A stretch of 64,000 bases of DNA. It comes from Strigamia acuminata. Lineage: Eukaryota. The notes below the pieces were generated by a model, which saw only the letters and a program-made list of their open reading frames with translations, did not search any database and was not told the DNA's origin. The position numbers and the translations under genes were made by a program. Numbering within the stretch: the first letter of the stretch is position 1; each line of letters begins with the position of its first letter. The stretch covers positions 7,440,001-7,504,000 of the forward strand of contig OX442314.1 of the NCBI GenBank assembly GCA_949358305.1, read 5' to 3'. Shown here one piece after another: positions 1 through 64,000 of the stretch.

Positions 1-1714
1 TTTGTCATTAGCAATTGCTAGGGATACAGATACTGTACTTTGATCATCTCCTTTGCCTATTTCAGTGGAAGGTGTAAAGGTTATTTGATGACATGGACGT
101 CGACAGAGACAAGCAGTAATGGGATTTGTGGTTTGAATCAACTGCTTGGCAGCATTGTAATGCATCTGTATGTCCTTTGAACATTTACAAAGCGGCAAAT
201 CGATCTTCATGAAGGGAAATCTTTGATGGAACATTTGTAATCAGTATATTTTTATGTAGAACTACATCTTTCTCTCTACTAAGCGGGCTGCAACAATTGG
301 ACCAGAATGTCATACACTCATAAGGAGCGGAAATGATGTAGGGTACGGAAATGACGTAGGGAACAGAAATTACGCAGAAAACGAAAATCACGTAGAAAAG
401 AGAAACACCGTAGGGAACGAACGGAAATCAAGTAGGAAACGAACGGAAATCAAGTAGGAAACGAACTGAAATCAAGTAGGAAACGAACTGAAATCAAGTA
501 GGAAACGAACGCAAATCAAGTAGGAAACGAACAGAAATGACGTAGGACATGGTAACTCAAACAAACAATGTGATTTATCATGGGCAGCCACGCTGTCTGT
601 TGACTGTTTTGATTTCTTACCTGCATGTTAGCTTCTTAAATTTCTTCAATAGACACCTCAGATAACATTCTCTGTATTCGTTTTGACCGTAGCATTCATT
701 TATAGGTGAATTCAGAAAAATGAACTAAAATTTTTCAATAAAAAATAAGGTAATGCATAGGAATTTTCGTTCTTTGATAAAATTTTACTTTGTTATAACT
801 CAAATAAACTTTTGTTGTTCCACCGCCATATTGTTGTCCAACCCCGAAAAATTTTCCAAAATCGTAGAAATGAAGACCAAGCTAAGGGCGAAGGAAAGAA
901 AAGTAGACTAGAATTATTTTTGCAATTTATTAAAATTACAAAGTATATCGGAGCAGGGCATATGTCATCATAATTTGTTTCTATTTTAGCTGTCACGACT
1001 TTTCCAACAAATGATTCGCTAGATGCCTTAGCTGTATATCATTATATCAATAAATAATAAAGTGCATTGAACTTGATGGTGGTAAATTTTGATTATGCTT
1101 ACGAAATTGAATTGATGAGCATATACCAACATGATTGATCATTTCTGTCAGAACAAATGTTTTGTTTGAATAAGAATATCCCTATACAAAATAAAAAGAT
1201 TTAAATAATTTTTTTTTAACCTATTTAAAATTACTTTATTCCATCTTTTTACTTTTATTTTTACGCTCACTACTTCTTTCGTCAAATTACTCGCTTCCCA
1301 AAGTTCCTCTAGACTGTAAGTTGGGTTTCCCATCAGTGTATTTACCATGTTCACGCATTCGTAACGTGATGGTTGGGATTTTGAGTTAGTTTTATTCCAA
1401 AGTCTCGACATTTCTTTTGTATTGCTACTATATATCAACAAATTTGGTAGAACGACCTCTTCTGACCTACTCGTTACATCAACAGCCGTAGGATAATTTA
1501 AGTAATGCATTATCCTATCGTAAATCTGATAAGTGAGCATGCATGTGCAAAATGAGAATAAGAGCAGCCAAAAGGTGTTTCGCTTTGTCCAATATTTTCT
1601 ACTGTTAATGAAATCATCCAAACCAACTAAGTTGCATCGAAGTTTATTTGCATCATCCTTCAACAATCGATGAATTGCAGGACGTAGTCTCCTCACCAAA
1701 TTATTATTCCGCAT
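1..1714 (-). CDS. Tandem-domain DEG/ENaC gene, copy 1 (exons 1-6; runs off the left edge of the window)
   Basis: TM1 (FWLLLFSFCTCMLTYQI..Y..YPT..V..LPNL), a G-x-C exon and a Cys-rich exon (C..C.LRC..KKLTC/R) joined by GT-AG introns. ORF translations are identical to the copy at offset +11630. Confidence 0.85.
320..548. repeat. Intronic 18-22 bp minisatellite (aacggaaatcaagtagg-like); copy at ~11950-12178
   Basis: Visible tandem units inside the phase-2 intron of the ENaC gene. Confidence 0.8.
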
Positions 1715-1768
1715 TGTATCTTATTTAAATCCAAGGTTTATTCTGTAATGACAATTGATGATTGATTA

Positions 1769-2016
1769 CCGTATTTTGTCGATTAATTGCCGCGGCACTT
1801 ATTCAAAACTGCCATTTTTGTCGGCATTTACAATTTTGGTTTTTCATTTGTTACATTTGTTTAATGTAACAAACGAAGTCTGAACGTCACAAACGAAGCG
1901 TACGTTTATCGTTCGTGAGGTTAAATACTACTATTCGAGGGCGACTACAATTCAAGGGCGGCTACAGTTTGAGGGCGGCTACAATTCGAGGGCTACTCTG
2001 AATCGGTAAAATACGG
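1769..2016. mobile_element. pogo/Tigger-like MITE (CCGTA TIRs, TA flanks); copy at 13399-13646
   Basis: ta|ccgtattttg...taaaatacgg|ta, with subterminal ttcgagggcggctaca repeats. Confidence 0.65.
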
Positions 2017-2491
2017 TATAAACAATTTAATTATTGAATAGAATAAGTGTAGATGTTACGATCTTTTTACCAGCTTTTGGTGGTGTGAAAATTTTGAAAC
2101 ATGGTCGACCCGTTGCAGAACCAGGTGACGCCCATTCGAAAGTCAAATTGACCGACTGGATTAAAAAAACCAGTCAGGCCGAAAACGATATCGTGACATC
2201 GGTCGGATTAGACCGAATTCGTTATAAGTTTATATCGAAGGACTTACGACCGCGTACGATATATAAAAATTGCTCGAACAAGTCTACGAGGATGAAAATC
2301 ATGTCACTGTCAACGGAAGTCATCACAAAAGGATTATCATCCAAAGACGAAATTCAAACTATTCGCGCTTGTAAGCTTATTTTATTATACTTACCTTGTA
2401 TTTATTTTATCCCCAGACATTATTAACCACTTTATTTCAGAGACAAAGTCTGTTTACAGCATCTCAACAGTAAATTAACCCGGATCACTGC

Positions 2492-3484
2492 ATACTCAAA
2501 CCCACTCTAAGCGTGGCCTAACTCTCATTGGCTGCGCCTTATTACTCCTAACTACAGACCGTGCACTACTGCAAAGAAAAATAGTTTTGTTTATTTTTAA
2601 TTGTTTTGAGTATTTTAATTATTAGAATCATGTATTTTTTTTATGTTATAAAAAATGTTTATTTCATTTACAAGATAAAGTTTTATATTGTTTTTCTTTC
2701 AACAAGCATCCTTGATTAGTTTTTTGGTTGCTTTGTCAGGAAAGCAAACAATTTTCTAACTGTGACCGTTTGGCCATCCTACGTGGCCTATGTCACTCCG
2801 CACACCGCCTAAGGGCCCCAAGCCGTCCCCCTCATGGGAATGGACCAGCCTAGCAGGGGAGGAGGTGAGCTGAGTGGTGTGGTGAGAGAGAGACGTTTCC
2901 GAGGGTGAAGACGTGCTAGGATGAGCTGCCACGGTCCTAACTACAGCAGAGACAACTGCTGACTCTGCTGCTCAGTCACGCTCAGTAGCAGGATGAGAAT
3001 GTTTGTCCGATGTGACCGACCACGTCACCCATGGGGCTCACTCCCTGTGTGTGACGGGTCGGTTACCGGTGTAGCGTGCCTACAGCCGCACAGTGGGATA
3101 GGTCCCTCCCGTGTAGTAAATCTCCATATTGGGCAGGTGAGACCATATCCAGTCACATCACAATAAGTAGTGCATGATACCCAGTTTAAGCGGTACTGTG
3201 CATGGCCAAGAGGCAGCTGCGTGGGCTGTTACTCGCTGTGCAAATGTTGTGCCCACCGAGGTAGTGGCCGAATGGTAGATCTGGCCCCTCCAACTTTACC
3301 TGTGGACGAAGACGCTGCCCAGGATCCAGGACATATTGTGCCCAGTACGGCGGACAATTACAATGTCTGTACGTCTAATAAAGTTCTGGTGTTTTGGCCT
3401 ACTTTTTGTATCACAATTCAATACACAAGTGAAATGGCTTGGCCAATGGGAGTTAGGCTACTCTTGGAGTGGGTTTGGGTGTAT
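2492..3484. mobile_element. Non-autonomous TIR element with a nested LTR-like repeat; copy at ~14122-15114
   Basis: Imperfect ~40-bp TIRs (tactcaaacccactctaagcgtggcctaactctcattggc versus ggccaatgggagttaggctactcttggagtgggtttgggtgta). Subterminal sequence resembles the 17271-17688 element. Confidence 0.55.
2761..3156. mobile_element. Solo-LTR-like dispersed repeat (TGTGAC...GTCACA); related inverted copy at ~58369-58750
   Basis: Terminal 6-bp inverted repeat. The segments gtgtgacgggtcggttaccggtgtagcgtgcc and gaccatatccagtcaca match the reverse complement of 58369-58570. No TSD found. Confidence 0.45.
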
Positions 3485-3783
3485 ATTTGTTTCATACCTG
3501 CTTATAGTTGTGTGGAAAGTTGCCTGCACGTTATTTCATGTCTACCAGTGCTGTGAGTTTACAATTGACTGTTCTTTCATTGTTTACTGTAATTTCTTAT
3601 TATCCATAGTAACTCTTTGTATGATGATTATTGATTTCAATTAACGTGTCTTTTGTGAGTGAAAGAAAGCTTAATTGGATTTTTGCACCATGTATACGGT
3701 AATTATTTACAGTAAACGTTTTGTTAAAAAAGAATTGATCATACAATGTCTACAACTTTGCAAGATTCCTATATCTAGAACCG

Positions 3784-6395
3784 GCTACAAAGTAGGAGTA
3801 GAAGGACTTGCAGTAGACCCTAAAAAAGTCGCTGCAATTACGCAATTTCCGGCTCCTACCAATCTTAAGGAATTACAAAGATTTCTAGGCATGGTGAATT
3901 TCTTTCACCGCCTAATCAAGAATTTGGCCACAGTGGCAGAACCACTAAGGCCTCTCCTGAAGAAAGATGCGGAGTTCAATTGGGAACTGCATCATCAGGC
4001 AGCATTCGACGCAATAAAAGACTTGCTTACGAATGCTGAAACAATGAAGATGCCTGACTTATACATGCCATTCATTGTTCATACTGACGCCAGTAGACAA
4101 GGGTTGGGTGCAGCCCTTACACAAAAGAAAATTGTGGATGGCCAAGAAGTCGAAATGCCATGCGTGTATGCAAGCAGAAGCTTGCAACCCGCTGAAAAGA
4201 ATTATACTGTGACAGAATTGGAATGTCTCGCAGTAGTATGGGGATTGCGCAAATTTCGCCCATATTTAGAGTACAATACATTCACTGTACAAACGGATCA
4301 CCAAGCACTTAAGTGGTTGATGTCGTTATCTGACCCGTCGGGCAGATTAGCTCGTTGGCAAATGGAGCTGATGGCGTATTCGTTCGAAATACAGTACGTC
4401 AAAGGTCCGCTAAATGTAATAGCAGACGCATTGTCACGTGCACCTGTCAGCGCACCTGACGAACCAGAAGACGATGGCGATAATGATGATTTATTATCAT
4501 ATTGTCCATCTCCTTGCCGAAGTTGGCAAATGGGAAAATTGAACGAATTACCCAAGTCGATAATAATCAATAAAGATGATCAAGCATTAATTAATTTTTG
4601 TATTAATATGCATGATCCGTCGGGAACCCCTGACGTCGAATTAAGAGCCATGATGGCTAAAAAATTCGAGCTGCCAACAACAAATGTTTTAATTAAAGCA
4701 TTTGCAGCTAAAATTGCTAAACAATTGGAATGTGATCCTCCAACGAGAGATGACATTATTGCAGCGCAAAAAGCAGACAAATTTTGCCAACATATTCGCA
4801 ATTACTTATTAAATAAGCAATATCCAAGTTACATAGTAACTCGTCTTCAAAGAAGAAATTTTGAAAGACACGCGAGTACTTATCTCATTGAAGAAGATAT
4901 GTTACTCCATTATCATCCTACCTCCACAGATGAATTAGGAGAGGATGGTAGGGCACTTAAAGTTGTCGTGCCAAGAAAATTGATTTATAAAATCATTTGG
5001 TTGATGCACGGACATCCACTGTCCGGCCACCCAGGCATTGCGAGGACGATGTACAGAACTCGAAGAGTTTATACCTGGAAAGGTATGAAACGTGATATTA
5101 CACGTTTTATTCAGCATTGTCAAGGATGTCAGGCCTGTAAGCCGAGATCGAAGACAGAAATAGAAGGCGCTCAGATTGGACCATTTGGACCATTTGACTG
5201 CCTCAGTGTGGATTTGTCTGGTCCCAAACCAAGAACCAGAAAAAACAATACCCACATTTGCGTCATCGTAGATGTCGCTACACATTGGCCCGAATTATTT
5301 CCAATGTGTAATCCAACAGCAATAAAAGTTGCCAACACAATTTATCACTTATCAATGACTTTCGGATTTCCGAGACAAATCATAAGTGATAATGGACCAC
5401 AATTTCGATCACAGGTCTATAAAGAATTTTGCAAAAAATTCTACATGTCGCGAACACCGACATCGATTTATCATCCACAAAGCAATCCTGTGGAGAGAAC
5501 CAATCGAGATATTAAATATTTAGTTTCGATTTATTTAGATATTCACGACCAATGGGATGAGTATCTACGCGAATTTGCATTCAGTTTGAGAACAACTGTA
5601 ACAAGAGGCAGAGATTATTCTCCAGCTTTCTTAAATTTTTTCCGAGAATTAAGAATTCCTTGGGATCCAAGAATTCCGGAGGGAATTTTAGTCATTAACC
5701 CAAAAAATCCGCATTTATATGTTCAGAAATTAGAAGCAATAATTGCAGAGACGTATCAGCATATGATGTCTCACGTCTTAGATTTAAGATGCCGTGTCGA
5801 AGCTGAAAAATCAGATAAGAAATTCGACAACTTCAGACAAAATGATTTAGTCTGGCGAGAGTCTCATATTCTCTCAAATGCCGCTAAAGGAATAGCAGCA
5901 GGCATTTCACCAAAAAGGAATGGGCCTTATGTAATTGTCAAAAGGTTACAAGGAGGCGCCTTTCAACTTCGACAGCTGAGTGATAATAAAATTTATCCAG
6001 CTGTTCACGGCACTGAATTAATGCCGTACTTTCCCGTTTTCAACCAAGAAATTTGGCTGGAAGGGGAGGAAGTGGGTCAAAAAACAAAAAATATTGTTAA
6101 CACCTTGGATGATGCTGAATTATCCAAAATTCCTGTCGAAAACACGGAATCGAGTGAAAAATCGAAACTCAAAAATAACGAAGTCGATGAAATAAACAAG
6201 CGACTTGAAAATGTTTCTCTTGATGAAAATCTAGAAAAGGAAATGTTTTTAGAAAAAGAGAAAATTTCAAACAATGAAGAAAATAACTCATCTGACATTG
6301 GAGACGATGCTGATGACAATCTAAACAAGTTGGATTGTACTTCGCGAAAGTCAAAGTACAACTTGAGATCTCGCGTTCCGCGAGCCAAGACATAG
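3784..6395 (+). pseudogene. pol: Gypsy A pol fragment (RT C-terminus, RNase H, integrase)
   Basis: LQRFLGMVNFF; HTDAS..ELECL..TDH (RNase H); HGHPLSGH..CQGC; SVDLSGP..SDNGPQF..VERTN (DDE); GPY motif. Lacks gag, protease and YxDD. Confidence 0.92.
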
Positions 6396-6737
6396 CGTTG
6401 ACTTTCACCTTTTGGGTTTACCCAAAAGATCCGAGAGAGCAATCTCGTGACGTCATTCGTAGTCCACACTCGAATGACAACGTTCACAATGCGTTATAAT
6501 TTGTGACGTCATTCGGTGTCACCGAAACAAGTTCGTTTCTCCAATCAACGAACTTAGCCACTTTTCCGATAAGTTTTGAAGTGGATGCATCGACTCCGAT
6601 ACAGCACGACAGTTTTTCTTGATTCAGCAAACTGTAAGTAATTTTTCTGAAAGAAAAATTCAATAAATATATTTAATATAATTTATTAATTCTTTCTAGC
6701 CGAAAGAATTTCTTTTTCGACGCGAAAAAGAAGGAAA

Positions 6738-9388
6738 ATGGCAGACGACGAAGTCAACCTCCATGCGGACGATGAAATGCCGATGGAAGGAGCCGGTAAC
6801 GACGTCCAATTATCGTTACAAGAGAGGGTAAATTAGTAAAATAATTTTTACCTAGTGTTTCAGTCAGAAAAATTGAGTAATTTCACTTTTCCTGACTTCA
6901 AACACAAGCCGCTAAAAAATAAAAATGGCGGCTATAAACGTCACGTGCTTCAAGCATGTGCGAAGGGAGTTGCCATGACAACCAACATCCCTTAGTGGCT
7001 CACGGCCACAAGCGCTAAGCTTAAAAAATATTTCAAATAAGAAATTATTTGTTTATTTTTAAAATAAACTAATTTATTTATTTATTTTTTTGTCGAATAT
7101 AGATCGAGAGGGATCGAGAGACGCCGTTTGCGCTCCCCGATCATGTGCCGACCCAACACCCGCTGATTTTTCGAGCGGCATTGCCCGAAAAGATTAGGCG
7201 ACTGAAGACGGCAAACAACACGTGGTGGAAGTTGCGCCACGACTTCTCGAAGTCCGCCCTGCAAGGTCTTGGAGCAAAAGGCCGGTTCATCGAGCGCCTT
7301 CACGTCGACGGAGTCGACGAAATCGAGTGGACGCTCGACGAGAGCTTCCCAGGACCACTAGCTGCCGACCTGCTGCACAACCAGTGGCCAGTGACGCCAC
7401 GAGAGCGTCACGAGCGCAGAAGAGCGCTAAAGAGTACCGGAATTAATTACGGTGCTCTCAACCAAGTGAGGAAGAACCTCAAGACGACACAACGCGAAGT
7501 CGTCCAACGGTATCGCAAATCCGTTCGTGACGGGAACCCGCAACTTCCCGCCACACAAACCGAGCTCCACCAGTTGGCGCTCGCAGGGTGCTTCAATGAT
7601 TTTCCGGGATTCTTCCCGTCGAAAGCACTCCGAGCTGCCGCAGTGCAGCTTCGCGTCGACGAAAATCGACAACTGGCTCAAGAACACGAGGCAGAAGAGC
7701 AAGCGCGTTGCGCTCTCCCTTTTTATCGAGAAGATGAAATTCCGGCCCCAGCGGCCATCAATCCTCCGCCGCAAGACGAGGATTTGAGGGTGGGGCAACT
7801 CCCTCCGCCGGTTCCAGTCCGACCGATGTTCCGCGAATCGAGCCGCGATCGGGAAGAACGACAGAGGCGATCGCGCCCATATTCGACTGAAGCACCGCCA
7901 CCACGCCCGCAGTCACGACGAGGACGGACCCCAGAGTCATTCGGCTCGTCGTCCTCGTTAAGCTTCGAATCGGACTCTACATTTAAGTCCGCACGCAGTA
8001 GTCGAACCGCCTCCACGTTCAAAGTGGACAACCCGGCTACTCCATACGCCATGAGACGTGTTGTCGGTGATATCTCTCCCGACTGTAGCGTGCCTGTACC
8101 TGGACACGCTAGCCGCTTGCCCGAGCATGGATATGCTCCTCGCTTGCCGGCTGGAGTTAGCAACCTGCAGCTCCGGCCATTTTTCAGTGAGTCATTCGGA
8201 CCACAATGGACCTGCTACGAGCAGCAACCCATTAGAGCGCAGCAGGAAGTGCTCCAAAAGCTGGACGCATATCAAAGCGCCCAGATCGCCGAGTCGCAGA
8301 AGGACTGGCAGAGACTAGCTGAAAGGCTAGAACTCTCCGACATCAAGACCATTGATGATCCCCGTCTGATGGATTTTCAGCGTCAGCTAATTCCGGGGAT
8401 GACTAGGGTGTTGTACCCTGGTGTTCTTCCTTCGCCAGGACAGGCGTTGGCGGCCATTACATACTTATGGACCGCTCCGATGGGCCTGTCGGAGAAGAAA
8501 ATCGAGCTGTGGTATTATATCCGGCTCGACCCGCCTACGATCTTAGCCGAGCTAATTAAGCAAGTCGTAGCAAACGGCGAGACCGAGGAAGAGGCCGCCG
8601 TTCGGTTGCGAACCGAGTGGTCCTTTGCGAAGGCCACGGCGCAAATGACCGGAAGAACACCGCTTCCAGTTACAAGCGCCACAGCAGCCGCGTCACTAGC
8701 TGCTTTCCAGTCGGCCCAAGAAGGCGCTGGATGTTCGTTTTGGCAGGAGAACGCCGGAAGTTCTCAAACTCCAGCCGGAGTTCAACGGGCAGTCGAACCC
8801 CGTAGGCTCCCCGGAGTTGGTCGAGCGCAGGGACGAGGCGTCACACCCTCGTCAACCTCCGCACCCGCGTTGGTTTTCTTGGGCTCGCCGAGCCATTTCG
8901 ACGATGCCGCGACGGAAGACTCACGTCCACCGCCACCGCCGCCATCAGCCAAGCCGGAGAAGACGGTTAAGCCGCTGAAGAAAGAGTCGGCATACAAGAC
9001 TCTGATGCGCCTGTATCCGCACTTCTATTTGACGCCGGATACGCGAACACTGCTTAGCAACAATCACAAGTTGTCGAGGCAGGTGTTTATGTGGCTCGAA
9101 GACCACATTCGGGTGTTAAGCCCACCATCAGTGCTCCACGACCGACTCCTGAGAGCACGATTGGCGCCGGAGGATCCGATAGAGTTTGCGGCGCTAGGAT
9201 TTTTCAACCGAGCGAACTCGGCGAGAATCATTCAGGTTTGGCTTCATGTCAACCCTGGAATGGTCTCCGGACCAAACGCAGGTCGCGACCTGTGTACGGT
9301 TAACGAGCGGTCCAATCCGAGGGACGACGCCACGGACATGATGCGCCCATTGACGCCTGAGCGAACTCAGAGCATGGACGAATCATAA
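6738..9388 (+). CDS. Gypsy A ORF3, predicted spliced (6738-6827 + 7103-9388), ~791 aa, unknown function, not env-like
   Basis: aaaATGg start, then 30 codons (MADDEVNLHADD..LQER), donor AGG|gtaaat and acceptor aatatag|ATC in phase 0 with the 747-aa ORF. Upstream UTR intron gtaagt 6634 to tttctag 6699. Confidence 0.75.
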
Positions 9389-9440
9389 ATTGGTTCGTTC
9401 ATTTTCTCTCCATGTAAGATTCGTCTTAAATGGGGGGATG

Positions 9441-10403
9441 TGTGGTGATCTCAATGTATTTCACCAACTTAGAAGATAAAATTAATTGTCTTCTAATTAA
9501 TTTGACTGTGGCACACGCCAAGTCAGATCATGTGACCGAGGGGAGAAATCCTCTCTAGGCACATATCACCCCAGGTTGTCCGGGGTGAAGACGGTTATTA
9601 ACCGTTATGGTGCAATATGGTGTAATAACCACTAGTTGCACCCATTTGAGCTAAGTGCGCAGGTTTTCTGCGCAACATAGAAGCGTGCCGGGCTCGTGTC
9701 TTAGCTCAAATCGGGACTCTTGAAAAAATACACAAACCACAAACATCACTGCTTTTCTGCTCCTGACAAAAAGTATTGATAGTGGACCGTGTATCCCAAG
9801 TTTCACCAGCTTGCTTTGTAAAACGTACAAAGTCAGCTATCCTGCTTGAATTAGCCAAAGCTAATTCCAGCAATCGAATCGAGAAGTAGAAGTTTCCCGA
9901 AGTGACGTGAACCATCGCCGTCGCAGCAGCGCGAACTGTTGCCACCGCCATCGAACGCCAGTCGGACGCCCGTGACCGTGAACCACCGCCAGCGAGCCGT
10001 CGTACGAGTTACGGAAGAAACCCACGAGAACCATCGTCTTCGACCATCGTTCGTGAGTTTACAGAACGAAGACAATTTGCCTTCGCCTAACAACAGTGTG
10101 TTGTTTAAGCGCCATTTTAGCGCTTTGTAGCTTGCAACAGTCGTTGCAAGCCCTTCCATTGTTCCCGCTCATTTATTTTCGCGACTTGTCGCATCTTGTG
10201 CTATTTCTAATCATCTTAATAATATATTGTAATTTATCGAATAAATATTGTGTGATTTTTATTACCATAATAAACTGTCTTTTCATTTCCGTAAACTTAA
10301 CCCTAGACAAGTTTCGGCCGCGATATAAGTCTTGTTAAGCATTCACCTGCGGTTTCAGGCTTATTAATTAGTAATAAGTCTGATATTAACCCGGATCGCA
10401 GCA
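9441..10403 (+). repeat. Gypsy A 3' LTR (~963 bp)
   Basis: Follows the PPT; imperfect terminal IR TGTGGTGATC...GATCGCAGCA; aataaa near 10240/10270. The right boundary is supported by related LTR ends at ~2492 and ~16887, not by a partner LTR. Confidence 0.7.
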
Positions 10404-10426
10404 GCTTTTAAAGGTATTTACTGTAT

Positions 10427-10763
10427 TCTGTATAAATAAAAATGTATGTTTGTTTGTTACTGACCTCAAATCTCCAAAGGTTCTTCAACGATTGCTTTGA
10501 AATTTTGACAGAACATTGCATTGGAATAGGGGACTGTTGTTGTTAGGTTTTTATATAGATGTCACACCTGTGACAGGTAAAAACATGCTTTTTTGGATAA
10601 AAAGGGCTATCTAGTGGGCGTAAATACAACACACAACTCCACAGGATTTATTTCCCGGGATTTATTTCCACGGGAATAATTTCCATGGGATTCATTTCCA
10701 AGGGATTTATTTCCACGGAATTTATTTATGAGCCACAGCAACGCTTGGCCTGGGCACAGCTAG
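10427..10763 (+). mobile_element. Non-autonomous Helitron-like element
   Basis: 5' TC start, 3' short hairpin (gccacagcaacgcttggc) followed by CTAG|T, no TIR or TSD, internal ~15-bp ggatttatttcc repeats. Confidence 0.55.
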
Positions 10764-10912
10764 TATGGGAATAAAAGTGCATCTTAGAATCGATAAAATA
10801 TGGTAATGCTGTTAATAAATGCCATAATAAAAACTCAGGGTGAAGCTGTGAGGTAAAGAGTGACAATAATAAAAACTAACTTAAATTGAACGCAAAAGCA
10901 CATTACAATTAC

Positions 10913-13344
10913 CTGTGTCAACTCGTGAACAATTACCAAAAGGAAGTGGAATAGGATGCTTCGATATATTTAATTTAATTTTATATCCATATAACGCCTA
11001 CAAAAACAATAATTTTCATTGATTGGTTTGTTTTGGGAATATAACATACTACTAGTACAGACATACCTCATTATCAATATCAATTGTGTCATGAATATTG
11101 AGTGTTTCCCAGATTTCGACAAGTGGAAATTCGTGATTGAACAATTGCCAGGGCGATATCTCATTGCAGGTGTTGTTAGTGTGTTTCAGTAATTGTAATC
11201 TGGTTTCGTCCATGGCATCATTTTGATTTTCACCACAGATCGTAAAGGACTGATATTCGGTGTAGCGACGTTGAACTATGCTAACCATTGTTGTTACTGG
11301 TTCATCAATGTAGTAGTTGATACGAATTTGCAACCAATATAAAGTGAATCCCGCAGTCACAAATACTAGCGCAAACTTAAACCTTTCTAAGACTCCATTT
11401 GTTATGGTTTTCTCTTTGCTTGCAATGGCTTTCTTCTTGCATGTCTCGTACAGGGGACGAATCTTATCGACGGATTTTTTTTGGTAAATATTTGTTGCAA
11501 CATAATATAAATACCAAATGATATCAGGTAATGAGATTACGGAGAGACCTAGGAACAGGCCCAGATTTCCTCCTAAATCTGACAGAAGAGCAATTGCGTC
11601 GTACGTGTATCGTTCTTCATACACGCTAATTTTGTCATTAGCAATTGCTAGGGATACAGATACTGTACTTTGATCATCTCCTTTGCCTATTTCAGTGGAA
11701 GGTGTAAAGGTTATTTGATGACATGGACGTCGACAGAGACAAGCAGTAATGGGATTTGTGGTTTGAATCAACTGCTTGGCAGCATTGTAATGCATCTGTA
11801 TGTCCTTTGAACATTTACAAAGCGGCAAATCGATCTTCATGAAGGGAAATCTTTGATGGAACATTTGTAATCAGTATATTTTTATGTAGAACTACATCTT
11901 TCTCTCTACTAAGCGGGCTGCAACAATTGGACCAGAATGTCATACACTCATAAGGAGCGGAAATGATGTAGGGTACGGAAATGACGTAGGGAACAGAAAT
12001 TACGCAGAAAACGAAAATCACGTAGAAAAGAGAAACACCGTAGGGAACGAACGGAAATCAAGTAGGAAACGAACGGAAATCAAGTAGGAAACGAACTGAA
12101 ATCAAGTAGGAAACGAACTGAAATCAAGTAGGAAACGAACGCAAATCAAGTAGGAAACGAACAGAAATGACGTAGGACATGGTAACTCAAACAAACAATG
12201 TGATTTATCATGGGCAGCCACGCTGTCTGTTGACTGTTTTGATTTCTTACCTGCATGTTAGCTTCTTAAATTTCTTCAATAGACACCTCAGATAACATTC
12301 TCTGTATTCGTTTTGACCGTAGCATTCATTTATAGGTGAATTCAGAAAAATGAACTAAAATTTTTCAATAAAAAATAAGGTAATGCATAGGAATTTTCGT
12401 TCTTTGATAAAATTTTACTTTGTTATAACTCAAATAAACTTTTGTTGTTCCACCGCCATATTGTTGTCCAACCCCGAAAAATTTTCCAAAATCGTAGAAA
12501 TGAAGACCAAGCTAAGGGCGAAGGAAAGAAAAGTAGACTAGAATTATTTTTGCAATTTATTAAAATTACAAAGTATATCGGAGCAGGGCATATGTCATCA
12601 TAATTTGTTTCTATTTTAGCTGTCACGACTTTTCCAACAAATGATTCGCTAGATGCCTTAGCTGTATATCATTATATCAATAAATAATAAAGTGCATTGA
12701 ACTTGATGGTGGTAAATTTTGATTATGCTTACGAAATTGAATTGATGAGCATATACCAACATGATTGATCATTTCTGTCAGAACAAATGTTTTGTTTGAA
12801 TAAGAATATCCCTATACAAAATAAAAAGATTTAAATAATTTTTTTTTAACCTATTTAAAATTACTTTATTCCATCTTTTTACTTTTATTTTTACGCTCAC
12901 TACTTCTTTCGTCAAATTACTCGCTTCCCAAAGTTCCTCTAGACTGTAAGTTGGGTTTCCCATCAGTGTATTTACCATGTTCACGCATTCGTAACGTGAT
13001 GGTTGGGATTTTGAGTTAGTTTTATTCCAAAGTCTCGACATTTCTTTTGTATTGCTACTATATATCAACAAATTTGGTAGAACGACCTCTTCTGACCTAC
13101 TCGTTACATCAACAGCCGTAGGATAATTTAAGTAATGCATTATCCTATCGTAAATCTGATAAGTGAGCATGCATGTGCAAAATGAGAATAAGAGCAGCCA
13201 AAAGGTGTTTCGCTTTGTCCAATATTTTCTACTGTTAATGAAATCATCCAAACCAACTAAGTTGCATCGAAGTTTATTTGCATCATCCTTCAACAATCGA
13301 TGAATTGCAGGACGTAGTCTCCTCACCAAATTATTATTCCGCAT
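10913..13344 (-). pseudogene. Tandem-domain DEG/ENaC gene, copy 2 (exons 1-7 open; exons 8-11 not present in this duplication unit)
   Basis: TM2 LLSDLGGNLGLFLGLSVIS is followed in the same exon by a second TM1 (FKFALVFVTAGFTLYWL..YY.DEPV..FTIC). The last visible exon ends PFGNCSRVDT|gtaatt. Downstream lies Gypsy A, then the upstream region of copy 1. Confidence 0.8.
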
Positions 13345-15476
13345 TGTATCTTATTTAAATCCAAGGTTTATTCTGTAATGACAATTGATGATTGATTACC
13401 GTATTTTGTCGATTAATTGCCGCGGCACTTATTCAAAACTGCCATTTTTGTCGGCATTTACAATTTTGGTTTTTCATTTGTTACATTTGTTTAATGTAAC
13501 AAACGAAGTCTGAACGTCACAAACGAAGCGTACGTTTATCGTTCGTGAGGTTAAATACTACTATTCGAGGGCGACTACAATTCAAGGGCGGCTACAGTTT
13601 GAGGGCGGCTACAATTCGAGGGCTACTCTGAATCGGTAAAATACGGTATAAACAATTTAATTATTGAATAGAATAAGTGTAGATGTTACGATCTTTTTAC
13701 CAGCTTTTGGTGGTGTGAAAATTTTGAAACATGGTCGACCCGTTGCAGAACCAGGTGACGCCCATTCGAAAGTCAAATTGACCGACTGGATTAAAAAAAC
13801 CAGTCAGGCCGAAAACGATATCGTGACATCGGTCGGATTAGACCGAATTCGTTATAAGTTTATATCGAAGGACTTACGACCGCGTACGATATATAAAAAT
13901 TGCTCGAACAAGTCTACGAGGATGAAAATCATGTCACTGTCAACGGAAGTCATCACAAAAGGATTATCATCCAAAGACGAAATTCAAACTATTCGCGCTT
14001 GTAAGCTTATTTTATTATACTTACCTTGTATTTATTTTATCCCCAGACATTATTAACCACTTTATTTCAGAGACAAAGTCTGTTTACAGCATCTCAACAG
14101 TAAATTAACCCGGATCACTGCATACTCAAACCCACTCTAAGCGTGGCCTAACTCTCATTGGCTGCGCCTTATTACTCCTAACTACAGACCGTGCACTACT
14201 GCAAAGAAAAATAGTTTTGTTTATTTTTAATTGTTTTGAGTATTTTAATTATTAGAATCATGTATTTTTTTTATGTTATAAAAAATGTTTATTTCATTTA
14301 CAAGATAAAGTTTTATATTGTTTTTCTTTCAACAAGCATCCTTGATTAGTTTTTTGGTTGCTTTGTCAGGAAAGCAAACAATTTTCTAACTGTGACCGTT
14401 TGGCCATCCTACGTGGCCTATGTCACTCCGCACACCGCCTAAGGGCCCCAAGCCGTCCCCCTCATGGGAATGGACCAGCCTAGCAGGGGAGGAGGTGAGC
14501 TGAGTGGTGTGGTGAGAGAGAGACGTTTCCGAGGGTGAAGACGTGCTAGGATGAGCTGCCACGGTCCTAACTACAGCAGAGACAACTGCTGACTCTGCTG
14601 CTCAGTCACGCTCAGTAGCAGGATGAGAATGTTTGTCCGATGTGACCGACCACGTCACCCATGGGGCTCACTCCCTGTGTGTGACGGGTCGGTTACCGGT
14701 GTAGCGTGCCTACAGCCGCACAGTGGGATAGGTCCCTCCCGTGTAGTAAATCTCCATATTGGGCAGGTAAGACCATATCCAGTCACATCACAATAGGTAG
14801 TGCATGATACCCAGTTTAAGCGGTACTGTGCATGGCCAAGAGGCAGCTGCGTAGGCTGTTACTCGCTGTGCAAATGTTGTGCCTACCGAGGTAGTGGCCG
14901 AGTGGTAGATCTGGCCCCTCCAATTTTACCTGTGGACGAAGACGCTGCCCAGGACCCAGGACATATTGTGCCCAGTACGGTGGACAATTACAATGTCTGT
15001 ACGTCTAATAAAGTTCTGGTGTTTTGGCCGACTTTTTGTATCACAATTCAATACACAAGTGAAATGGCTTGGCAAATGGGAGTTAGGCTACTCTTGGAGT
15101 GGGTTTGGGTGTATATTTGTTTCATACCTGCTTATAGTTGTGTGGAAAGTTGCCTGCACGTTATTTCATGTCTACCAGTGCTGTGAGTTTACAATTGACT
15201 GTTCTTTCATTGTTTACTGTAATTTCTTATTATCCATAGTAACTCTTTGTATGATGATTATTGATTTCAATTAACGTGTCTTTTGTGAGTGAAAGAAAGC
15301 TTAATTGGATTTTTGCACCATGTATACGGTAATTATTTACAGTAAACGTTTTGTTAAAAAAGAATTGATCATACAATGTCTACAACTTTGCAAGATTCCT
15401 ATATCTAGAACCGCCTATTTCTAGCACGCAAAAGCTACAGTAATTGGACGAAGAGGAAAATGGAATTATTAATTAC

Positions 15477-16819
15477 TACTAGTCAAATCCATATATCCTC
15501 ATACTCCTGTGAAAGTGAAAAAAATAAAATATTTGGATTGACCTAAAATTAAATCTAGTTTAAATTAAACCTTGAAATTTTAAGCAGTTAAATAGATACA
15601 TCTGAAGAAAGTACACACAAAATTTCATACCAATCGGGCTTAAAATAATAAAACTAGAAGCATATTCCAAAATAACATTTGATTCATATATCCTCATACC
15701 AGCTTGCACATGGTACAAATATCTTCATACTCTGTATTTTAATGTAAAAATTTTTACATTTACACAAAATTTTTATGTGAATGTGATCATATTAGTTAAA
15801 ATAGCATGTAACATTTCAAATATAGATCATTTGTCAGTAAAATGGCACCAGGAAAGGCTGTTTTCTGCACAAATACATGCCTGAATTGGCAAAGTTGCAC
15901 ATTGACCAGAACCAAATGACAGATTTGGGCCCTGGTAACTTTGCTAGGCTAGCAGCATGGAAAATGTCAGATAAAATAGTGCTTTCGGGCTCATCTTGTA
16001 CTATTTTTATGTGTCTTACAATTACACAGGAATCAGAGCTCCACTAGCAGAGAAAAATAAAAATTGACCATTTGATCATCACATGAAAAACACAATATTC
16101 TTGATGTATTAATGTACTTTGTCACATTTTTGGATAAAACACCAATTTACATGTAGGAGAAGTGATTGGCATGACTGGAAGTTGATGATATATGCAAATA
16201 GGTGAAAAAATGATTGGCATTTCTACGGCACATTTGGATGGAATTTTCAGGCCATGATGAATCAGATATAAAGTTTTTTCAGAGGTCATAAGAACTCATT
16301 ATCCTGTAGCAATATGATAAAAGATAAAATTAAAGTATACACTGCTATTCTTAAGGGAATACTATAAGTTTTAAAAGGAAAATACCCCGGTCAATGTGCA
16401 ACTTTGTCATTTCAGGCATGTATTTGTGCAGAAAACAGTCTTTCCTGGTGCCATTTTACTGACAAATGATCTATATTTGAAATGTTACATGCTATTTTAA
16501 CTAATATGATCACATTCACATAAAAATTTTGTGTAAATGTAAAAATTTTTACATTAAAATACAGAGTATGAAGATATTTGTACCATGTGCAAGCTGGTAT
16601 GAGGATATATGAATCAAATGTTATTTTGAAATATGCTTCTAGTTTTATTATTTTAAGCCCGATTGGTATGAAATTTTGTGTGTACTTTCTTCAGATGTAT
16701 CTATTTAACTGCTTAAAATTTCAAGGTTTAATTTAAACTAGATTTAATTTTAGGTCAATCCAAATATTTTATTTTTTTTAATTTTACAGGAGTATGAGGA
16801 TATATGGATTTGACTAGTA
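15477..16819. mobile_element. Foldback-type non-autonomous DNA element with ~430-bp near-perfect TIRs
   Basis: 15477-~15907 is the reverse complement of ~16389-16819 (tactagtcaaatccatatatcctcatac... / ...gtatgaggatatatggatttgactagta). No internal ORF. Confidence 0.85.
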
Positions 16820-16886
16820 TACAATCAATTTTTGAGGTAAAACTTCTGTGGCGGAGCAGGTACTTCAAACCGGAAGTGACAATTGC

Positions 16887-17250
16887 TGCGATCCGGGTAT
16901 TTATTAAATAAAACAATAATACCCAGGCGAGATGCCATTTATAGGAATTAAACTCTTAAAAATGTCTAGGGAGATGAAATGAATACATGTTTGGTTAAAA
17001 TAAACAAGATCAGGATTCATTTTTATTCGATTAAAATACACAATAAATTAATAATAAATTAGAGATAAATACGAAATAAATAGAAAAGGAAATAAAACAA
17101 TGATGTTCAACAACAACTCGTTTTTGCACGCAAATGGTGACGTCTTCGCCTCTCAAATGCACTCGCATGTACGACGGCGATGGTAGGAGCTCCGGAGTAA
17201 CTCGCGGTGGCTCCTACGATGGCGGTGGTTCACGACGAGCATGGGGCTCT
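16887..17250 (-). mobile_element. Degenerate LTR 3' fragment related to the Gypsy A LTR
   Basis: The reverse complement contains acccggatcgcagca (LTR end), cgtgaaccaccgcc and gccgtcgtac, in the same order as in 9975-10403. Confidence 0.6.
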
Positions 17251-17270
17251 GGGCGCTACCCAAAGATTGC

Positions 17271-17688
17271 TATACTCTAACCGAACTCAAATTGAAGCAA
17301 CAGTCCCATTGGTCGAGCCAGTTTACTGGTGTAGTAATCCGGAAAAGTAGACCCAAACACCAGAATTGAAAGCAATGTACAGACATTGTAATCGATTGCC
17401 TAGGCAACTGCCAACAATTCAAAATTCCAGACGATGTAAGCAATAAACATAACAAACATGAGTTTGACATTTCTATGTGTGTAAAACTTCATTTAAATGA
17501 TGGAAATAACATTTTATAATAAGAAAAATCAAAATTACATTAACTGTAGTAGTTATAACCATCACAAAGATAAATAAAAATCAAAACTACTCCGTACTTC
17601 TCTTAGTAGTAGTATACAGTCTGGAGTTAGTAGTAAACTGGCTCGACCAATGAGACTGTTGCTTCAATTTGAGTTCGGTTAGAGTATA
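17271..17688. mobile_element. MITE with ~57-bp TIRs and TA ends
   Basis: tatactctaaccgaactcaaattgaagcaacagtc..cattggtcgagccagtttact, and its reverse complement at 17632-17688. Confidence 0.8.
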
Positions 17689-18205
17689 AATGCGTGTATC
17701 GAGCAGTGGTCGACACACACAAGAGACAATGCTGATTTCGCTGAGTGAATATTGAATACCGAAATACTGGTTTTTTCCAAAAGTCCTGATTTTGAGAAAA
17801 CCTAATCAGAAATCACTGATCTCCAGCCAAAATCATAAAATCAATAAAAAAAAGTTTAAAATACAATTTAAAAAAATTAACTGATGAATTAGTTAATCTG
17901 ATTAAACATGACTAAATTTTTTTCCTTCAATTTAGTCAATTGAAAAAAATCTTGGATTGGGATGCCTTCTCAATTAACCACGGAGTATTATTTATGTCTG
18001 TTTAAAGAACAATGGAAGAATGGTGGATTGGGAATGATGGTGGCAAAAAAAATAACCCAGTTATTGGCCAAAAAATCTATAGGCGCCGGGCCGGTATTAG
18101 CGCCGGGTTTCAAATTGGCGTCGGGTAAACGTTACGTCCAGCTAACATTTTATACGTACAACCGGTATTTCCGGTTGGTCAGATCTGGTATATAATATAT
18201 TAATA

Positions 18206-18890
18206 TACAGGGTGTCCCAAAAGTCTGAACCTTCCCAAGTAATTTCCAAAATACTTGAGATATCAAAACACTGAAAAAAAAACTCATACGGAAAATCATT
18301 CATTGCGAATCTGATGGCATCCTCAAATTAGACCTCAAAGATCATTTTCAAGGTCATTCATTTGCTAACTTCTAAACCAATCAAGTTAGAAAAAATTTTC
18401 AATTTCAAAGTTGTAAAGCACCATTTAATTAGTCTAGAACTGTTCTTAAAAAAATTATCTCTAACTGAAAGGTTTTGAGAAAAAAAAGTTTGAAATGTTA
18501 GTCTACTCAGCTTTGTAGCCCAAAACTATCATGTGGAATGTATTTCCAAAATAAATTATTTCCTTTCTTTTGTGTTTCCTCTCTTCTACTTACAAGTATG
18601 ACCCAATAAAGTGTCCTAATTGAGGATTAGCTTGGTTGCTTTAATAGTTTTAGGCTACAAAGCTCACTTACAAAGCTGAGTAGACCAATCTTTCAAACCT
18701 TTTTTTCTCAAAACTTTACAGTAAGAGATAACTTTTTTAAGAACAGATCTAGACTAATTAGATGGTTCTCTACACTTTTGTAATTGAAAATTTTTCTCTA
18801 ACCTGATTGGTTTAGAAGTTAGCAAATGAATGACCTTGAAAATGACCTGCAAGGTTAAATTTGATGTCATCATTTGATTGCTCTCACCCA
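18206..18890. mobile_element. Tc1/mariner-like foldback MITE (right end degenerate)
   Basis: ta|cagggtgtccc left terminus; ~200-bp internal inverted repeat, 18340-18530 versus 18645-18846. Confidence 0.55.
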
Positions 18891-19176
18891 ACTTCCTATA
18901 TGACCGCTTCATCAAAGTTAGCCTAGATGCAATTGCTCACGAAATTTGGCTTGTGTATAATCAAAGAAACAATCTTTAGAAGGACCTGTCACCTGTGCAT
19001 AAAACGTATTGTTTAGAGTATATAGTTGGGGACTTTGTTCCCTTCAGCGCTGGTTTCCTTCGCTTTCTAATAATTTAGGATAAAGCGGCATGTATACCGA
19101 CTGACATTTCATAGTTTGGCTGACAGGACTTAAACGATTCATTCTTTTATTAATATTTTATGTAATTTTGAAAATA

Positions 19177-19745
19177 CAGTTGAAACTCTTTATAACGAAT
19201 CGCAAGGGACCGGACAAATCGATTCGTTATAACGAGAATTCGTTAAAACCAATTAGCTGAAAAAAATAAAATTTTATCATAAACAACATTATTTATTCAT
19301 AAAATCATGTTAATTTTATCCTGATTCTTAAAAACTGTTGAAATTGTAAAACGAGACAAATTAAACTCAACTGCTACAATTGGTAGCTTCTTGCCATTGT
19401 TAATGGCATTAAAAATGTTCAACTTGTCCTAAATCAAAATTTCTTTTCATTTGGCAGCCATTTTAAAACAGAAAAATTTTCATTTTTTCGAAATGTGTTC
19501 CTAACATGGGCATAGGATGTTGTGAGTCATGTGATCAGTTTTGAAAATTCGTTATAACGAGGGCTTGTTGGTATTACAGTGTACATGAAAACTTGTTTGT
19601 TGTAACGAATAATTTGTTATATTGAAATTCGTTATAACGAAAATATTTAACATGGTGTTCTATGGCTGGCCAACCAAGTCATTCTTAACAATTCGTTATA
19701 TCGATAATTTGTTATATCGCGATTCGTTATAAAGAGTTTCGACTG
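19177..19745. mobile_element. Tigger/pogo-like MITE
   Basis: ta|cagttgaaactctttataacgaatcgc...gcgattcgttataaagagtttcgactg|ta, with repeated ttcgttataacga subterminal motifs. Confidence 0.85.
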
Positions 19746-22175
19746 TATCACTGTTTCATTGGCTTTCTGTACTTACAGTTTCCAAGTTTCATTTTGTGGA
19801 TCCGTAGTACTCGATCTGTTTCGTCTTGCCACAGCAATGCCTTATATTGAAGTTGTCTGTCGGGAGAATATTTTAAAATTAATGACAGCTTGAATAAATT
19901 ATCACTATGGCACGAATCATTGAAAAGGTGGTTTCAACTACCGGTAATCACCAGTTGAATGTCAGGAAACCTATCATTAAAATTTTTTTGAAAGACCTAT
20001 TTTCAGAAGAAATAATGATGTTTAATTACTATGTTGTGCACGTTTCTTCTCCAAACATGTTGTTGAAAATTTCTATTGACATTTTTCGTGTCAGCATATT
20101 CAACGACGCAAAATACCATTTTGTGAATTTCAGATAAGTTTTTTAAATTTTGTTAAGAAATTATGAAAAAAGTATTAAAAGGTGTAGATTTTTGTTTGGG
20201 ACTCCGTGCTGTACGATTTAAATGTCAACGGATATTGAGTCGCGTGTCAAAAGTGTCAAAGTGTCAAAAAAATAAATAAAATGTAGAAATGACATGTAAA
20301 AATTAAATGCACACGTGAATGAGCAGATTAAAACAAGACTGGGGAATTATCAAAGAATTTCTTTTTAATGTTTACCTTTGAGTTTAATTTTTACCATTTT
20401 TTATCGTTATCTAAGCCTACAGGTCTAATCTGTTGGAAAACAGGAATGTTTTCTTTTGTGTTTGGGGTATCTGGTTGATTTTCATTTGATCATTTTAGAT
20501 TTGGGTTTAGTTTATGTTAGCTAAAGTTTTGGAAAGGTTCAAATGCCTGGTATTATTTTTTATATTTATAGCTGTTGGAGTGTTTGGCACTCCATTTTCT
20601 TTACTTGACATTTTGTGATGCTGCCTGTGCGCAGCGCCACCTATGATTTTCATGCAAAATAAACACTCATGCAAATACCACACACCCGACTGGTCACTTC
20701 GAGGCTCCTTCATTTTCTACATCCAACTCCATCCATTTCAATCCAAAGGAATCTAAGTACAAAAACACTCCAAATTGGCGACGAGGGGGACCAAATACCC
20801 ACTACAACCAAAAAACGCTAATTATTTGGCATTTTTGGTGACTTTTCATTGAAAAGTCACCAAAAATAAACCACTTGCCGTTGGACATGGGTTTACCAGG
20901 TTTTTGGATTTACTTCTACGTACAGAATTTAAACTGTGGTTTGTAAGTCCTGATAAGGCCAATTGATGTCTTGTAATCAACTTGTAAGTACTGTGTAAGC
21001 TCTGTAGCCAAGATACACGCCCGTCCGGACAGGTTTGGAGGTCCACATTTGGTCTAGACCTATACGGTAACAGCAAGTTATTTGGTGTCAAGTAGTTTTG
21101 AGTTCAGAATCAACTGTTTTTTGTTTACTTGTGTAAACTTATTTTCCATACTAACTTTTTATAGGATAAATATTACTCCTAATTCATTTCCTATTAACGT
21201 ATTTTCAGTTATTACAAGAAAGGCTTAATTAGATTTTTGCTCAAAATATAATTATTCACAGTGAATGTAGTGTTTAGAAAATTTGATCAGACACTATTGT
21301 GTACGTCTTGGCGTATGTAGAACTAACAAGGACAAGTTAAATGGATTTCGCGGAAAATGAATTATTAATTACGGTACTAATCGTTTCAATCGTTTTTTAA
21401 ATGCGAGTTCATGCTTGAGTTCATGCGATTTGCAGTTTGATAAGCGCCACCACACGACGATAAACAGAATTAAATACAATTTTGAAAAATATTAGAATTA
21501 AAATTTAAACACTGAACAATTTTTTAACTTTATCAAAATCTGCAGAATACTCGAAATTATGACTGCAATAAATGGAAATCAAACATTTAAAAAAATGTAT
21601 ATTTTCCTTTTCGCCATCTAAATATAAATATCAAAATCCGCCACCAGATGCCACCCGTGCGCGATACCGTCGTGTGTAGTGTTTTTAAACAAAAAATCGT
21701 GCGATTTTGGACGATAATGGTACAAGTGGCTGGGTATTTATTTATATTTAGCACCATGCTAACACAAGGTTTAAACTCGAGTCAGATTTCATATACAAAT
21801 CGAAGATCTGAGGGTCAAAGGTTGAAAGCGAAAAATCTAATCAAAGCGCTCACCCAGTGCAATGATGGCGGACAAATCGCATCAAAACCTCGGTTTGTTT
21901 ACCGTTGCAAAATTTCATTTAACCAAGTAATTGATTTGTATTTCTTGTTTCAGGTTCAGCATTAATTTCATCGTTTGGTTTTGGCGTCTTTCGAGCTTGA
22001 TGTTATTTCCAAGTTGCTGCTTCGTCACGAGTTTATTATTTCTGTTCTTACTTTTCGTCTTGCTGTTAGGTAAGGTTTGTCCAATTAAGCTAAAATTATC
22101 AGACATCAGAAATTGTTTATGGGAACCAGGGAAAGGGCAAACCTGAACGAATTCGTTTCCATCATTTTGAACATA

Positions 22176-22287
22176 CAGTCAAACTTCGTTATAACGAACC
22201 ATAATGGCTTGGTTTATTGGTTGGCTTTAGAACACCATGTTAAAAAAATTTGATTTAACAAACCTTCGTTATAACGAGGGTCGACTG
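22176..22287. mobile_element. Miniature Tigger-like MITE (same family as 19177-19745)
   Basis: ta|cagtcaaacttcgttataacga...tcgttataacgagggtcgactg|ta. Confidence 0.7.
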
Positions 22288-22938
22288 TATTTAAATGACT
22301 GAAATTTTGAAAAGTTTCCCCAAATAACCGGGTCTATTCTGGCTGATACTTGTAATTATTTATTGCATTATTAATTCAAAAATACATTTAATATCGCCTG
22401 TGTGTAATAACAAATCGCATTGTGTAAGAAAATACAATTGTATGTTTTTAAAAGCTTCATACGTTTGGTATTTTTAAGAACATTAATATCTAACAAGAAG
22501 TAAATTATGAATTATGTTCTACTGAAATAATCACAACATTGAGATATCAGCGTTTCATCATAATGTTGTATTTCAGTTAAAAATGCAGCTTTAATATTTA
22601 CTAGGTTATATTTCTAATCTAAAATACGTTTTTATTATTGGAACCAAAATACAAAATATGAGTGTATAAGGCATCAGAAGAATTATTTTTATTTTTATTT
22701 TATGTAAATTTTAACTTGAATCACTCTACATTCACATCTGACTCCTAGATGAGAATACAAAGTTTATTTTGAAGTGCAAAAGTAGCAAACTTACTGCAAA
22801 TTAATGTTGTAAAAATTTTTGAACAAGTGCTTGTTGCATGTTATGAACGTTGCTAAGCAACTTTAACAATAATTTACAGTAGCGATATGAGTAAGAACAA
22901 AATTTCGCTGCATTAAACAGAAGCTTTGTGCAAAAATA

Positions 22939-23096
22939 GGTGCATTCAAAAAGTCTAAAACGTATGCAAAACTCGTTTCGTGTTTGGACGTGACGTCATT
23001 CCCATTCCCATTAAATAACATGTTATTCAATGGGAATGACGTCACGTACAAACACGAAACGAGTTTTAGAGGCGTTTTAGAGTTTTTGAATGCACC
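22939..23096. mobile_element. Palindromic hairpin MITE
   Basis: Whole-length inverted repeat ggtgcattcaaaaa...tttttgaatgcacc with ta flanks. Confidence 0.75.
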
Positions 23097-23243
23097 TAAT
23101 GCAACAATTTAATTTTGTAGCATTGTAAACTAGCCTTTAAATTAACAGCTGTAAACGATTAACAATACACTTAAACTTAGAACTAACATTTGAACAAGTT
23201 TGAAAATTGTCTTGGTCATAGATAGCTTTACCAAATTCATATT

Positions 23244-26200
23244 TTATTTCTTCTTTTGGAACCACATTGAAAAACTCTTATTCTTATACCAAGTAAAAGT
23301 GTTTAAAATGCAAATATAGAAAGACAGCAAAGACATTCCTAAACCTAATCCTATGATGCTACCGACATCGCTTAGCAATTGAGATATCGGATATGCCTGT
23401 TGCTCTTCAATACTCTCTAAGAAAGTATCAGAGAATTCAATATGAATTAATGTAAAAGGAAAATCCAATATTCTTTGCTTATTGCCATGCAAAACAAATT
23501 TCTGAAAAGTATTTTCACAAGGCAGTCTACATTTGCATTGTTTTTGATTTGAGTCAAAATTATTTAAATACATTAAATGAGCGGTAGTAATTTCTTGTGT
23601 TGTGTTACAAACTGGCAAATCTGCTCTCCAGAAATAAGGTAATCTGAAACATTTACAAACAATTGTAGTACATTGTAGGCTGCATAGCCCGGACATAGCA
23701 CCATCCGGACAGCTGTGTGGTCCGGACAGTTTGGAGGGCCTGATTTGGTCCCGCCCAATACCCAGCAATATTAAATCTCCTCTCCCATCCGGACATTCCC
23801 TAGACCGGACAAGTTTCTGGGTCCTGTCCTATGTCAGGGCTACGCAGCCTACACTGTATTTAACTTAACTGAAATGCATAAGAATTTTTTGAACGACAGG
23901 TGCATATCTATGTGTTGCTAACAGGACAAAATCATAATTGAGATGTGTAGGAAGTGAAGTTTCTGGATTAGCATACCTGCATTTAACGGTTTGAAACAGA
24001 TTGTTTTGGATGCAAGCATTTTTACACTTGAGATAAGCACTTTTGTGTTGCTCACATGGATTTTGCTTTGTATTTCTTCGTATAGTCTGTTTTATAAAAT
24101 CCAAATAAGTTAGAATGAAAGCGTGTAAGTATAGTTTGTTTAATTTATTACCTTAAGTGCTCGAAGTGTTACTATGTTCCACCAATCATACTTTAAAGTC
24201 ATAGGTGCTAAGATGTTAACTTCTTCATGTGGATTATTTAAGAAAAACTAAATACCGTATTATTATTATTATTTCATAGTAATGAATATTTATCCATAAT
24301 TGACAAAATGTTCTTTGACCAATCTTTGTATTTAATTACTGCATTGGAGTGTTGAATGCAACAAATAATAAATAAATAGTACCTTCAAATCCTGGTCACA
24401 TGGTTTGTAGGGAAATTCATTATGTAATGTAATATAAACGTAAGAATTTAGGTCCTTTGATTTTTCTGCAAAACATTGCAAAGGTCAGGATAAAATCTTC
24501 AGATGCATGAGATACAGTAGAAAGAATTTAGTTTGGGATTTCAAAACATGGTCTTAAAAATTAATGGTGTCAATTTATCACAATTCTTCAAAATGGCCAA
24601 CGATCACAAAGCTGCTACACAGCTTGCGGGATTAAAAGTTCTTACATAGCCCGGTAAAAATCAGAATAATTGATTACAGCATAAATTATTATATGCATAG
24701 TTGTCATGAACCGCATTCCGCGCTCTTTTAAATCCATTGTTTTGTACATTACACGTAATCCTATTAGCTCCTAATTGTTTAACATCTTGTGTTCTGTTTG
24801 CCTATGTTAAAATAAACCTAATTCCTTAATGATTTACCTGAATTCCTCCATTGATTGATGTTTCGTGTTGAGTTTATCCCTTGGACTGTTCTGGTTCAAT
24901 TTATTAATGTTAGTTTTAAGAGTTTATGTTTATATAACGTGTAAGCCCATGAGCTTAATGAGAGCTTTAATTAGCCATTGGCCATTTTGGCAACCTTTCT
25001 TCCTGTGTTAATTCACAATACGCTTCCGTGCAGTTTAAATTACTCATGGTGTGCTCTCAATAGTCACTCCACGTGTTTGTTCATATTTTATATTTTAGAA
25101 ACCTCTTCTTTTTGTTGATCTGTTCTATTTAATGTTTAATGCCGTTGATATGTGCCTAAGGATCGGAATTAAGCCCATTTGCCATTGTGTCTTTTTCTGT
25201 ATCTTTTGTGCACGGAGTTAAAGCGCGATTGCTCGATTTGGCCATCTCCCCATAAGAGATCCTAACCAGTTTGGCGCGGCATTGGTTTCTACGGTAATCT
25301 GGTCGTTGATGACAGCCATAACGGCACGTAACCTCAACTGGACTGTGGATACGCGCTGGGTTGGTACAAAACATATTTCCACTTGAGCCGAGTAAGGCAT
25401 ATGCCGACTTATTGAACAGTAAAAATATTTTTTGTTGAAAAAATCGAATTGTGCGCCCACTGATGCCGCCCTAGAAATATGTGCACCCACAGATGCCGCC
25501 TCTGGAAATATGCCACCTGAGGCAACCGCCTCACCGCCTCACACCTCGCACCGGCCCTGCAATTATTCTTGCTTTTTATAATTCCAAAGAACCCATGCTT
25601 AATTTGTGAATGATCGAGCGAGGGGATAGCTCGCCGCCACACTTCAGGCGGATTATCACAAAATAAGCCTTCGTTCAAACAAGGCCCTCCTAATTTTGTA
25701 CCCGGCATGTCTTTCAAACGTGTTTACCCTTTCTTATAAATTTAATAAAAAAGCACATTATAATTACCTATGTTAATTCGTGAACAATTACCAAAAGGAA
25801 GTGGAATAGGATGCATTGATATATTTAATTTTTTTTTATATCCATAAAACATCTACAAAAAGAATAATTTTCATTTCTGCGTTTCTTTTTGGAATAAAAC
25901 ATACTACTAGTACGGACATACCTCATTATCAATATCAATTGCGTTAAGAACATTGAGTGTTTCCCAGATTTCTACAAGTGACAAGTCGTTATTGAACAAT
26001 TGCCAAGGCGATATCTCACTGCAGGTTTTGTTAGTGTGGTTCAGTAAATATGATCTGGCTTCGTCCATATCATCATTTTGGTGTTCAGCACAGAGGGTGA
26101 CTGACGGAAATTTGGTATGACGACGTTGAACTATTTTAACCATTAATGTTACCGGTTCATCAATGTAGTAGTTGATACGAATTTGCAGCCAATATAAAGT

Positions 26201-28661
26201 GAATCCCGCAGTCACAAATACAAGCACAAACTTAAACCTTTCTAAGACTCCATTTGTTATGGTTTTCTCTTCGCTTGCAATGACTTTCTTCTTGCATATC
26301 TCGTACAGAGGACGAATCTTTTCGACAGATGTTTTTCGATGAATGTTTGTTGCAACATAATATAAATACCAAGTGAGTTCAGGTAACGAAATTAATGCTA
26401 GGCCGAGAAACAGGCCAAGATTGCCTCCTAAATCTGACAGTAGAGCAATAAAGTCATAGGTGTATCGCTCTTCAAATATGCTAATTTTGTCATTAGTAAT
26501 TGCTAGAGATACTGATACAGTTTTTTTATCATCTGCTAGGCCTATTTCAGTGGAAGGTGTAAAGGTTATTTGATGACATGGTCGTCGACAGAGACAAACA
26601 TTAATGGGATTTGTGGTTTGAATCAACTGCATTGCAGCAAAATAAAGAGCATCTATGTCCTTCGAACATTTGCAAAGTGGTAAATCGATCTTCATGAAGG
26701 GAAATCTTTAATGAAAGATTTGTATTTATTATTTTTTTTACGTCTTCTCTGCACTAACTTGTAAGTGGGAGCGAAAATGACGTAGAAAACGGAAATAACG
26801 TAAAAAACGTAAATGGCGTAAAAAACGGAAATGACATAGAAAACGGAAATGGCGTAGAAAACGGAAATGACGTAGAAAACGGAAATGACGTTGAAAACGG
26901 AAATGACGTAGAAAACGGAAATGACGTAGAGAACGGAAATGACGTAGAGAACGGAAATGACTTTGGGAACGGAAATGACTTTGGGAACGGAAATGATGTA
27001 GGGAACGGAAATGGTGTAGGGAACGGAAATGATGTAGGGAACGGAAATGATGTAGGGAACGGAAATCATGTAGCAAACGTACATGATGTAGGGAATAAGG
27101 AGCAGTTCATTTTTCTGCCGCCGGCAGCTGGAGCAGTCTGCTTTTACTGGGTATAACAGAAAGTTTACATGTGACTAACACTTAGATTTTTAGTGAACTT
27201 AAAGCAAATACAGGATATTAAACGCCGGGGCATTTATTAATTTTTCCAACCGACCCTCCCATCTCCATGGTCGATTCTATTCAGGGCAGCGTGCTGTGCA
27301 ATAAACGCCCAGCGTTTAAATGAGTCTCGGCATCTGTTTAAACCCGGCGTTTATTCGAGGCAGTATAGTATGATATTATTTAAAGTCACAAATTTTATTT
27401 GGAATCACAAAAATGCTCTAGTCTCATTTAAACTTTCTGTTGTCCCCCAAGAAAAGTAGACTGATCCATCTGCAGTATGACTGCATGTGAAGATTTTTTT
27501 GGCCATAGGTGTACATTTGGCACATTAGTGACCTTGCCCCTTTGCAAATTTTTTCATCTTATACCTGCATGTTAGCTTCTTCATAAATTTTTTTAATAGA
27601 CACTTTCGATAGCATTCTCTGTATTCATCTTGACCCGAACATTTATTTATTGGTGAATTCAGAAAAATGAACTAAAATTATTGAATAAAATAAGGAGATC
27701 ATAATAATTTTTGTTCAAGAAAAAATTTTTACTTTGTTATAAGTTAAATAAACTTTTGTTGTTCCACCGAGATTTTGTGATCCCACGTGGAGGTTTTTTC
27801 CAAAATCATAGAAATAAAGATGAACCTACAGGCAAAGAAAAGAAAAGTAGCCGACAATCATTTTTGCAATTTAATAAAATTACACTGTAAGGTGCTGCGG
27901 GGCACACGTAATCATCACTACTTCCTATTTTGACTGTTACTTCTTGTCCAACAAATGATTCGCTAGATGCCTTAGCTAAATATCAATAAATAATAAAGTG
28001 CATTGAAGTTGATAATGGAAAGTATTCAATTATACTTACGAAAATTAATTGATGAGCATATTCCCAAATGATTGCTCATTTCTGTCAGAACAAATGTTTT
28101 GTTTGAATTAGAATATCTCTATGTAAAATAAAGAGATTTATATAATTTTTTTAACTCATTAAAAATCACTTTATTCCATCTATTTACATTTATCTTTACG
28201 CCCACTACTTCTTTCGTCAAATTACTCGCTTCCCAAATTTCTTCTAGATTGTAAGTTGGGATTTCTATCAGTGAAGTCACCATGCTCATGCAGCTGGTTG
28301 AATGTTCATCAGTTTGATTTCTCCAAAGTTTTACCATTTCTTTCGTATTGCCACTACATATCATCAAATTTGGTAGAACAACCTCTTCCGATCTACTTGT
28401 TACATCAACAGCCGTAGGATAACTTAAGTAATGCATTATCCTGTCATTAGTCTGAGAAGTGAGCATGCACATGCAAAATGAGAACAAAAGAAGCCAAAAC
28501 AGGCGCCGGTGGCTCCCACGATGATTGGTATTGATAAAATCATCCAAGCCAATTACGTTACATCTAAGTTTATTTTCATCGTCCTTCAGCAATCGCTGAA
28601 TCGCAGGACGTAACTTTCTTAATCTTTGGCTGCTTCTTCTAATGGAATAGTTATTCTGCAT
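23244..28661 (-). CDS. Intact tandem two-subunit DEG/ENaC (pickpocket/ASIC-like) channel, 11 exons, ~796 aa
   Basis: Hand-spliced exons 28661-28200, 28118-28040, 27975-27884, 27825-27733, 27671-27565, 26705-25922, 25852-25768, 24465-24383, 24247-24152, 24086-23977 and 23643-23244. All introns are GT-AG and phase-compatible with no internal stops. Two TM1s, two G-x-C motifs, two Cys-rich thumbs (CxCxxPC) and two TM2s (GGNLGLFLGLA; GSIIGLGLGMS). The exon-1 donor could be 6 nt earlier. Confidence 0.9.
23671..23856. mobile_element. MITE in the last ENaC intron
   Basis: ta|cattgtaggctgcatagcccggacatag...ctatgtcagggctacgcagcctacactg|ta. Confidence 0.75.
26772..27095. repeat. Intronic 18-bp minisatellite (aacggaaatgacgtagaa)n
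   Basis: About 17 tandem units; they generate the spurious YVISV/HFRSL ORFs. Confidence 0.9.
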
Positions 28662-29390
28662 TGTATATTACCTACTGTGTGTAGATTTTAAACAGATTTT
28701 AAACTGATTATTGAAAATTGTGAGGTTTTACCTTCTTTTAGTCTTGTTACGAAGATGATGGAAAGTTAGCTGGTGTTTACCAGTGCTCAGTTCAGTATCG
28801 ACTGTTCTTTATTTGACGACTCTAATAACTTCTTCGTTCCCTGATCGAATTTGTGGTTGTCATAAATTATCATGTATCGTATAATAATGTACTTTCTGTA
28901 CAAACCTATTTACTCTTGCACGCTATGTAACAAAATCATTATCCAGAGACTAGATGTATTTCCTGTTTAATGTATATAATTATATTTAAGTTGTTGTGTA
29001 AAGAAACCATTTCTTCCATCTGTGCCATAAAACGTCTCATTTCTTTCTCTTTTTTACTCGTTTATATGCAAACTCAGCTGGCAAAAATAAATTGACTCAA
29101 TGTTAAACCATCGTCAACCTTATTATCAGAGTTCCATTTATCGACCGACTATTTTCACTTAAAGGCACAGTAAAATAAACTAAATGATACACTGTAAGCG
29201 CATTCAATTACTTTGGACCTAATATTTCGTCACACAATTTTTTAGACAAAATGACTTGTTTTCGAGTGAAATTTGATGCTTAAAAATATGGCTTTAAATG
29301 TTTTTTAATCGCTGAATAGTTAATGTAAATTTGAACTTTTAGCTTTGTAAAGTCGCATTTACAAAGATTGTAAAGGTTTGTTCTAATCAA

Positions 29391-29778
29391 TAGGTGCGTT
29401 CAATTTGGGTTAGAAGAAGTGACTTCCACTTTCCTTCCCTTCCTCAAAGTCACTTTTTATTGAATGCATTTACTTACCACCAGACTTTCATTTCCATTTA
29501 CCGTGTGCCACATGTGAATTTACCGTGTGCCACACGTGTAAATTTATCGTGTTCATCGAGAACAAAATGGCTGCCACTGTAGCTTTGTTAAATGTGCAAT
29601 GCGCATGCGCACGCACATAAGGGACTTTTAAAAGGTGGAAAAGTAACTTTTCAGTTACTTTCCTGAAAGTCACTTAAGTGACCTTACTTGGTCAAAATGT
29701 GACGTAATTATCGTCACTTCCGCCCTCTGAAAGGCAGTTAAGTCAGTTAAGGGACTTTCTTCTAGCAGATTGAACGCA
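29391..29778. mobile_element. Degenerate TIR element (possibly PIF/Harbinger-like MITE)
   Basis: tgcgttcaatttgggttagaagaagtgac ... ctttcttctagcagattgaacgca. Confidence 0.45.
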
Positions 29779-30739
29779 AAAGTAAAAAGACAAATTACAA
29801 TAAACACGCACAATAACTTTACAGTTTGTAAATTTCAAATTTGTCAGCTTTAACAATAAATTTAATTTAATTTTAATTTTCTTAATTTTAAAATTTTAAA
29901 CCTTAAATATGTGATTTTAAATTTCTAGATTTGTCATGGTCCAGGTTTTCATGTGTATAAACATATAAGTTTTCCCTTGTTTTGTTGAATCCCAATTGTT
30001 GTGTTATGTTTGCCAAATAACCCAAAACATAACCCTAATCTTAACCTTGTATTTATTTTGTGTTTGCATTCTTTTTTGTGTTTTTTGAGTTTTCCCTTAG
30101 TTTCTCCTAACTTTTCCTAATTTTGTCCTATTTTCCTTTGCACTTTCCTGGGTTTCTTCTTTTTAAAGACTTTTATTTAACTTGACTTGAATGTTTGTGT
30201 GGTTCAACGTCAGGTCACGTGACCGTAAAGTAACTTTTTAGAACCGCAGCGCCACCTGGCGGAACCCGTGTCCTTTAATGGATGCCAAAATGTTCGCCGA
30301 TACAAATTTTGATGTTTTTGATACTAAAAAAGATTCTAAAAATTCTGAAACCAGGCTAAACCTGGTTAAAACTAAAATTATTATTTAGAAAAAGTACTTT
30401 GTTGAATGTTTTTTGGCACTCTCACGGCAATCTTGAAACAATCTGCGGTAGTAGCGCACTTTGGCGGAGATTTGAAGCACCAATATAAAGCCTTTTTCGA
30501 AAAACTTGGTTTTTTATATTTACTTGTTATGTGTTCTGTTTGGCATATTTCTAAGTCTTGATGATGCGTTGTTATGAGTCATACTCATCAATATGCACCA
30601 AAGCATCTGATTGGCTTGCTGTGATTCCTAGAATACATTTTGGTTCAATTCCCTAATCTTTTAATCCGAAAAGTTCAATCTCTTCTGAGATTTGACAAGA
30701 CTAATCGATTCCTTGGAAAATAACAGTAATATGTGTTTA

Positions 30740-31153
30740 CCGTATTGCTTTGAATAAACGCCTGGGCGTTGATTTTTTTTTGACTCGCCCGCCCGGCGCT
30801 TATTCAAAGCCCAGCGCTAATTCGAGCCAGGTGTCTATTCAAAAAAAAGTTAAAAACTTTCTTGCCACCGCTTCACCAGTGTTTTCCAATGCAAACGTAA
30901 TGTTATTTGGAGCCATATTGCTGTATTAATGGTTCGGAATGCCATCAAGTCGTCTTAAATACCTCATTCGTAAAGTACGTCACGTGTACGGTACGAATGA
31001 CGTAAAAACTTTATTAGTACGTTATCACAAATCCGGCGTTTAAACAGACCCGGCGTTTATTCGAGGCCTATTAACTTTGCAGCCCTCTGTTGACCGGCGC
31101 TTAATCGAGAGCCGGCGTTTAATTACGCCCGGCCCTTATTCAAGGCAGTACGG
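30740..31153. mobile_element. pogo/Tigger-like MITE (CCGTA TIRs)
   Basis: ta|ccgtattgctttgaataa...ttattcaaggcagtacgg|ta, with ccggcgtttatt subterminal repeats. A related remnant lies at ~27215-27368. Confidence 0.75.
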
Positions 31154-31218
31154 TATACCTATTATTGTTTTTCAATCATTCATTGGGTTTACGATAAATG
31201 TTATGTTCATTTCTTTAA

Positions 31219-31694
31219 CCTTCCCATAGCCAAGCGTGGTTACAACACGTTGCTAGCTGTGGACGGTCAAATTGGCCTTCTTTTAAAATGCTTCTGTGCA
31301 TGTGCAGAATCTTATTTTTTTCAGGTGCAATTGCATTTTTTCTGGTTTGAGCACATTAAAACATGTGTTGAGGCCAGGAAAAATGTGATTGCACCTAAAA
31401 AATTAAAATTCTGCACATGCGCAGAAGTGTTTCAATATACCGCCTAGTGCTAAAAAGTGGCAAAACAGTGTACGGCGCTCACGTAATGGTGTTTTATGTT
31501 GTAAATTGTCTTCCTATTATTAGTTTAACTTATTCATAATCAAAAAAATGTTAGAACTTAGTTATTATAAATTTAGAAAAAATATTTTTGGAGGAATTAT
31601 AGCTGGTCCCCTAAATTAATTTTAAGGAAAAAAAGAGTTACAGCTATTTTTCTACTTTTGTTTTTTTTCTGACCCCACCATGGCTGTAGGAAGG
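31219..31694. mobile_element. piggyBac-like MITE
   Basis: TTAA|ccttcccatagcca...tggctgtaggaagg|TTAA. Confidence 0.8.
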
Positions 31695-32734
31695 TTAAGT
31701 TTTAATAACTATATTTGAATTTGCCAGTAATATGACATAGCGCCATCTATTGTTAGTGTCGCGCTTTGACAAATACGGTTTCTATTCCGTCACAACCTTT
31801 CTAATGGCGAATTGGTCAACATTAAAACCAATTCGCCATTAGAAAGGTCCAATTACATTTCCAATGGCGAATTTTCTTAGATTTACTATTGGAAACGTTT
31901 ATTGGCGGGGACAATCACAATGATCCTGACAATCATTGTGGGAGGTTTTAAGACCTCCATCCGCCTTGGAGCCATAACGGTCAGATGAACGCGTGACCAA
32001 GGGCCGGGATTTGTTGCATGGGTTTGCCTTCCCGCAACAGCTTGTGTATAAGCTGGTGTATTGACAGTGATAGATTGATATTAGCTGTCGAGCTTAGTGA
32101 AAGAATCAGAGAAACAAACAAAAAGCGGAGGTCTGGCCAAAAACCAGACCTTATGTATGTTCCACAGAACACTAGAGATTAGTGACAGCCAATTGGACAT
32201 CAGAATCTCTAAATTCGCAGGCCTCTTCAGAGATTAGCGAGTCCGGATCTGGCAGAAGACTAGGTCCAAAAGAACCCAATTGGTACTTCTTAACAGGAAA
32301 GTATTCTTAGCTTTATATTGATTCAATGTCACCCACGCTGCAAAAAAATTAGATTTTCGTCGATAAAATATTTTGGAAATATAACTGAAATGCGATATTT
32401 CCAAACCCGAAAGTTATACGTCGTATATTCCAAATTGTACAAACATCAAATTTCCAATGACTTTCCAACACTGAATGCAACCGTTTCCAAACTACTTTTC
32501 ATAGCATGATATATTAAATTTCCAAACAGTTAAACACATATTTCTCAATCAGTAAAGTTAAGATTTCCACATGTAAAATATGAGTTTCCCATCAGTAAAT
32601 AACAACTTTCCAAATATAAAATATGATATTTCTTTTTTAGTAAAAATTCTAAATTAGTTAAATCTCAAAATAAATCTCGTAAAAATAAATCCCTAGAAAT
32701 TTCCATAAAAATACAATACATCCTGAAAATATGC

Positions 32735-33072
32735 AGAGGATTCACTCCTGAATCCTGAATCCTGAATTCATTCCTGAATACTGAATCCTGAATTTGTTTC
32801 TGAATCCTAAATCCTGAATTTGTTTCTGAATCCTGAATCCTGTATTCATTTCTGAATTCTGAATTCTGAATCTATTTCTGAATCCTGAATCCTGAATCCA
32901 TTATCCTAAATTCATTTCTGAATCCTAAATCCTGAATTCATTCCTGAATCCTGAATCCTAAATCAATTACTGAATTCTGAATTCATTCCTGATTCATAAA
33001 TTCTAAATCCTGAATTCTGAATTCTGAATTCATAAATCTTGAATCCAATAATCTTGAATCCTGAATTCATAA
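32735..33072. repeat. Degenerate 7-bp-based tandem repeat (TCCTGAA)n
   Basis: Directly visible in the sequence. Confidence 0.9.
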
Positions 33073-33342
33073 ACCAAGGCTATAATCATAGCCTAATACA
33101 AAAAATGAGCAAAATCAACTGAAGGCAGTGATAAAAACTCGCATTGATATGATGGTGTAACAAATTCTAGAATCAAATTAAAATGTTACACTACAAAATT
33201 TGTGTCAACTTTTTAATTTATCTAACTCTAACAATAATAATCTAATTATTTGTTGAAGTAGAAATGATAAAACCAATCCCATATTTAGCTTAATAAATAG
33301 AAATTTTGAATTAGTTTTGAATTATGTTCGCCATCTGATGAT

Positions 33343-34744
33343 TAGGCTTGTGTGATTAATTTTTGCCGCGAATGCGATTGCGATATTTGATTGTTGCGAT
33401 TTTTTTTCAATATATCGCATTAGCGATATATCGCGATATAATCGCAATAATCGCATTAATTGCAATAATCGCAAGATATCGCAATATCGCAATATCGCAA
33501 CAACACAAGTCAAGTCACACGTACGTTCGTTGTACGCAATCGAAGCGCCGGCATATTACGCGCATTTGGCGGGTTTCAACAATAGAATTAAATTTGTCAA
33601 TTTATTTTTTATTTATTTTTGTTTTGGTTTAGGATGGATAATTCGGGGATGGACTAATCGGCAGCTGTCAGCTGTCACCTGTCGAATGCCACGGCCGTCA
33701 CTCGACACGACAGTCGTCAGTCGACACGACAGTCGTCAGTCGACACGACAGTCGTCAGTCGACACGACAGTCGTCAGTCCACCGTCACTTGTCGAATGTC
33801 GACTGTTGCGGCTGACGGTCGACATTCGACGGCTGACAGTCGACGTCCGACGGACAGGACATTCGACAGCTGACGGTCGAAAGTCGACGGCTGATGGCCG
33901 CAACATTTGACAGGGGACAGCTGACAGCTGCCGATTAGTCCATCACCGAAATATTATCCATCATAAACCAAAACAAAAATAAATAAAAAATAAATTGACA
34001 AATTTAATTCTATTGTTGAACCCCGCCAAATGCGCGTAATATGCCGGCGCTTCATCCCGTACAACGAACGTACGTGTGACTTGACTTGTGTTGTTGTGAT
34101 ATTGCGATATTGCGATCAATGCGATTATTGCGATTATATCGCGATTATTGCGATTACGTCGCGATTATTGCGATTACGTCGCGATTATTGCGATTACGTC
34201 GCGATTTTTGGGATTACGTCGCGATTTTTGCGATTACGTCGCGATTATTGCGATTACGTCGCGATTATTGCGATTACGTCGCGATTATTGCGATTACTAC
34301 GCGATTATTGCGATTACATCGCGATTATTGCGATTACATCGCGATTATTGCGATTACATCGCGATTATTGCGATTACATCGCGATTATTGCGATTACATC
34401 GCGATTATTGCGATTACATCGCGATTATTGCGATTACATCGCGATTATTGCGATTACATCGCGATTATTGCGATTACATCGCGATTATTGCGATTACATC
34501 GCGATTATTGCGATTACATCGCGATTATTGCGATTACATCGCGACTATTGCGATTACATCGCGATTATTGCGATTACTTCGCGATTACTTCGCGATTATT
34601 GCGACTACATCGCGATTATTGCGATAACATCGAGATTATATCGCGATATGCGATATATCGCAAACGACCGCTAGTGACTTAACTAGCTGCGATATTCGCA
34701 AAAAAAAATCGCATTGCGATTAATCGCAAATTCGCACAGGCCTA
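33343..34744. mobile_element. Non-autonomous hAT-like element, largely palindromic
   Basis: Perfect 8-bp TSD ctgatgat (33335-33342 and 34745-34752); TIR taggcttgtg...gcacaggccta. Confidence 0.85.
34120..34640. repeat. 20-bp CpG-rich tandem array (gcgattattgcgattacRtc)n inside the hAT element
   Basis: More than 20 near-perfect units. Confidence 0.95.
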
Positions 34745-34834
34745 CTGATGATAAACCCATTGATTTTAAAAGCTGGAAACATAGAATCTTTAGTCATTAA
34801 TTTTTAGGCTTGTGAAATGAATGAAAATAAAAAT

Positions 34835-35200
34835 TTCCAAATCTAATTTACATTAACATTCCATACAATTACAATAATTTGCAACATCATCTTTCAGTGT
34901 TAAAAATTTATAGAAATTTAAATTTCCAAACCTGGTTTACATTAGCTTTCCACACATTTACCAAAAACTAAAATGTCATCTTTTAGTGTTGAAAATTTAC
35001 ATAAATTTAAATTTTCAAACCTAGTTTGCATTAGCTTTCCACACATTTAACAAAAACTAAAATGTCATCTTTCAGTGGTGAAAATTTACATAAATTTAAA
35101 TTTCCAAAACTAATTTACATTAGCTTTCCATACATTTAACAAAAACTTACAACATCATCTTTCAGGGTTCTAAATTTACAGAAATTCAACTTTCCATATA
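34835..35200. repeat. ~89-bp tandem repeat, ~4 degenerate copies
   Basis: Recurring catctttcagtg..aaatttac..aaatttcca..ttacattagctttcca. Confidence 0.75.
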
Positions 35201-35681
35201 GTTCACATTTTCTTTCCATTATATTTCCAAACTGGAATTTATCCCATTTCACCATTAACTTTCCAATGACTTTTTTTTTTGCAGTGCCAGGATCCAGACT
35301 CGACACACAGTCAGACCGGTTCACACGACATCATACACAGACCCATGGACACCAAAAGACATGTATATTATTTTAGGACAATCCTTAGTAGCCGTATTAA
35401 CTCGCTTTTAGCTGCATACTGGTGTAGTGCGAGTTTTACCGACATGACAATAAACCTCGTTTTTACCAGCCTGCCGGTGTGAGTGCGAATTTTTATCAAT
35501 AAGAAAGGAGCCTAAATAAACATACCATAAAATGCATATGTCCATGTCCGAAATGTAACAAATTGGCCAAAATTTCTATAAATGTTCCCAGATTTTAGTA
35601 ATAATCTTCAGAATATTAAGAAAGTTCAAATTTCATGCTAAAATTCCAACACAGTTATTATTAATCCGGACTGTTTTACGT

Positions 35682-37382
35682 TATGACGAACACGGTATTG
35701 TTTATGCGATATCATGCCAAATCCCACCGATAGATGGCGCTGACGTCAATAAGCGGCAAATTCGAATAGAATTTGTCACTTGATGTAAAACCACATAAAA
35801 TATAACTTTTATGTGATTTTAAGACAGAGAATCGACTTTATCTTATATTTATGGAAATAAATACAGATATTATGTTGTTTTGTGGTAACTCTGCAAAGTT
35901 ACCTCAAAAACTAGGTTTAGGGGATTAAATCTCCCCCTCGCACCTGCTCCAAGCGTGGACCCCCGCGGATCAAGTTGAAAGACTTAATCCAAAAGTGTTC
36001 CTCGCTATCCAGTTCCTGTCCCGACCTAGCAGAGAGCTATGGCCTGAGTATCCAGTTCCTGTTGACCACCTGGACTGGAAATGTGCTCTGAGTATCCCAT
36101 CACCTGGACCAGTGATTGGGGGGATTTGCAGGACCATTGCTCTCATTGGAGCAATGGCCAAGCTATTGTTTTCCCCGAGTATATACTTCCTCGCAACAGG
36201 AAGTAGCTCGCTCTTGACCAGATATTTGACTATATGTTTTCTTGAGCCCATTCTACTACTCCGGTTGTCATGTTGATTGCGCAGACACTTGCTTGTCTGT
36301 TGATTGCGCAGTCAATGCCCCTTATACTGCGGGCCTATGACAACCTACATACGGCGTACACTTGACGTGGAGATGGGTGATATGATGCCTCCATGTCCGG
36401 GTGCCCGATGACGGCTGTGTGGCCGTGAGGAGATCAGGTCGCGGCGATGAGTAGTAAGAATCCCGTCGGGCCGGATATAATTCAACAAGTGTTCCACAAG
36501 GCCTGCCAGTTACAGTAAACCACGGCTGCCGAACAGCGTGTCGAAAATGTAACATTAGGGTTGAAATAACTAAACTCGGAAAAGTTTAGTTAGATTAAAT
36601 CCCCAGCTAGTTTATGTCACAACTCAACATTGTGCATAAACACGGATACTTCTTCCAGAACTGTACAAAACTGAAGACTAGCTACATTAGCATTTACTTG
36701 CCAGTAAATGTGTAGCTAAATTGCCAACTTTATGTAAGCAGAATTATTACGAGTATTTACTGAATAAGTAATACTCTAATAAATACATCCATTACACGGA
36801 ACCAGAAGTTATGATTGTAAACTTGCAACAGTTTACTCTCGTATGAAGAACCATTTGACGTATCACACCAATTATAGATGTCTTAAAACATCTATAAGAG
36901 GTCAATTGGTAAATGGCTCTCACAAGCCATTTAAACCAATAACCGCCCCAAGTTTGTGGCGATGCAGATACAGTCAACCGGAAGTCCTCGGATACTAACC
37001 CTTTCATTACAGATTCGAACCAGGACCAAATAATCAACCGATTCAGACGACATCTTACCAGGACGAAGCCGATTGATATTATTATAGCGCCGCACAGGCA
37101 ACTATATGTATAGTTTAATCGAGAATTCCTTTGGCCATTTGTCGGCATAGTTATTGTGTAACTATATTTTATGCAAATTGATTAATATAATCACTTTACG
37201 GTGATTATATTTAGATATCAATAAATATGTTATGTCTTGATAACCGCATGTGTCATTATTTTACCCAGTTCACACTTTAGGTTTTGTCAATCCTATCTCT
37301 CAACTACTGAATAGATAGACTAGCTTGTTATGCCAAAATACACATTTTGAGCGGATAGCGTCATCGAAAGGTCATCGTCACA
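35682..37382 (+). repeat. Gypsy B 5' LTR
   Basis: TATGACG...CGTCACA; no differences from the 3' LTR noticed (all LTR ORF translations are identical). Confidence 0.95.
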
Positions 37383-37384
37383 CG

Positions 37385-37402
37385 TGGAGGTTCCACCGAG
37401 AT
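37385..37402 (+). promoter_or_regulatory. Primer-binding site, tRNA-Gln
   Basis: TGGAGGTTCCACCGAGAT, 2 nt after the LTR, is complementary to the 3' end of metazoan tRNA-Gln (...ATCTCGGTGGAACCT-CCA). Confidence 0.85.
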
Positions 37403-38855
37403 AGGTTGCAAGCTAAAAGTGAACTTAGGTAAAATTTTGAATTTTGACATTTTTGTTGTAATTTTTCTTTACCAAGAAAATTATGGCTGAGTTGTATTTT
37501 TTCTAACCAGAAAATTATGACTAAATGTCCGCGTTGTAAATTTTTCTTAAAAAAGAAATTTATAACCGTTTTGTTCGTGTTGTGATTTTCTTTAACGAGA
37601 AAATTACGATTATTGATTTGTTTGTTGTATTTTCTCTCGAAAAAGAAAAAATATAATTACAAATTTCACAGTGTTGTTAATATTTTAATCGAAATATTGA
37701 TTGAACATTGTTTCCCGAGTCTAGTTGCATTTTCCTCACAAGAATGTGTAACAAGTAGACTACCGTATGTTATTTATTATTTCGCGAGAAATATAAATAA
37801 ATGTGCCAGACGTTTGTTGGGTCAATCCTTTTGAATAAAAAGTTTTGATTCTCAACAAACAAACAGAAGTTTCTACAACTCGAAGAATTTACGATGCTGT
37901 CCATTGTTTAAGTTATTTCTAGCAAAAATGCTTAAACTTTAACTTTTTGTCCGAAAAGTTAACGACACTTGGATGGTAGTCTGAAAAGGTCATATTTTCT
38001 CACCAAAAATGTGACTAATGGTAGTATTTTGTGATTATTTCCCGAAAGGAAATAAAAACAATTTTCTCTTTACCAAGAGACTGGAGATTGTCAAGCAGCT
38101 GTGGATAATCGGCGATTTTGACTTGTCTTAAAAAACAGGTTAATCTTGCTGACAAGAATAGCAAAGTTTAAATTCTCGAAAATAGAATTTGGACCAAAAC
38201 TCAGTGGGGGGCATATCCAAAAAAGGAGATGCCTTTTTGGGTGATGAATGAGTGACACACGTCAAATGTGTCATTCTTTAACTCATCCAATCCCGCTGAA
38301 CGGATTAACCCAAAAAATCCATTTTTGGGAAGTGTGAAGAACTACTTGCATTCTTGCATCCACACTGACTGGACGTCTCTTGACCACTATTTTGGACCGT
38401 GACCACCTTGTTCGTTTGGACCATTTTGCATCCGAAAAAGCCGTAAAGTTAAGTGTAATTTTGTTAAAACATTGTAGTTTAAAGCGCACCTTCCTAAGCG
38501 CTAGTTTAATATAAAAAGTGTATTTCAATTTTGTAGTTTAAGTGTGTTTTGCCCACACCAAGTTTAAAGAATCAGTTGTACTATTCTTTCTCTAGTTTTA
38601 ATTTAGGCGTGACTGTTTCTCCGCGCTAGTTGTTGTATTAAAATCCTTCGTACTCCAATCTATTTTTAGGGCGTTATTTTCTTGTTGTTTTTCGTGTACC
38701 CCACAGTACACGTTTTAACACCAAACCTATCGCCAATTTTTGTTGTTGTTCGATTTTGTCGGTTACGTACTAAACGGTACGTAATCTCACACCGAATCTA
38801 TCGCCAATTTTTCAACTTTTCACTTTGTGTTTTCATATTTTTGAACAAAAATATC

Positions 38856-41800
38856 ATGACACATCATCGTAATCTGTTCGACACCCTGAATCAGACGAGA
38901 GATCAGGAAGACGAGAATCAATCGCGGAACCAGCTTACTCCTATAACGGAGGAAAGTGTTGGTTTGCGATGAATTATTTGCGATAATCATATTTGTTGTG
39001 CATTTCCGAGTAGGCACAATAAGCGCGTTACTTCATATATTGGTACGAATGGTCAGCCAGTTGATTCTGCTTTTTAAACTACGCTTGTTTCGTACTCCAG
39101 CTGGCTGTGTCTATGTGATAACGCGCGTCCCGTCGTCTGCTTGTTAAGCGATGATCGTTTAATTTGGTTTGGTATTGTTTATCCATTACTTTAGTCTTTA
39201 CGTTGTATTATTGTAAAGAATAAATCTATTTGGTTATACTAATAGATTTGTTCTCGTTGTTACTCTGTAACCTGAGTTGAGATCAAATAGCCTCAACCCA
39301 GATCACTTGTTTTTATGCTTTCATGGTGAATAAAGATGGCGGTCGCGTGTTGCGAACTAACCGCACTTTATAATCGGTTTGCAAGTTATTTCCGCATGCT
39401 CCAGGTCCAAATACGCTCTTCAAATGGTAGCAGAGGATCGGCGACGACCAGCGCCGGCCAATTTTAGAAGAATTGAAGAGAAACGGACATTTTTCCGACT
39501 ACGAGAAGTCGCAAAGTGCGCGCCCGCCCAATTCGTCGTGAAAACGAATTTTCGGTGCGGCAAACGTCTGGATTACGTGTGCGGACCATTCTGCAAAGGA
39601 ATAGGATTCCAACGGTGTAAGGAATATTTATTTCGAACGATTTAAACTGTATTTTTGCCGATATAACCGGGCTTTCTCGGGCGGCGCCATTTTTGTTGAG
39701 CTTCGCTGCAGAATACGGCGAAGTTAGTGTGTCTACGCGTGTGTACGGACCGGCACACGCACGCCCAACGATTCTACAACGGAATACGTCGACAGGACGG
39801 TATTTTGGAGCGAAGAAACGTCCCAAAACCGTCATTTTTTCGAGAAATCACCGTGAATCGACGATTTTGTTACGGCGGCCATTTTTCGTCAAAAATAGAC
39901 GGAAAAACGACGATTTGATTCACCGAGAAGTCCTGCACACGATAAGCGTGTGTGTGGGCAATTGTTTCCGTATCTCGCACCAGGAAAGCGAGTACGAAGG
40001 CGCAGACGGGCGCTACGACGATTTTCTCCGCGCTTACACGGATGTGTGTACGCGGATTGCACGTCAGCCGATTCCGTGCGAAGACAACGTGAAGCCGACG
40101 TTTAATCCAACGTGGGAACCAGTTACGACGCGTGGAACCCGTAACTGGCCAACTTCACATCAAAAACTGTATTTTTCGAATTTTTCTCGTGAAACTCTGT
40201 TATTTATTAAGGTTTTTGTGTTGGGTCACTTAGAATATTCTGTACCCTTCGGGCAGTCGCCCCAGTACAGTCTCATTCCAGTCTGGGCTTGTCCGTGGCC
40301 AACTAGTCGTCCCGCGTCCCCCAGGTGGGCCGGTCGGAAGCTAGTAGGGCGACCAGATTTGGGTTTTTCATCTCACTTATTGAGGTGCCCCTTGGGAAGT
40401 GTAAAATTATTTCGCCTTCAATTTTTGGGGGCAAATTGCTTCTCCGTGCGACATATTCACGTGTATTGTGAATATTTGTGTTTTTCTTCGGAAATTTTGT
40501 GATTTAGCGATTTGTGCGTCGTTTTTCGTCGAATTTTCTCAACATGGCAAGTTGGGATCGCCGGGACGACTATAAGGACGTGGAAAAATTGAATGGAACG
40601 AACTATTCGACGTGGAGTGTTCAAATCCAACTCCTTTTGCAATCATATGGAGTTTGGGGCCACGTGACTGGCAAGGAGAAGCCCTTGCCAGCCACGGCTT
40701 CTGCAAAAGAAGTTAGGGAGTTTGACAAGCGCGAGGAGAAAGCGCGCTCCACCATTTGTCTGGCTTGTGGAAAAGCCCAACAGGTAGTGGCTGTGGCACA
40801 CGAAGGGGCCAAAGAGGTTTGGGAAGCGCTCAAAGCTGCTTACCAGCCCACTACCAGGGCACGCAAAGCCCGACTTCGTCGCGAATTTCTCATGTTGAAA
40901 CTCCATGAGCAAGAGGAAATGATGGTTTTCCTAGCCAGAGTCGACAGGAAGGCGCTGGAACTGAAAGACGTCAAAATAGACATTTCCGACGAATTCCTGG
41001 CCTTCCAGTACCTGGATCTGCTGCCACATCAATACGAAACGGTCAAGCAGACGGTCTACCACTGGGGAGACCCGGAATTCACCTCGAAGGCCGTCAAAGA
41101 ACGTTTATTAGGCGAATATAATCGCCTCTACGAGCAAACGGATGAATTTGGTGTTTCATTGGGCACAATTGAGAATACGGGTGCCTATTTCACCAAAGGC
41201 AGATGGCAACGTGGCCGGGGGGGAAATGCCCCCAGTTCTCCACGCGTCTGTTACAACTGTGGCGGAACAAATCACTTCGCCCGGGAATGCTCGTCCCCAC
41301 CAAAACAGCAACAAGGTGCTACGAGAGGAAACCCGACAGGACAGTTCAGCAGGGGCAGTCAACGAGGGAAGAGTCGTGGGAAGAGCCAGCAGACGGCCAA
41401 CGTCACGCAAATGGACATTTTTAGCAATTCCCCGGTGTCTTATTTCTCCGCAGCGATTTGCCAAGAACAACCCCCTGTTGTAGTGTCTTTATTGTCGCAT
41501 GCGAACTACGATTCGCAATGGTACGTCGACACAGGTGCGACGGACCACTTTTCGTTCAACAAAACCTGGTTTTCGGACTTTAAACCATTGACTGGTTATT
41601 CTGTTCAACAAGGAGACGGAAAGTCGAAAATTGAAGGCATTGGAAATGTGACTTTAGTTTCGATTAATGGACAACAAACACGTGAACTAACGTTGAAAAA
41701 CGTTTATTACGCACCCAACTTCAAAAAGAATTTGATTTCTTTAGGTCGTACGGATGAAGCTGGGGCGACAACCATTGTGAAAAATGGTAAAATGTTTATT

Positions 41801-44800
41801 TATGATGTGACAATTGATGACCCTTCTATCACTGCGATCCGTACGAGTGATAGGATGTACAAAGTCAATTGTCGCATTAATGCAAAGAATTCTGTAAACA
41901 CTGTTGCATTGTCTGCGCAACAGAGTGCAACGGTGGCATCTAGTCCACCTTTAGCGGGTGAAGAAATTGTTAAATCTTTACTAACACACGTTGATTTTAG
42001 AACCGCATTAACCCAAAATTTGAGTAAATCAGGGAAACCTGTACCTGCGAGAAAGGGGCAAGCGAAAACTGCGAATACTGCGCCAGCGATCGTTGCAAAC
42101 AATGCGAGTATGGAAATTTCGAATCAACAATCGAGTGTTTTGACCGACACACAGTCTAGCTTAGTAGCCAGCAAGGGCAATAAGCCCAAGGATGCGAAAA
42201 TTTTGAGAACAATTGTGCAAAACAATTTAACAAATGGAAATGGGGTTGTAAATGGAAAGAATGCTTCCATTAAACCAGATAAACCCCAAACGATGGACAT
42301 CTGGCACTCTCGTATGGGACACCTTAATGCAAAGGGAATTGCATTGTTAAACAAATCTACTGAAGTGTTTGGTTTGAAGTTGTCCAACACGGAATTGTCG
42401 AGTTGTGATGCTTGTTCGATGGCGAAAAGCACACGTGCCAGTTTTCCCCCCATTGCGACCATTTCGACCAAAGGGATTTTAGAAATTGTCCATTTAGACG
42501 TGTGGGGCCCTTCACCAGTTAGGAGCATAGGTGGGGCGTACTACTATTTGGTCATGGTCGATGACTTCTCACGATTGATGTGGATCGTGATTATGAAGAA
42601 AAAGAGCGAAGTTTTGGGCCATTTTAAGAAGTGGTTAACCGAAATTGAAAGAACGACTTCTAGGAAAGTCAAGTCGATCAAAACTGACAATGGAGGGGAA
42701 TTCGTATCCAAACAATGGGATGAATATGCCGGTAGCATTGGGCTGAAGTGTATGCGGACGAACGCATACAGCCCTGAGATGAACTCCATCGCTGAAAGAA
42801 CGAACCGTACCATTCTCGGTGGAATTAGAGCTTTAATGATTGAAAATAGTCTTCCTTCATCCCTGTGGGCAGAACTCGCAGTTTCTGTCGTTTACTTAAA
42901 GAACCGGTTTCCGCATGCGGGATTGGGTGGGAGGACACCTTATAATGTGTTTTTCAACAAGAAATTATCCCTACGACATGTCAAATGCATTGGTGCTTTG
43001 ACTTATGTGCATATCCCTTCGCAGACAAGGGCTGGGAAGTTACAAGAGAGAGCATGGGCGGGGGCCTTAGTTGGATATGCCTCTTCCACCCGTGGTTATC
43101 GGATTTGGGATCCGAACAAAAACCAAGTTTTTCTCTCAAAACACGTTAAAATTTTGGAACAGAATTTCTGGTACGAGAAAGTAAAGAATCCCCAATCTGG
43201 CCCATCACCTGCTACTGACGATTCAGATTTATCAGGCGAAGAGTCTTGTAATGACTCTGACACAGACAGTGTTTATAGCGAACCTATCCCCGAGGAAGAG
43301 GTCAAAGTGGTTGAAAAACTCGTGGAGAGACCCATTCAGGCCAGACCACCTGGGGGACCCGACTATGTAGATGCCATGCAATACATCATTGGAGATATAC
43401 ATGGCCTAAATTTTGATGAAATCGGTGGGGCGAAGGGGGATGATAGGGATTTCTTCAATATTTATCCCGACGACGATGAAGGAGAAGTTGAAGAGGAAGT
43501 TGAGGACCCAGATGCAAGCCCTCAATTGTCGCCCCAATCGTCACCCACACCCCCTCGTCGGAACCCGCCTAGAAAAGGGAAAGACACTGGCGAACGCACA
43601 GCTTCAACGAGTGACTTGTTGCCTCTAGATATGACTTTGTGGCAAAGACGGCAGACTGTACGTCAAAGCGGGGCAACAGCTGGGAAAGTTGATGTTTGGT
43701 ACATCACACCAAAGCACGAGAAGCTCCGCAGCCGTGTTGAGGTTGTCCGTTGGTGCAAAGCCGAGGGATATGAATATAAATCGGAATTGTTTAACTTCAA
43801 AGATGTGACTATCGGTTTTGCTGGTTGCTGCTCTGTCGAGCCGGACACGTACGAAGAAGCGGTCAAAGGCGCCAGCAAACCTGATTGGGAAAACGCGATG
43901 GAAGACGAAATAAATATCTTCAAAGAGCGTGAGGTTTATGTCGAAGTCGACAAAGACCAAGTTAAAGACAAAACCTTATTGGGATCAAAATGGATATACA
44001 AGTTAAAAAGGGATCACACGGGTACGATTAGAAGATATCGTGCTCGTCTCGTTGCACAAGGCTTCAAGCAGAAGCCAGGCATTGACTTTACTGAGGTATT
44101 TTCCCCAGTAGTCAATTTTGTGTTAGTCATGATGTTCTTCTGTGTCTTAGTGGTACTGAGGGGCTGGCGTGACGTACACCTTGACATTAAGGCCGCATAC
44201 CTATATGGGGACCTCGACGAAGTGCAATATATCCACATCCCAAAAGGATATCGAACGACTGAAAACCAACACAAATGTTGGGAATTGAGAAAGTCTCTTT
44301 ACGGGCTTCATCAGTCTGGTCGTATGTGGTACCAGCGACTCCACGACCAGCTGATTGAAATTGGATTTGAACCGGTCTTGGGTCTCAATTGCGTGTATAG
44401 CTTGGGCACTGACGCTATACTTATTTTCTATGTCGATGACATTGTATTGTTTTCAAAAGACAACATAGCAGAGGAGTGCGTTTTGGATTGGATTCAACAA
44501 TCATTTGAGATTGTCAATTTGGGCCCCGTCACCCTTTTGTTAGGGATAGAGTTTTGTAGGGACGGGGAGAATATCTTTATTCATCAGCGCGCTTATATTG
44601 CAAAGTTGTGTAAGCAATATGGGATTGACTCTTGTCATCGAGTTAGAGTGCCTGGCACCCCGGGCACCATGATCCAAAAGGTTCAGACGGGGGAACGTGT
44701 CAATTCGAGTTTTCCGTATCGGTCTCTTGTCGGCAGTTTGCTTTTCATCGCAAGTCGTACAAGACCCGATATTTTGTTTTCGGTGATAGTGTTGTCTCAA

Positions 44801-47800
44801 TACAACGAGACTCACTCGACTCGACACGTGAACATGCTGCTCCAAATCCTGCGATACTTGGGGAACACGCCAAATTTCTCTATCAACTTGGGAAACTGCC
44901 AAAGCGAAAATTTGACCGTTTATACGGATGCGTCCTTCGCATTAGACCAGGACAAACGTCGAAGCTTTGGTGGGCACATCATCTACCTGGGAGGTGTCCC
45001 AATCTCATGGAACTGCCATAAGCAGACCATTACAGCACTTTCCATTATGGAAAGCGAATTTTTGGCGGTGGTCGATGGTGTAAAGGAGATAATTTGGTTG
45101 GAGCGCATATTTGGTGCGGATGTGATGATGGATGGGCTCAACCGGGAAATACCATGTGTTTACGCTGATTCAATGCCAGCGATCCAATATGCGAAGAATC
45201 GCATAGAAAATCGCGCAAACAAACATATTGACGTTAAGTTGCATTTCGTGCGCGACTGGTTTGAAAAAGGTGTTTTTCGAATCAGACATATCCCGGGAAC
45301 CCTTAATGTAGCCGACCTTATGACCAAGTGGCTATCTCGCGCAAAACTAGATGCATTGTGCGAGCATATTTTTGTAGCGGCAAAGTAGTTCATCGAAGGG
45401 GGATTTGTTGGTTTGCGATGAATTATTTGCGATAATCATATTTGTTGTGCATTTCCGAGTAGGCACAATAAGCGCGTTACTTCATATATTGGTACGAATG
45501 GTCAGCCAGTTGATTCTGCTTTTTAAACTACGCTTGTTTCGTACTCCAACTGGCTGTGTCTATGTGATAACGCGCGTCCCGTTGTCTGCTTGTTAAGCGA
45601 TGATCGTTTAATTTGGTTTGGTATTGTTTATCCATTACTTTAGTCTTTACGTTGTATTATTGTAAAGAATAAATCTATTTGGTTATACTAATAGATTTGT
45701 TCTCGTTGTTACTCTGTAACCTGAGTTGAGATCAAATAGCCTCAACCCAGATCACTTGTTTTTATGCTTTCATGGTGAATAAAGATGGCGGTCGCGTGTT
45801 GCGAACTAACCGCACTTTATAATCGGTTTGCAAGTTATTTCCGCATGCTCCAGGTCCAAATACGCTCTTCAGAAAGCACGCAGTACGACGCCGACGAGGA
45901 TTTGCGGGCGTATTGTCGCCACTTCAACTTAGATGTACGTTTCTTCGGTTCGCTGACCGAAGCCAAACAGTATATGGCTCGCAATCAACAGCCGGGAGGT
46001 TCGTCCGACCGTTCCGGCCGATCAGCGGACGAGTTGGAACTGAACCGCGGAGGTATCAACGGAGGGCCGCCGGCAACTTACGAGAAGTCGCGTGACCTGC
46101 CACCCGCTCCACCTCCATTACGAGTCGTTAATCCTACTTCTCCAAGTAAGGAACAAACGACGGAACCAAGTGCATCGACTCCAAAGTCAGATGAACCCCT
46201 ACTGGTTGAGCGTACGGACAACGTACAACGACCATCTGTAGTGGACAAAGTCGCGAGCGAGTCGCAGACCATCGTCCTTGAACGGCGTAACCAACAGCCT
46301 ATTCCTGCACTCCCGCCAGTGTTGGAACAGGAAATTCCGCCGAGGAGAGTTGTTTATCCACCTAAACATCCCTCCGAAGCCATACGACGTTTCCAACAAG
46401 AAATTAGGGATCAAACCTCAACGTTGAAAACCCCTGTTGATTTCAAGGCACAGCAGGAATTTCCGACTAGAAAATTTCCGGCCGATCCGATCGAACGCTT
46501 CCAACAACGAGTTCGCGACGAAGTACGAGATGTGGACCCAAATCCAATTCAACCTCATACACATTTCGAGTCACCGCGAAGAAGGCCGAACTTGCCTGCC
46601 TTGCGTCGGGAGAAGTCGCCGTCGCCAATTATTCCCCGTGCTCAAATAGGATATGAGGAATTTCGGCCAAATTACGAAGATTATCGGACGAATCACGGGT
46701 ATAACTTCCCCAGCCAGGGGAGATTCCGTCGTTCCTCGCCACCGCGACCAGATGAGTTTCAACGCTCATATTCGCCACCTCCTGCAAGGGGGAGTCGAAG
46801 AAATGAACCCCGTCCACCCCAGCCAGGGGGACAAGGGGGACAAGGAGGGCAAGGGGGACATCACGCCGATAATCCCAACTTGCTCCCTCCCGGTTATTTT
46901 CAACGTTCATATTCTCCACCGCCACGGAGGGGAAACAGCGCGAGTAGCACTGCTCCCACCCTGTCGCAAGACGACATGAACTTACTAGTTCAGAGATTGT
47001 CGGGAAATGTGCGAAATACCCAATCGCAACCGCAACCAAATAGGAAATTCATCTGTAAAGGAATAGAAATCCCAGCTTTTGAAGGAAAGCAGGAAGACGT
47101 GTCAAGATTTTTGGAAGTCGTGAAATCAGTTTCAATGTTACGAGAAATAACATTGGACAACATGGTACATGAAATCATTCCAGGTTATTTACTGGGCCAT
47201 GCGCAAACATGGTTCAAACAAGAGAAACGACGTTTCACAAGTTGGGAAATTTTCGAGGACGCTTTTCTAAGACGTTTCGATCTCGTCCCGCTCACGCGAG
47301 CAAGACGACTGAAAAACGTAATCCAGAGAGCTGACGAAAGCTTATATGATTTTCTGTTGCGTTTTTCCAAAGCGCAAGGGAAAATTGCACCCGGAAGCAG
47401 AGAAGGTATAGACCACCTGTTCGATAATGTAACTGATGAAAGCTTTATGTTATTGATGAACAAGGACCTGTACGGTGAAAGTACAGTCGAAGAAATCATT
47501 TATTTCGTGGGAAAACATCGCTGTATGTTTGAAAACAAAAAGCAACATTCGGCGCGTCTCGAGTTTGACAACAGCGAATTCCCAACATCCAATGCCTCGA
47601 CAAAGGCAAAAGATAACAAATTCGCATCTAAACCATCACTCAAGAGTTCCACTGTCGGTTATGAACCAAATACCCAAGTGGAAAGTGACATTGAAGTTGA
47701 TAGTGGAGACGAAGAATCGATGGAGACCATCTATATTAACCACATGGAGACCAAGTCCGGGAAGTGTTTTTACTGTTATGAAACAGGGCACTTCAAACGG

Positions 47801-48067
47801 GAATGCCCGAAATGGCTAAATAAGAATAAAGCAGATTCCGCAAATAAACGTCCGGCGAGCTCACAAGCTACGCCCGATGATGTAAAACGGCCTAGACCTA
47901 ACTGGGTTACGACCGAACTTCTGGACAAGAAACTAGGCGATTTACAATCAACATTGCAGTCGTCTCTTCAAAAGTCCCTTCACAGCTCAGTTACCGATCT
48001 ACTTACAAAATTCTTGAAAGCTCCTACAAGCTCGACAGAAAAAGCAGAGGAGTCAAAAAACTGTTAA
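38856..48067 (+). CDS. gag: Gypsy B gag, interrupted near codon 34 by the Copia insertion (38856-38956 + 45877-48067)
   Basis: Removing the Copia and one TSD restores MTHHRN..TPITEES-TQYDADE in frame. Capsid-like IPAFEG..FL..LLGHAQTWF..WEIFEDAFL; zinc knuckle CFYCYETGHFKREC. Confidence 0.9.
39425..39438 (+). promoter_or_regulatory. Primer-binding site, initiator tRNA-Met
   Basis: TGGTAGCAGAGGAT is complementary to the 3' end of metazoan tRNAi-Met. Confidence 0.88.
40544..45388 (+). CDS. Copia gag-pol polyprotein (gag, zinc knuckle, PR, IN, MBD, RT, RNase H), 1614 aa from the first ATG
   Basis: KLNGTNYSTW; CYNCGGTNHFAREC; WYVDTGATDH; WHSRMGH..CDAC; HLDVWGP..TDNGGEF..AERTN; YRARLVAQG; FYVDD; YTDAS..KHIDVK..ADLMTK. 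Confidence 0.97.
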   Translation: MASWDRRDDYKDVEKLNGTNYSTWSVQIQLLLQSYGVWGHVTGKEKPLPATASAKEVREFDKREEKARSTICLACGKAQQVVAVAHEGAKEVWEALKAAYQPTTRARKARLRREFLMLKLHEQEEMMVFLARVDRKALELKDVKIDISDEFLAFQYLDLLPHQYETVKQTVYHWGDPEFTSKAVKERLLGEYNRLYEQTDEFGVSLGTIENTGAYFTKGRWQRGRGGNAPSSPRVCYNCGGTNHFARECSSPPKQQQGATRGNPTGQFSRGSQRGKSRGKSQQTANVTQMDIFSNSPVSYFSAAICQEQPPVVVSLLSHANYDSQWYVDTGATDHFSFNKTWFSDFKPLTGYSVQQGDGKSKIEGIGNVTLVSINGQQTRELTLKNVYYAPNFKKNLISLGRTDEAGATTIVKNGKMFIYDVTIDDPSITAIRTSDRMYKVNCRINAKNSVNTVALSAQQSATVASSPPLAGEEIVKSLLTHVDFRTALTQNLSKSGKPVPARKGQAKTANTAPAIVANNASMEISNQQSSVLTDTQSSLVASKGNKPKDAKILRTIVQNNLTNGNGVVNGKNASIKPDKPQTMDIWHSRMGHLNAKGIALLNKSTEVFGLKLSNTELSSCDACSMAKSTRASFPPIATISTKGILEIVHLDVWGPSPVRSIGGAYYYLVMVDDFSRLMWIVIMKKKSEVLGHFKKWLTEIERTTSRKVKSIKTDNGGEFVSKQWDEYAGSIGLKCMRTNAYSPEMNSIAERTNRTILGGIRALMIENSLPSSLWAELAVSVVYLKNRFPHAGLGGRTPYNVFFNKKLSLRHVKCIGALTYVHIPSQTRAGKLQERAWAGALVGYASSTRGYRIWDPNKNQVFLSKHVKILEQNFWYEKVKNPQSGPSPATDDSDLSGEESCNDSDTDSVYSEPIPEEEVKVVEKLVERPIQARPPGGPDYVDAMQYIIGDIHGLNFDEIGGAKGDDRDFFNIYPDDDEGEVEEEVEDPDASPQLSPQSSPTPPRRNPPRKGKDTGERTASTSDLLPLDMTLWQRRQTVRQSGATAGKVDVWYITPKHEKLRSRVEVVRWCKAEGYEYKSELFNFKDVTIGFAGCCSVEPDTYEEAVKGASKPDWENAMEDEINIFKEREVYVEVDKDQVKDKTLLGSKWIYKLKRDHTGTIRRYRARLVAQGFKQKPGIDFTEVFSPVVNFVLVMMFFCVLVVLRGWRDVHLDIKAAYLYGDLDEVQYIHIPKGYRTTENQHKCWELRKSLYGLHQSGRMWYQRLHDQLIEIGFEPVLGLNCVYSLGTDAILIFYVDDIVLFSKDNIAEECVLDWIQQSFEIVNLGPVTLLLGIEFCRDGENIFIHQRAYIAKLCKQYGIDSCHRVRVPGTPGTMIQKVQTGERVNSSFPYRSLVGSLLFIASRTRPDILFSVIVLSQYNETHSTRHVNMLLQILRYLGNTPNFSINLGNCQSENLTVYTDASFALDQDKRRSFGGHIIYLGGVPISWNCHKQTITALSIMESEFLAVVDGVKEIIWLERIFGADVMMDGLNREIPCVYADSMPAIQYAKNRIENRANKHIDVKLHFVRDWFEKGVFRIRHIPGTLNVADLMTKWLSRAKLDALCEHIFVAAK
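43613..43803 (+). other. Methyl-CpG-binding domain between the Copia integrase and RT
   Basis: WQRRQTVRQSGATAGKVDVWYITPKHEKLRSRVEVVRW..LFNF aligns by eye to the MBD2/3 consensus GWKxEEVIRKSGLSAGKSDVYYxSPSGKKFRSKPQLARY..FDF. Confidence 0.9.
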
Positions 48068-48096
48068 GGGGGGTTGAACCAACCATTTCAGCCCCC
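48055..48096 (+). promoter_or_regulatory. -1 programmed ribosomal frameshift signal (gag-pol)
   Basis: A_AAA_AAC in the gag frame, a 7-nt spacer, then the stem GGGGGTTGAA/TTCAGCCCCC. The -1 frame is open into pol. Confidence 0.85.
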
Positions 48097-51000
48097 ATTA
48101 AAACAGACCCATTCGATTTCTCGGAATTTTCAGATGATTTATTTGAATTATCTGGAAAGGATCAGAAACCCCCACCAATTGAACTTGCAACCCAATTAAA
48201 TAAGGAACTATTCAAGTGGGACGACTTGAACCTTGATTTAATTCCTACAACGGAACGCGCCAACAGTAATACTGGTGGCGTGAGGGAAGGAATCGATTCA
48301 ATGACGAAACAATTGGAGGGACTCAGCATCTTCAACCACGGTGGAAAATGGAACGTGAAGAAGTTCAGTAACCTTCGACGTTTAGACCAACGCGGAGTTA
48401 CGGAATTTGTAAAAACACTGACTGACCGACATTCTGACGACCCTCGTATGAGAGTTCAGATTGGAGGTTTGAAGTTCAATGCTCTAATGGACTCTGGTGC
48501 AACCCAGTGTTTCATTGGAATGCAACTTCTATCTCAAACCAATGCAGAACCCGATTATATCCAAGAATGTCCTCGGGGAATGCGAGTTTGTGCAGTAGGA
48601 ATTAGTCACGTACCACTTGGACAAATTACACTTTGTGTCAAGTGGGCAGGCGGACTAAAATATACACCAATCAACTTTATTATCCTGAAACATGGAGTAT
48701 GTGATCTTATCATTGGTCACAACTTCATGCGACGCGCCGGAATTGACCTGAGAGCTAAAAGAGGATCATTCACATGCGATTCCATGCCTGGATGGTCGGC
48801 TCCCTACGAAACTAGAGAGTCCGACTGTGAATTGGCACGTATCCGTACACTCGATGCTAATGGCGCCGAGACTCACACGCCTGCTGATTGGGCTGAAAAG
48901 CTTGTCGCAGACTGTGATAGTACGGACGAACGTAAGGACCAACTAAAAGCTGTCATTTTAGCAATAAAAGACGTTTTTAGGGACAAAGTAGGTTGCACCA
49001 ACTTAGCCAAGCATAAAATCACTTTGAAAAAAGATGCGAAATGGCGAATCCAACCTTATCGAATGTACAACCCGGCCAAGAAGGCCATAATGACGGAGTT
49101 AGTCGAGGAGTTGGAGGCCGATGATCTAATCGAGCCTGCAACTGGCCCGTACATCAGTCATCCTGTGATAGTAGCCAAACCAAACGGCAAATACCGTTTG
49201 TGTATTGACTACCGTTGGCTTAACGCCATTTCAATACTCGACACAATACAAATGCCTAGTATCGACCTGTTAATCCACAGTACGAATAAGGCCAAGTATT
49301 TCACATCATTGGATTTAACTCAGGGATATCATCAGATGGAAATGGAAGAGGAAGACAAGTGTAAAACTGCTTTCTACACACCGAAGGGAAATTATCAATT
49401 TAAAAGGATGCCCTTCGGTTTGTGCAACGCACCCTGTTCCTTCCAGAACTTGATGAGCAGAGTGATGGGTGACTCGCTGCATAAGCATGTCCTCGTCTAC
49501 TTGGATGATTTGATCATCTTCTCCCACTCCTGGAAAGAACACTTGGACCACATAAAGGACGTGTTAGAAAAGCTCCAAAAAGCTAATTTAACTATCAACA
49601 AAGCCAAATCAAAATTTGGAAGAACTTCACTAAAGTTCTTGGGTCATTATATCACACCGGAAGGTTTGAATGCTGACCCCGACAAAATCAAGTCAGTCAA
49701 GGAATTCCCCGAACCCACCTGTTCAAAGGATATACAGAGGTTTCATGGTCTGTCCAATTTCTTTAGGAAGTTTATTCCTAATCATGCGGATATCGCTAGA
49801 CCACTCACCTCAATCATGCATAAAAATGCTGCTTTTGTGTGGGGCAAGGAACAGAAAGAGGCATTTGCAAAAATCAAAGAGATTTTGTGCGATAAAAACC
49901 AAGTTCTACATATGCCTGATATGTCAAAACCTATGGTAGTAATGACTGACGCGTCCCATACAGGGCTCGGTGCAGTTCTCTGCCAGGATGTCGAGGTGTT
50001 TAACGAAAAAACACAGAAAATGATGATGGTCCCAAAACCCGTTGCTTATGCGAGCCGAGTTTTACGAGGGGCTGAAGAACGTTATTCCACTCCCGAACTG
50101 GAATGTTTGGCAGTTGTGTGGGCAGTTGATCGCTTCCGCCCATACTTGGAATACACGACGTTCACGCTGGAGTCGGATGCGCAAGCGTTGGGTTGGCTAA
50201 TGAGAACGCCAGAACCATCCGGCCGATTTGGTCGCTGGGCAGTGAAAATCCAGTGCGGAGCATTCAAGATTGTGTTCAGAAAAGGCGCCCTGAACCAGGT
50301 AGCCGACGCTCTATCAAGAGCGCCGTTATCTGCAATGGATACGCCTATTACCGATTACATTGAGCCGGTAGAAATTAACCAATTCTATCCTCTATGGACC
50401 GGTAATAAGAAGACTCAAGTCATTCCAGTTGAAGGACGACGTCACTTTCTAACAAATGTGAATATTCGTTTTAACGATTTCTCCGAATTAAATGAAGAAA
50501 ATTCAAATAATTCTGGAGAAAAGGGGGAAGTGAATGAGAAAGGCAAAACGAAACATCAAACAACAGTATTTAGTGCATTAACCGATGTACTAAATCAAGT
50601 TCCCCCAACCCGAGCTGAAATAATCGCAGAACAATTATTGGATGATGATTGTAAAAAGATTATGGCCCACTTGAAGTTAAGTGAGGAAGACCAAGAATTA
50701 GAGACAGATCTAGACTGGCTAAATACCATAGCTGGATACTGTTTGGATGAAAGTGGGGAGGACGGCAGTAAAATGCTCATTTTCTTTCGTCCCACCTTTG
50801 AAGAGGAGTTGAACGACTCCGGAAATGGGTTTAAGGCCGTGATCCCTAAATCTCTTGTAAGAAGAGCTTTATTTGCCTGTCACGGCCACCCCCTTTGTGG
50901 ACATGCAGGTATGAGCAAGACTCTGGAAAGAGCAAAGCTCATTTATTACTGGCCAAAGATGACTAGGGATACGCGCAACTATGTCCGTGGTTGCCCGCAT

Positions 51001-52320
51001 TGCCAGCAGTACAAGCCAAGCCAGCACCGAAAACATCGAGCGGCTTACACGCCGCATAATATGACGAATCCATGGGAAACCGTGAGTATCGACTTGATGG
51101 GCCCCAAGCCCGCTGGTCGATCGAAGTTACAATGGATATTAGTGATAATAGACCATTGCACCAAATGGGTTGAAGTATTCGCGTTGACAAAGGCCTCTAG
51201 CGAGAGCATTGTCAACAAGATGAGTGACGTTTTTCATCGTTGGGGTTACCCCAAAAAGATATTGTCGGATAATGGAAGACAATTCGTGTCCACCGTCTAT
51301 AGTGATTTTTGTAAAAAACATCACATAGACATGGCACATGTCAGCCCCTATCATGCCTCGGCTAACCCGACAGAAAGGGCTAACCGTGACTTGAAGATGA
51401 TGCTGGCAATTTATTCTGATGTGCACTCTCACTGGCCACGATTCTTGAACGAATTCGCGTTTGCCACGAGAACGGCCATCTCAGATGCAACTGGATTTAG
51501 CCCAATGATGCTGAACACGGGTAGAACGGTACCACTACCATTCGATCCACGTATAGTGGAACACGGGGTAAAGTTTGATAAAAACAAACCCGAAGAATAC
51601 GTACATGGCATTCTGGATGTGCTTAGAAGAGCACATCAAGAAATGCACCGGAAAATCCAGGAGAATTATGTCCGACATGACAAGATTCACCGCAACAAAT
51701 ATCACATTTGTCAGTATGCTGTTGGCGATCTAGTCTGGAAAGCTACACATATTTTGTCAAATAAAGAAAAGGGAATCACCGCTGGTTTCGCCGAAAAGCG
51801 AGACGGCCCCTGGGAAATCACAGCAGTATTAAAAGGAGGCTCGTATTCATTACGAAAAGTTGCCGATGGATCAATTGAGAAATCAATTAATATCCAGGAT
51901 TTGTCACCTTATATCCCGTCATTTCCGGTTGAAGCTTGGTCGGAAAACCAAACTGAAGGCAGTGAGGGGATTCATCCAACCCCAAATTGGATGGACGAAC
52001 ACTTCCCTGTCTCGCAACAGACAGAAGAAGATGTTGTCCCTATGGAAACGGAGGATACAGTCGAAAACGATACCCTCCAACCCACAGACGAGGCAGTCGA
52101 GGAAGTTATCGAAAATAACGAACTCGAACATATAAAACGCCGAAATAAAAAATTATTACGAGCTGAAAGACGTTCTAAAAGAACTCCTAAGCCTAATCGA
52201 CAATTTAGCGATGATTTCGTGCAAAAAATGCAGGAATTAAATATTTCGGAAAAGAATATTTATTTCACAAAGCATGCACACCTCTACTTTGAAGAGACGA
52301 CTCATCCATGCTATTTTTAA
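48055..52320 (+). CDS. pol: Gypsy B pol (PR, RT, RNase H, integrase), intact
   Basis: ALMDSGAT; RLCIDYR, MPFGL, YLDD; MTDAS..ELECL; HGHPLCGH..CPHC; SIDLMGP..SDNGRQF..TERAN; DGPW. Confidence 0.97.
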   Translation, partial: KKLLRGVEPTISAPIKTDPFDFSEFSDDLFELSGKDQKPPPIELATQLNKELFKWDDLNLDLIPTTERANSNTGGVREGIDSMTKQLEGLSIFNHGGKWNVKKFSNLRRLDQRGVTEFVKTLTDRHSDDPRMRVQIGGLKFNALMDSGATQCFIGMQLLSQTNAEPDYIQECPRGMRVCAVGISHVPLGQITLCVKWAGGLKYTPINFIILKHGVCDLIIGHNFMRRAGIDLRAKRGSFTCDSMPGWSAPYETRESDCELARIRTLDANGAETHTPADWAEKLVADCDSTDERKDQLKAVILAIKDVFRDKVGCTNLAKHKITLKKDAKWRIQPYRMYNPAKKAIMTELVEELEADDLIEPATGPYISHPVIVAKPNGKYRLCIDYRWLNAISILDTIQMPSIDLLIHSTNKAKYFTSLDLTQGYHQMEMEEEDKCKTAFYTPKGNYQFKRMPFGLCNAPCSFQNLMSRVMGDSLHKHVLVYLDDLIIFSHSWKEHLDHIKDVLEKLQKANLTINKAKSKFGRTSLKFLGHYITPEGLNADPDKIKSVKEFPEPTCSKDIQRFHGLSNFFRKFIPNHADIARPLTSIMHKNAAFVWGKEQKEAFAKIKEILCDKNQVLHMPDMSKPMVVMTDASHTGLGAVLCQDVEVFNEKTQKMMMVPKPVAYASRVLRGAEERYSTPELECLAVVWAVDRFRPYLEYTTFTLESDAQALGWLMRTPEPSGRFGRWAVKIQCGAFKIVFRKGALNQVADALSRAPLSAMDTPITDYIEPVEINQFYPLWTGNKKTQVIPVEGRRHFLTNVNIRFNDFSELNEENSNNSGEKGEVNEKGKTKHQTTVFSALTDVLNQVPPTRAEIIAEQLLDDDCKKIMAHLKLSEEDQELETDLDWLNTIAGYCLDESGEDGSKMLIFFRPTFEEELNDSGNGFKAVIPKSLVRRALFACHGHPLCGHAGMSKTLERAKLIYYWPKMTRDTRNYVRGCPHCQQYKPSQHRKHRAAYTPHNMTNPWETVSIDLMGPKPAGRSKLQWILVIIDHCTKWVEVFALTKASSESIVNKMSDVFHRWGYPKKILSDNGRQFVSTVYSDFCKKHHIDMAHVSPYHASANPTERANRDLKMMLAIYSDVHSHWPRFLNEFAFATRTAISDATGFSPMMLNTGRTVPLPFDPRIVEHGVKFDKNKPEEYVHGILDVLRRAHQEMHRKIQENYVRHDKIHRNKYHICQYAVGDLVWKATHILSNKEKGITAGFAEKRDGPWEITAVLKGGSYSLRKVADGSIEKSINIQDLSPYIPSFPVEAWSENQTEGSEGIHPTPNWMDEHFPVSQQTEEDVVPMETEDTVENDTLQPTDEAVEEVIENNELEHIKRRNKKLLRAERRSKRTPKPNRQFSDDFVQKMQELNISEKNIYFTKHAHLYFEETTHPCYF

Positions 52321-52848
52321 AACAAGATAGTGTAAATGAGTCATCAACCAATCACAGAGCTCGGTCTAAAAAATAGACACCTGCTTTGAGGTTGACCTGT
52401 GAACTCACTCTCGTTAGTTCCACTACAGCTGACACATCGCTTAACAATTGGTCATCTCGTGAAGTTTTCTGTCAACGCGAAAAATCGGGTAAATTGTGAG
52501 TGAACTAATTTACACGAGTCTCGAAAAAGACAACTTTTATTCGGTTTTATTTTAGTTAAGAGGTTTGCCCAAACTTCGTAGCTAAACCACGTGGGTTTAG
52601 GCCCGGAAAACTTCGTCTCGTCGAATTTATTCGACAGTCACCGACACCGGACGTTAATAAACGCTCTTGTTTGGACAAACAACGAGGTTTTTTCGTAAGT
52701 TAAATTTATTCAACGATAAATTTAATTAATATTTCCGGAGTTTTAAAATTTAACCGAATTTTAATAGGAAATTTCGTACGGACAACATTAATTACGTCAG
52801 CAAAGAAAACGTCAATTTTTCCACGGATTTACGAGCAAAGATTCAACA

Positions 52849-55429
52849 ATGAGTGGTAAAGTGTTATTTTTGTATGATAAAATATTCAAATACACCGCCA
52901 TTAACTCGAGAAGTTATCTAGAAAGATAAAACTCGCCAAGTCATGTTATAAAGTACAGGAAGTTCTCACTAGAGGGTGTTCGCCACCCTTTGAACACGTA
53001 TCAGGAATCCAGTATCTGAATTATCGTCTTTTAATCGATTAAATTAAATTGTTAAATTTATTAGTCGGTTAAAGGACAATATTTATGATATTACGGACCT
53101 TTCCGAAAAAGGAAAATACGTAAATTAAGCTGTTCAATGTTCGATTTAAATATTTAAACTCAACCGTTTAAAAGTATTTGATTGTTCAGTGTTTCGCAAT
53201 AATGACGGACAGGGCATTAGACAAAGTAATTCACCTTACTTCGCTAATTAACATCCCAATGAGAATAATCGAGAAGAACGAATTGATATATTTACCTCAA
53301 AATAAATATATCAACGTTTAGGCGGTTTATTTGAATTGATGTATTTATTTTACGATAAATACATTAATTATCGGTGACTTGTTGGTATTTATATGTTTAT
53401 GTCACGATAAATATATTAAGTATCGGCAATTCATCTGGATTAGGTTATTTTTCGATAACTTTAATTCATTTGATGTGATTTCTCGAATTTAGGAAAGGAT
53501 CGAGGGCCACGTAGGTCACCTAATAAACGTCGCCACGTCCATTACGATCACTCGTCGACGTCAGGCGATTCAAGTCCCGACCGCGGTAGGCCGCCCCGAA
53601 ACGAGGAGACTTCCAGGTCTGATGGCTTTCAAGCTGTATTGGACTGGGCCAAGGCACGAGGAAAGGAGTTACCCGACTACCTGAGGAAATTGTTAAAGTC
53701 TGCCGAGTCAGCGGGAACCTATTCTTCCGGCAGAGAATGTGCTCAGGCCATAATGGATTGGGCCAAAGCGAGGGGAAAAGAATTGCCCGACTACCTGAAG
53801 AAGTTAGTGAAATCAGCGGAAGCTACGGGAACGTCCTCAAAGGAAAACACGCTTCAAGTCACGATTAGAGACGAGTCCTGGAATCGGCCTTCCACTTCTG
53901 CGTCTCATTCCTCGCACTCCAGGGAGAGAAGCAGCCGCCATGTTCGTAGTGACAATCACCCGTACCGTCCGCATTTCCATTCTGAGAATGAACCACCACG
54001 TCCGTTGACTGAACAGCCACGAGTGGTCTATCATTACTCGTCGCAAAAGCCAGCTCGAACCAATACGAGTTCCAACTGGACGGAATATCGACCAACCCAG
54101 TATCGCAGCAGCCATGTCACTCAGAAAAAGAGAGAGACGAAAGCAGCAGCAAAGCCAGTTCCAGCCAAAACCACGCCGATCCTCCCTAAAGAAAAATTGG
54201 ACGCAGCCACCACCGCAATCGTAAAGGAACTGAAGAAGGCCGCACCAATCGAGGGCACCAAAGCAGAGCGCAGAGAAATTGTGGAAAAGGCCGTTAACGT
54301 CATTCTTCCAAAATGTCGTCTCCCTTACGATGAACGTGTGGAGGTTACGTGCCCGTTTTGCAATGGCGGAGGCTGGGCGATAGGAATCGTGCAAGGATGT
54401 CATGCAATGCTGTGCCCGAATTGTTCCGGGTGGAAAATTCGTGAGAAAATCTCGCCGTGGAATGACAATGTCCTGCCTTACGTGGTGATGGGGACCTCGC
54501 AGCCTGGACCCCGTATATGGTCCACCTGCGACCCCTGTCAAGTGATTCACTCCCATTTAGGAGAGGTGATCCTAGTAGACCCACGGTTCATCGTAGACAA
54601 TCACCGACCCGGCGGTTACGAGGTTACCACTTGGACTCAGGACGAGGTCCGGATGCTCGCCAATTTAAGCTTAAAAGCTAAAAAGGCAAATGAAGAATTG
54701 GAAGTGAAGCAAGCGGCACAACTGGCGATGACTCCGGTCACCGAGGCAACGATCCAATGCGGAGCCACTCAACCAACTGAGACGTCCAAGACCCCCACAC
54801 CGGTGGAGTCTCCCAAGACGATCACACCTCCACCAGGCCCACCAGCTAAGAAGTTGCCGGCATTAAAATCGGTTGTGACGGCGTATCCTTTCGTGGTTCC
54901 GGCAGGCATCACAAATGAACACGCGGCCGAGTGCGAGATTGATCACTACACTCCCATCATCAGGGAAGCCGCCTTGGACATTTTCCGACGATTGAACCAG
55001 AAGCGCAACGTTTATTACCAGTTGCCCATTTTAGTTATGAGATGGATAATGAACCCGTTGCGTACCGAGCCCTTCCCTGTGTTGGAACACATATGGGCGC
55101 GTTTGCTCGAACGTGTGAGCCAACTTCCCGCCGCCATCCATATCCGCGCAGATTGGAGTGTCGAGCTACCAACGGCTGAAGAGGTGTTCAAGCAAGAACG
55201 ACAAGCCAGGGACCCACCAATTGTTAGCTTGCGCCCGTTACCCGACGGATTTGCCGCCAGAATTGGTCGACCAAGTACGTCGAGAGGAATTTCCCCGAGT
55301 GTAGAGACCCCGCTGCCGAGAAGTTCGTCGGAGGACTCGACCAAACTTATCATTGACGAGAGCGCCGACCCTGAAGCAAGCCAGAAGGACGGGGAAAAGG
55401 AAGATGGTCGCCAGAGCCCCGTCATCTAA
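52849..55429 (+). CDS. Gypsy B ORF3, predicted spliced (52849-52855 + 53493-55429), ~647 aa, unknown function, Cys-cluster protein
   Basis: caacaATGAGTG|gtaaag ... gaatttag|GAAAG gives MSGKDRGPRRSP in frame with the 596-aa ORF. Contains a duplicated DWAKARGKELPDYL.KL.KSAE and CPFC..CPNC..CDPC. No signal peptide or TM segment. Confidence 0.72.
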
Positions 55430-56150
55430 AAAGAGAAGTTACGTCCACGCAACACGTCGTGTCGGACGATATTCGTCAAGTTGAGTTTTTTAGCCTGTTC
55501 AGGCGATCAAAACAATTGTTCTACGAGATCGTGTTGTGTCCATTCCTACTAAAACGAACTAATTGTTAAAAAACTTATGGTTCTCCACCGTAATGTGCAA
55601 CTAAAGAGTTGATACATTTCTTAAACCGAACTAATTTTTGTAATGAAACTTTTTTTCGTGTTGTTTTCTACAGCCCAGAGGGGTGAATAATTTGAAGAGT
55701 TTGTTTTTTCAATTTAAGTTGAACAAAATAATTTAACTGTGATACTTTATTTTTTCATTTTAACAAATGTGACTTTAATCTTTGTAACCCGAAAATTTTA
55801 TTGATACAGATAACATTATATTATTTAACGATAATTTATGTGTGTTTATTTTTCAAGAAATTAACAAGTTTTGAAAGAATAAATAGAAAAACTTTCGTTT
55901 GAACATTTAATAATTTGGTGATTATTAAAGACTATTTCGGAGTTTAACGTGATGAATAAGTCCTGATGAACTATTATATATTTTCGTACGAGGATATATA
56001 ATATACGAGATGAACTATTAAAATTATATACGGAAAAATATAAATTTCATTAGTTAGTACATGCGTTAGTTGACCCTAACTGAAGAAGATTTGTCATATA
56101 TCGCAGTGAAGACGAATCAAGAGGGAATATTTTAAGATATGCCCCTTGAT

Positions 56151-56160
56151 AAGGGGGATG
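56151..56160 (+). promoter_or_regulatory. Polypurine tract of Gypsy B
   Basis: aagggggatg directly before the 3' LTR; same ending as the Gypsy A PPT. Confidence 0.85.
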
Positions 56161-57861
56161 TATGACGAACACGGTATTGTTTATGCGATATCATGCCAAA
56201 TCCCACCGATAGATGGCGCTGACGTCAATAAGCGGCAAATTCGAATAGAATTTGTCACTTGATGTAAAACCACATAAAATATAACTTTTATGTGATTTTA
56301 AGACAGAGAATCGACTTTATCTTATATTTATGGAAATAAATACAGATATTATGTTGTTTTGTGGTAACTCTGCAAAGTTACCTCAAAAACTAGGTTTAGG
56401 GGATTAAATCTCCCCCTCGCACCTGCTCCAAGCGTGGACCCCCGCGGATCAAGTTGAAAGACTTAATCCAAAAGTGTTCCTCGCTATCCAGTTCCTGTCC
56501 CGACCTAGCAGAGAGCTATGGCCTGAGTATCCAGTTCCTGTTGACCACCTGGACTGGAAATGTGCTCTGAGTATCCCATCACCTGGACCAGTGATTGGGG
56601 GGATTTGCAGGACCATTGCTCTCATTGGAGCAATGGCCAAGCTATTGTTTTCCCCGAGTATATACTTCCTCGCAACAGGAAGTAGCTCGCTCTTGACCAG
56701 ATATTTGACTATATGTTTTCTTGAGCCCATTCTACTACTCCGGTTGTCATGTTGATTGCGCAGACACTTGCTTGTCTGTTGATTGCGCAGTCAATGCCCC
56801 TTATACTGCGGGCCTATGACAACCTACATACGGCGTACACTTGACGTGGAGATGGGTGATATGATGCCTCCATGTCCGGGTGCCCGATGACGGCTGTGTG
56901 GCCGTGAGGAGATCAGGTCGCGGCGATGAGTAGTAAGAATCCCGTCGGGCCGGATATAATTCAACAAGTGTTCCACAAGGCCTGCCAGTTACAGTAAACC
57001 ACGGCTGCCGAACAGCGTGTCGAAAATGTAACATTAGGGTTGAAATAACTAAACTCGGAAAAGTTTAGTTAGATTAAATCCCCAGCTAGTTTATGTCACA
57101 ACTCAACATTGTGCATAAACACGGATACTTCTTCCAGAACTGTACAAAACTGAAGACTAGCTACATTAGCATTTACTTGCCAGTAAATGTGTAGCTAAAT
57201 TGCCAACTTTATGTAAGCAGAATTATTACGAGTATTTACTGAATAAGTAATACTCTAATAAATACATCCATTACACGGAACCAGAAGTTATGATTGTAAA
57301 CTTGCAACAGTTTACTCTCGTATGAAGAACCATTTGACGTATCACACCAATTATAGATGTCTTAAAACATCTATAAGAGGTCAATTGGTAAATGGCTCTC
57401 ACAAGCCATTTAAACCAATAACCGCCCCAAGTTTGTGGCGATGCAGATACAGTCAACCGGAAGTCCTCGGATACTAACCCTTTCATTACAGATTCGAACC
57501 AGGACCAAATAATCAACCGATTCAGACGACATCTTACCAGGACGAAGCCGATTGATATTATTATAGCGCCGCACAGGCAACTATATGTATAGTTTAATCG
57601 AGAATTCCTTTGGCCATTTGTCGGCATAGTTATTGTGTAACTATATTTTATGCAAATTGATTAATATAATCACTTTACGGTGATTATATTTAGATATCAA
57701 TAAATATGTTATGTCTTGATAACCGCATGTGTCATTATTTTACCCAGTTCACACTTTAGGTTTTGTCAATCCTATCTCTCAACTACTGAATAGATAGACT
57801 AGCTTGTTATGCCAAAATACACATTTTGAGCGGATAGCGTCATCGAAAGGTCATCGTCACA
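56161..57861 (+). repeat. Gypsy B 3' LTR
   Basis: Direct repeat of 35682-37382. Confidence 0.95.
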
Positions 57862-59122
57862 ACGTAAAAAAATAAAAAATAAAAACCACTGTTTCACTTA
57901 TCCCATGTTTTGCTTCATACCAGCATACGGGTATAGATTTTTTGAGCGAGATTTCAAAAACCTGATAAACCCATGCCCAACAGCGTGCAGTTAAAAGCGG
58001 GATAATACGGCCCAACGTCGGCATTTGTTCATGTTTCGTTTATTTTTTTATATTGTATTGACTGGGATATTCACGCTCGTGAATATGTACGGTATAAACA
58101 AATTACCGCAATAATAACGTTGACGATGGCTCAACAATGAATCAATATGCTTTTTAAAACTGGGTTTGCTTGATAAACAACTGAAAGACGTAAAAATGAT
58201 GTAATGTATAGTACTCACAAAAGTGGAAAAGAAACAGTTTCTTTACACGAAAACTCAAACGTTGCAAATAAATTTGAGAGACGTCTCGTCTGTTATAAAT
58301 AATGATTTAGTTTCATAGCGTGCCAGAGAAAATTGATTGTAAAACTAATTATTAAAATGGAAAATAATTGTGACTGATATGGTCTTCGCTAGGGCAACTA
58401 GGGGACTAATTACACTGGTGTGGGACGCATACTCACGTAAATAACGGAAACTCCCACAATATTGGTTGGTTGACCTTTATTGCGTTGTCTAGGGGTATGG
58501 GGAATCCCGTTACCCGTTGTAGGGGTGCCACGAAGGCACGCCGCACCGGCAACCGGCCCGTCACACACTGGGCGTGAGCGCAATGGGTAACGTGGTCGGT
58601 TCAACATTACATTCATGTCGTACGTACCTACGACCCGCAGTGGCCACTCATGGAGGCTGCACTATGGACTCCACCATAGTACTGAGCATCGCTGTGGTGA
58701 ATGGGAAGGAATGCAGAGTCCTCACAGCCGGGACACGTCTTGTCCCCTCTAATGATTTAATTTCATAGTGTGGCAGAAAAAATTGATTGTAAAACTAATT
58801 ATCAAAATGGAAAATAATCATGTTCACTTTTAATGATATACGACGTTTCAAAACAACCTCAAATTCAATTAGGGTAAGTAGACTTTACTATAGCAACCAA
58901 ACAGAGAACAGTCGATTCTGAACTGAGCACAGGTAGACATCAAACAACTTTCCTTTATCATCTTCACACTAGGGTTGTTAACGAGATTTTTTTCCTCAAA
59001 ATTGCGCTGCGGTTTTTATAAAAAGCAGCAACACGATTAACTGCAAACCGCAAAAAACCTCAAATGTGCAAATTTTATTTTATTAAAAAAAAATAAAATT
59101 AATTTTTATTTTTTCTTCTTGA

Positions 59123-59322
59123 NNNNNNNNNNNNNNNNNNNNNNNNNNNNNNNNNNNNNNNNNNNNNNNNNNNNNNNNNNNNNNNNNNNNNNNNNNNNNN
59201 NNNNNNNNNNNNNNNNNNNNNNNNNNNNNNNNNNNNNNNNNNNNNNNNNNNNNNNNNNNNNNNNNNNNNNNNNNNNNNNNNNNNNNNNNNNNNNNNNNNN
59301 NNNNNNNNNNNNNNNNNNNNNN
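59123..59322. other. Scaffold gap (200 N)
   Basis: Run of N. Confidence 1.
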
Positions 59323-62300
59323 ACACCAAAGCACGAGAAGCTCCGCAGCCGTGTTGAGGTTGTCCGTTGGTGCAAAGCCGAGGGATATGAATATAAATCG
59401 GAATTGTTTAACTTCAAAGATGTGACTATCGGTTTTGCTGGTTGCTGCTCTGTCGAGCCGGACACGTACGAAGAAGCGGTCAAAGGCGCCAGCAAACCTG
59501 ATTGGGAAAACGCGATGGAAGACGAAATAAATATCTTCAAAGAGCGTGAGGTTTATGTCGAAGTCGACAAAGACCAAGTTAAAGACAAAACCTTATTGGG
59601 ATCAAAATGGATATACAAGTTAAAAAGGGATCACACGGGTACGATTAGAAGATATCGTGCTCGTCTCGTTGCACAAGGCTTCAAGCAGAAGCCAGGCATT
59701 GACTTTACTGAGGTATTTTCCCCAGTAGTCAATTTTGTGTTAGTCATGATGTTCTTCTGTGTCTTAGTGGTACTGAGGGGCTGGCGTGACGTACACCTTG
59801 ACATTAAGGCCGCATACCTATATGGGGACCTCGACGAAGTGCAATATATCCACATCCCAAAAGGATATCGAACGACTGAAAACCAACACAAATGTTGGGA
59901 ATTGAGAAAGTCTCTTTACGGGCTTCATCAGTCTGGTCGTATGTGGTACCAGCGACTCCACGACCAGCTGATTGAAATTGGATTTGAACCGGTCTTGGGT
60001 CTCAATTGCGTGTATAGCTTGGGCACTGACGCTATACTTATTTTCTATGTCGATGACATTGTATTGTTTTCAAAAGACAACATAGCAGAGGAGTGCGTTT
60101 TGGATTGGATTCAACAATCATTTGAGATTGTCAATTTGGGCCCCGTCACCCTTTTGTTAGGGATAGAGTTTTGTAGGGACGGGGAGAATATCTTTATTCA
60201 TCAGCGCGCTTATATTGCAAAGTTGTGTAAGCAATATGGGATTGACTCTTGTCATCGAGTTAGAGTGCCTGGCACCCCGGGCACCATGATCCAAAAGGTT
60301 CAGACGGGGGAACGTGTCAATTCGAGTTTTCCGTATCGGTCTCTTGTCGGCAGTTTGCTTTTCATCGCAAGTCGTACAAGACCCGATATTTTGTTTTCGG
60401 TGATAGTGTTGTCTCAATACAACGAGACTCACTCGACTCGACACGTGAACATGCTGCTCCAAATCCTGCGATACTTGGGGAACACGCCAAATTTCTCTAT
60501 CAACTTGGGAAACTGCCAAAGCGAAAATTTGACCGTTTATACGGATGCGTCCTTCGCATTAGACCAGGACAAACGTCGAAGCTTTGGTGGGCACATCATC
60601 TACCTGGGAGGTGTCCCAATCTCATGGAACTGCCATAAGCAGACCATTACAGCACTTTCCATTATGGAAAGCGAATTTTTGGCGGTGGTCGATGGTGTAA
60701 AGGAGATAATTTGGTTGGAGCGCATATTTGGTGCGGATGTGATGATGGATGGGCTCAACCGGGAAATACCATGTGTTTACGCTGATTCAATGCCAGCGAT
60801 CCAATATGCGAAGAATCGCATAGAAAATCGCGCAAACAAACATATTGACGTTAAGTTGCATTTCGTGCGCGACTGGTTTGAAAAAGGTGTTTTTCGAATC
60901 AGACATATCCCGGGAACCCTTAATGTAGCCGACCTTATGACCAAGTGGCTATCTCGCGCAAAACTAGATGCATTGTGCGAGCATATTTTTGTAGCGGCAA
61001 AGTAGTTCATCGAAGGGGGATTTGTTGGTTTGCGATGAATTATTTGCGATAATCATATTTGTTGTGCATTTCCGAGTAGGCACAATAAGCGCGTTACTTC
61101 ATATATTGGTACGAATGGTCAGCCAGTTGATTCTGCTTTTTAAACTACGCTTGTTTCGTACTCCAACTGGCTGTGTCTATGTGATAACGCGCGTCCCGTT
61201 GTCTGCTTGTTAAGCGATGATCGTTTAATTTGGTTTGGTATTGTTTATCCATTACTTTAGTCTTTACGTTGTATTATTGTAAAGAATAAATCTATTTGGT
61301 TATACTAATAGATTTGTTCTCGTTGTTACTCTGTAACCTGAGTTGAGATCAAATAGCCTCAACCCAGATCACTTGTTTTTATGCTTTCATGGTGAATAAA
61401 GATGGCGGTCGCGTGTTGCGAACTAACCGCACTTTATAATCGGTTTGCAAGTTATTTCCGCATGCTCCAGGTCCAAATACGCTCTTCAGAAAGCACGCAG
61501 TACGACGCCGACGAGGATTTGCGGGCGTATTGTCGCCACTTCAACTTAGATGTACGTTTCTTCGGTTCGCTGACCGAAGCCAAACAGTATATGGCTCGCA
61601 ATCAACAGCCGGGAGGTTCGTCCGACCGTTCCGGCCGATCAGCGGACGAGTTGGAACTGAACCGCGGAGGTATCAACGGAGGGCCGCCGGCAACTTACGA
61701 GAAGTCGCGTGACCTGCCACCCGCTCCACCTCCATTACGAGTCGTTAATCCTACTTCTCCAAGTAAGGAACAAACGACGGAACCAAGTGCATCGACTCCA
61801 AAGTCAGATGAACCCCTACTGGTTGAGCGTACGGACAACGTACAACGACCATCTGTAGTGGACAAAGTCGCGAGCGAGTCGCAGACCATCGTCCTTGAAC
61901 GGCGTAACCAACAGCCTATTCCTGCACTCCCGCCAGTGTTGGAACAGGAAATTCCGCCGAGGAGAGTTGTTTATCCACCTAAACATCCCTCCGAAGCCAT
62001 ACGACGTTTCCAACAAGAAATTAGGGATCAAACCTCAACGTTGAAAACCCCTGTTGATTTCAAGGCACAGCAGGAATTTCCGACTAGAAAATTTCCGGCC
62101 GATCCGATCGAACGCTTCCAACAACGAGTTCGCGACGAAGTACGAGATGTGGACCCAAATCCAATTCAACCTCATACACATTTCGAGTCACCGCGAAGAA
62201 GGCCGAACTTGCCTGCCTTGCGTCGGGAGAAGTCGCCGTCGCCAATTATTCCCCGTGCTCAAATAGGATATGAGGAATTTCGGCCAAATTACGAAGATTA

Positions 62301-64000
62301 TCGGACGAATCACGGGTATAACTCCCCCAGCCAGGGGAGATTCCGTCGTTCCTCGCCACCGCGACCAGATGAGTTTCAACGCTCATATTCGCCACCTCCT
62401 GCAAGGGGGAGTCGAAGAAATGAACCCCGTCCACCCCAGCCAGGGGGACAAGGGGGACAAGGAGGGCAAGGGGGACATCACGCCGATAATCCCAACTTGC
62501 TCCCTCCCGGTTATTTTCAACGTTCATATTCTCCACCGCCACGGAGGGGAAACAGCGCGAGTAGCACTGCTCCCACCCTGTCGCAAGACGACATGAACTT
62601 ACTAGTTCAGAGATTGTCGGGAAATGTGCGAAATACCCAATCGCAACCGCAACCAAATAGGAAATTCATCTGTAAAGGAATAGAAATCCCAGCTTTTGAA
62701 GGAAAGCAGGAAGACGTGTCAAGATTTTTGGAAGTCGTGAAATCAGTTTCAATGTTACGAGAAATAACATTGGACAACATGGTACATGAAATCATTCCAG
62801 GTTATTTACTGGGCCATGCGCAAACATGGTTCAAACAAGAGAAACGACGTTTCACAAGTTGGGAAATTTTCGAGGACGCTTTTCTAAGACGTTTCGATCT
62901 CGTCCCGCTCACGCGAGCAAGACGACTGAAAAACGTAATCCAGAGAGCTGACGAAAGCTTATATGATTTTCTGTTGCGTTTTTCCAAAGCGCAAGGGAAA
63001 ATTGCACCCGGAAGCAGAGAAGGTATAGACCACCTGTTCGATAATGTAACTGATGAAAGCTTTATGTTATTGATGAACAAGGACCTGTACGGTGAAAGTA
63101 CAGTCGAAGAAATCATTTATTTCGTGGGAAAACATCGCTGTATGTTTGAAAACAAAAAGCAACATTCGGCGCGTCTCGAGTTTGACAACAGCGAATTCCC
63201 AACATCCAATGCCTCGACAAAGGCAAAAGATAACAAATTCGCATCTAAACCATCACTCAAGAGTTCCACTGTCGGTTATGAACCAAATACCCAAGTGGAA
63301 AGTGACATTGAAGTTGATAGTGGAGACGAAGAATCGATGGAGACCATCTATATTAACCACATGGAGACCAAGTCCGGGAAGTGTTTTTACTGTTATGAAA
63401 CAGGGCACTTCAAACGGGAATGCCCGAAATGGCTAAATAAGAATAAAGCAGATTCCGCAAATAAACGTCCGGCGAGCTCACAAGCTACGCCCGATGATGT
63501 AAAACGGCCTAGACCTAACTGGGTTACGACCGAACTTCTGGACAAGAAACTAGGCGATTTACAATCAACATTGCAGTCGTCTCTTCAAAAGTCCCTTCAC
63601 AGCTCAGTTACCGATCTACTTACAAAATTCTTGAAAGCTCCTACAAGCTCGACAGAAAAAGCAGAGGAGTCAAAAAACTGTTAAGGGGGGTTGAACCAAC
63701 CATTTCAGCCCCCATTAAAACAGACCCATTCGATTTCTCGGAATTTTCAGATGATTTATTTGAATTATCTGGAAAGGATCAGAAACCCCCACCAATTGAA
63801 CTTGCAACCCAATTAAATAAGGAACTATTCAAGTGGGACGACTTGAACCTTGATTTAATTCCTACAACGGAACGCGCCAACAGTAATACTGGTGGCGTGA
63901 GGGAAGGAATCGATTCAATGACGAAACAATTGGAGGGACTCAGCATCTTCAACCACGGTGGAAAATGGAACGTGAAGAAGTTCAGTAACCTTCGACGTTT
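59323..64000 (+). repeat. Near-identical duplicate of 43706-48383 (Copia 3' half, LTR, Gypsy gag, start of pol)
   Basis: Offset 15617, with the same Copia/gag junction and TSD. One coding difference seen (YNFP versus YNSP). Confidence 0.95.

Follow-up and report, generated by a model that had tools for sequence, protein, structure and literature searches.

Within a 64,000-nt stretch of the genome of Strigamia acuminata, referred to here as the window, a Ty3/Gypsy retrotransposon (Gypsy A) carries behind pol a long third reading frame that, judging from its sequence, is probably a real, spliced gene. The reading that best accommodates the evidence, to which a probability of about 0.38 is assigned, is that this frame represents an accessory gene belonging to the element itself, whose soluble orphan protein would assist the making and export of unspliced genomic RNA, by analogy with the role of CERV in the retrotransposon Cer1. 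A sister element in the same window, Gypsy B, appears to repeat the arrangement with an unrelated protein. The coordinates of the relevant features are collected in Table 1.

Table 1. Coordinates of the features of Gypsy A, Gypsy B and their surroundings in the window.
Feature	Position	Strand	Remarks
Host sequence with a portion of an amiloride-sensitive channel gene on the minus strand	1-3783		directly abuts what is left of pol
Gypsy A pol remnant: RNase H, integrase zinc finger and core, acidic tail	3784-6395	+	stop-free; TAG stop ends at 6395
Two copies of an 18-nt unit	6447-6520	+	each with TGACGTCA overlapping TCATTC
CCAATC box	6541-6546	+	after the CRE-like units; motif picked post hoc, without a chance test
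Predicted leader intron of Gypsy A, 66 nt	6634-6699	+	sequence signals; GTAAGT...TTTCTAG, GC 14%
Predicted exon with ATG at 6738 (AAAATGG)	6700-6827	+	GC 52% in the coding part
Predicted phase-0 intron of Gypsy A, 275 nt	6828-7102	+	AT-rich ends with GC 26% and 10%, core GC 49%
X-box-like palindrome	6969-6982	+	inside the GC-rich core of intron 2
Third-frame main exon (P0001), 761 codons	7103-9388	+	phase 0, straight after the acceptor TAG
Polypurine tract	9428-9438	+	direct reading
Probable 3′ LTR of Gypsy A	9439-10309	+	inferred; TGT...ACA, AATAAA at 10240 and 10269
Gypsy B: gag, pol and post-pol gene	35682-57865	+	LTRs 99.94% identical; post-pol gene at 52321-55429
Copia element bearing a methyl-CpG-binding domain (E 2.7e-10)	38957-45871		nested in Gypsy B
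Predicted leader intron of Gypsy B, 67 nt	52489-52555	+	
Weaker intron-like stretch of Gypsy B, 73 nt	52695-52767	+	GTAAGT; failed our acceptor rule
Predicted ATG exon of Gypsy B, 7 nt	52849-52855	+	
Predicted phase-1 intron of Gypsy B, 637 nt	ends 53492	+	
Long third frame of Gypsy B, about 645 codons	53493-55429	+	Cys cluster

Only the 3′ half of Gypsy A is present in the window. The element is 5′-truncated, its pol begins just before RNase H, and gag, protease, reverse transcriptase and the 5′ LTR are absent from the 64,000 nt. The remnant of pol is recognised by the Pfam families RT_RNaseH (5.7e-36), Integrase_H2C2 (6.4e-18) and rve (2.5e-08), and its translation (P0002), with RNase H at residues 103-235 and integrase at 432-601, follows the Ty3/Gypsy order. 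Among named proteins, those of Strigamia maritima are the closest relatives of this pol, at 38% across the integrase region and 72% within a short stretch, and a metagenome scan returned 40 distant loci with best-segment identities of 25-41%. The host DNA to which the remnant is joined is a duplicate of 11631-15413, with 10 mismatches in 3783 nt and none in 1-3138. A duplicate ending inside pol could stem from a recent tandem duplication that broke within pol, from a deletion, or from duplication in the assembly, and the complete Gypsy A may be situated immediately to the left of the window. At the opposite end of the element, the 3′ LTR is a probable one, as the window contains no second LTR. 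The minus strand also carries tandem amiloride-sensitive channel genes at 11052-11870 and 25907-26707; each of the two frames gives two separate family matches, and the end of the channel seems to run into the start of another repeat.

The 761-codon frame occupies the interval between pol and the polypurine tract, and its end is 39 nt from the purine tract. As a chance control, the longest frame in all six frames of 1000 base shuffles had a median of 147 and a maximum of 333 codons, while the remaining five frames of the real interval contain 18-29 stops each. A mirror gene on the minus strand is thereby ruled out, since the three minus frames are among those with 18-29 stops and the open frame is on the strand of pol. 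The first Met of the frame is codon 242, and the probability of 241 codons staying open by chance is approximately 2.5e-4; the Met-less beginning implies that an upstream start exon is needed, and the predicted 90-nt coding exon provides one in phase 0. The acceptor TAG coincides with the in-frame stop that precedes the frame, at a point where local GC moves from approximately 10% to approximately 70%. The GC content at third codon positions (GC3) is 0.60 in the third frame, compared with 0.34 in the pol of Gypsy A. No terminal repeats flank the gene, and for lack of them a nested DNA transposon was dismissed as its source; the gag of a tandem next element was likewise dismissed as the identity of the frame, because no pol lies downstream. 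The intact state of the frame by itself shows little, because the pol remnant is intact as well.

The start exon predicted upstream contributes 90 nt of coding sequence, or 30 codons, nine of which encode Asp or Glu, and ends in AGG followed by a GTAAAT donor. The strength of these signals was gauged with 2000 dinucleotide shuffles of 6396-7060 and a simple donor/acceptor rule of our own making. An in-phase ATG exon of at least 29 codons arose in 76 of the 2000 shuffles, an intron-like pair of 55-85 nt in 203, and the two jointly in 14. The 66-nt intron alone is weak evidence, given the 203 shuffles and the 47 rule-passing short intron pairs found in the window with both strands counted. Outside the elements, the window offers 504 acceptor-phase pairs, and 51 of them possess such an ATG exon, some of which are perhaps true host exons. 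More telling than the 66-nt intron alone is the resemblance to candidate host introns, which come from channel genes in the window and occupy three positions common to two diverged paralogues, a similar open frame being left in both. These candidates measure 61-83 nt, with a GC content of 13-25%, AT-rich TAG or CAG ends, and the donors GTAAGT, GTAAAT, GTAAGC or GTAAAA; the 66-nt stretch and the ends of the 275-nt stretch resemble them. All coordinates given in the initial annotation for the pol stop, the TGACGTCA motifs, both introns, the 30-codon exon and the 761-codon frame were reproduced, and its proposal of an element-borne, probably spliced gene is upheld by the in-phase splice signals, the host-like character of the predicted introns and the same layout in Gypsy B.

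The GC-rich core of the second predicted intron (6901-7020) contains, besides the palindrome listed in Table 1, two further words, and the three are what we take to be X-box-like, E-box-like and YY1-like. The X-box-like pattern has 2 matches in the window against 0.32 expected, and 3 of 100 shuffles reach 2. The core is possibly an enhancer, for example for germ-cell expression. A cassette exon at this place was considered and rejected, as the ATG frames there extend over just 6-20 codons and no good donor was seen.

Behind the pol stop, TGACGTCA occurs at 6448 and 6504; we take this word to be CRE-like and the overlapping TCATTC to be initiator-like. Two CRE-like motifs had been reported in the initial annotation, and both are indeed present, but they belong to one duplicated unit, the 18-nt copies being 89% identical and 56 nt apart, and are not independent sites. 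Two such motifs appeared in 0 of 2000 shuffles of the region, and one in 19. In the window as a whole, TGACGTCA has 6 occurrences, arranged as three pairs, against 0.99 expected, and one of the pairs is located in the two LTRs of Gypsy B. After its own pol stop, Gypsy B has CCAATC at 52348 beside TGAGTCA at 52337. The duplicated unit is a plausible internal promoter of the third gene, and such a promoter is slightly favoured over the LTR promoter as the source of its RNA.

Comparison with Gypsy B provides a second instance of the arrangement. The pol of this element has the full PR-RT-RH-IN order, and in an integrase tree of 35 rows, from which two rows were dropped for short matches and in which Gypsy A was flagged as a long branch, Gypsy A, Gypsy B, one Strigamia protein and one other protein are grouped with support of 100/98. 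Gypsy B appears to repeat the layout of Gypsy A independently, with leader introns, a tiny ATG exon, an in-phase intron and a long exon, which taken alone is modest evidence. The first Met of its third frame lies 86 codons in (P approximately 0.03 for the open stretch), and an ATG-exon solution exists in phase 1 alone, which is the phase required by the long frame. The micro-exon alone is weak evidence: in a control, an ATG exon with at least two codons accompanies 143 of the 504 acceptor-phase pairs from host DNA. GC3 is 0.56 in the third frame of Gypsy B versus 0.44 in its pol.

The third proteins of the two elements are not significantly alike over their full length, as 63 of 300 shuffles score as high, and a similarity over 47 columns (E 0.077) was dismissed on the same count. 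Sub-regions score better (8-9 of 1000 shuffles), but they were chosen post hoc. Against the 40 metagenome loci, neither protein gave a match below E 0.38. The frames downstream of pol were checked at 20 of these loci and Pfam-scanned at five, of which one was env-like, one resembled a zinc-knuckle gag and three had no passing family. The search with the Gypsy B protein against proteins of 30-353 aa was blank. A CxxC/CxxxxCxxC cluster in this protein weakly matches the Anti-TRAP zinc finger (E 0.00094, below the cut-off), and a short internal repeat lies near the N-terminus.

Several further observations concern the region of Gypsy B. Its leader is AT-rich and about 1.5 kb long, and a donor-like site (37429) with an 82-nt intron-like stretch (37429-37510) directly follows the primer-binding site. 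The AT-rich 720 nt that separate the third frame from the purine tract (55430-56150) include a strong acceptor-like site at 55673 and may hold another exon or a 3′ intron. The nested Copia element has 466-nt LTRs and a 5-nt target duplication and matches the CopiaMBD family presented in PMC6673714, in keeping with a centipede host; a 293-codon frame over its leader (39621-40502) has no Pfam match. A repeat of 4678 nt with 99.98% identity connects 43706-48383 and 59323-64000, the latter beginning right after a 200-N gap (59123-59322), and could reflect either a second copy or overlapping assembly pieces.

The two coding exons of Gypsy A would yield a protein of approximately 791 residues. Its highest 19-residue hydropathy is 0.88 and its N-terminus is acidic, which bears out the earlier statement that a signal peptide and a membrane anchor are lacking, as far as hydropathy can tell. 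It contains 6 scattered Cys residues without a cluster, one RRR, and no classical Lys-rich nuclear signal by a pattern of our own. Pfam recognised 0 families in the whole protein or in its blocks, including viral fusion proteins and DNA-binding, chromatin and nuclease domains, and the same library served as a positive control by recognising the env-like ORF3 of one metagenome locus (L007) at 1.1e-35. With no hydrophobic segment and no family match, the predicted protein is not env, in agreement with the initial annotation, and the match to env that could have contradicted it was not found in Pfam.

Searches for relatives gave 0 matches with phmmer among 1.84 billion representatives, in whose parent collection named Strigamia proteins are present, 0 in a word search among proteins of 418-1332 aa, 0 among PDB sequences and 0 among viral contigs; an Atlas search with the whole protein and with residues 360-545 was blank. 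Structure prediction, proposed earlier as a check, was uninformative: two AlphaFold models made without an alignment reached pLDDT values of 41.6 and 44.5, and Foldseek with the first of them returned nothing at E<=0.001 from PDB and BFVD. These low-confidence models place helical blocks at about residues 38-203, 368-540 and 629-731 with R/S/P-rich coil between them, consistent with the alternation of disordered tracts and folded-looking blocks that had been described from the sequence. The blank homology and fold searches do not establish a new fold.

Orphan accessory frames behind pol are already known in kind, and the closest parallel is CERV of Cer1, a Ty3/Gypsy element of C. elegans, which is described in the consulted portion of PMC10309623 as a spliced orphan ORF that comes after pol and precedes the 3′ LTR and whose nuclear product is needed for export of unspliced genomic RNA. 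The third frame of Gypsy A likewise is an orphan ORF that follows pol and precedes the 3′ LTR in an animal Gypsy element. However, the first three exons of CERV share the gag frame, whereas the predicted start codon and both predicted introns of the Gypsy A gene lie behind pol; the gag of Gypsy A being absent from the window, a first exon derived from gag is still conceivable. The 517 aa of CERV include a ring-forming domain, in which the Cys loop lies, and a G-protein-like domain; neither the loop nor the G-protein-like domain was detected in the Gypsy A protein and its low-confidence models. The function of CERV is proven according to the same portion of that paper, while a comparable role in Gypsy A is proposed by analogy alone; the gene may work like CERV, although it is not classifiable as CERV.

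Other systems share some of these traits. In foamy viruses, Tas and Bet are expressed mainly from an internal promoter and with splicing (PMC13220597), and their genes resemble that of Gypsy A in their accessory position near the 3′ LTR. Nevertheless, a foamy virus is a retrovirus with env, no sequence links it to Gypsy A, and the internal promoter of Gypsy A is deduced from motifs alone. The LTR elements of bdelloid rotifers carry family-specific, unrelated, non-env ORF3s, which the available portion of PMC5408684 treats as separate transcription units and in which the word "intron" occurs 0 times; their products can be recognised as enzymes or as membrane proteins (GDSL, DEDDy, TM, env), unlike the orphan protein of Gypsy A. 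Non-env third ORFs are also described, in the parts seen, from rotifers (PMC5718144) and from plants and fungi (PMC7264820), and giant planarian elements have accessory ORFs (PMC6431247). The premise of the initial annotation that the usual third ORF is env is thus weaker than stated, given the non-env ORF3s published in PMC10309623 and PMC5408684. Boty brtn, Grande and Retand have orphan additional ORFs in the same position but antisense, whereas the Gypsy A frame is sense and its product soluble; the sense ORFs in that comparison are env-like with membrane segments, of which the Gypsy A protein has none. The env of errantiviruses follows pol as a third ORF (PMC13524379) and its splicing is also treated in PMC10309623, in both cases in the portions consulted, but the Gypsy A protein has no signal peptide, membrane anchor or fusion-protein match. 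Centipedes and myriapods are unmentioned in the main text of PMC13524379 as far as it was available. Searches of the open literature listed no account of a centipede or other arthropod Gypsy element with a self-contained, intron-bearing sense gene behind pol. What sets Gypsy A apart is that its start codon and its two introns are all predicted to lie behind pol, where an internal promoter may be located as well.

A mechanism consistent with these features can be outlined. A short RNA, probably starting behind pol at the duplicated unit with its CRE-like and initiator-like words, would lose the leader intron and the 275-nt intron and be translated into the protein of approximately 791 residues, which would act in the nucleus on the full-length RNA of the element. 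The initial annotation had assumed that introns are normally lost during retrotransposition; this does not hold for introns within an element, which are normally retained since the packaged RNA is the unspliced one (PMC10309623, in the part consulted). Since the DNA still contains the predicted introns, reverse transcription must draw on RNA whose host-type splice sites have stayed unspliced, and this RNA would have to escape both splicing and nuclear retention, the problem that CERV and Rev solve. A protein rich in Arg, Ser and Pro with modelled helical blocks would fit an export role. Against a CERV-like role, neither the sequence nor the low-confidence models connect the protein with CERV, with Rev or with any protein that binds RNA, and the Cys loop and, by our pattern, a classical Lys-rich nuclear signal are absent. 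The two sister elements have unrelated proteins, which argues against one conserved machine, and cis-acting export routes exist: simple retroviruses export unspliced RNA through a cis element without a protein, according to the part of PMC10309623 consulted. A CERV- or Rev-like role of the protein is held tentatively, at somewhat less than an even chance.

The manner of expression bears on this reading only in part. It is possible, though on balance somewhat unlikely, that the gene, while real, owes its expression to the 5′ LTR in the manner of env or CERV, through a long splice from a leader donor to the acceptor at 6699 or 6627 and without its own promoter, a route compatible with any function of the protein. 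The donor-like site just after the primer-binding site of Gypsy B, the second acceptor-like site at 6627 in Gypsy A, three short ATG frames upstream of 6634 and the description of LTR-element ORF3s as products of spliced messages (PMC5408684, portion available) would all accord with it; yet the near-perfect donor at 6634, situated 66 nt before an acceptor and delimiting an intron of host size, would have no use, and the same applies to the 67-nt pair in Gypsy B. A rather unlikely alternative keeps the same spliced gene but regards its product as an anti-silencing factor, directed at DNA methylation or small RNA, or as a transactivating factor that boosts the LTR, following the logic of the foamy Tas and Bet with their internal promoter and splicing. 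Promoter-like motifs right after pol in both elements and the acidic N-terminal exon are in keeping with it, silent transposons are methylated in Strigamia (PMC6673714, in the part seen), and rapid turnover in a conflict would account for the dissimilar proteins of the sister elements, whereas the protein has no DNA-binding, chromatin or nuclease domain by Pfam, and the motifs in question were chosen post hoc.

Two further explanations deny the protein a regulatory part, and both are improbable. One holds that a gene of the host or of another transposon was captured with its promoter and introns and is carried as cargo by a young element without serving it. The contrast in GC3 with pol and the host-type introns would agree with such an origin, the intact frame says little against it, and in no fewer than two of the metagenome loci, what follows pol as a long frame resembles gag from a next element. 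However, no relative emerged among the 1.84 billion representatives despite the Strigamia proteins in the parent collection, the host channel exons of the window have a GC3 of 0.34-0.38, the gene lacks terminal repeats at its borders and a pol behind it, it has no gag match, and the same slot is occupied in Gypsy B. More improbable still is a structural or transmission factor, such as a second gag-like or particle-associated protein: helical blocks with Pro/Arg-rich linkers resemble a gag-like composition and the position is that of env, but capsid, zinc-knuckle, fusion and membrane features were absent by Pfam, hydropathy and fold search, and a BLASTP comparison with 40 gag and pol proteins stayed blank at E<=0.5. 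The accessory gene with a CERV-like function remains the preferred reading.

LTR elements must move unspliced RNA out of the nucleus and past the silencing of the host, and in the literature searched Cer1 was the only animal retrotransposon for which a dedicated protein had been demonstrated to achieve this. In a broader and at present doubtful view, the centipede-associated Gypsy lineage would be a complex retroelement with a self-contained post-pol slot, provided with its own promoter and host-type introns and filled in each family by unrelated orphan regulators that control RNA export or silencing, an independent arthropod parallel to Rev, Tas and CERV. Two sister elements with one post-pol layout and unrelated proteins would suggest a recurring, fast-changing helper module that domain-based annotation has missed.

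What the first reader, a model, noticed from the sequence alone, without database searches (positions are those of the whole stretch)
23244..28661. Natural head-to-tail two-subunit DEG/ENaC concatemer
Seen: one 784-nt exon (26705-25922) encodes TM2 of a first DEG/ENaC module, a ~35-aa basic linker and TM1 plus FPSVTLC of a second module. There is no stop or intron between them, so the fusion does not depend on splice prediction. The same fusion is open in the diverged paralog at 11052-11864, which argues for selection. Known: DEG/ENaC subunits have two TMs and assemble as trimers. Inference: a 4-TM dimer cannot form a trimer alone. It could fix a 2+1 heterotrimer with a separate monomer, leave modules dangling, link neighbouring channels, or be cleaved in the linker. 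I cannot tell whether it has been described for this lineage.
Basis: partly seen in the sequence, partly recalled or inferred. Interest (0 to 1): 0.85.

Follow-up and report, generated by a model that had tools for sequence, protein, structure and literature searches.

The report
Natural two-subunit DEG/ENaC fusion channel
This gene, likely from a centipede, encodes two sodium-channel (DEG/ENaC) subunits joined head to tail in one reading frame, a layout shared by a family of predicted centipede proteins, and it likely works by pre-building two thirds of a normally three-part channel so that subunit order is fixed.

Summary
An 11-exon model (all GT-AG, no internal stop) gives an 806-aa protein with two complete DEG/ENaC modules. 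The TM2-linker-TM1 junction lies inside one 784-nt exon, and both modules share five intron positions, so the gene arose by duplication and fusion. It is not a one-off. Twelve Strigamia maritima UniProt models carry the same kind of junction. First and second modules form separate, well-supported clades, so one ancient fusion expanded into a deep subfamily, with a position-specific, altered pore helix in module 2. A second, younger Strigamia fusion and decapod crustacean proteins have three modules; none with four was seen. An AlphaFold model of a two-module relative is confident as one unit (pTM 0.74). Most likely the chain fills two adjacent places of a trimer and a separate subunit fills the third; this is inferred and untested. 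Ten literature searches found no description of natural DEG/ENaC concatemers.

The parts
28170..28661 (-). Exon 1: ATG, N-terminal amphipathic helix, pre-TM1 loop (IG in place of HG), TM1 and start of ectodomain of module 1
   Evidence: donor is a weak GTGATT, conserved in position in copy B
28040..28118 (-). Exon 2 (module 1, G-x-C strand)
   Evidence: predicted, GT-AG; same in copies A and B
27884..27975 (-). Exon 3 (module 1 ectodomain)
   Evidence: predicted
27733..27825 (-). Exon 4 (module 1 ectodomain)
   Evidence: predicted
27565..27671 (-). Exon 5 (module 1, first half of cysteine-rich thumb)
   Evidence: predicted
25922..26705 (-). Exon 6, fusion exon: thumb and TM2 of module 1, linker, TM1 and FPSVTLC of module 2
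   Evidence: 55% identical over 99% of its length to S. maritima T1JEH2
26360..26452 (-). TM2 of module 1 (about residues 373-403; canonical D-x-GG-N-x-G pore helix, filter GLA)
26249..26365 (-). 39-residue basic linker, predicted cytosolic; resembles a short C-tail plus the N-terminal helix of module 2 without the re-entrant loop
   Evidence: topology inferred from the family
26171..26236 (-). TM1 of module 2 (about residues 445-466)
   Evidence: hydropathy; own HMM
25768..25852 (-). Exon 7 (module 2, counterpart of exon 2)
   Evidence: predicted
24383..24465 (-). Exon 8 (module 2, counterpart of exon 3)
   Evidence: predicted
24152..24247 (-). Exon 9 (module 2, counterpart of exon 4)
   Evidence: predicted; matches T1JEH2 at 58%
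23977..24086 (-). Exon 10 (module 2, counterpart of exon 5)
   Evidence: predicted
23244..23643 (-). Exon 11: thumb, TM2 of module 2 (about 23381-23292; D-x-GS-I-x-G, filter GMS) and stop
   Evidence: Pfam ASC E 1.5e-12
10913..13344 (-). Copy B: exons 1-7 only, 76% identical in module 1; fusion exon 11850-11067 open; exons 8-11 absent from the window
1..1714 (-). Copy A: exons 1-5 and the start of exon 6, cut by the window edge; coding part identical to copy B

Best explanation
The gene has two whole DEG/ENaC modules in one reading frame, with the junction inside a single exon, and its predicted four-helix chain likely fills two neighbouring places of a three-subunit cation channel while a separate subunit likely fills the third. 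Shown: the fused frame, the duplication origin (shared introns), the family, and position-specific conservation of both pore helices. Predicted: both modules fold as DEG/ENaC subunits and pack against each other. Inferred: the short cytosolic linker holds module 2 next to module 1 in a fixed order; module 1 keeps the canonical pore helix and module 2 supplies a modified one, like a beta/gamma-type partner; a free single-module paralog completes the trimer, so one gene fixes stoichiometry and handedness, and the choice of third subunit would tune the channel. A sensory role (acid, heat or chemical) is a guess from the nearest characterised relatives.
For: 806-aa model, 10 of 10 introns GT-AG, no internal stop. 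Intron phases 0,1,0,0,2 in both modules; 4 of 5 positions in the same alignment column, 1 of 5 three columns off. 35 of the 150 listed hits (of 232 at E<=0.001) have a TM2-to-TM1 junction by my own HMMs, 33 of them with a 14-65 residue gap. 12 of these are named S. maritima models. Careful tree, 50 rows: first modules one clade 98/89, second modules one clade 99/94; a separate recent fusion for the window's subfamily is rejected (p-AU 0.00085). Pore helix: GG in 14 of 14 first modules versus GS/GN in 8 of 9 second modules; acidic residue after the filter in 11 of 14 versus 1 of 8; filter S/C/T in 9 of 9 second modules. In two DNA runs at least 5 diverged contigs cover the linker, the 3 contigs with indels each net a multiple of three, and 0 of the 40 listed substitutions makes a stop. 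AlphaFold2 of two-module P0010: pLDDT 78.7, pTM 0.74 over 791 aa; each half superposes on a centipede channel subunit (Z 21.8, rmsd 5.0, 332 aligned; Z 19.9, rmsd 3.4, 316 aligned). Module number tops out at three: 10 of 150 hits have three TM2 matches, none four. Precedent: human beta-gamma ENaC dimers with an empty third place (bioRxiv 10.1101/2024.05.28.595834, passages).
Against: Nothing here shows the third subunit or the oligomer. Engineered two-subunit ASIC1a fusions gave currents when expressed alone and were partly clipped (PMC4529235, passages), so a separate gene may not be needed. Between copies C and B the module-2 part has dN/dS 0.73 (0.40-1.61) and the linker 0.49 (0.13-2.03), neither below 1 with confidence. 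The window gene has Ala at the module-1 filter serine where copy B and the S. maritima relatives have Ser. Module 2 lacks the re-entrant loop. The S. maritima entries are automatic gene models, several clearly mis-joined or truncated. The structure was predicted for a relative about 25% identical, not for the window protein, and I could not inspect the angle between modules. P0051, inside the module-2 clade, keeps the acidic residue. The species of the single-module sister proteins was not determined.
Confidence: 0.5

Rival explanations
1. Self-assembly without a third gene: a second tandem chain lends one module to complete the trimer and its other module dangles or seeds a second pore, so three chains would build two covalently linked channels or larger clusters.
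For: Engineered ASIC1a dimers conduct alone (PMC4529235, passages). Both pore helices are conserved. The tandem family is large while no partner monomer was identified.
Against: Linkers of 34-62 residues are short for bridging two channels (inference). Strict position-specific pore motifs fit a fixed arrangement better than mixed A-B-A and B-A-B pores (inference).
Confidence: 0.22
2. Polyprotein: the linker is cut in the cytosol and the two subunits assemble freely, the fusion only ensuring equal amounts.
For: Linkers are K/R-rich and low-confidence in the model (residues 397-422); engineered concatemers are partly clipped in cells (PMC4529235, PMC10329638, passages).
Against: No conserved cleavage motif is visible across 30 junction linkers. 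The linker is predicted to be cytosolic, away from lumenal furin (established topology). Basic residues are expected next to membrane helices. Module 2 has lost most of its own N-terminus.
Confidence: 0.1
3. Two tandem chains form a four-module pore with two-fold symmetry, as two-pore potassium channels do, giving a non-trimeric DEG/ENaC.
For: A two-module design was kept through a deep expansion; a tetrameric ASIC1a state has been argued from cross-linking (PMC4529235, passages).
Against: The nearest solved relatives are trimers (3 chains per entry). Other natural fusions stop at three modules. The fold of each module is ordinary.
Confidence: 0.07
4. The fusion is a stop-loss relic or annotation artefact in decaying, repeat-rich DNA and is not made as one protein.
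For: No transcript evidence in hand; copy B is truncated, the region is full of LTR elements and recent duplications; module-2 dN/dS against copy B is not clearly below 1.
Against: Intact 806-codon model; module 2 is 48-53% identical to S. maritima relatives, as module 1 is (47%); frame-keeping indels in paralog linkers; position-specific clades over 2-3 substitutions per site.
Confidence: 0.06
5. The chain stays a non-conducting two-module receptor or a trap that binds and silences single-module paralogs.
For: Degenerate second pore helix and lost re-entrant loop; stable ENaC dimers exist.
Against: Module 1 keeps a canonical pore helix; PDPNaC1 lacks HG yet conducts (PMC12714832, passages).
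Confidence: 0.05

Closest known systems
BRTNaC1 and PDPNaC1, centipede (Scolopendra) DEG/ENaC channels (PDB 8YMR/8YMW/8YMX, 9JF7)
   Same: Best sequence and fold matches among solved structures; compact ectodomain; PDPNaC1 also lacks HG.
   Different: Single-module homotrimers, only 17-20% identical to either module and outside the tandem clades (rows s46, s69; identified).
Uncharacterised Strigamia maritima UniProt models T1JEH2, T1JGJ4, T1JEG4, T1IYF0, T1J963, T1ITL7, T1JD34, T1JBK6, T1IPM9 (old fusion) and T1IU28, T1IZL2, T1ITG7 (young fusion)
   Same: Same TM2-linker-TM1 junction; T1JEH2 is 47% identical overall.
   Different: Automatic models named 'uncharacterized'; several truncated or mis-joined; the young clade has two or three modules and a separate origin (p-AU 0.0001).
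Engineered ASIC/ENaC concatemers
   Same: Head-to-tail subunits in one chain that can form working channels with set stoichiometry (PMC4529235, PMC10329638; passages).
   Different: Man-made, with whole N- and C-tails plus added linkers; here the natural linker is about 39 residues and the modules have diverged (69 of 361 identical).
Human ENaC beta-gamma dimer (PDB 9BTU) and alpha/delta/beta-beta-gamma trimers
   Same: A two-subunit unit with an open third place taken by alternative subunits.
   Different: Non-covalent, separate genes.
K2P, TPC and Nav/Cav channels; tandem cyclic-nucleotide-gated channels (recalled, no call)
   Same: Natural concatenation of subunits of an oligomeric channel, with position-specific pore residues.
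   Different: Tetrameric P-loop family, where two or four modules close the pore evenly; two modules cannot close a trimer.

Membership tests
DEG/ENaC (Pfam ASC PF00858) | Sequence match to ASC in each module | tested here: met
   Exon 1 E 5e-10, exon 6 two stretches E 8e-17, exon 11 E 1.5e-12, all above the cut-off. The spliced protein itself was not scanned.
DEG/ENaC (Pfam ASC PF00858) | Two membrane helices per subunit around a large ectodomain | tested here: met
   Met per module (TM1 51-105, TM2 360-401, TM1 442-495, TM2 749-782 as HMM envelopes); the chain has four, which departs from the family norm.
DEG/ENaC (Pfam ASC PF00858) | Cysteine-rich thumb and post-TM1 FPxxTxC motif | tested here: met
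   16 and 14 cysteines; LPNLMIC and FPSVTLC; thumb aligns with BRTNaC1 and PDPNaC1.
DEG/ENaC (Pfam ASC PF00858) | Palm-finger-thumb fold | tested here: met
   Tested on relative P0010 only: Z 21.8 (module 2) and 19.9 (module 1) to centipede channels.
DEG/ENaC (Pfam ASC PF00858) | G-x-S filter in TM2 | tested here: inconclusive
   Module 2 GMS; module 1 GLA in this copy, GLS in copy B.
DEG/ENaC (Pfam ASC PF00858) | Pre-TM1 His-Gly motif | tested here: not met
   IG in module 1, loop missing in module 2. Not universal: conducting PDPNaC1 lacks it, so this does not exclude membership.
DEG/ENaC (Pfam ASC PF00858) | Trimeric assembly | not tested
DEG/ENaC (Pfam ASC PF00858) | Cation current, amiloride block | not testable with these tools
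   Needs electrophysiology.
BRTNaC1/PDPNaC1 orthologues | Same clade and single-module architecture | tested here: not met
   Outside the tandem clades; 17-20% identity.
Old Strigamia-type two-module subfamily (defined here) | Module 1 and module 2 fall in their own clades; short junction; altered second pore helix | tested here: met

The most novel reading that the evidence does not exclude
Arthropods have repeatedly evolved natural concatenated DEG/ENaC channels: an old two-module subfamily in centipedes that works as a covalent two-thirds channel with an exchangeable third subunit, a younger two- to three-module centipede clade, and three-module decapod proteins that are whole single-chain pseudo-trimers, each position carrying its own pore helix. 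This would be the trimeric counterpart of the K2P/TPC/Nav concatenations.
Probability: 0.55. Interest if true: 0.9.

Novelty: new variant of a known kind. Interest (0 to 1): 0.82.

Why it matters
DEG/ENaC subunits are textbook two-helix monomers, and linked subunits are known to me only as laboratory tools. A natural, old and expanded family of linked dimers, with independent three-module forms, would show that this family also took the concatenation route. It makes long-standing questions directly testable: how subunit order and an asymmetric pore set selectivity and gating, whether trimers assemble through a dimer intermediate, and what a two-module chain does in a three-place channel. It also warns that annotation pipelines which split or discard multi-ASC models lose real genes, and it offers an evolved short linker for building defined heteromers.

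Tried and rejected
No whole genome is held for the window. No RNA holder listed; this says nothing on expression. The two runs laid are contigs from one study and may be the window's own source, so they are not independent, and depth was not used as copy number. Complex prediction (tandem plus a third ectodomain) was not available: the queue was full and nothing was folded. The three-module model P0044 was too weak to use (pLDDT 56, pTM 0.36, 10 sequences). The metagenome scan gave 18 loci, none matching across the whole junction. The alignment search of the 90% database returned only the query. The Atlas gave only generic ASC clusters. Three look-ups in earlier scan notes returned nothing. 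A hidden intron, internal start or polyadenylation in exon 6 was considered and found no support. Dropped as evidence: P0105 (Helobdella, 182-residue gap), P0022 (junction skipped by the model), P0068 (repeats without TM1), P0028 (Polypedilum, genome model only, may be merged neighbours), and the first module of P0087 (begins with what looks by eye like a retroelement fragment; left out of the trees). Local-paralog dN/dS was rejected as proof of selection on module 2.
Full report
Observation. On the minus strand an 11-exon model from 28661 to 23244 has 10 of 10 GT-AG introns, 2421 coding bases and one stop, at the end: 806 aa. Exon 6 (26705-25922, 784 nt) runs from the thumb and TM2 of a first DEG/ENaC module through a 39-residue basic linker into TM1 and FPSVTLC of a second. 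Pfam ASC matches exon 1, exon 6 (two stretches) and exon 11. There is no in-frame ATG between codons 313 and 476 and no canonical polyadenylation signal in the exon. A 40-codon stretch stays open by chance about 7% of the time at this composition, so the case for selection must come from elsewhere.

Origin. The five introns of module 1 have phases 0,1,0,0,2, and so do those of module 2. In an alignment 4 of 5 fall in the same column and 1 of 5 is three columns off, although the modules share only 69 of 361 residues. Exon 6 is thus the last exon of one gene copy joined to the first exon of the next. By eye the linker is a short C-tail plus the N-terminal amphipathic helix of module 2 without the re-entrant loop; a few relatives with longer linkers keep that loop (P0011, P0026).

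Local copies. Copy B (13344-10913) has exons 1-7 with the same splice sites and an open fusion exon, but no exons 8-11 in the window; read-through of intron 7 stops after about 10 codons. Copy A (1714 to the window edge) is identical to B in its coding part and lies in a 3787-base duplication with 11 differences. dN/dS of C against B is 0.41 (0.30-0.55) for module 1, 0.42 (0.27-0.66) for exon 6, but 0.73 (0.40-1.61) for the shared part of module 2. This pair does not prove selection on module 2. In two DNA runs, which may be the window's own source, at least 5 contigs with 29-49 differences cover the linker; the 3 contigs with indels net 0, -6 and +3 bases; of the 40 listed substitutions (127 more not shown) 20 are silent, 20 change a residue and none makes a stop when tested singly. 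So the organism appears to hold several more fused paralogs with the frame kept.

Family. A search with the exon-6 protein among longer proteins found T1JEH2 of the centipede Strigamia maritima, 55% identical across the whole junction. The profile-free scan of 1.84 billion representatives gave 232 hits; of the 150 listed, 35 have a TM2 followed by a TM1 by my own HMMs, 33 with a gap of 14-65 residues. I could look up 21 proteins: 12 are S. maritima models; 15 other junction-bearing hits were not looked up. One unnamed 241-aa protein spans the junction on a 1154-base contig (P0036). The window's species is not given; the nearest relatives and an MBD-bearing Copia element (described for Strigamia and spiders in PMC6673714, abstract) point to a centipede, which is an inference.

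Trees. Proteins were cut into modules. In the careful tree (50 rows, 397 columns, mixture model; the mis-joined first module of P0087 left out) 13 first modules form one clade (98/89) and 14 second modules another (99/94, with P0051, which reads as a tandem whose junction the gene model skipped); the two are sisters at 96/79. A separate recent fusion for the window's subfamily is rejected (p-AU 0.00085). T1IU28, T1IZL2 and T1ITG7 form a third clade (100/100) with two or three similar modules; one origin for both fusions is rejected (p-AU 0.0001). Both tests were named after I had seen earlier trees, so their p-values are generous. Decapod proteins (Penaeus vannamei, Petrolisthes) have three modules and group apart in the 85-row quick tree. 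Their long frames sit on assembled contigs barely longer than the frame (1001 aa on 3.4-4.0 kb in 5 records; 1268 aa on 4.4-4.6 kb in 3 records of an unnamed source), so these are continuous frames, probably transcripts, though the record type is not given. Ten of 150 hits have three TM2 matches and none has four; the sample is biased towards relatives of the query.

Pore helices. All 14 first modules keep D/N-x-G-G; 8 of the 9 second modules that reach TM2 have G-S or G-N; the acidic residue six places after the filter serine is present in 11 of 14 versus 1 of 8; the filter position is S, C or T in 9 of 9 second modules (the flanking glycines were demanded by the search pattern; five second modules end before TM2; P0051 has G-A and keeps the acid). 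Module 2 is therefore conserved but systematically different, which fits a pore-lining partner better than a decaying appendage. The decapod proteins likewise show a distinct motif at each of three positions.

Structure. The spliced window protein could not be folded, so the two-module relative T1JD34 (P0010) was used with 54 sequences: pLDDT 78.7, pTM 0.74, low confidence only at the ends and in the linker. A pTM this high over two equal halves suggests a confident packing of one module on the other (inference); I could not measure its geometry, and likeness to solved trimers may drive it. Each half superposes on a centipede channel subunit, BRTNaC1 or PDPNaC1.

Mechanism. Shown: fused frame, duplication origin, family, position-specific conservation. 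Inferred: a four-helix chain with a short cytosolic linker that places module 2 beside module 1 in a trimer, completed by a third subunit. I put a separate single-module partner at 0.5, self-assembly with dangling or bridging modules at 0.22, cleavage at 0.10, a four-module pore at 0.07, artefact at 0.06 and a non-conducting role at 0.05. That the fusion is a real protein I put near 0.9. For 2+1: fusions stop at three modules, the pore helices are position-specific, and human beta-gamma ENaC dimers leave a third place open for alternative subunits (bioRxiv 10.1101/2024.05.28.595834, passages). Against: engineered ASIC1a dimers conduct alone and are partly clipped (PMC4529235, passages), and I identified no partner.

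Literature. Ten full-text searches found no report of natural multi-module DEG/ENaC. Seen: PMC9974506 (first fifth of the text); passages of PMC5203786, PMC7067487, PMC12714832, PMC8438182, PMC4529235, PMC7510291, PMC10329638 and the bioRxiv preprint; PMC6673714 (abstract); the S. maritima genome paper PMC4244043 has no ENaC term in its main text. No supplements were read. Subscription papers are not searched, and the BRTNaC1 structure paper and Vizueta et al. 2020 on Strigamia channel repertoires were not seen, so a prior mention cannot be excluded. The comparison with K2P, TPC and Nav is recalled.

Verdict. The mechanism is untested. Interest 0.82.

Noticed in passing
window 40508-45388 (- strand); second partial copy 59323-61005: Intact Copia retrotransposon ORF with a methyl-CpG-binding domain between integrase and reverse transcriptase (Pfam MBD E 2.7e-10); matches the published CopiaMBD family of Strigamia and spiders (PMC6673714, abstract).
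   Followed up: partly
window 45779-52320 (+); 3675-9388 (+); 53474-55429 (+): Gypsy-type gag and pol ORFs in overlapping frames inserted next to the Copia element; a pol fragment and two long ORFs with no convincing Pfam family (761 and 651 aa), possibly gag-like or accessory.
   Followed up: partly
window 43706-48383 vs 59323-64000; 35682-37382 vs 56161-57861; gap of 200 N at 59123-59322: Near-identical duplications (99.98% and 100%) beside an assembly gap; recent duplication or assembly artefact.
   Followed up: no
window 1-3787 vs 11631-15417: 99.7% duplication holding the 5' part of the channel gene; all 11 differences lie beyond position 3139, outside the gene. T1JEH2 also starts with a partial duplicate of its first module, a similar tandem partial copy.
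   Followed up: partly
window 26766-27095 and 11951-12176: 18-base minisatellite in intron 5, shared by copies C, B and A.
   Followed up: no
window 22937-23098, 31283-31435, 15477-16819, 33430-34665: Palindromic and inverted repeat elements, one just 3' of the gene with very high contig depth, probably MITE-like; a 20-base tandem array at 34100-34640.
   Followed up: no
P0044/P0151, P0062, P0100, P0125/P0159, P0142, P0148, P0056, P0083: Three-module DEG/ENaC-like proteins, named as decapod for the P0044 and P0125 clusters; most have a much shortened middle ectodomain. Candidates for single-chain trimers and worth their own study.
   Followed up: partly
P0005, P0006, P0007, P0013: Young Strigamia clade with two or three closely related modules: a second, independent fusion (P0013 not looked up and not in the tree).
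   Followed up: partly
P0028: Polypedilum vanderplanki model with three whole pickpocket-like modules and 26-34 residue gaps; may be real or a merge of neighbours.
   Followed up: no

What the first reader, a model, noticed from the sequence alone, without database searches (positions are those of the whole stretch)
52321..55429. Gypsy B has the same spliced ORF3 slot but a different cargo protein: candidate swappable accessory-gene system
Seen: pol A and pol B share lineage-specific motifs (PPTRxxIIAxQ, HGHPLxGH, LVWxxxHILSNxxKGIxAG..KRxGP) and the same PPT ending. Both have short UTR introns (B: gtgagt ~52496 to ttttag ~52555; gtaagt ~52696 to taatag ~52768), a tiny ATG exon, an AT-rich intron and one large exon. 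Yet the two ORF3 proteins show no similarity I can see. ORF3-B has a duplicated ~22-aa helical motif (DWAKARGKELPDYL.KL.KSAE), a CPFC-x17-CPNC pair plus CDPC..H.H (possible zinc finger) and a helical C-terminal block. Inference: a Gypsy clade with a conserved expression cassette and rapidly evolving or exchanged cargo, as expected in a host-TE conflict.
Basis: partly seen in the sequence, partly recalled or inferred. Interest (0 to 1): 0.82.

Follow-up and report, generated by a model that had tools for sequence, protein, structure and literature searches.

The report
Centipede Gypsy's spliced zinc-ribbon accessory gene
A retrotransposon, likely from a centipede, carries an extra non-envelope gene that is conserved in its close relatives, likely spliced, and predicted to encode a zinc-binding protein that would help the element's own unspliced RNA leave the nucleus; a distant sister element has a different-looking gene in the same place, but swapping is not shown.

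Summary
Gypsy B (35682-57861, identical 1701-bp LTRs) has an open third frame after pol with in-frame splice signals, a duplicated 22-aa motif and three CxxC motifs. It is not an orphan. Three Strigamia maritima gene models (one family) carry a homolog behind a B-type pol: 35-40% identity over a 133-aa core, all six Cys kept, and no other hit among 1.84 billion representatives. So ORF3-B travels with its pol lineage. A and B lie on one integrase branch (100/99) but are only 35% identical, about three times further apart than B and Strigamia; at that distance no similarity is expected even without a swap. ORF3-A does lack every CxxC. ORF3-B is not Env or sORF2 (no membrane segment). New here: the last predicted introns of both cassettes fold strongly (z -7, -8), B's carries a repeated hairpin with covarying stems, and the last acceptors match 9/10. 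Best reading: a Rev/CERV-like regulator of the element's unspliced RNA (about 0.4). Splicing, expression, fold and function are untested: no RNA run was listed and the models are poor.

The parts
35682..37382 (+). Gypsy B 5' LTR (1701 bp), 4-bp TSD ACGT outside
   Evidence: 100% identical to 56161-57861; TSD read
37385..37402 (+). Primer-binding site (complement of tRNA-Gln is recalled, not tested)
37429..38595 (+). Candidate 5'UTR intron: donor 47 nt after the LTR, acceptor at 38595; structured, with four U-G-closed NNNC hairpins in the UTR
   Evidence: (z -6.9); splicing inferred
38856..38956 (+). Start of gag B, cut off by the nested Copia
38957..45871 (+). Nested Copia (466-bp LTRs, TSD GAAAG) with an MBD in pol; breaks gag in this copy
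   Evidence: (PF01429 E 2.7e-10)
45872..48067 (+). Rest of gag B (Retrotrans_gag, CCHC knuckle)
47902..52320 (+). pol B: PR-RT-RH-IN, overlapping gag in another frame
52496..52555 (+). Predicted UTR intron 1 of the ORF3 cassette (GTGAGT..TTTTAG)
   Evidence: sequence; not shown spliced
52695..52767 (+). Predicted UTR intron 2 (GTAAGT..TAATAG); holds one copy of the repeated hairpin (52706-52719)
52849..52855 (+). Predicted first coding piece of ORF3-B (ATG plus 4 nt)
   Evidence: in phase with the large exon
52856..53492 (+). Predicted 637-nt AT-rich intron
53274..53460 (+). Array of 3-4 about 52-nt RNA hairpins just upstream of the acceptor
   Evidence: (z -7.2)
53493..55429 (+). Large exon of ORF3-B
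53629..53832 (+). Duplicated helical motif; no BLASTP match in the Strigamia homologs
54227..54625 (+). Conserved core: helix plus CxxC-x17-CxxC-x34-CxxC-x3-H, predicted zinc-binding
   Evidence: 35-40% identity to P0002, P0017, P0028; Anti-TRAP zinc ribbon below cut-off
54872..55189 (+). Second conserved block, predicted mainly helical
   Evidence: 24% to P0002, pairwise E 3e-6; pLDDT about 50-65
55430..56160 (+). 3' non-coding region with a fifth hairpin-motif copy (55821-55834) and the PPT (about 56150-56160)
56161..57861 (+). Gypsy B 3' LTR
3788..6395 (+). Gypsy A pol fragment (RH-IN), 5'-truncated
6634..7102 (+). A cassette: short intron signals 6634-6699, ATG 6738, donor 6828, structured 275-nt predicted intron, acceptor 7102
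   Evidence: z -8.1
7103..9388 (+). Large exon of ORF3-A (761 codons, no CxxC, no homolog found)

Best explanation
ORF3-B is a lineage-conserved, non-envelope accessory gene of a likely centipede Gypsy group, likely made from a spliced RNA, whose predicted zinc-binding protein would act like Rev or CERV by binding hairpins in the element's own introns so that unspliced genomic RNA survives and is exported. Shown: the open frame, its conservation behind B-type pol in a second family, the six kept cysteines, the lack of a membrane segment, and folding and repetition of the intronic hairpins in silico. Inferred: splicing, nuclear location, zinc and RNA binding, export. ORF3-A likely fills the same slot by descent of the cassette; its protein has diverged past recognition and lost or never had the zinc module, so no swap is needed to explain it.
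For: Real and conserved. Frame open by chance about 1e-12. Homologs P0017 and P0028 are the only 2 hits among 1.84 billion representatives (E 7e-25, 1e-20), and with P0002 they sit in gene models fused to pol 43-60% identical to pol B. 4 of 5 changed codons listed from two public runs are silent, against 0.30 expected (P 0.03). Not env: maximum 19-residue hydropathy 1.33, no furin motif, no Pfam family above cut-off. RNA side: last predicted introns fold at z -7.2 (B) and -8.1 (A), while 0 of 12 windows of the ORF3-B exon and 1 of 43 flanking windows fall below -4. B's array favours the sense strand (-67.4 against -40.9 kcal/mol), and 6 of 16 pairs change on both sides among 5 copies. The cap motif occurs 5 times, all sense and all in B's 3' non-coding DNA (0.20 expected). 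U-G-closed NNNC hairpins occur 4 times in the 5'UTR and 4 in the cassette (shuffles 0.24 and 0.19, 0 of 100 as high) and 0 times in 17 kb of flanking DNA. Logic (inference): an element with identical LTRs that still holds these intron signals went through an RNA copy that kept them. Precedent: CERV of C. elegans Cer1, a spliced Gypsy accessory protein with a possible C4 zinc loop, is required for gRNA export (PMC10309623).
Against: No splice junction has been seen, so the introns are predictions. No sequence or fold link to CERV, Rev or any RNA-binding family: models have pLDDT 41-47. No leucine-type NES pattern in ORF3-B. CERV shares exons with gag, whereas this ORF lies after pol. Structure is not confined to the cassette: 3 of 20 pol windows and 3 of 10 5'UTR windows also fall below z -4, but 0 of 7 evenly spaced cassette windows do. 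The best windows were picked from a scan of 55, and the hairpin motifs were defined after seeing them. Intron-borne hairpins fit a Gag packaging signal equally well. A's intron shows little strand bias (-82.6 against -77.1) and has none of B's motif. Co-inheritance rests on one independent family: the three Strigamia models are near copies.
Confidence: 0.4

Rival explanations
1. One reading: the cassette is a conserved expression slot whose coding exon has been replaced, so ORF3-A and ORF3-B are non-homologous cargo.
For: No similarity by BLASTP, hhalign or profile. ORF3-A has no CxxC, although all six Cys are kept between B and Strigamia. Intron phase differs (0 against 1) while the acceptors match 9/10. 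Repeated, independent gain of ORF3 types is documented in bdelloid Gypsy elements (PMC5408684 section 3.3).
Against: ORF3-B follows B-type pol in the one testable family. The A-B distance predicts only 7-9% residual identity. No ORF3-A homolog was found among 218 fetched proteins, so its history is unknown. Two elements cannot show repeated exchange.
Confidence: 0.3
2. ORF3-B is an anti-silencing or chromatin factor that protects the element from DNA methylation or piRNA silencing; the hairpins are a packaging signal or unrelated.
For: Strigamia methylates silent transposons, and CopiaMBD prefers methylated LTR elements (PMC6673714 passages); one such Copia sits in gag B. ORF3 evolves faster than integrase (35-40% and 24% against 53-60%). 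Basic, low-complexity, non-membrane protein. The VANC analogy is recalled, not tested.
Against: No chromatin domain found. A nested CopiaMBD would rather suggest that this copy was methylated. Fast evolution is common to all accessory genes.
Confidence: 0.2
3. ORF3-B is a transcriptional or translational trans-activator (Tat or Tas-like), or an accessory for particle assembly and transport.
For: Cys-rich domain plus basic and Pro/Ser-rich stretches. A carries two TGACGTCA sites after pol, a hint of an internal promoter.
Against: No direct evidence; it does not explain why intron signals persist.
Confidence: 0.15
4. The ORF is a captured, neutrally decaying passenger that is not spliced or expressed.
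For: No transcript seen; this copy has a broken gag.
Against: Conserved Cys pattern and two blocks in a second family, a 651-codon open frame, and mostly silent listed differences.
Confidence: 0.05

Closest known systems
CERV of C. elegans Cer1 (PMC10309623; abstract and three sections read)
   Same: Gypsy/Ty3 element; accessory protein of similar size (517 aa) from a spliced RNA; lineage-restricted and divergent; structured domains between flexible linkers, one with a cysteine loop; the element must export RNA that keeps splice sites.
   Different: cerv shares its first exons with gag, while ORF3-B lies after pol. No sequence or structural link was found. The function of ORF3-B is untested.
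Retroviral Rev, Rex, Rem and Rej with their response elements (PMC3856414; passages)
   Same: An element-encoded factor from spliced RNA plus a structured RNA in the intron-containing genome.
   Different: Those are vertebrate retroviruses with small proteins carrying a CRM1 export signal; none was detected in ORF3-B.
Variable ORF3s of bdelloid Vesta, Juno and TelKA elements (PMC5408684; abstract, sections 3.1 and 3.3)
   Same: Family-specific non-env ORF3 after pol, with different types in one clade.
   Different: Those are recognisable enzymes (GDSL, DEDDy) or env; ORF3-A and ORF3-B match none, and exchange is not shown here.
Errantivirus env and MDG1-group sORF2 (PMC13524379 and 10.1101/2025.03.14.642691; passages)
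   Same: Same position after pol; env's spliced expression from a small ATG exon is recalled.
   Different: No membrane segment, no furin site, about 650 aa, Cys pattern of zinc-ribbon type.
Plant additional ORFs between pol and the 3' LTR (PMC7264820; passages)
   Same: Conserved extra ORFs of unknown function, some nuclear, with retroviral-accessory roles proposed.
   Different: Plant lineages, often antisense; no homology found.
Strigamia maritima gene models T1IRW1, T1IMA5, T1IH97 (P0002, P0017, P0028)
   Same: True homologs of ORF3-B, fused by the annotation to B-type pol.
   Different: Annotated only as polymerase or retropepsin; no BLASTP match to the duplicated motif.

Membership tests
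Ty3/Gypsy LTR retrotransposon (element B) | gag with CCHC, then PR-RT-RH-IN | tested here: met
Ty3/Gypsy LTR retrotransposon (element B) | LTRs, PBS, PPT, TSD | tested here: met
   the tRNA identity of the PBS is recalled
Env (errantivirus or other) | Hydrophobic signal and transmembrane anchor, furin site | tested here: not met
   Maximum KD19 1.33 (B) and 0.88 (A); no RxK/RR in B. Hydropathy only; no dedicated signal-peptide predictor was run.
Env (errantivirus or other) | Profile match to a known env or fusion family | tested here: not met
   Pfam: none at E<=1
sORF2/FAST-like | 60-210 aa with a single transmembrane helix | tested here: not met
   651 and 761 codons, no TM; criteria
Bdelloid-type enzymatic ORF3 (GDSL, DEDDy) | Recognisable esterase or exonuclease domain | tested here: not met
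CERV | Made from a spliced element mRNA | tested here: inconclusive
   In-phase splice signals; no RNA data
CERV | Cysteine loop with invariant Cys | tested here: inconclusive
   Six Cys kept in 4 of 4 rows; not compared with CERV's own sequence, which no tool supplied
CERV | Sequence or fold homology to the H, M, G domains | tested here: inconclusive
   No nematode hit; models too poor
CERV | First exons shared with gag | tested here: inconclusive
   The model has its own ATG after pol; the true 5' exon is unknown
CERV | Self-association of the Cys domain | not tested
CERV / Rev-like exporters | Nuclear, binds gRNA, needed for export | not testable with these tools
   Needs cells
Rev-like exporters | Structured cis element in intron-containing RNA | tested here: inconclusive
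   Structured, repeated hairpins found; partner unknown; no Rfam match at E<=0.5
DnaJ/Anti-TRAP-type zinc ribbon | Two CxxCxGxG-like repeats above the Pfam cut-off | tested here: inconclusive
   Anti-TRAP 19.6 bits against cut-off 32; DnaJ_CXXCXGXG E 1.6
Swappable-cargo system | ORF3 type incongruent with the pol tree | tested here: inconclusive
   One independent family pair, and it is congruent; no ORF3-A relative found
CopiaMBD (nested element) | MBD inside the Copia pol | tested here: met
   family described in PMC6673714

The most novel reading that the evidence does not exclude
A centipede Gypsy clade has evolved matched protein-RNA pairs, like Rev/RRE and Rex/RxRE: one inherited spliced slot holds unrelated regulators in different lineages, each reading its own intronic hairpin code (U-G-closed NNNC loops in B, a different set in A) to export its genome. 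ORF3-B would be a new zinc-binding RNA-export protein family.
Probability: 0.15. Interest if true: 0.82.

Novelty: new variant of a known kind. Interest (0 to 1): 0.55.

Why it matters
How env-less Gypsy elements with splice sites export unspliced RNA is largely open; CERV was the only retrotransposon-encoded exporter that my searches returned. A conserved, apparently undescribed accessory protein next to a discrete, repeated RNA hairpin gives a concrete protein-RNA pair to test. The A/B pair allows a cross-specificity test. Even if the function differs, ORF3-B defines a new protein family with a predicted zinc-binding core in a host group that methylates its transposons.

Tried and rejected
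No whole genome is held, so copies could not be collected. The word-index search with ORF3-B was blank (7994 candidates) although homologs exist at 27-40%, so it is insensitive here. ESM Atlas was blank for ORF3-B 235-420 and for ORF3-A. Sequencing runs: 2 listed, no RNA holder listed, which is no evidence on expression. Their contigs run through the predicted intron; none of the 13 listed joints is a predicted splice joint. Summed contig depth was lower over ORF3 than over gag-pol (about 2-5k against 14-32k in X1), and one contig joins 52360 to 56008 (25 letters on the short side). The tool says depth cannot rank parts and short joints are unreliable, so neither was used; an ORF3-less or differently loaded subfamily stays open. 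Metagenome scans: 591 pattern hits and no ORF3 relative; 6 loci at 27-40% to integrase, too distant and not studied. Viral contigs: 58 pattern hits, none confirmed. AlphaFold with 4 rows gave pLDDT 41.5 and 47.3. Foldseek on PDB and BFVD gave nothing at E<=0.001; VIA best Z 4.8. PDB sequence search gave only integrase hits from the fused rows. A 28-column helix match between the B profile and ORF3-A was rejected (94 of 500 shuffles as good). BLASTN of the two non-coding cassettes found only AT-rich noise (best E 0.03). Rfam was blank. Three look-ups of earlier findings were empty. Trees: of 218 fetched proteins, 184 aligned over 270 or more integrase residues, 26 near-duplicates were dropped and the top 70 used; the careful tree used 23 of them; P0017, P0028, P0101 and P0102 were left out as partial. 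Variant count: 31 of the 40 listed differences were coding and were classified; 547 more were not shown by the tool.
Full report
Setting. Element B is a complete Gypsy, 35682-57861, with 1701-bp LTRs that are 100% identical, a 4-bp TSD, a PBS and a PPT. Pfam gives gag with a CCHC knuckle and PR-RT-RH-IN. A Copia with an MBD in pol (E 2.7e-10) is inserted in gag at 38957-45871, so this copy is broken there. Element A is a fragment that starts at 3788 within pol. The host is not given. The closest named relatives of pol B are all Strigamia maritima models (48-60% over the integrase region), and MBD-bearing Copia is described from Strigamia and spiders (PMC6673714 passages). A centipede host is therefore inferred.

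The observation. All named features are present. ORF3-B is open for 651 codons, with chance about 1e-12. The predicted ATG piece and large exon are in phase across a 637-nt AT-rich gap, and A has the same layout with a 90-nt first coding exon, phase 0 and a 275-nt gap. The last acceptors share 9 of 10 bases; among 321 pyrimidine-AG sites in similar AT/T-rich context on both strands only these 2 match that well. I noticed this after looking at several landmarks, so it is a fair hint of common origin, not proof. Splicing was not observed: no RNA run was listed.

ORF3-B is a conserved family. The word search missed it, but three pol hits (P0002, P0017, P0028) are fused gene models whose tails are ORF3-B homologs. 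phmmer over 1.84 billion representatives returned only 2 hits, P0017 and P0028. The core (ORF residues 252-384) is 35-40% identical and keeps all six cysteines of CxxC-x17-CxxC-x34-CxxC; the following His is kept in 2 of the 3 models. A second block is 24% identical to P0002. The duplicated motif has no BLASTP match in them. The three models are near copies, so this is one independent family. Of the 40 differences listed from two public runs, 6 fall in 5 ORF3-B codons, 4 of them silent (expected fraction 0.30, P 0.03); pol had 9 of 11 silent and gag 4 of 13. 547 rows were not shown, so this is weak support. The protein has no membrane segment and no furin site and no Pfam family above cut-off; the only hints are zinc ribbons (Anti-TRAP E 0.001). 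Models were poor (pLDDT 41.5, 47.3) and fold searches were uninformative.

Is the cargo swapped? pol A and pol B are 35% identical over 846 aa. Integrase trees put A, B, the Strigamia models and P0003 on one branch (SH-aLRT 99 with 72 rows; 100/99 with 25 rows; midpoint root), with A the first and longest branch. A-B is about 3.1 times the distance from B to the Strigamia family. A crude Poisson extrapolation of the ORF3 blocks gives 7-9% identity at that distance, so the missing similarity does not tell swap from drift. Against free swapping: ORF3-B goes with B-type pol in the one testable family. For replacement or module loss: ORF3-A has no CxxC at all and another intron phase. A search with pol A (137 hits, 120 listed) gave no model with an ORF3-A-like tail, and ORF3-A hit none of 218 fetched proteins at E<=1. 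The question stays open; I put replacement at about 0.3.

New element: structured introns. A scan of 55 non-coding windows of B led to a hairpin array at 53274-53460, just upstream of the acceptor. It folds at -67.4 kcal/mol, z -7.2, against -40.9 on the other strand. Five aligned copies pair in 82.5% of cells, with 6 of 16 pairs changed on both sides (3-6 of 500 shuffles as high on four of five measures, 86 of 500 on the fifth); the structure was drawn from these same copies. The cap motif occurs 5 times in the window, all on the sense strand in B's 3' non-coding DNA (0.20 expected); four copies defined the pattern and the fifth, at 55821, pairs only weakly. A looser one-mismatch form was reached by 2 of 100 shuffles. 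U-G-closed NNNC tetraloop hairpins occur 4 times in the 5'UTR and 4 times in the cassette (0 of 100 shuffles as high), 0 times in 17 kb of flanking DNA and 0 times in A's cassette; gag-pol has 3 on the sense and 4 on the antisense strand. One contig of run X1 goes back from 53418 to 53322, which would be extra hairpin units. A's last predicted intron also folds (z -8.1) but with other hairpins and little strand bias. Controls limit the claim: pol B has 3 of 20 windows below z -4, the 5'UTR 3 of 10, evenly spaced cassette windows 0 of 7, the ORF3-B exon 0 of 12 and flanking DNA 1 of 43. Rfam has no match.

Mechanism. If the introns are real, an element that has just transposed (identical LTRs) and still holds them must export RNA that escaped splicing (inference). 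Complex retroviruses use Rev-like proteins and structured response elements (PMC3856414 passages). The C. elegans Gypsy Cer1 uses CERV, a spliced, lineage-restricted protein with a cysteine loop that is required for gRNA export (PMC10309623; abstract, Background, one Results and one Discussion section). ORF3-B has a comparable build and lies beside an element-specific intronic hairpin array, so I commit to a CERV/Rev-like role at about 0.4. The steps from splicing to export are all inferred. The hairpins could be a Gag packaging signal, no export-signal pattern was found, and no homology to CERV was shown. Rivals are anti-silencing (0.2), trans-activation or assembly (0.15) and neutral passenger (0.05). 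Cargo replacement (0.3) concerns history and can combine with any of them.

Known versus new. Non-env ORF3s that vary within a Gypsy clade are known from bdelloids (PMC5408684; abstract, sections 3.1 and 3.3) and plants (PMC7264820 passages). Env and sORF2 are excluded. Eight full-text searches showed no description of this centipede ORF3 in their listings. PMC13524379 names Chilopoda only among the genomes searched, and PMC12440569 concerns another lineage. No supplements were read, and Repbase and Dfam could not be searched, so the families may be catalogued there. Verdict: a real feature, a new variant of a known kind, interest 0.55.

Noticed in passing
window 38957-45871: Intact-looking Copia with an MBD between integrase and RT, nested in gag of Gypsy B; matches the described CopiaMBD and its preference for LTR elements.
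   Followed up: partly
window 59323-64000 against 43706-48383: 99.98% identical copy of the Copia end and gag B after a 200-N gap; likely an assembly duplicate.
   Followed up: partly
window 1-3787 against 11631-15417; 10882-12176 against 25737-27002: Duplicated DEG/ENaC (ASC, PF00858) gene pieces on the minus strand; element A begins exactly where the first duplicate ends.
   Followed up: no
window 15477-16819: Foldback-like element with 431-nt arms, 98% complementary, 481 nt apart; further inverted-repeat elements at 18308-18879 and 33478-34116.
   Followed up: no
window 37429-38595: Possible 1.2-kb intron in the 5'UTR of B with repeated T-rich/A-rich hairpins; its donor could also serve the ORF3 cassette.
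   Followed up: partly
window 52360-56008: One X1 contig skips the whole ORF3 cassette (short side 25 letters), and contig depth is lower over ORF3; a weak hint of ORF3-less relatives.
   Followed up: partly
window 6447-6520: Two TGACGTCA sites, each followed by TTCG, after pol A; possible internal promoter.
   Followed up: no
protein P0102: Strigamia gene model that joins a B-type RNase H region to an A-type integrase piece (56% to pol A), so the A lineage likely exists in that species too.
   Followed up: partly
window 34021-34720, 26697-27128, 32714-33043: Minisatellite arrays with 20-, 18- and 26-nt units.
   Followed up: no
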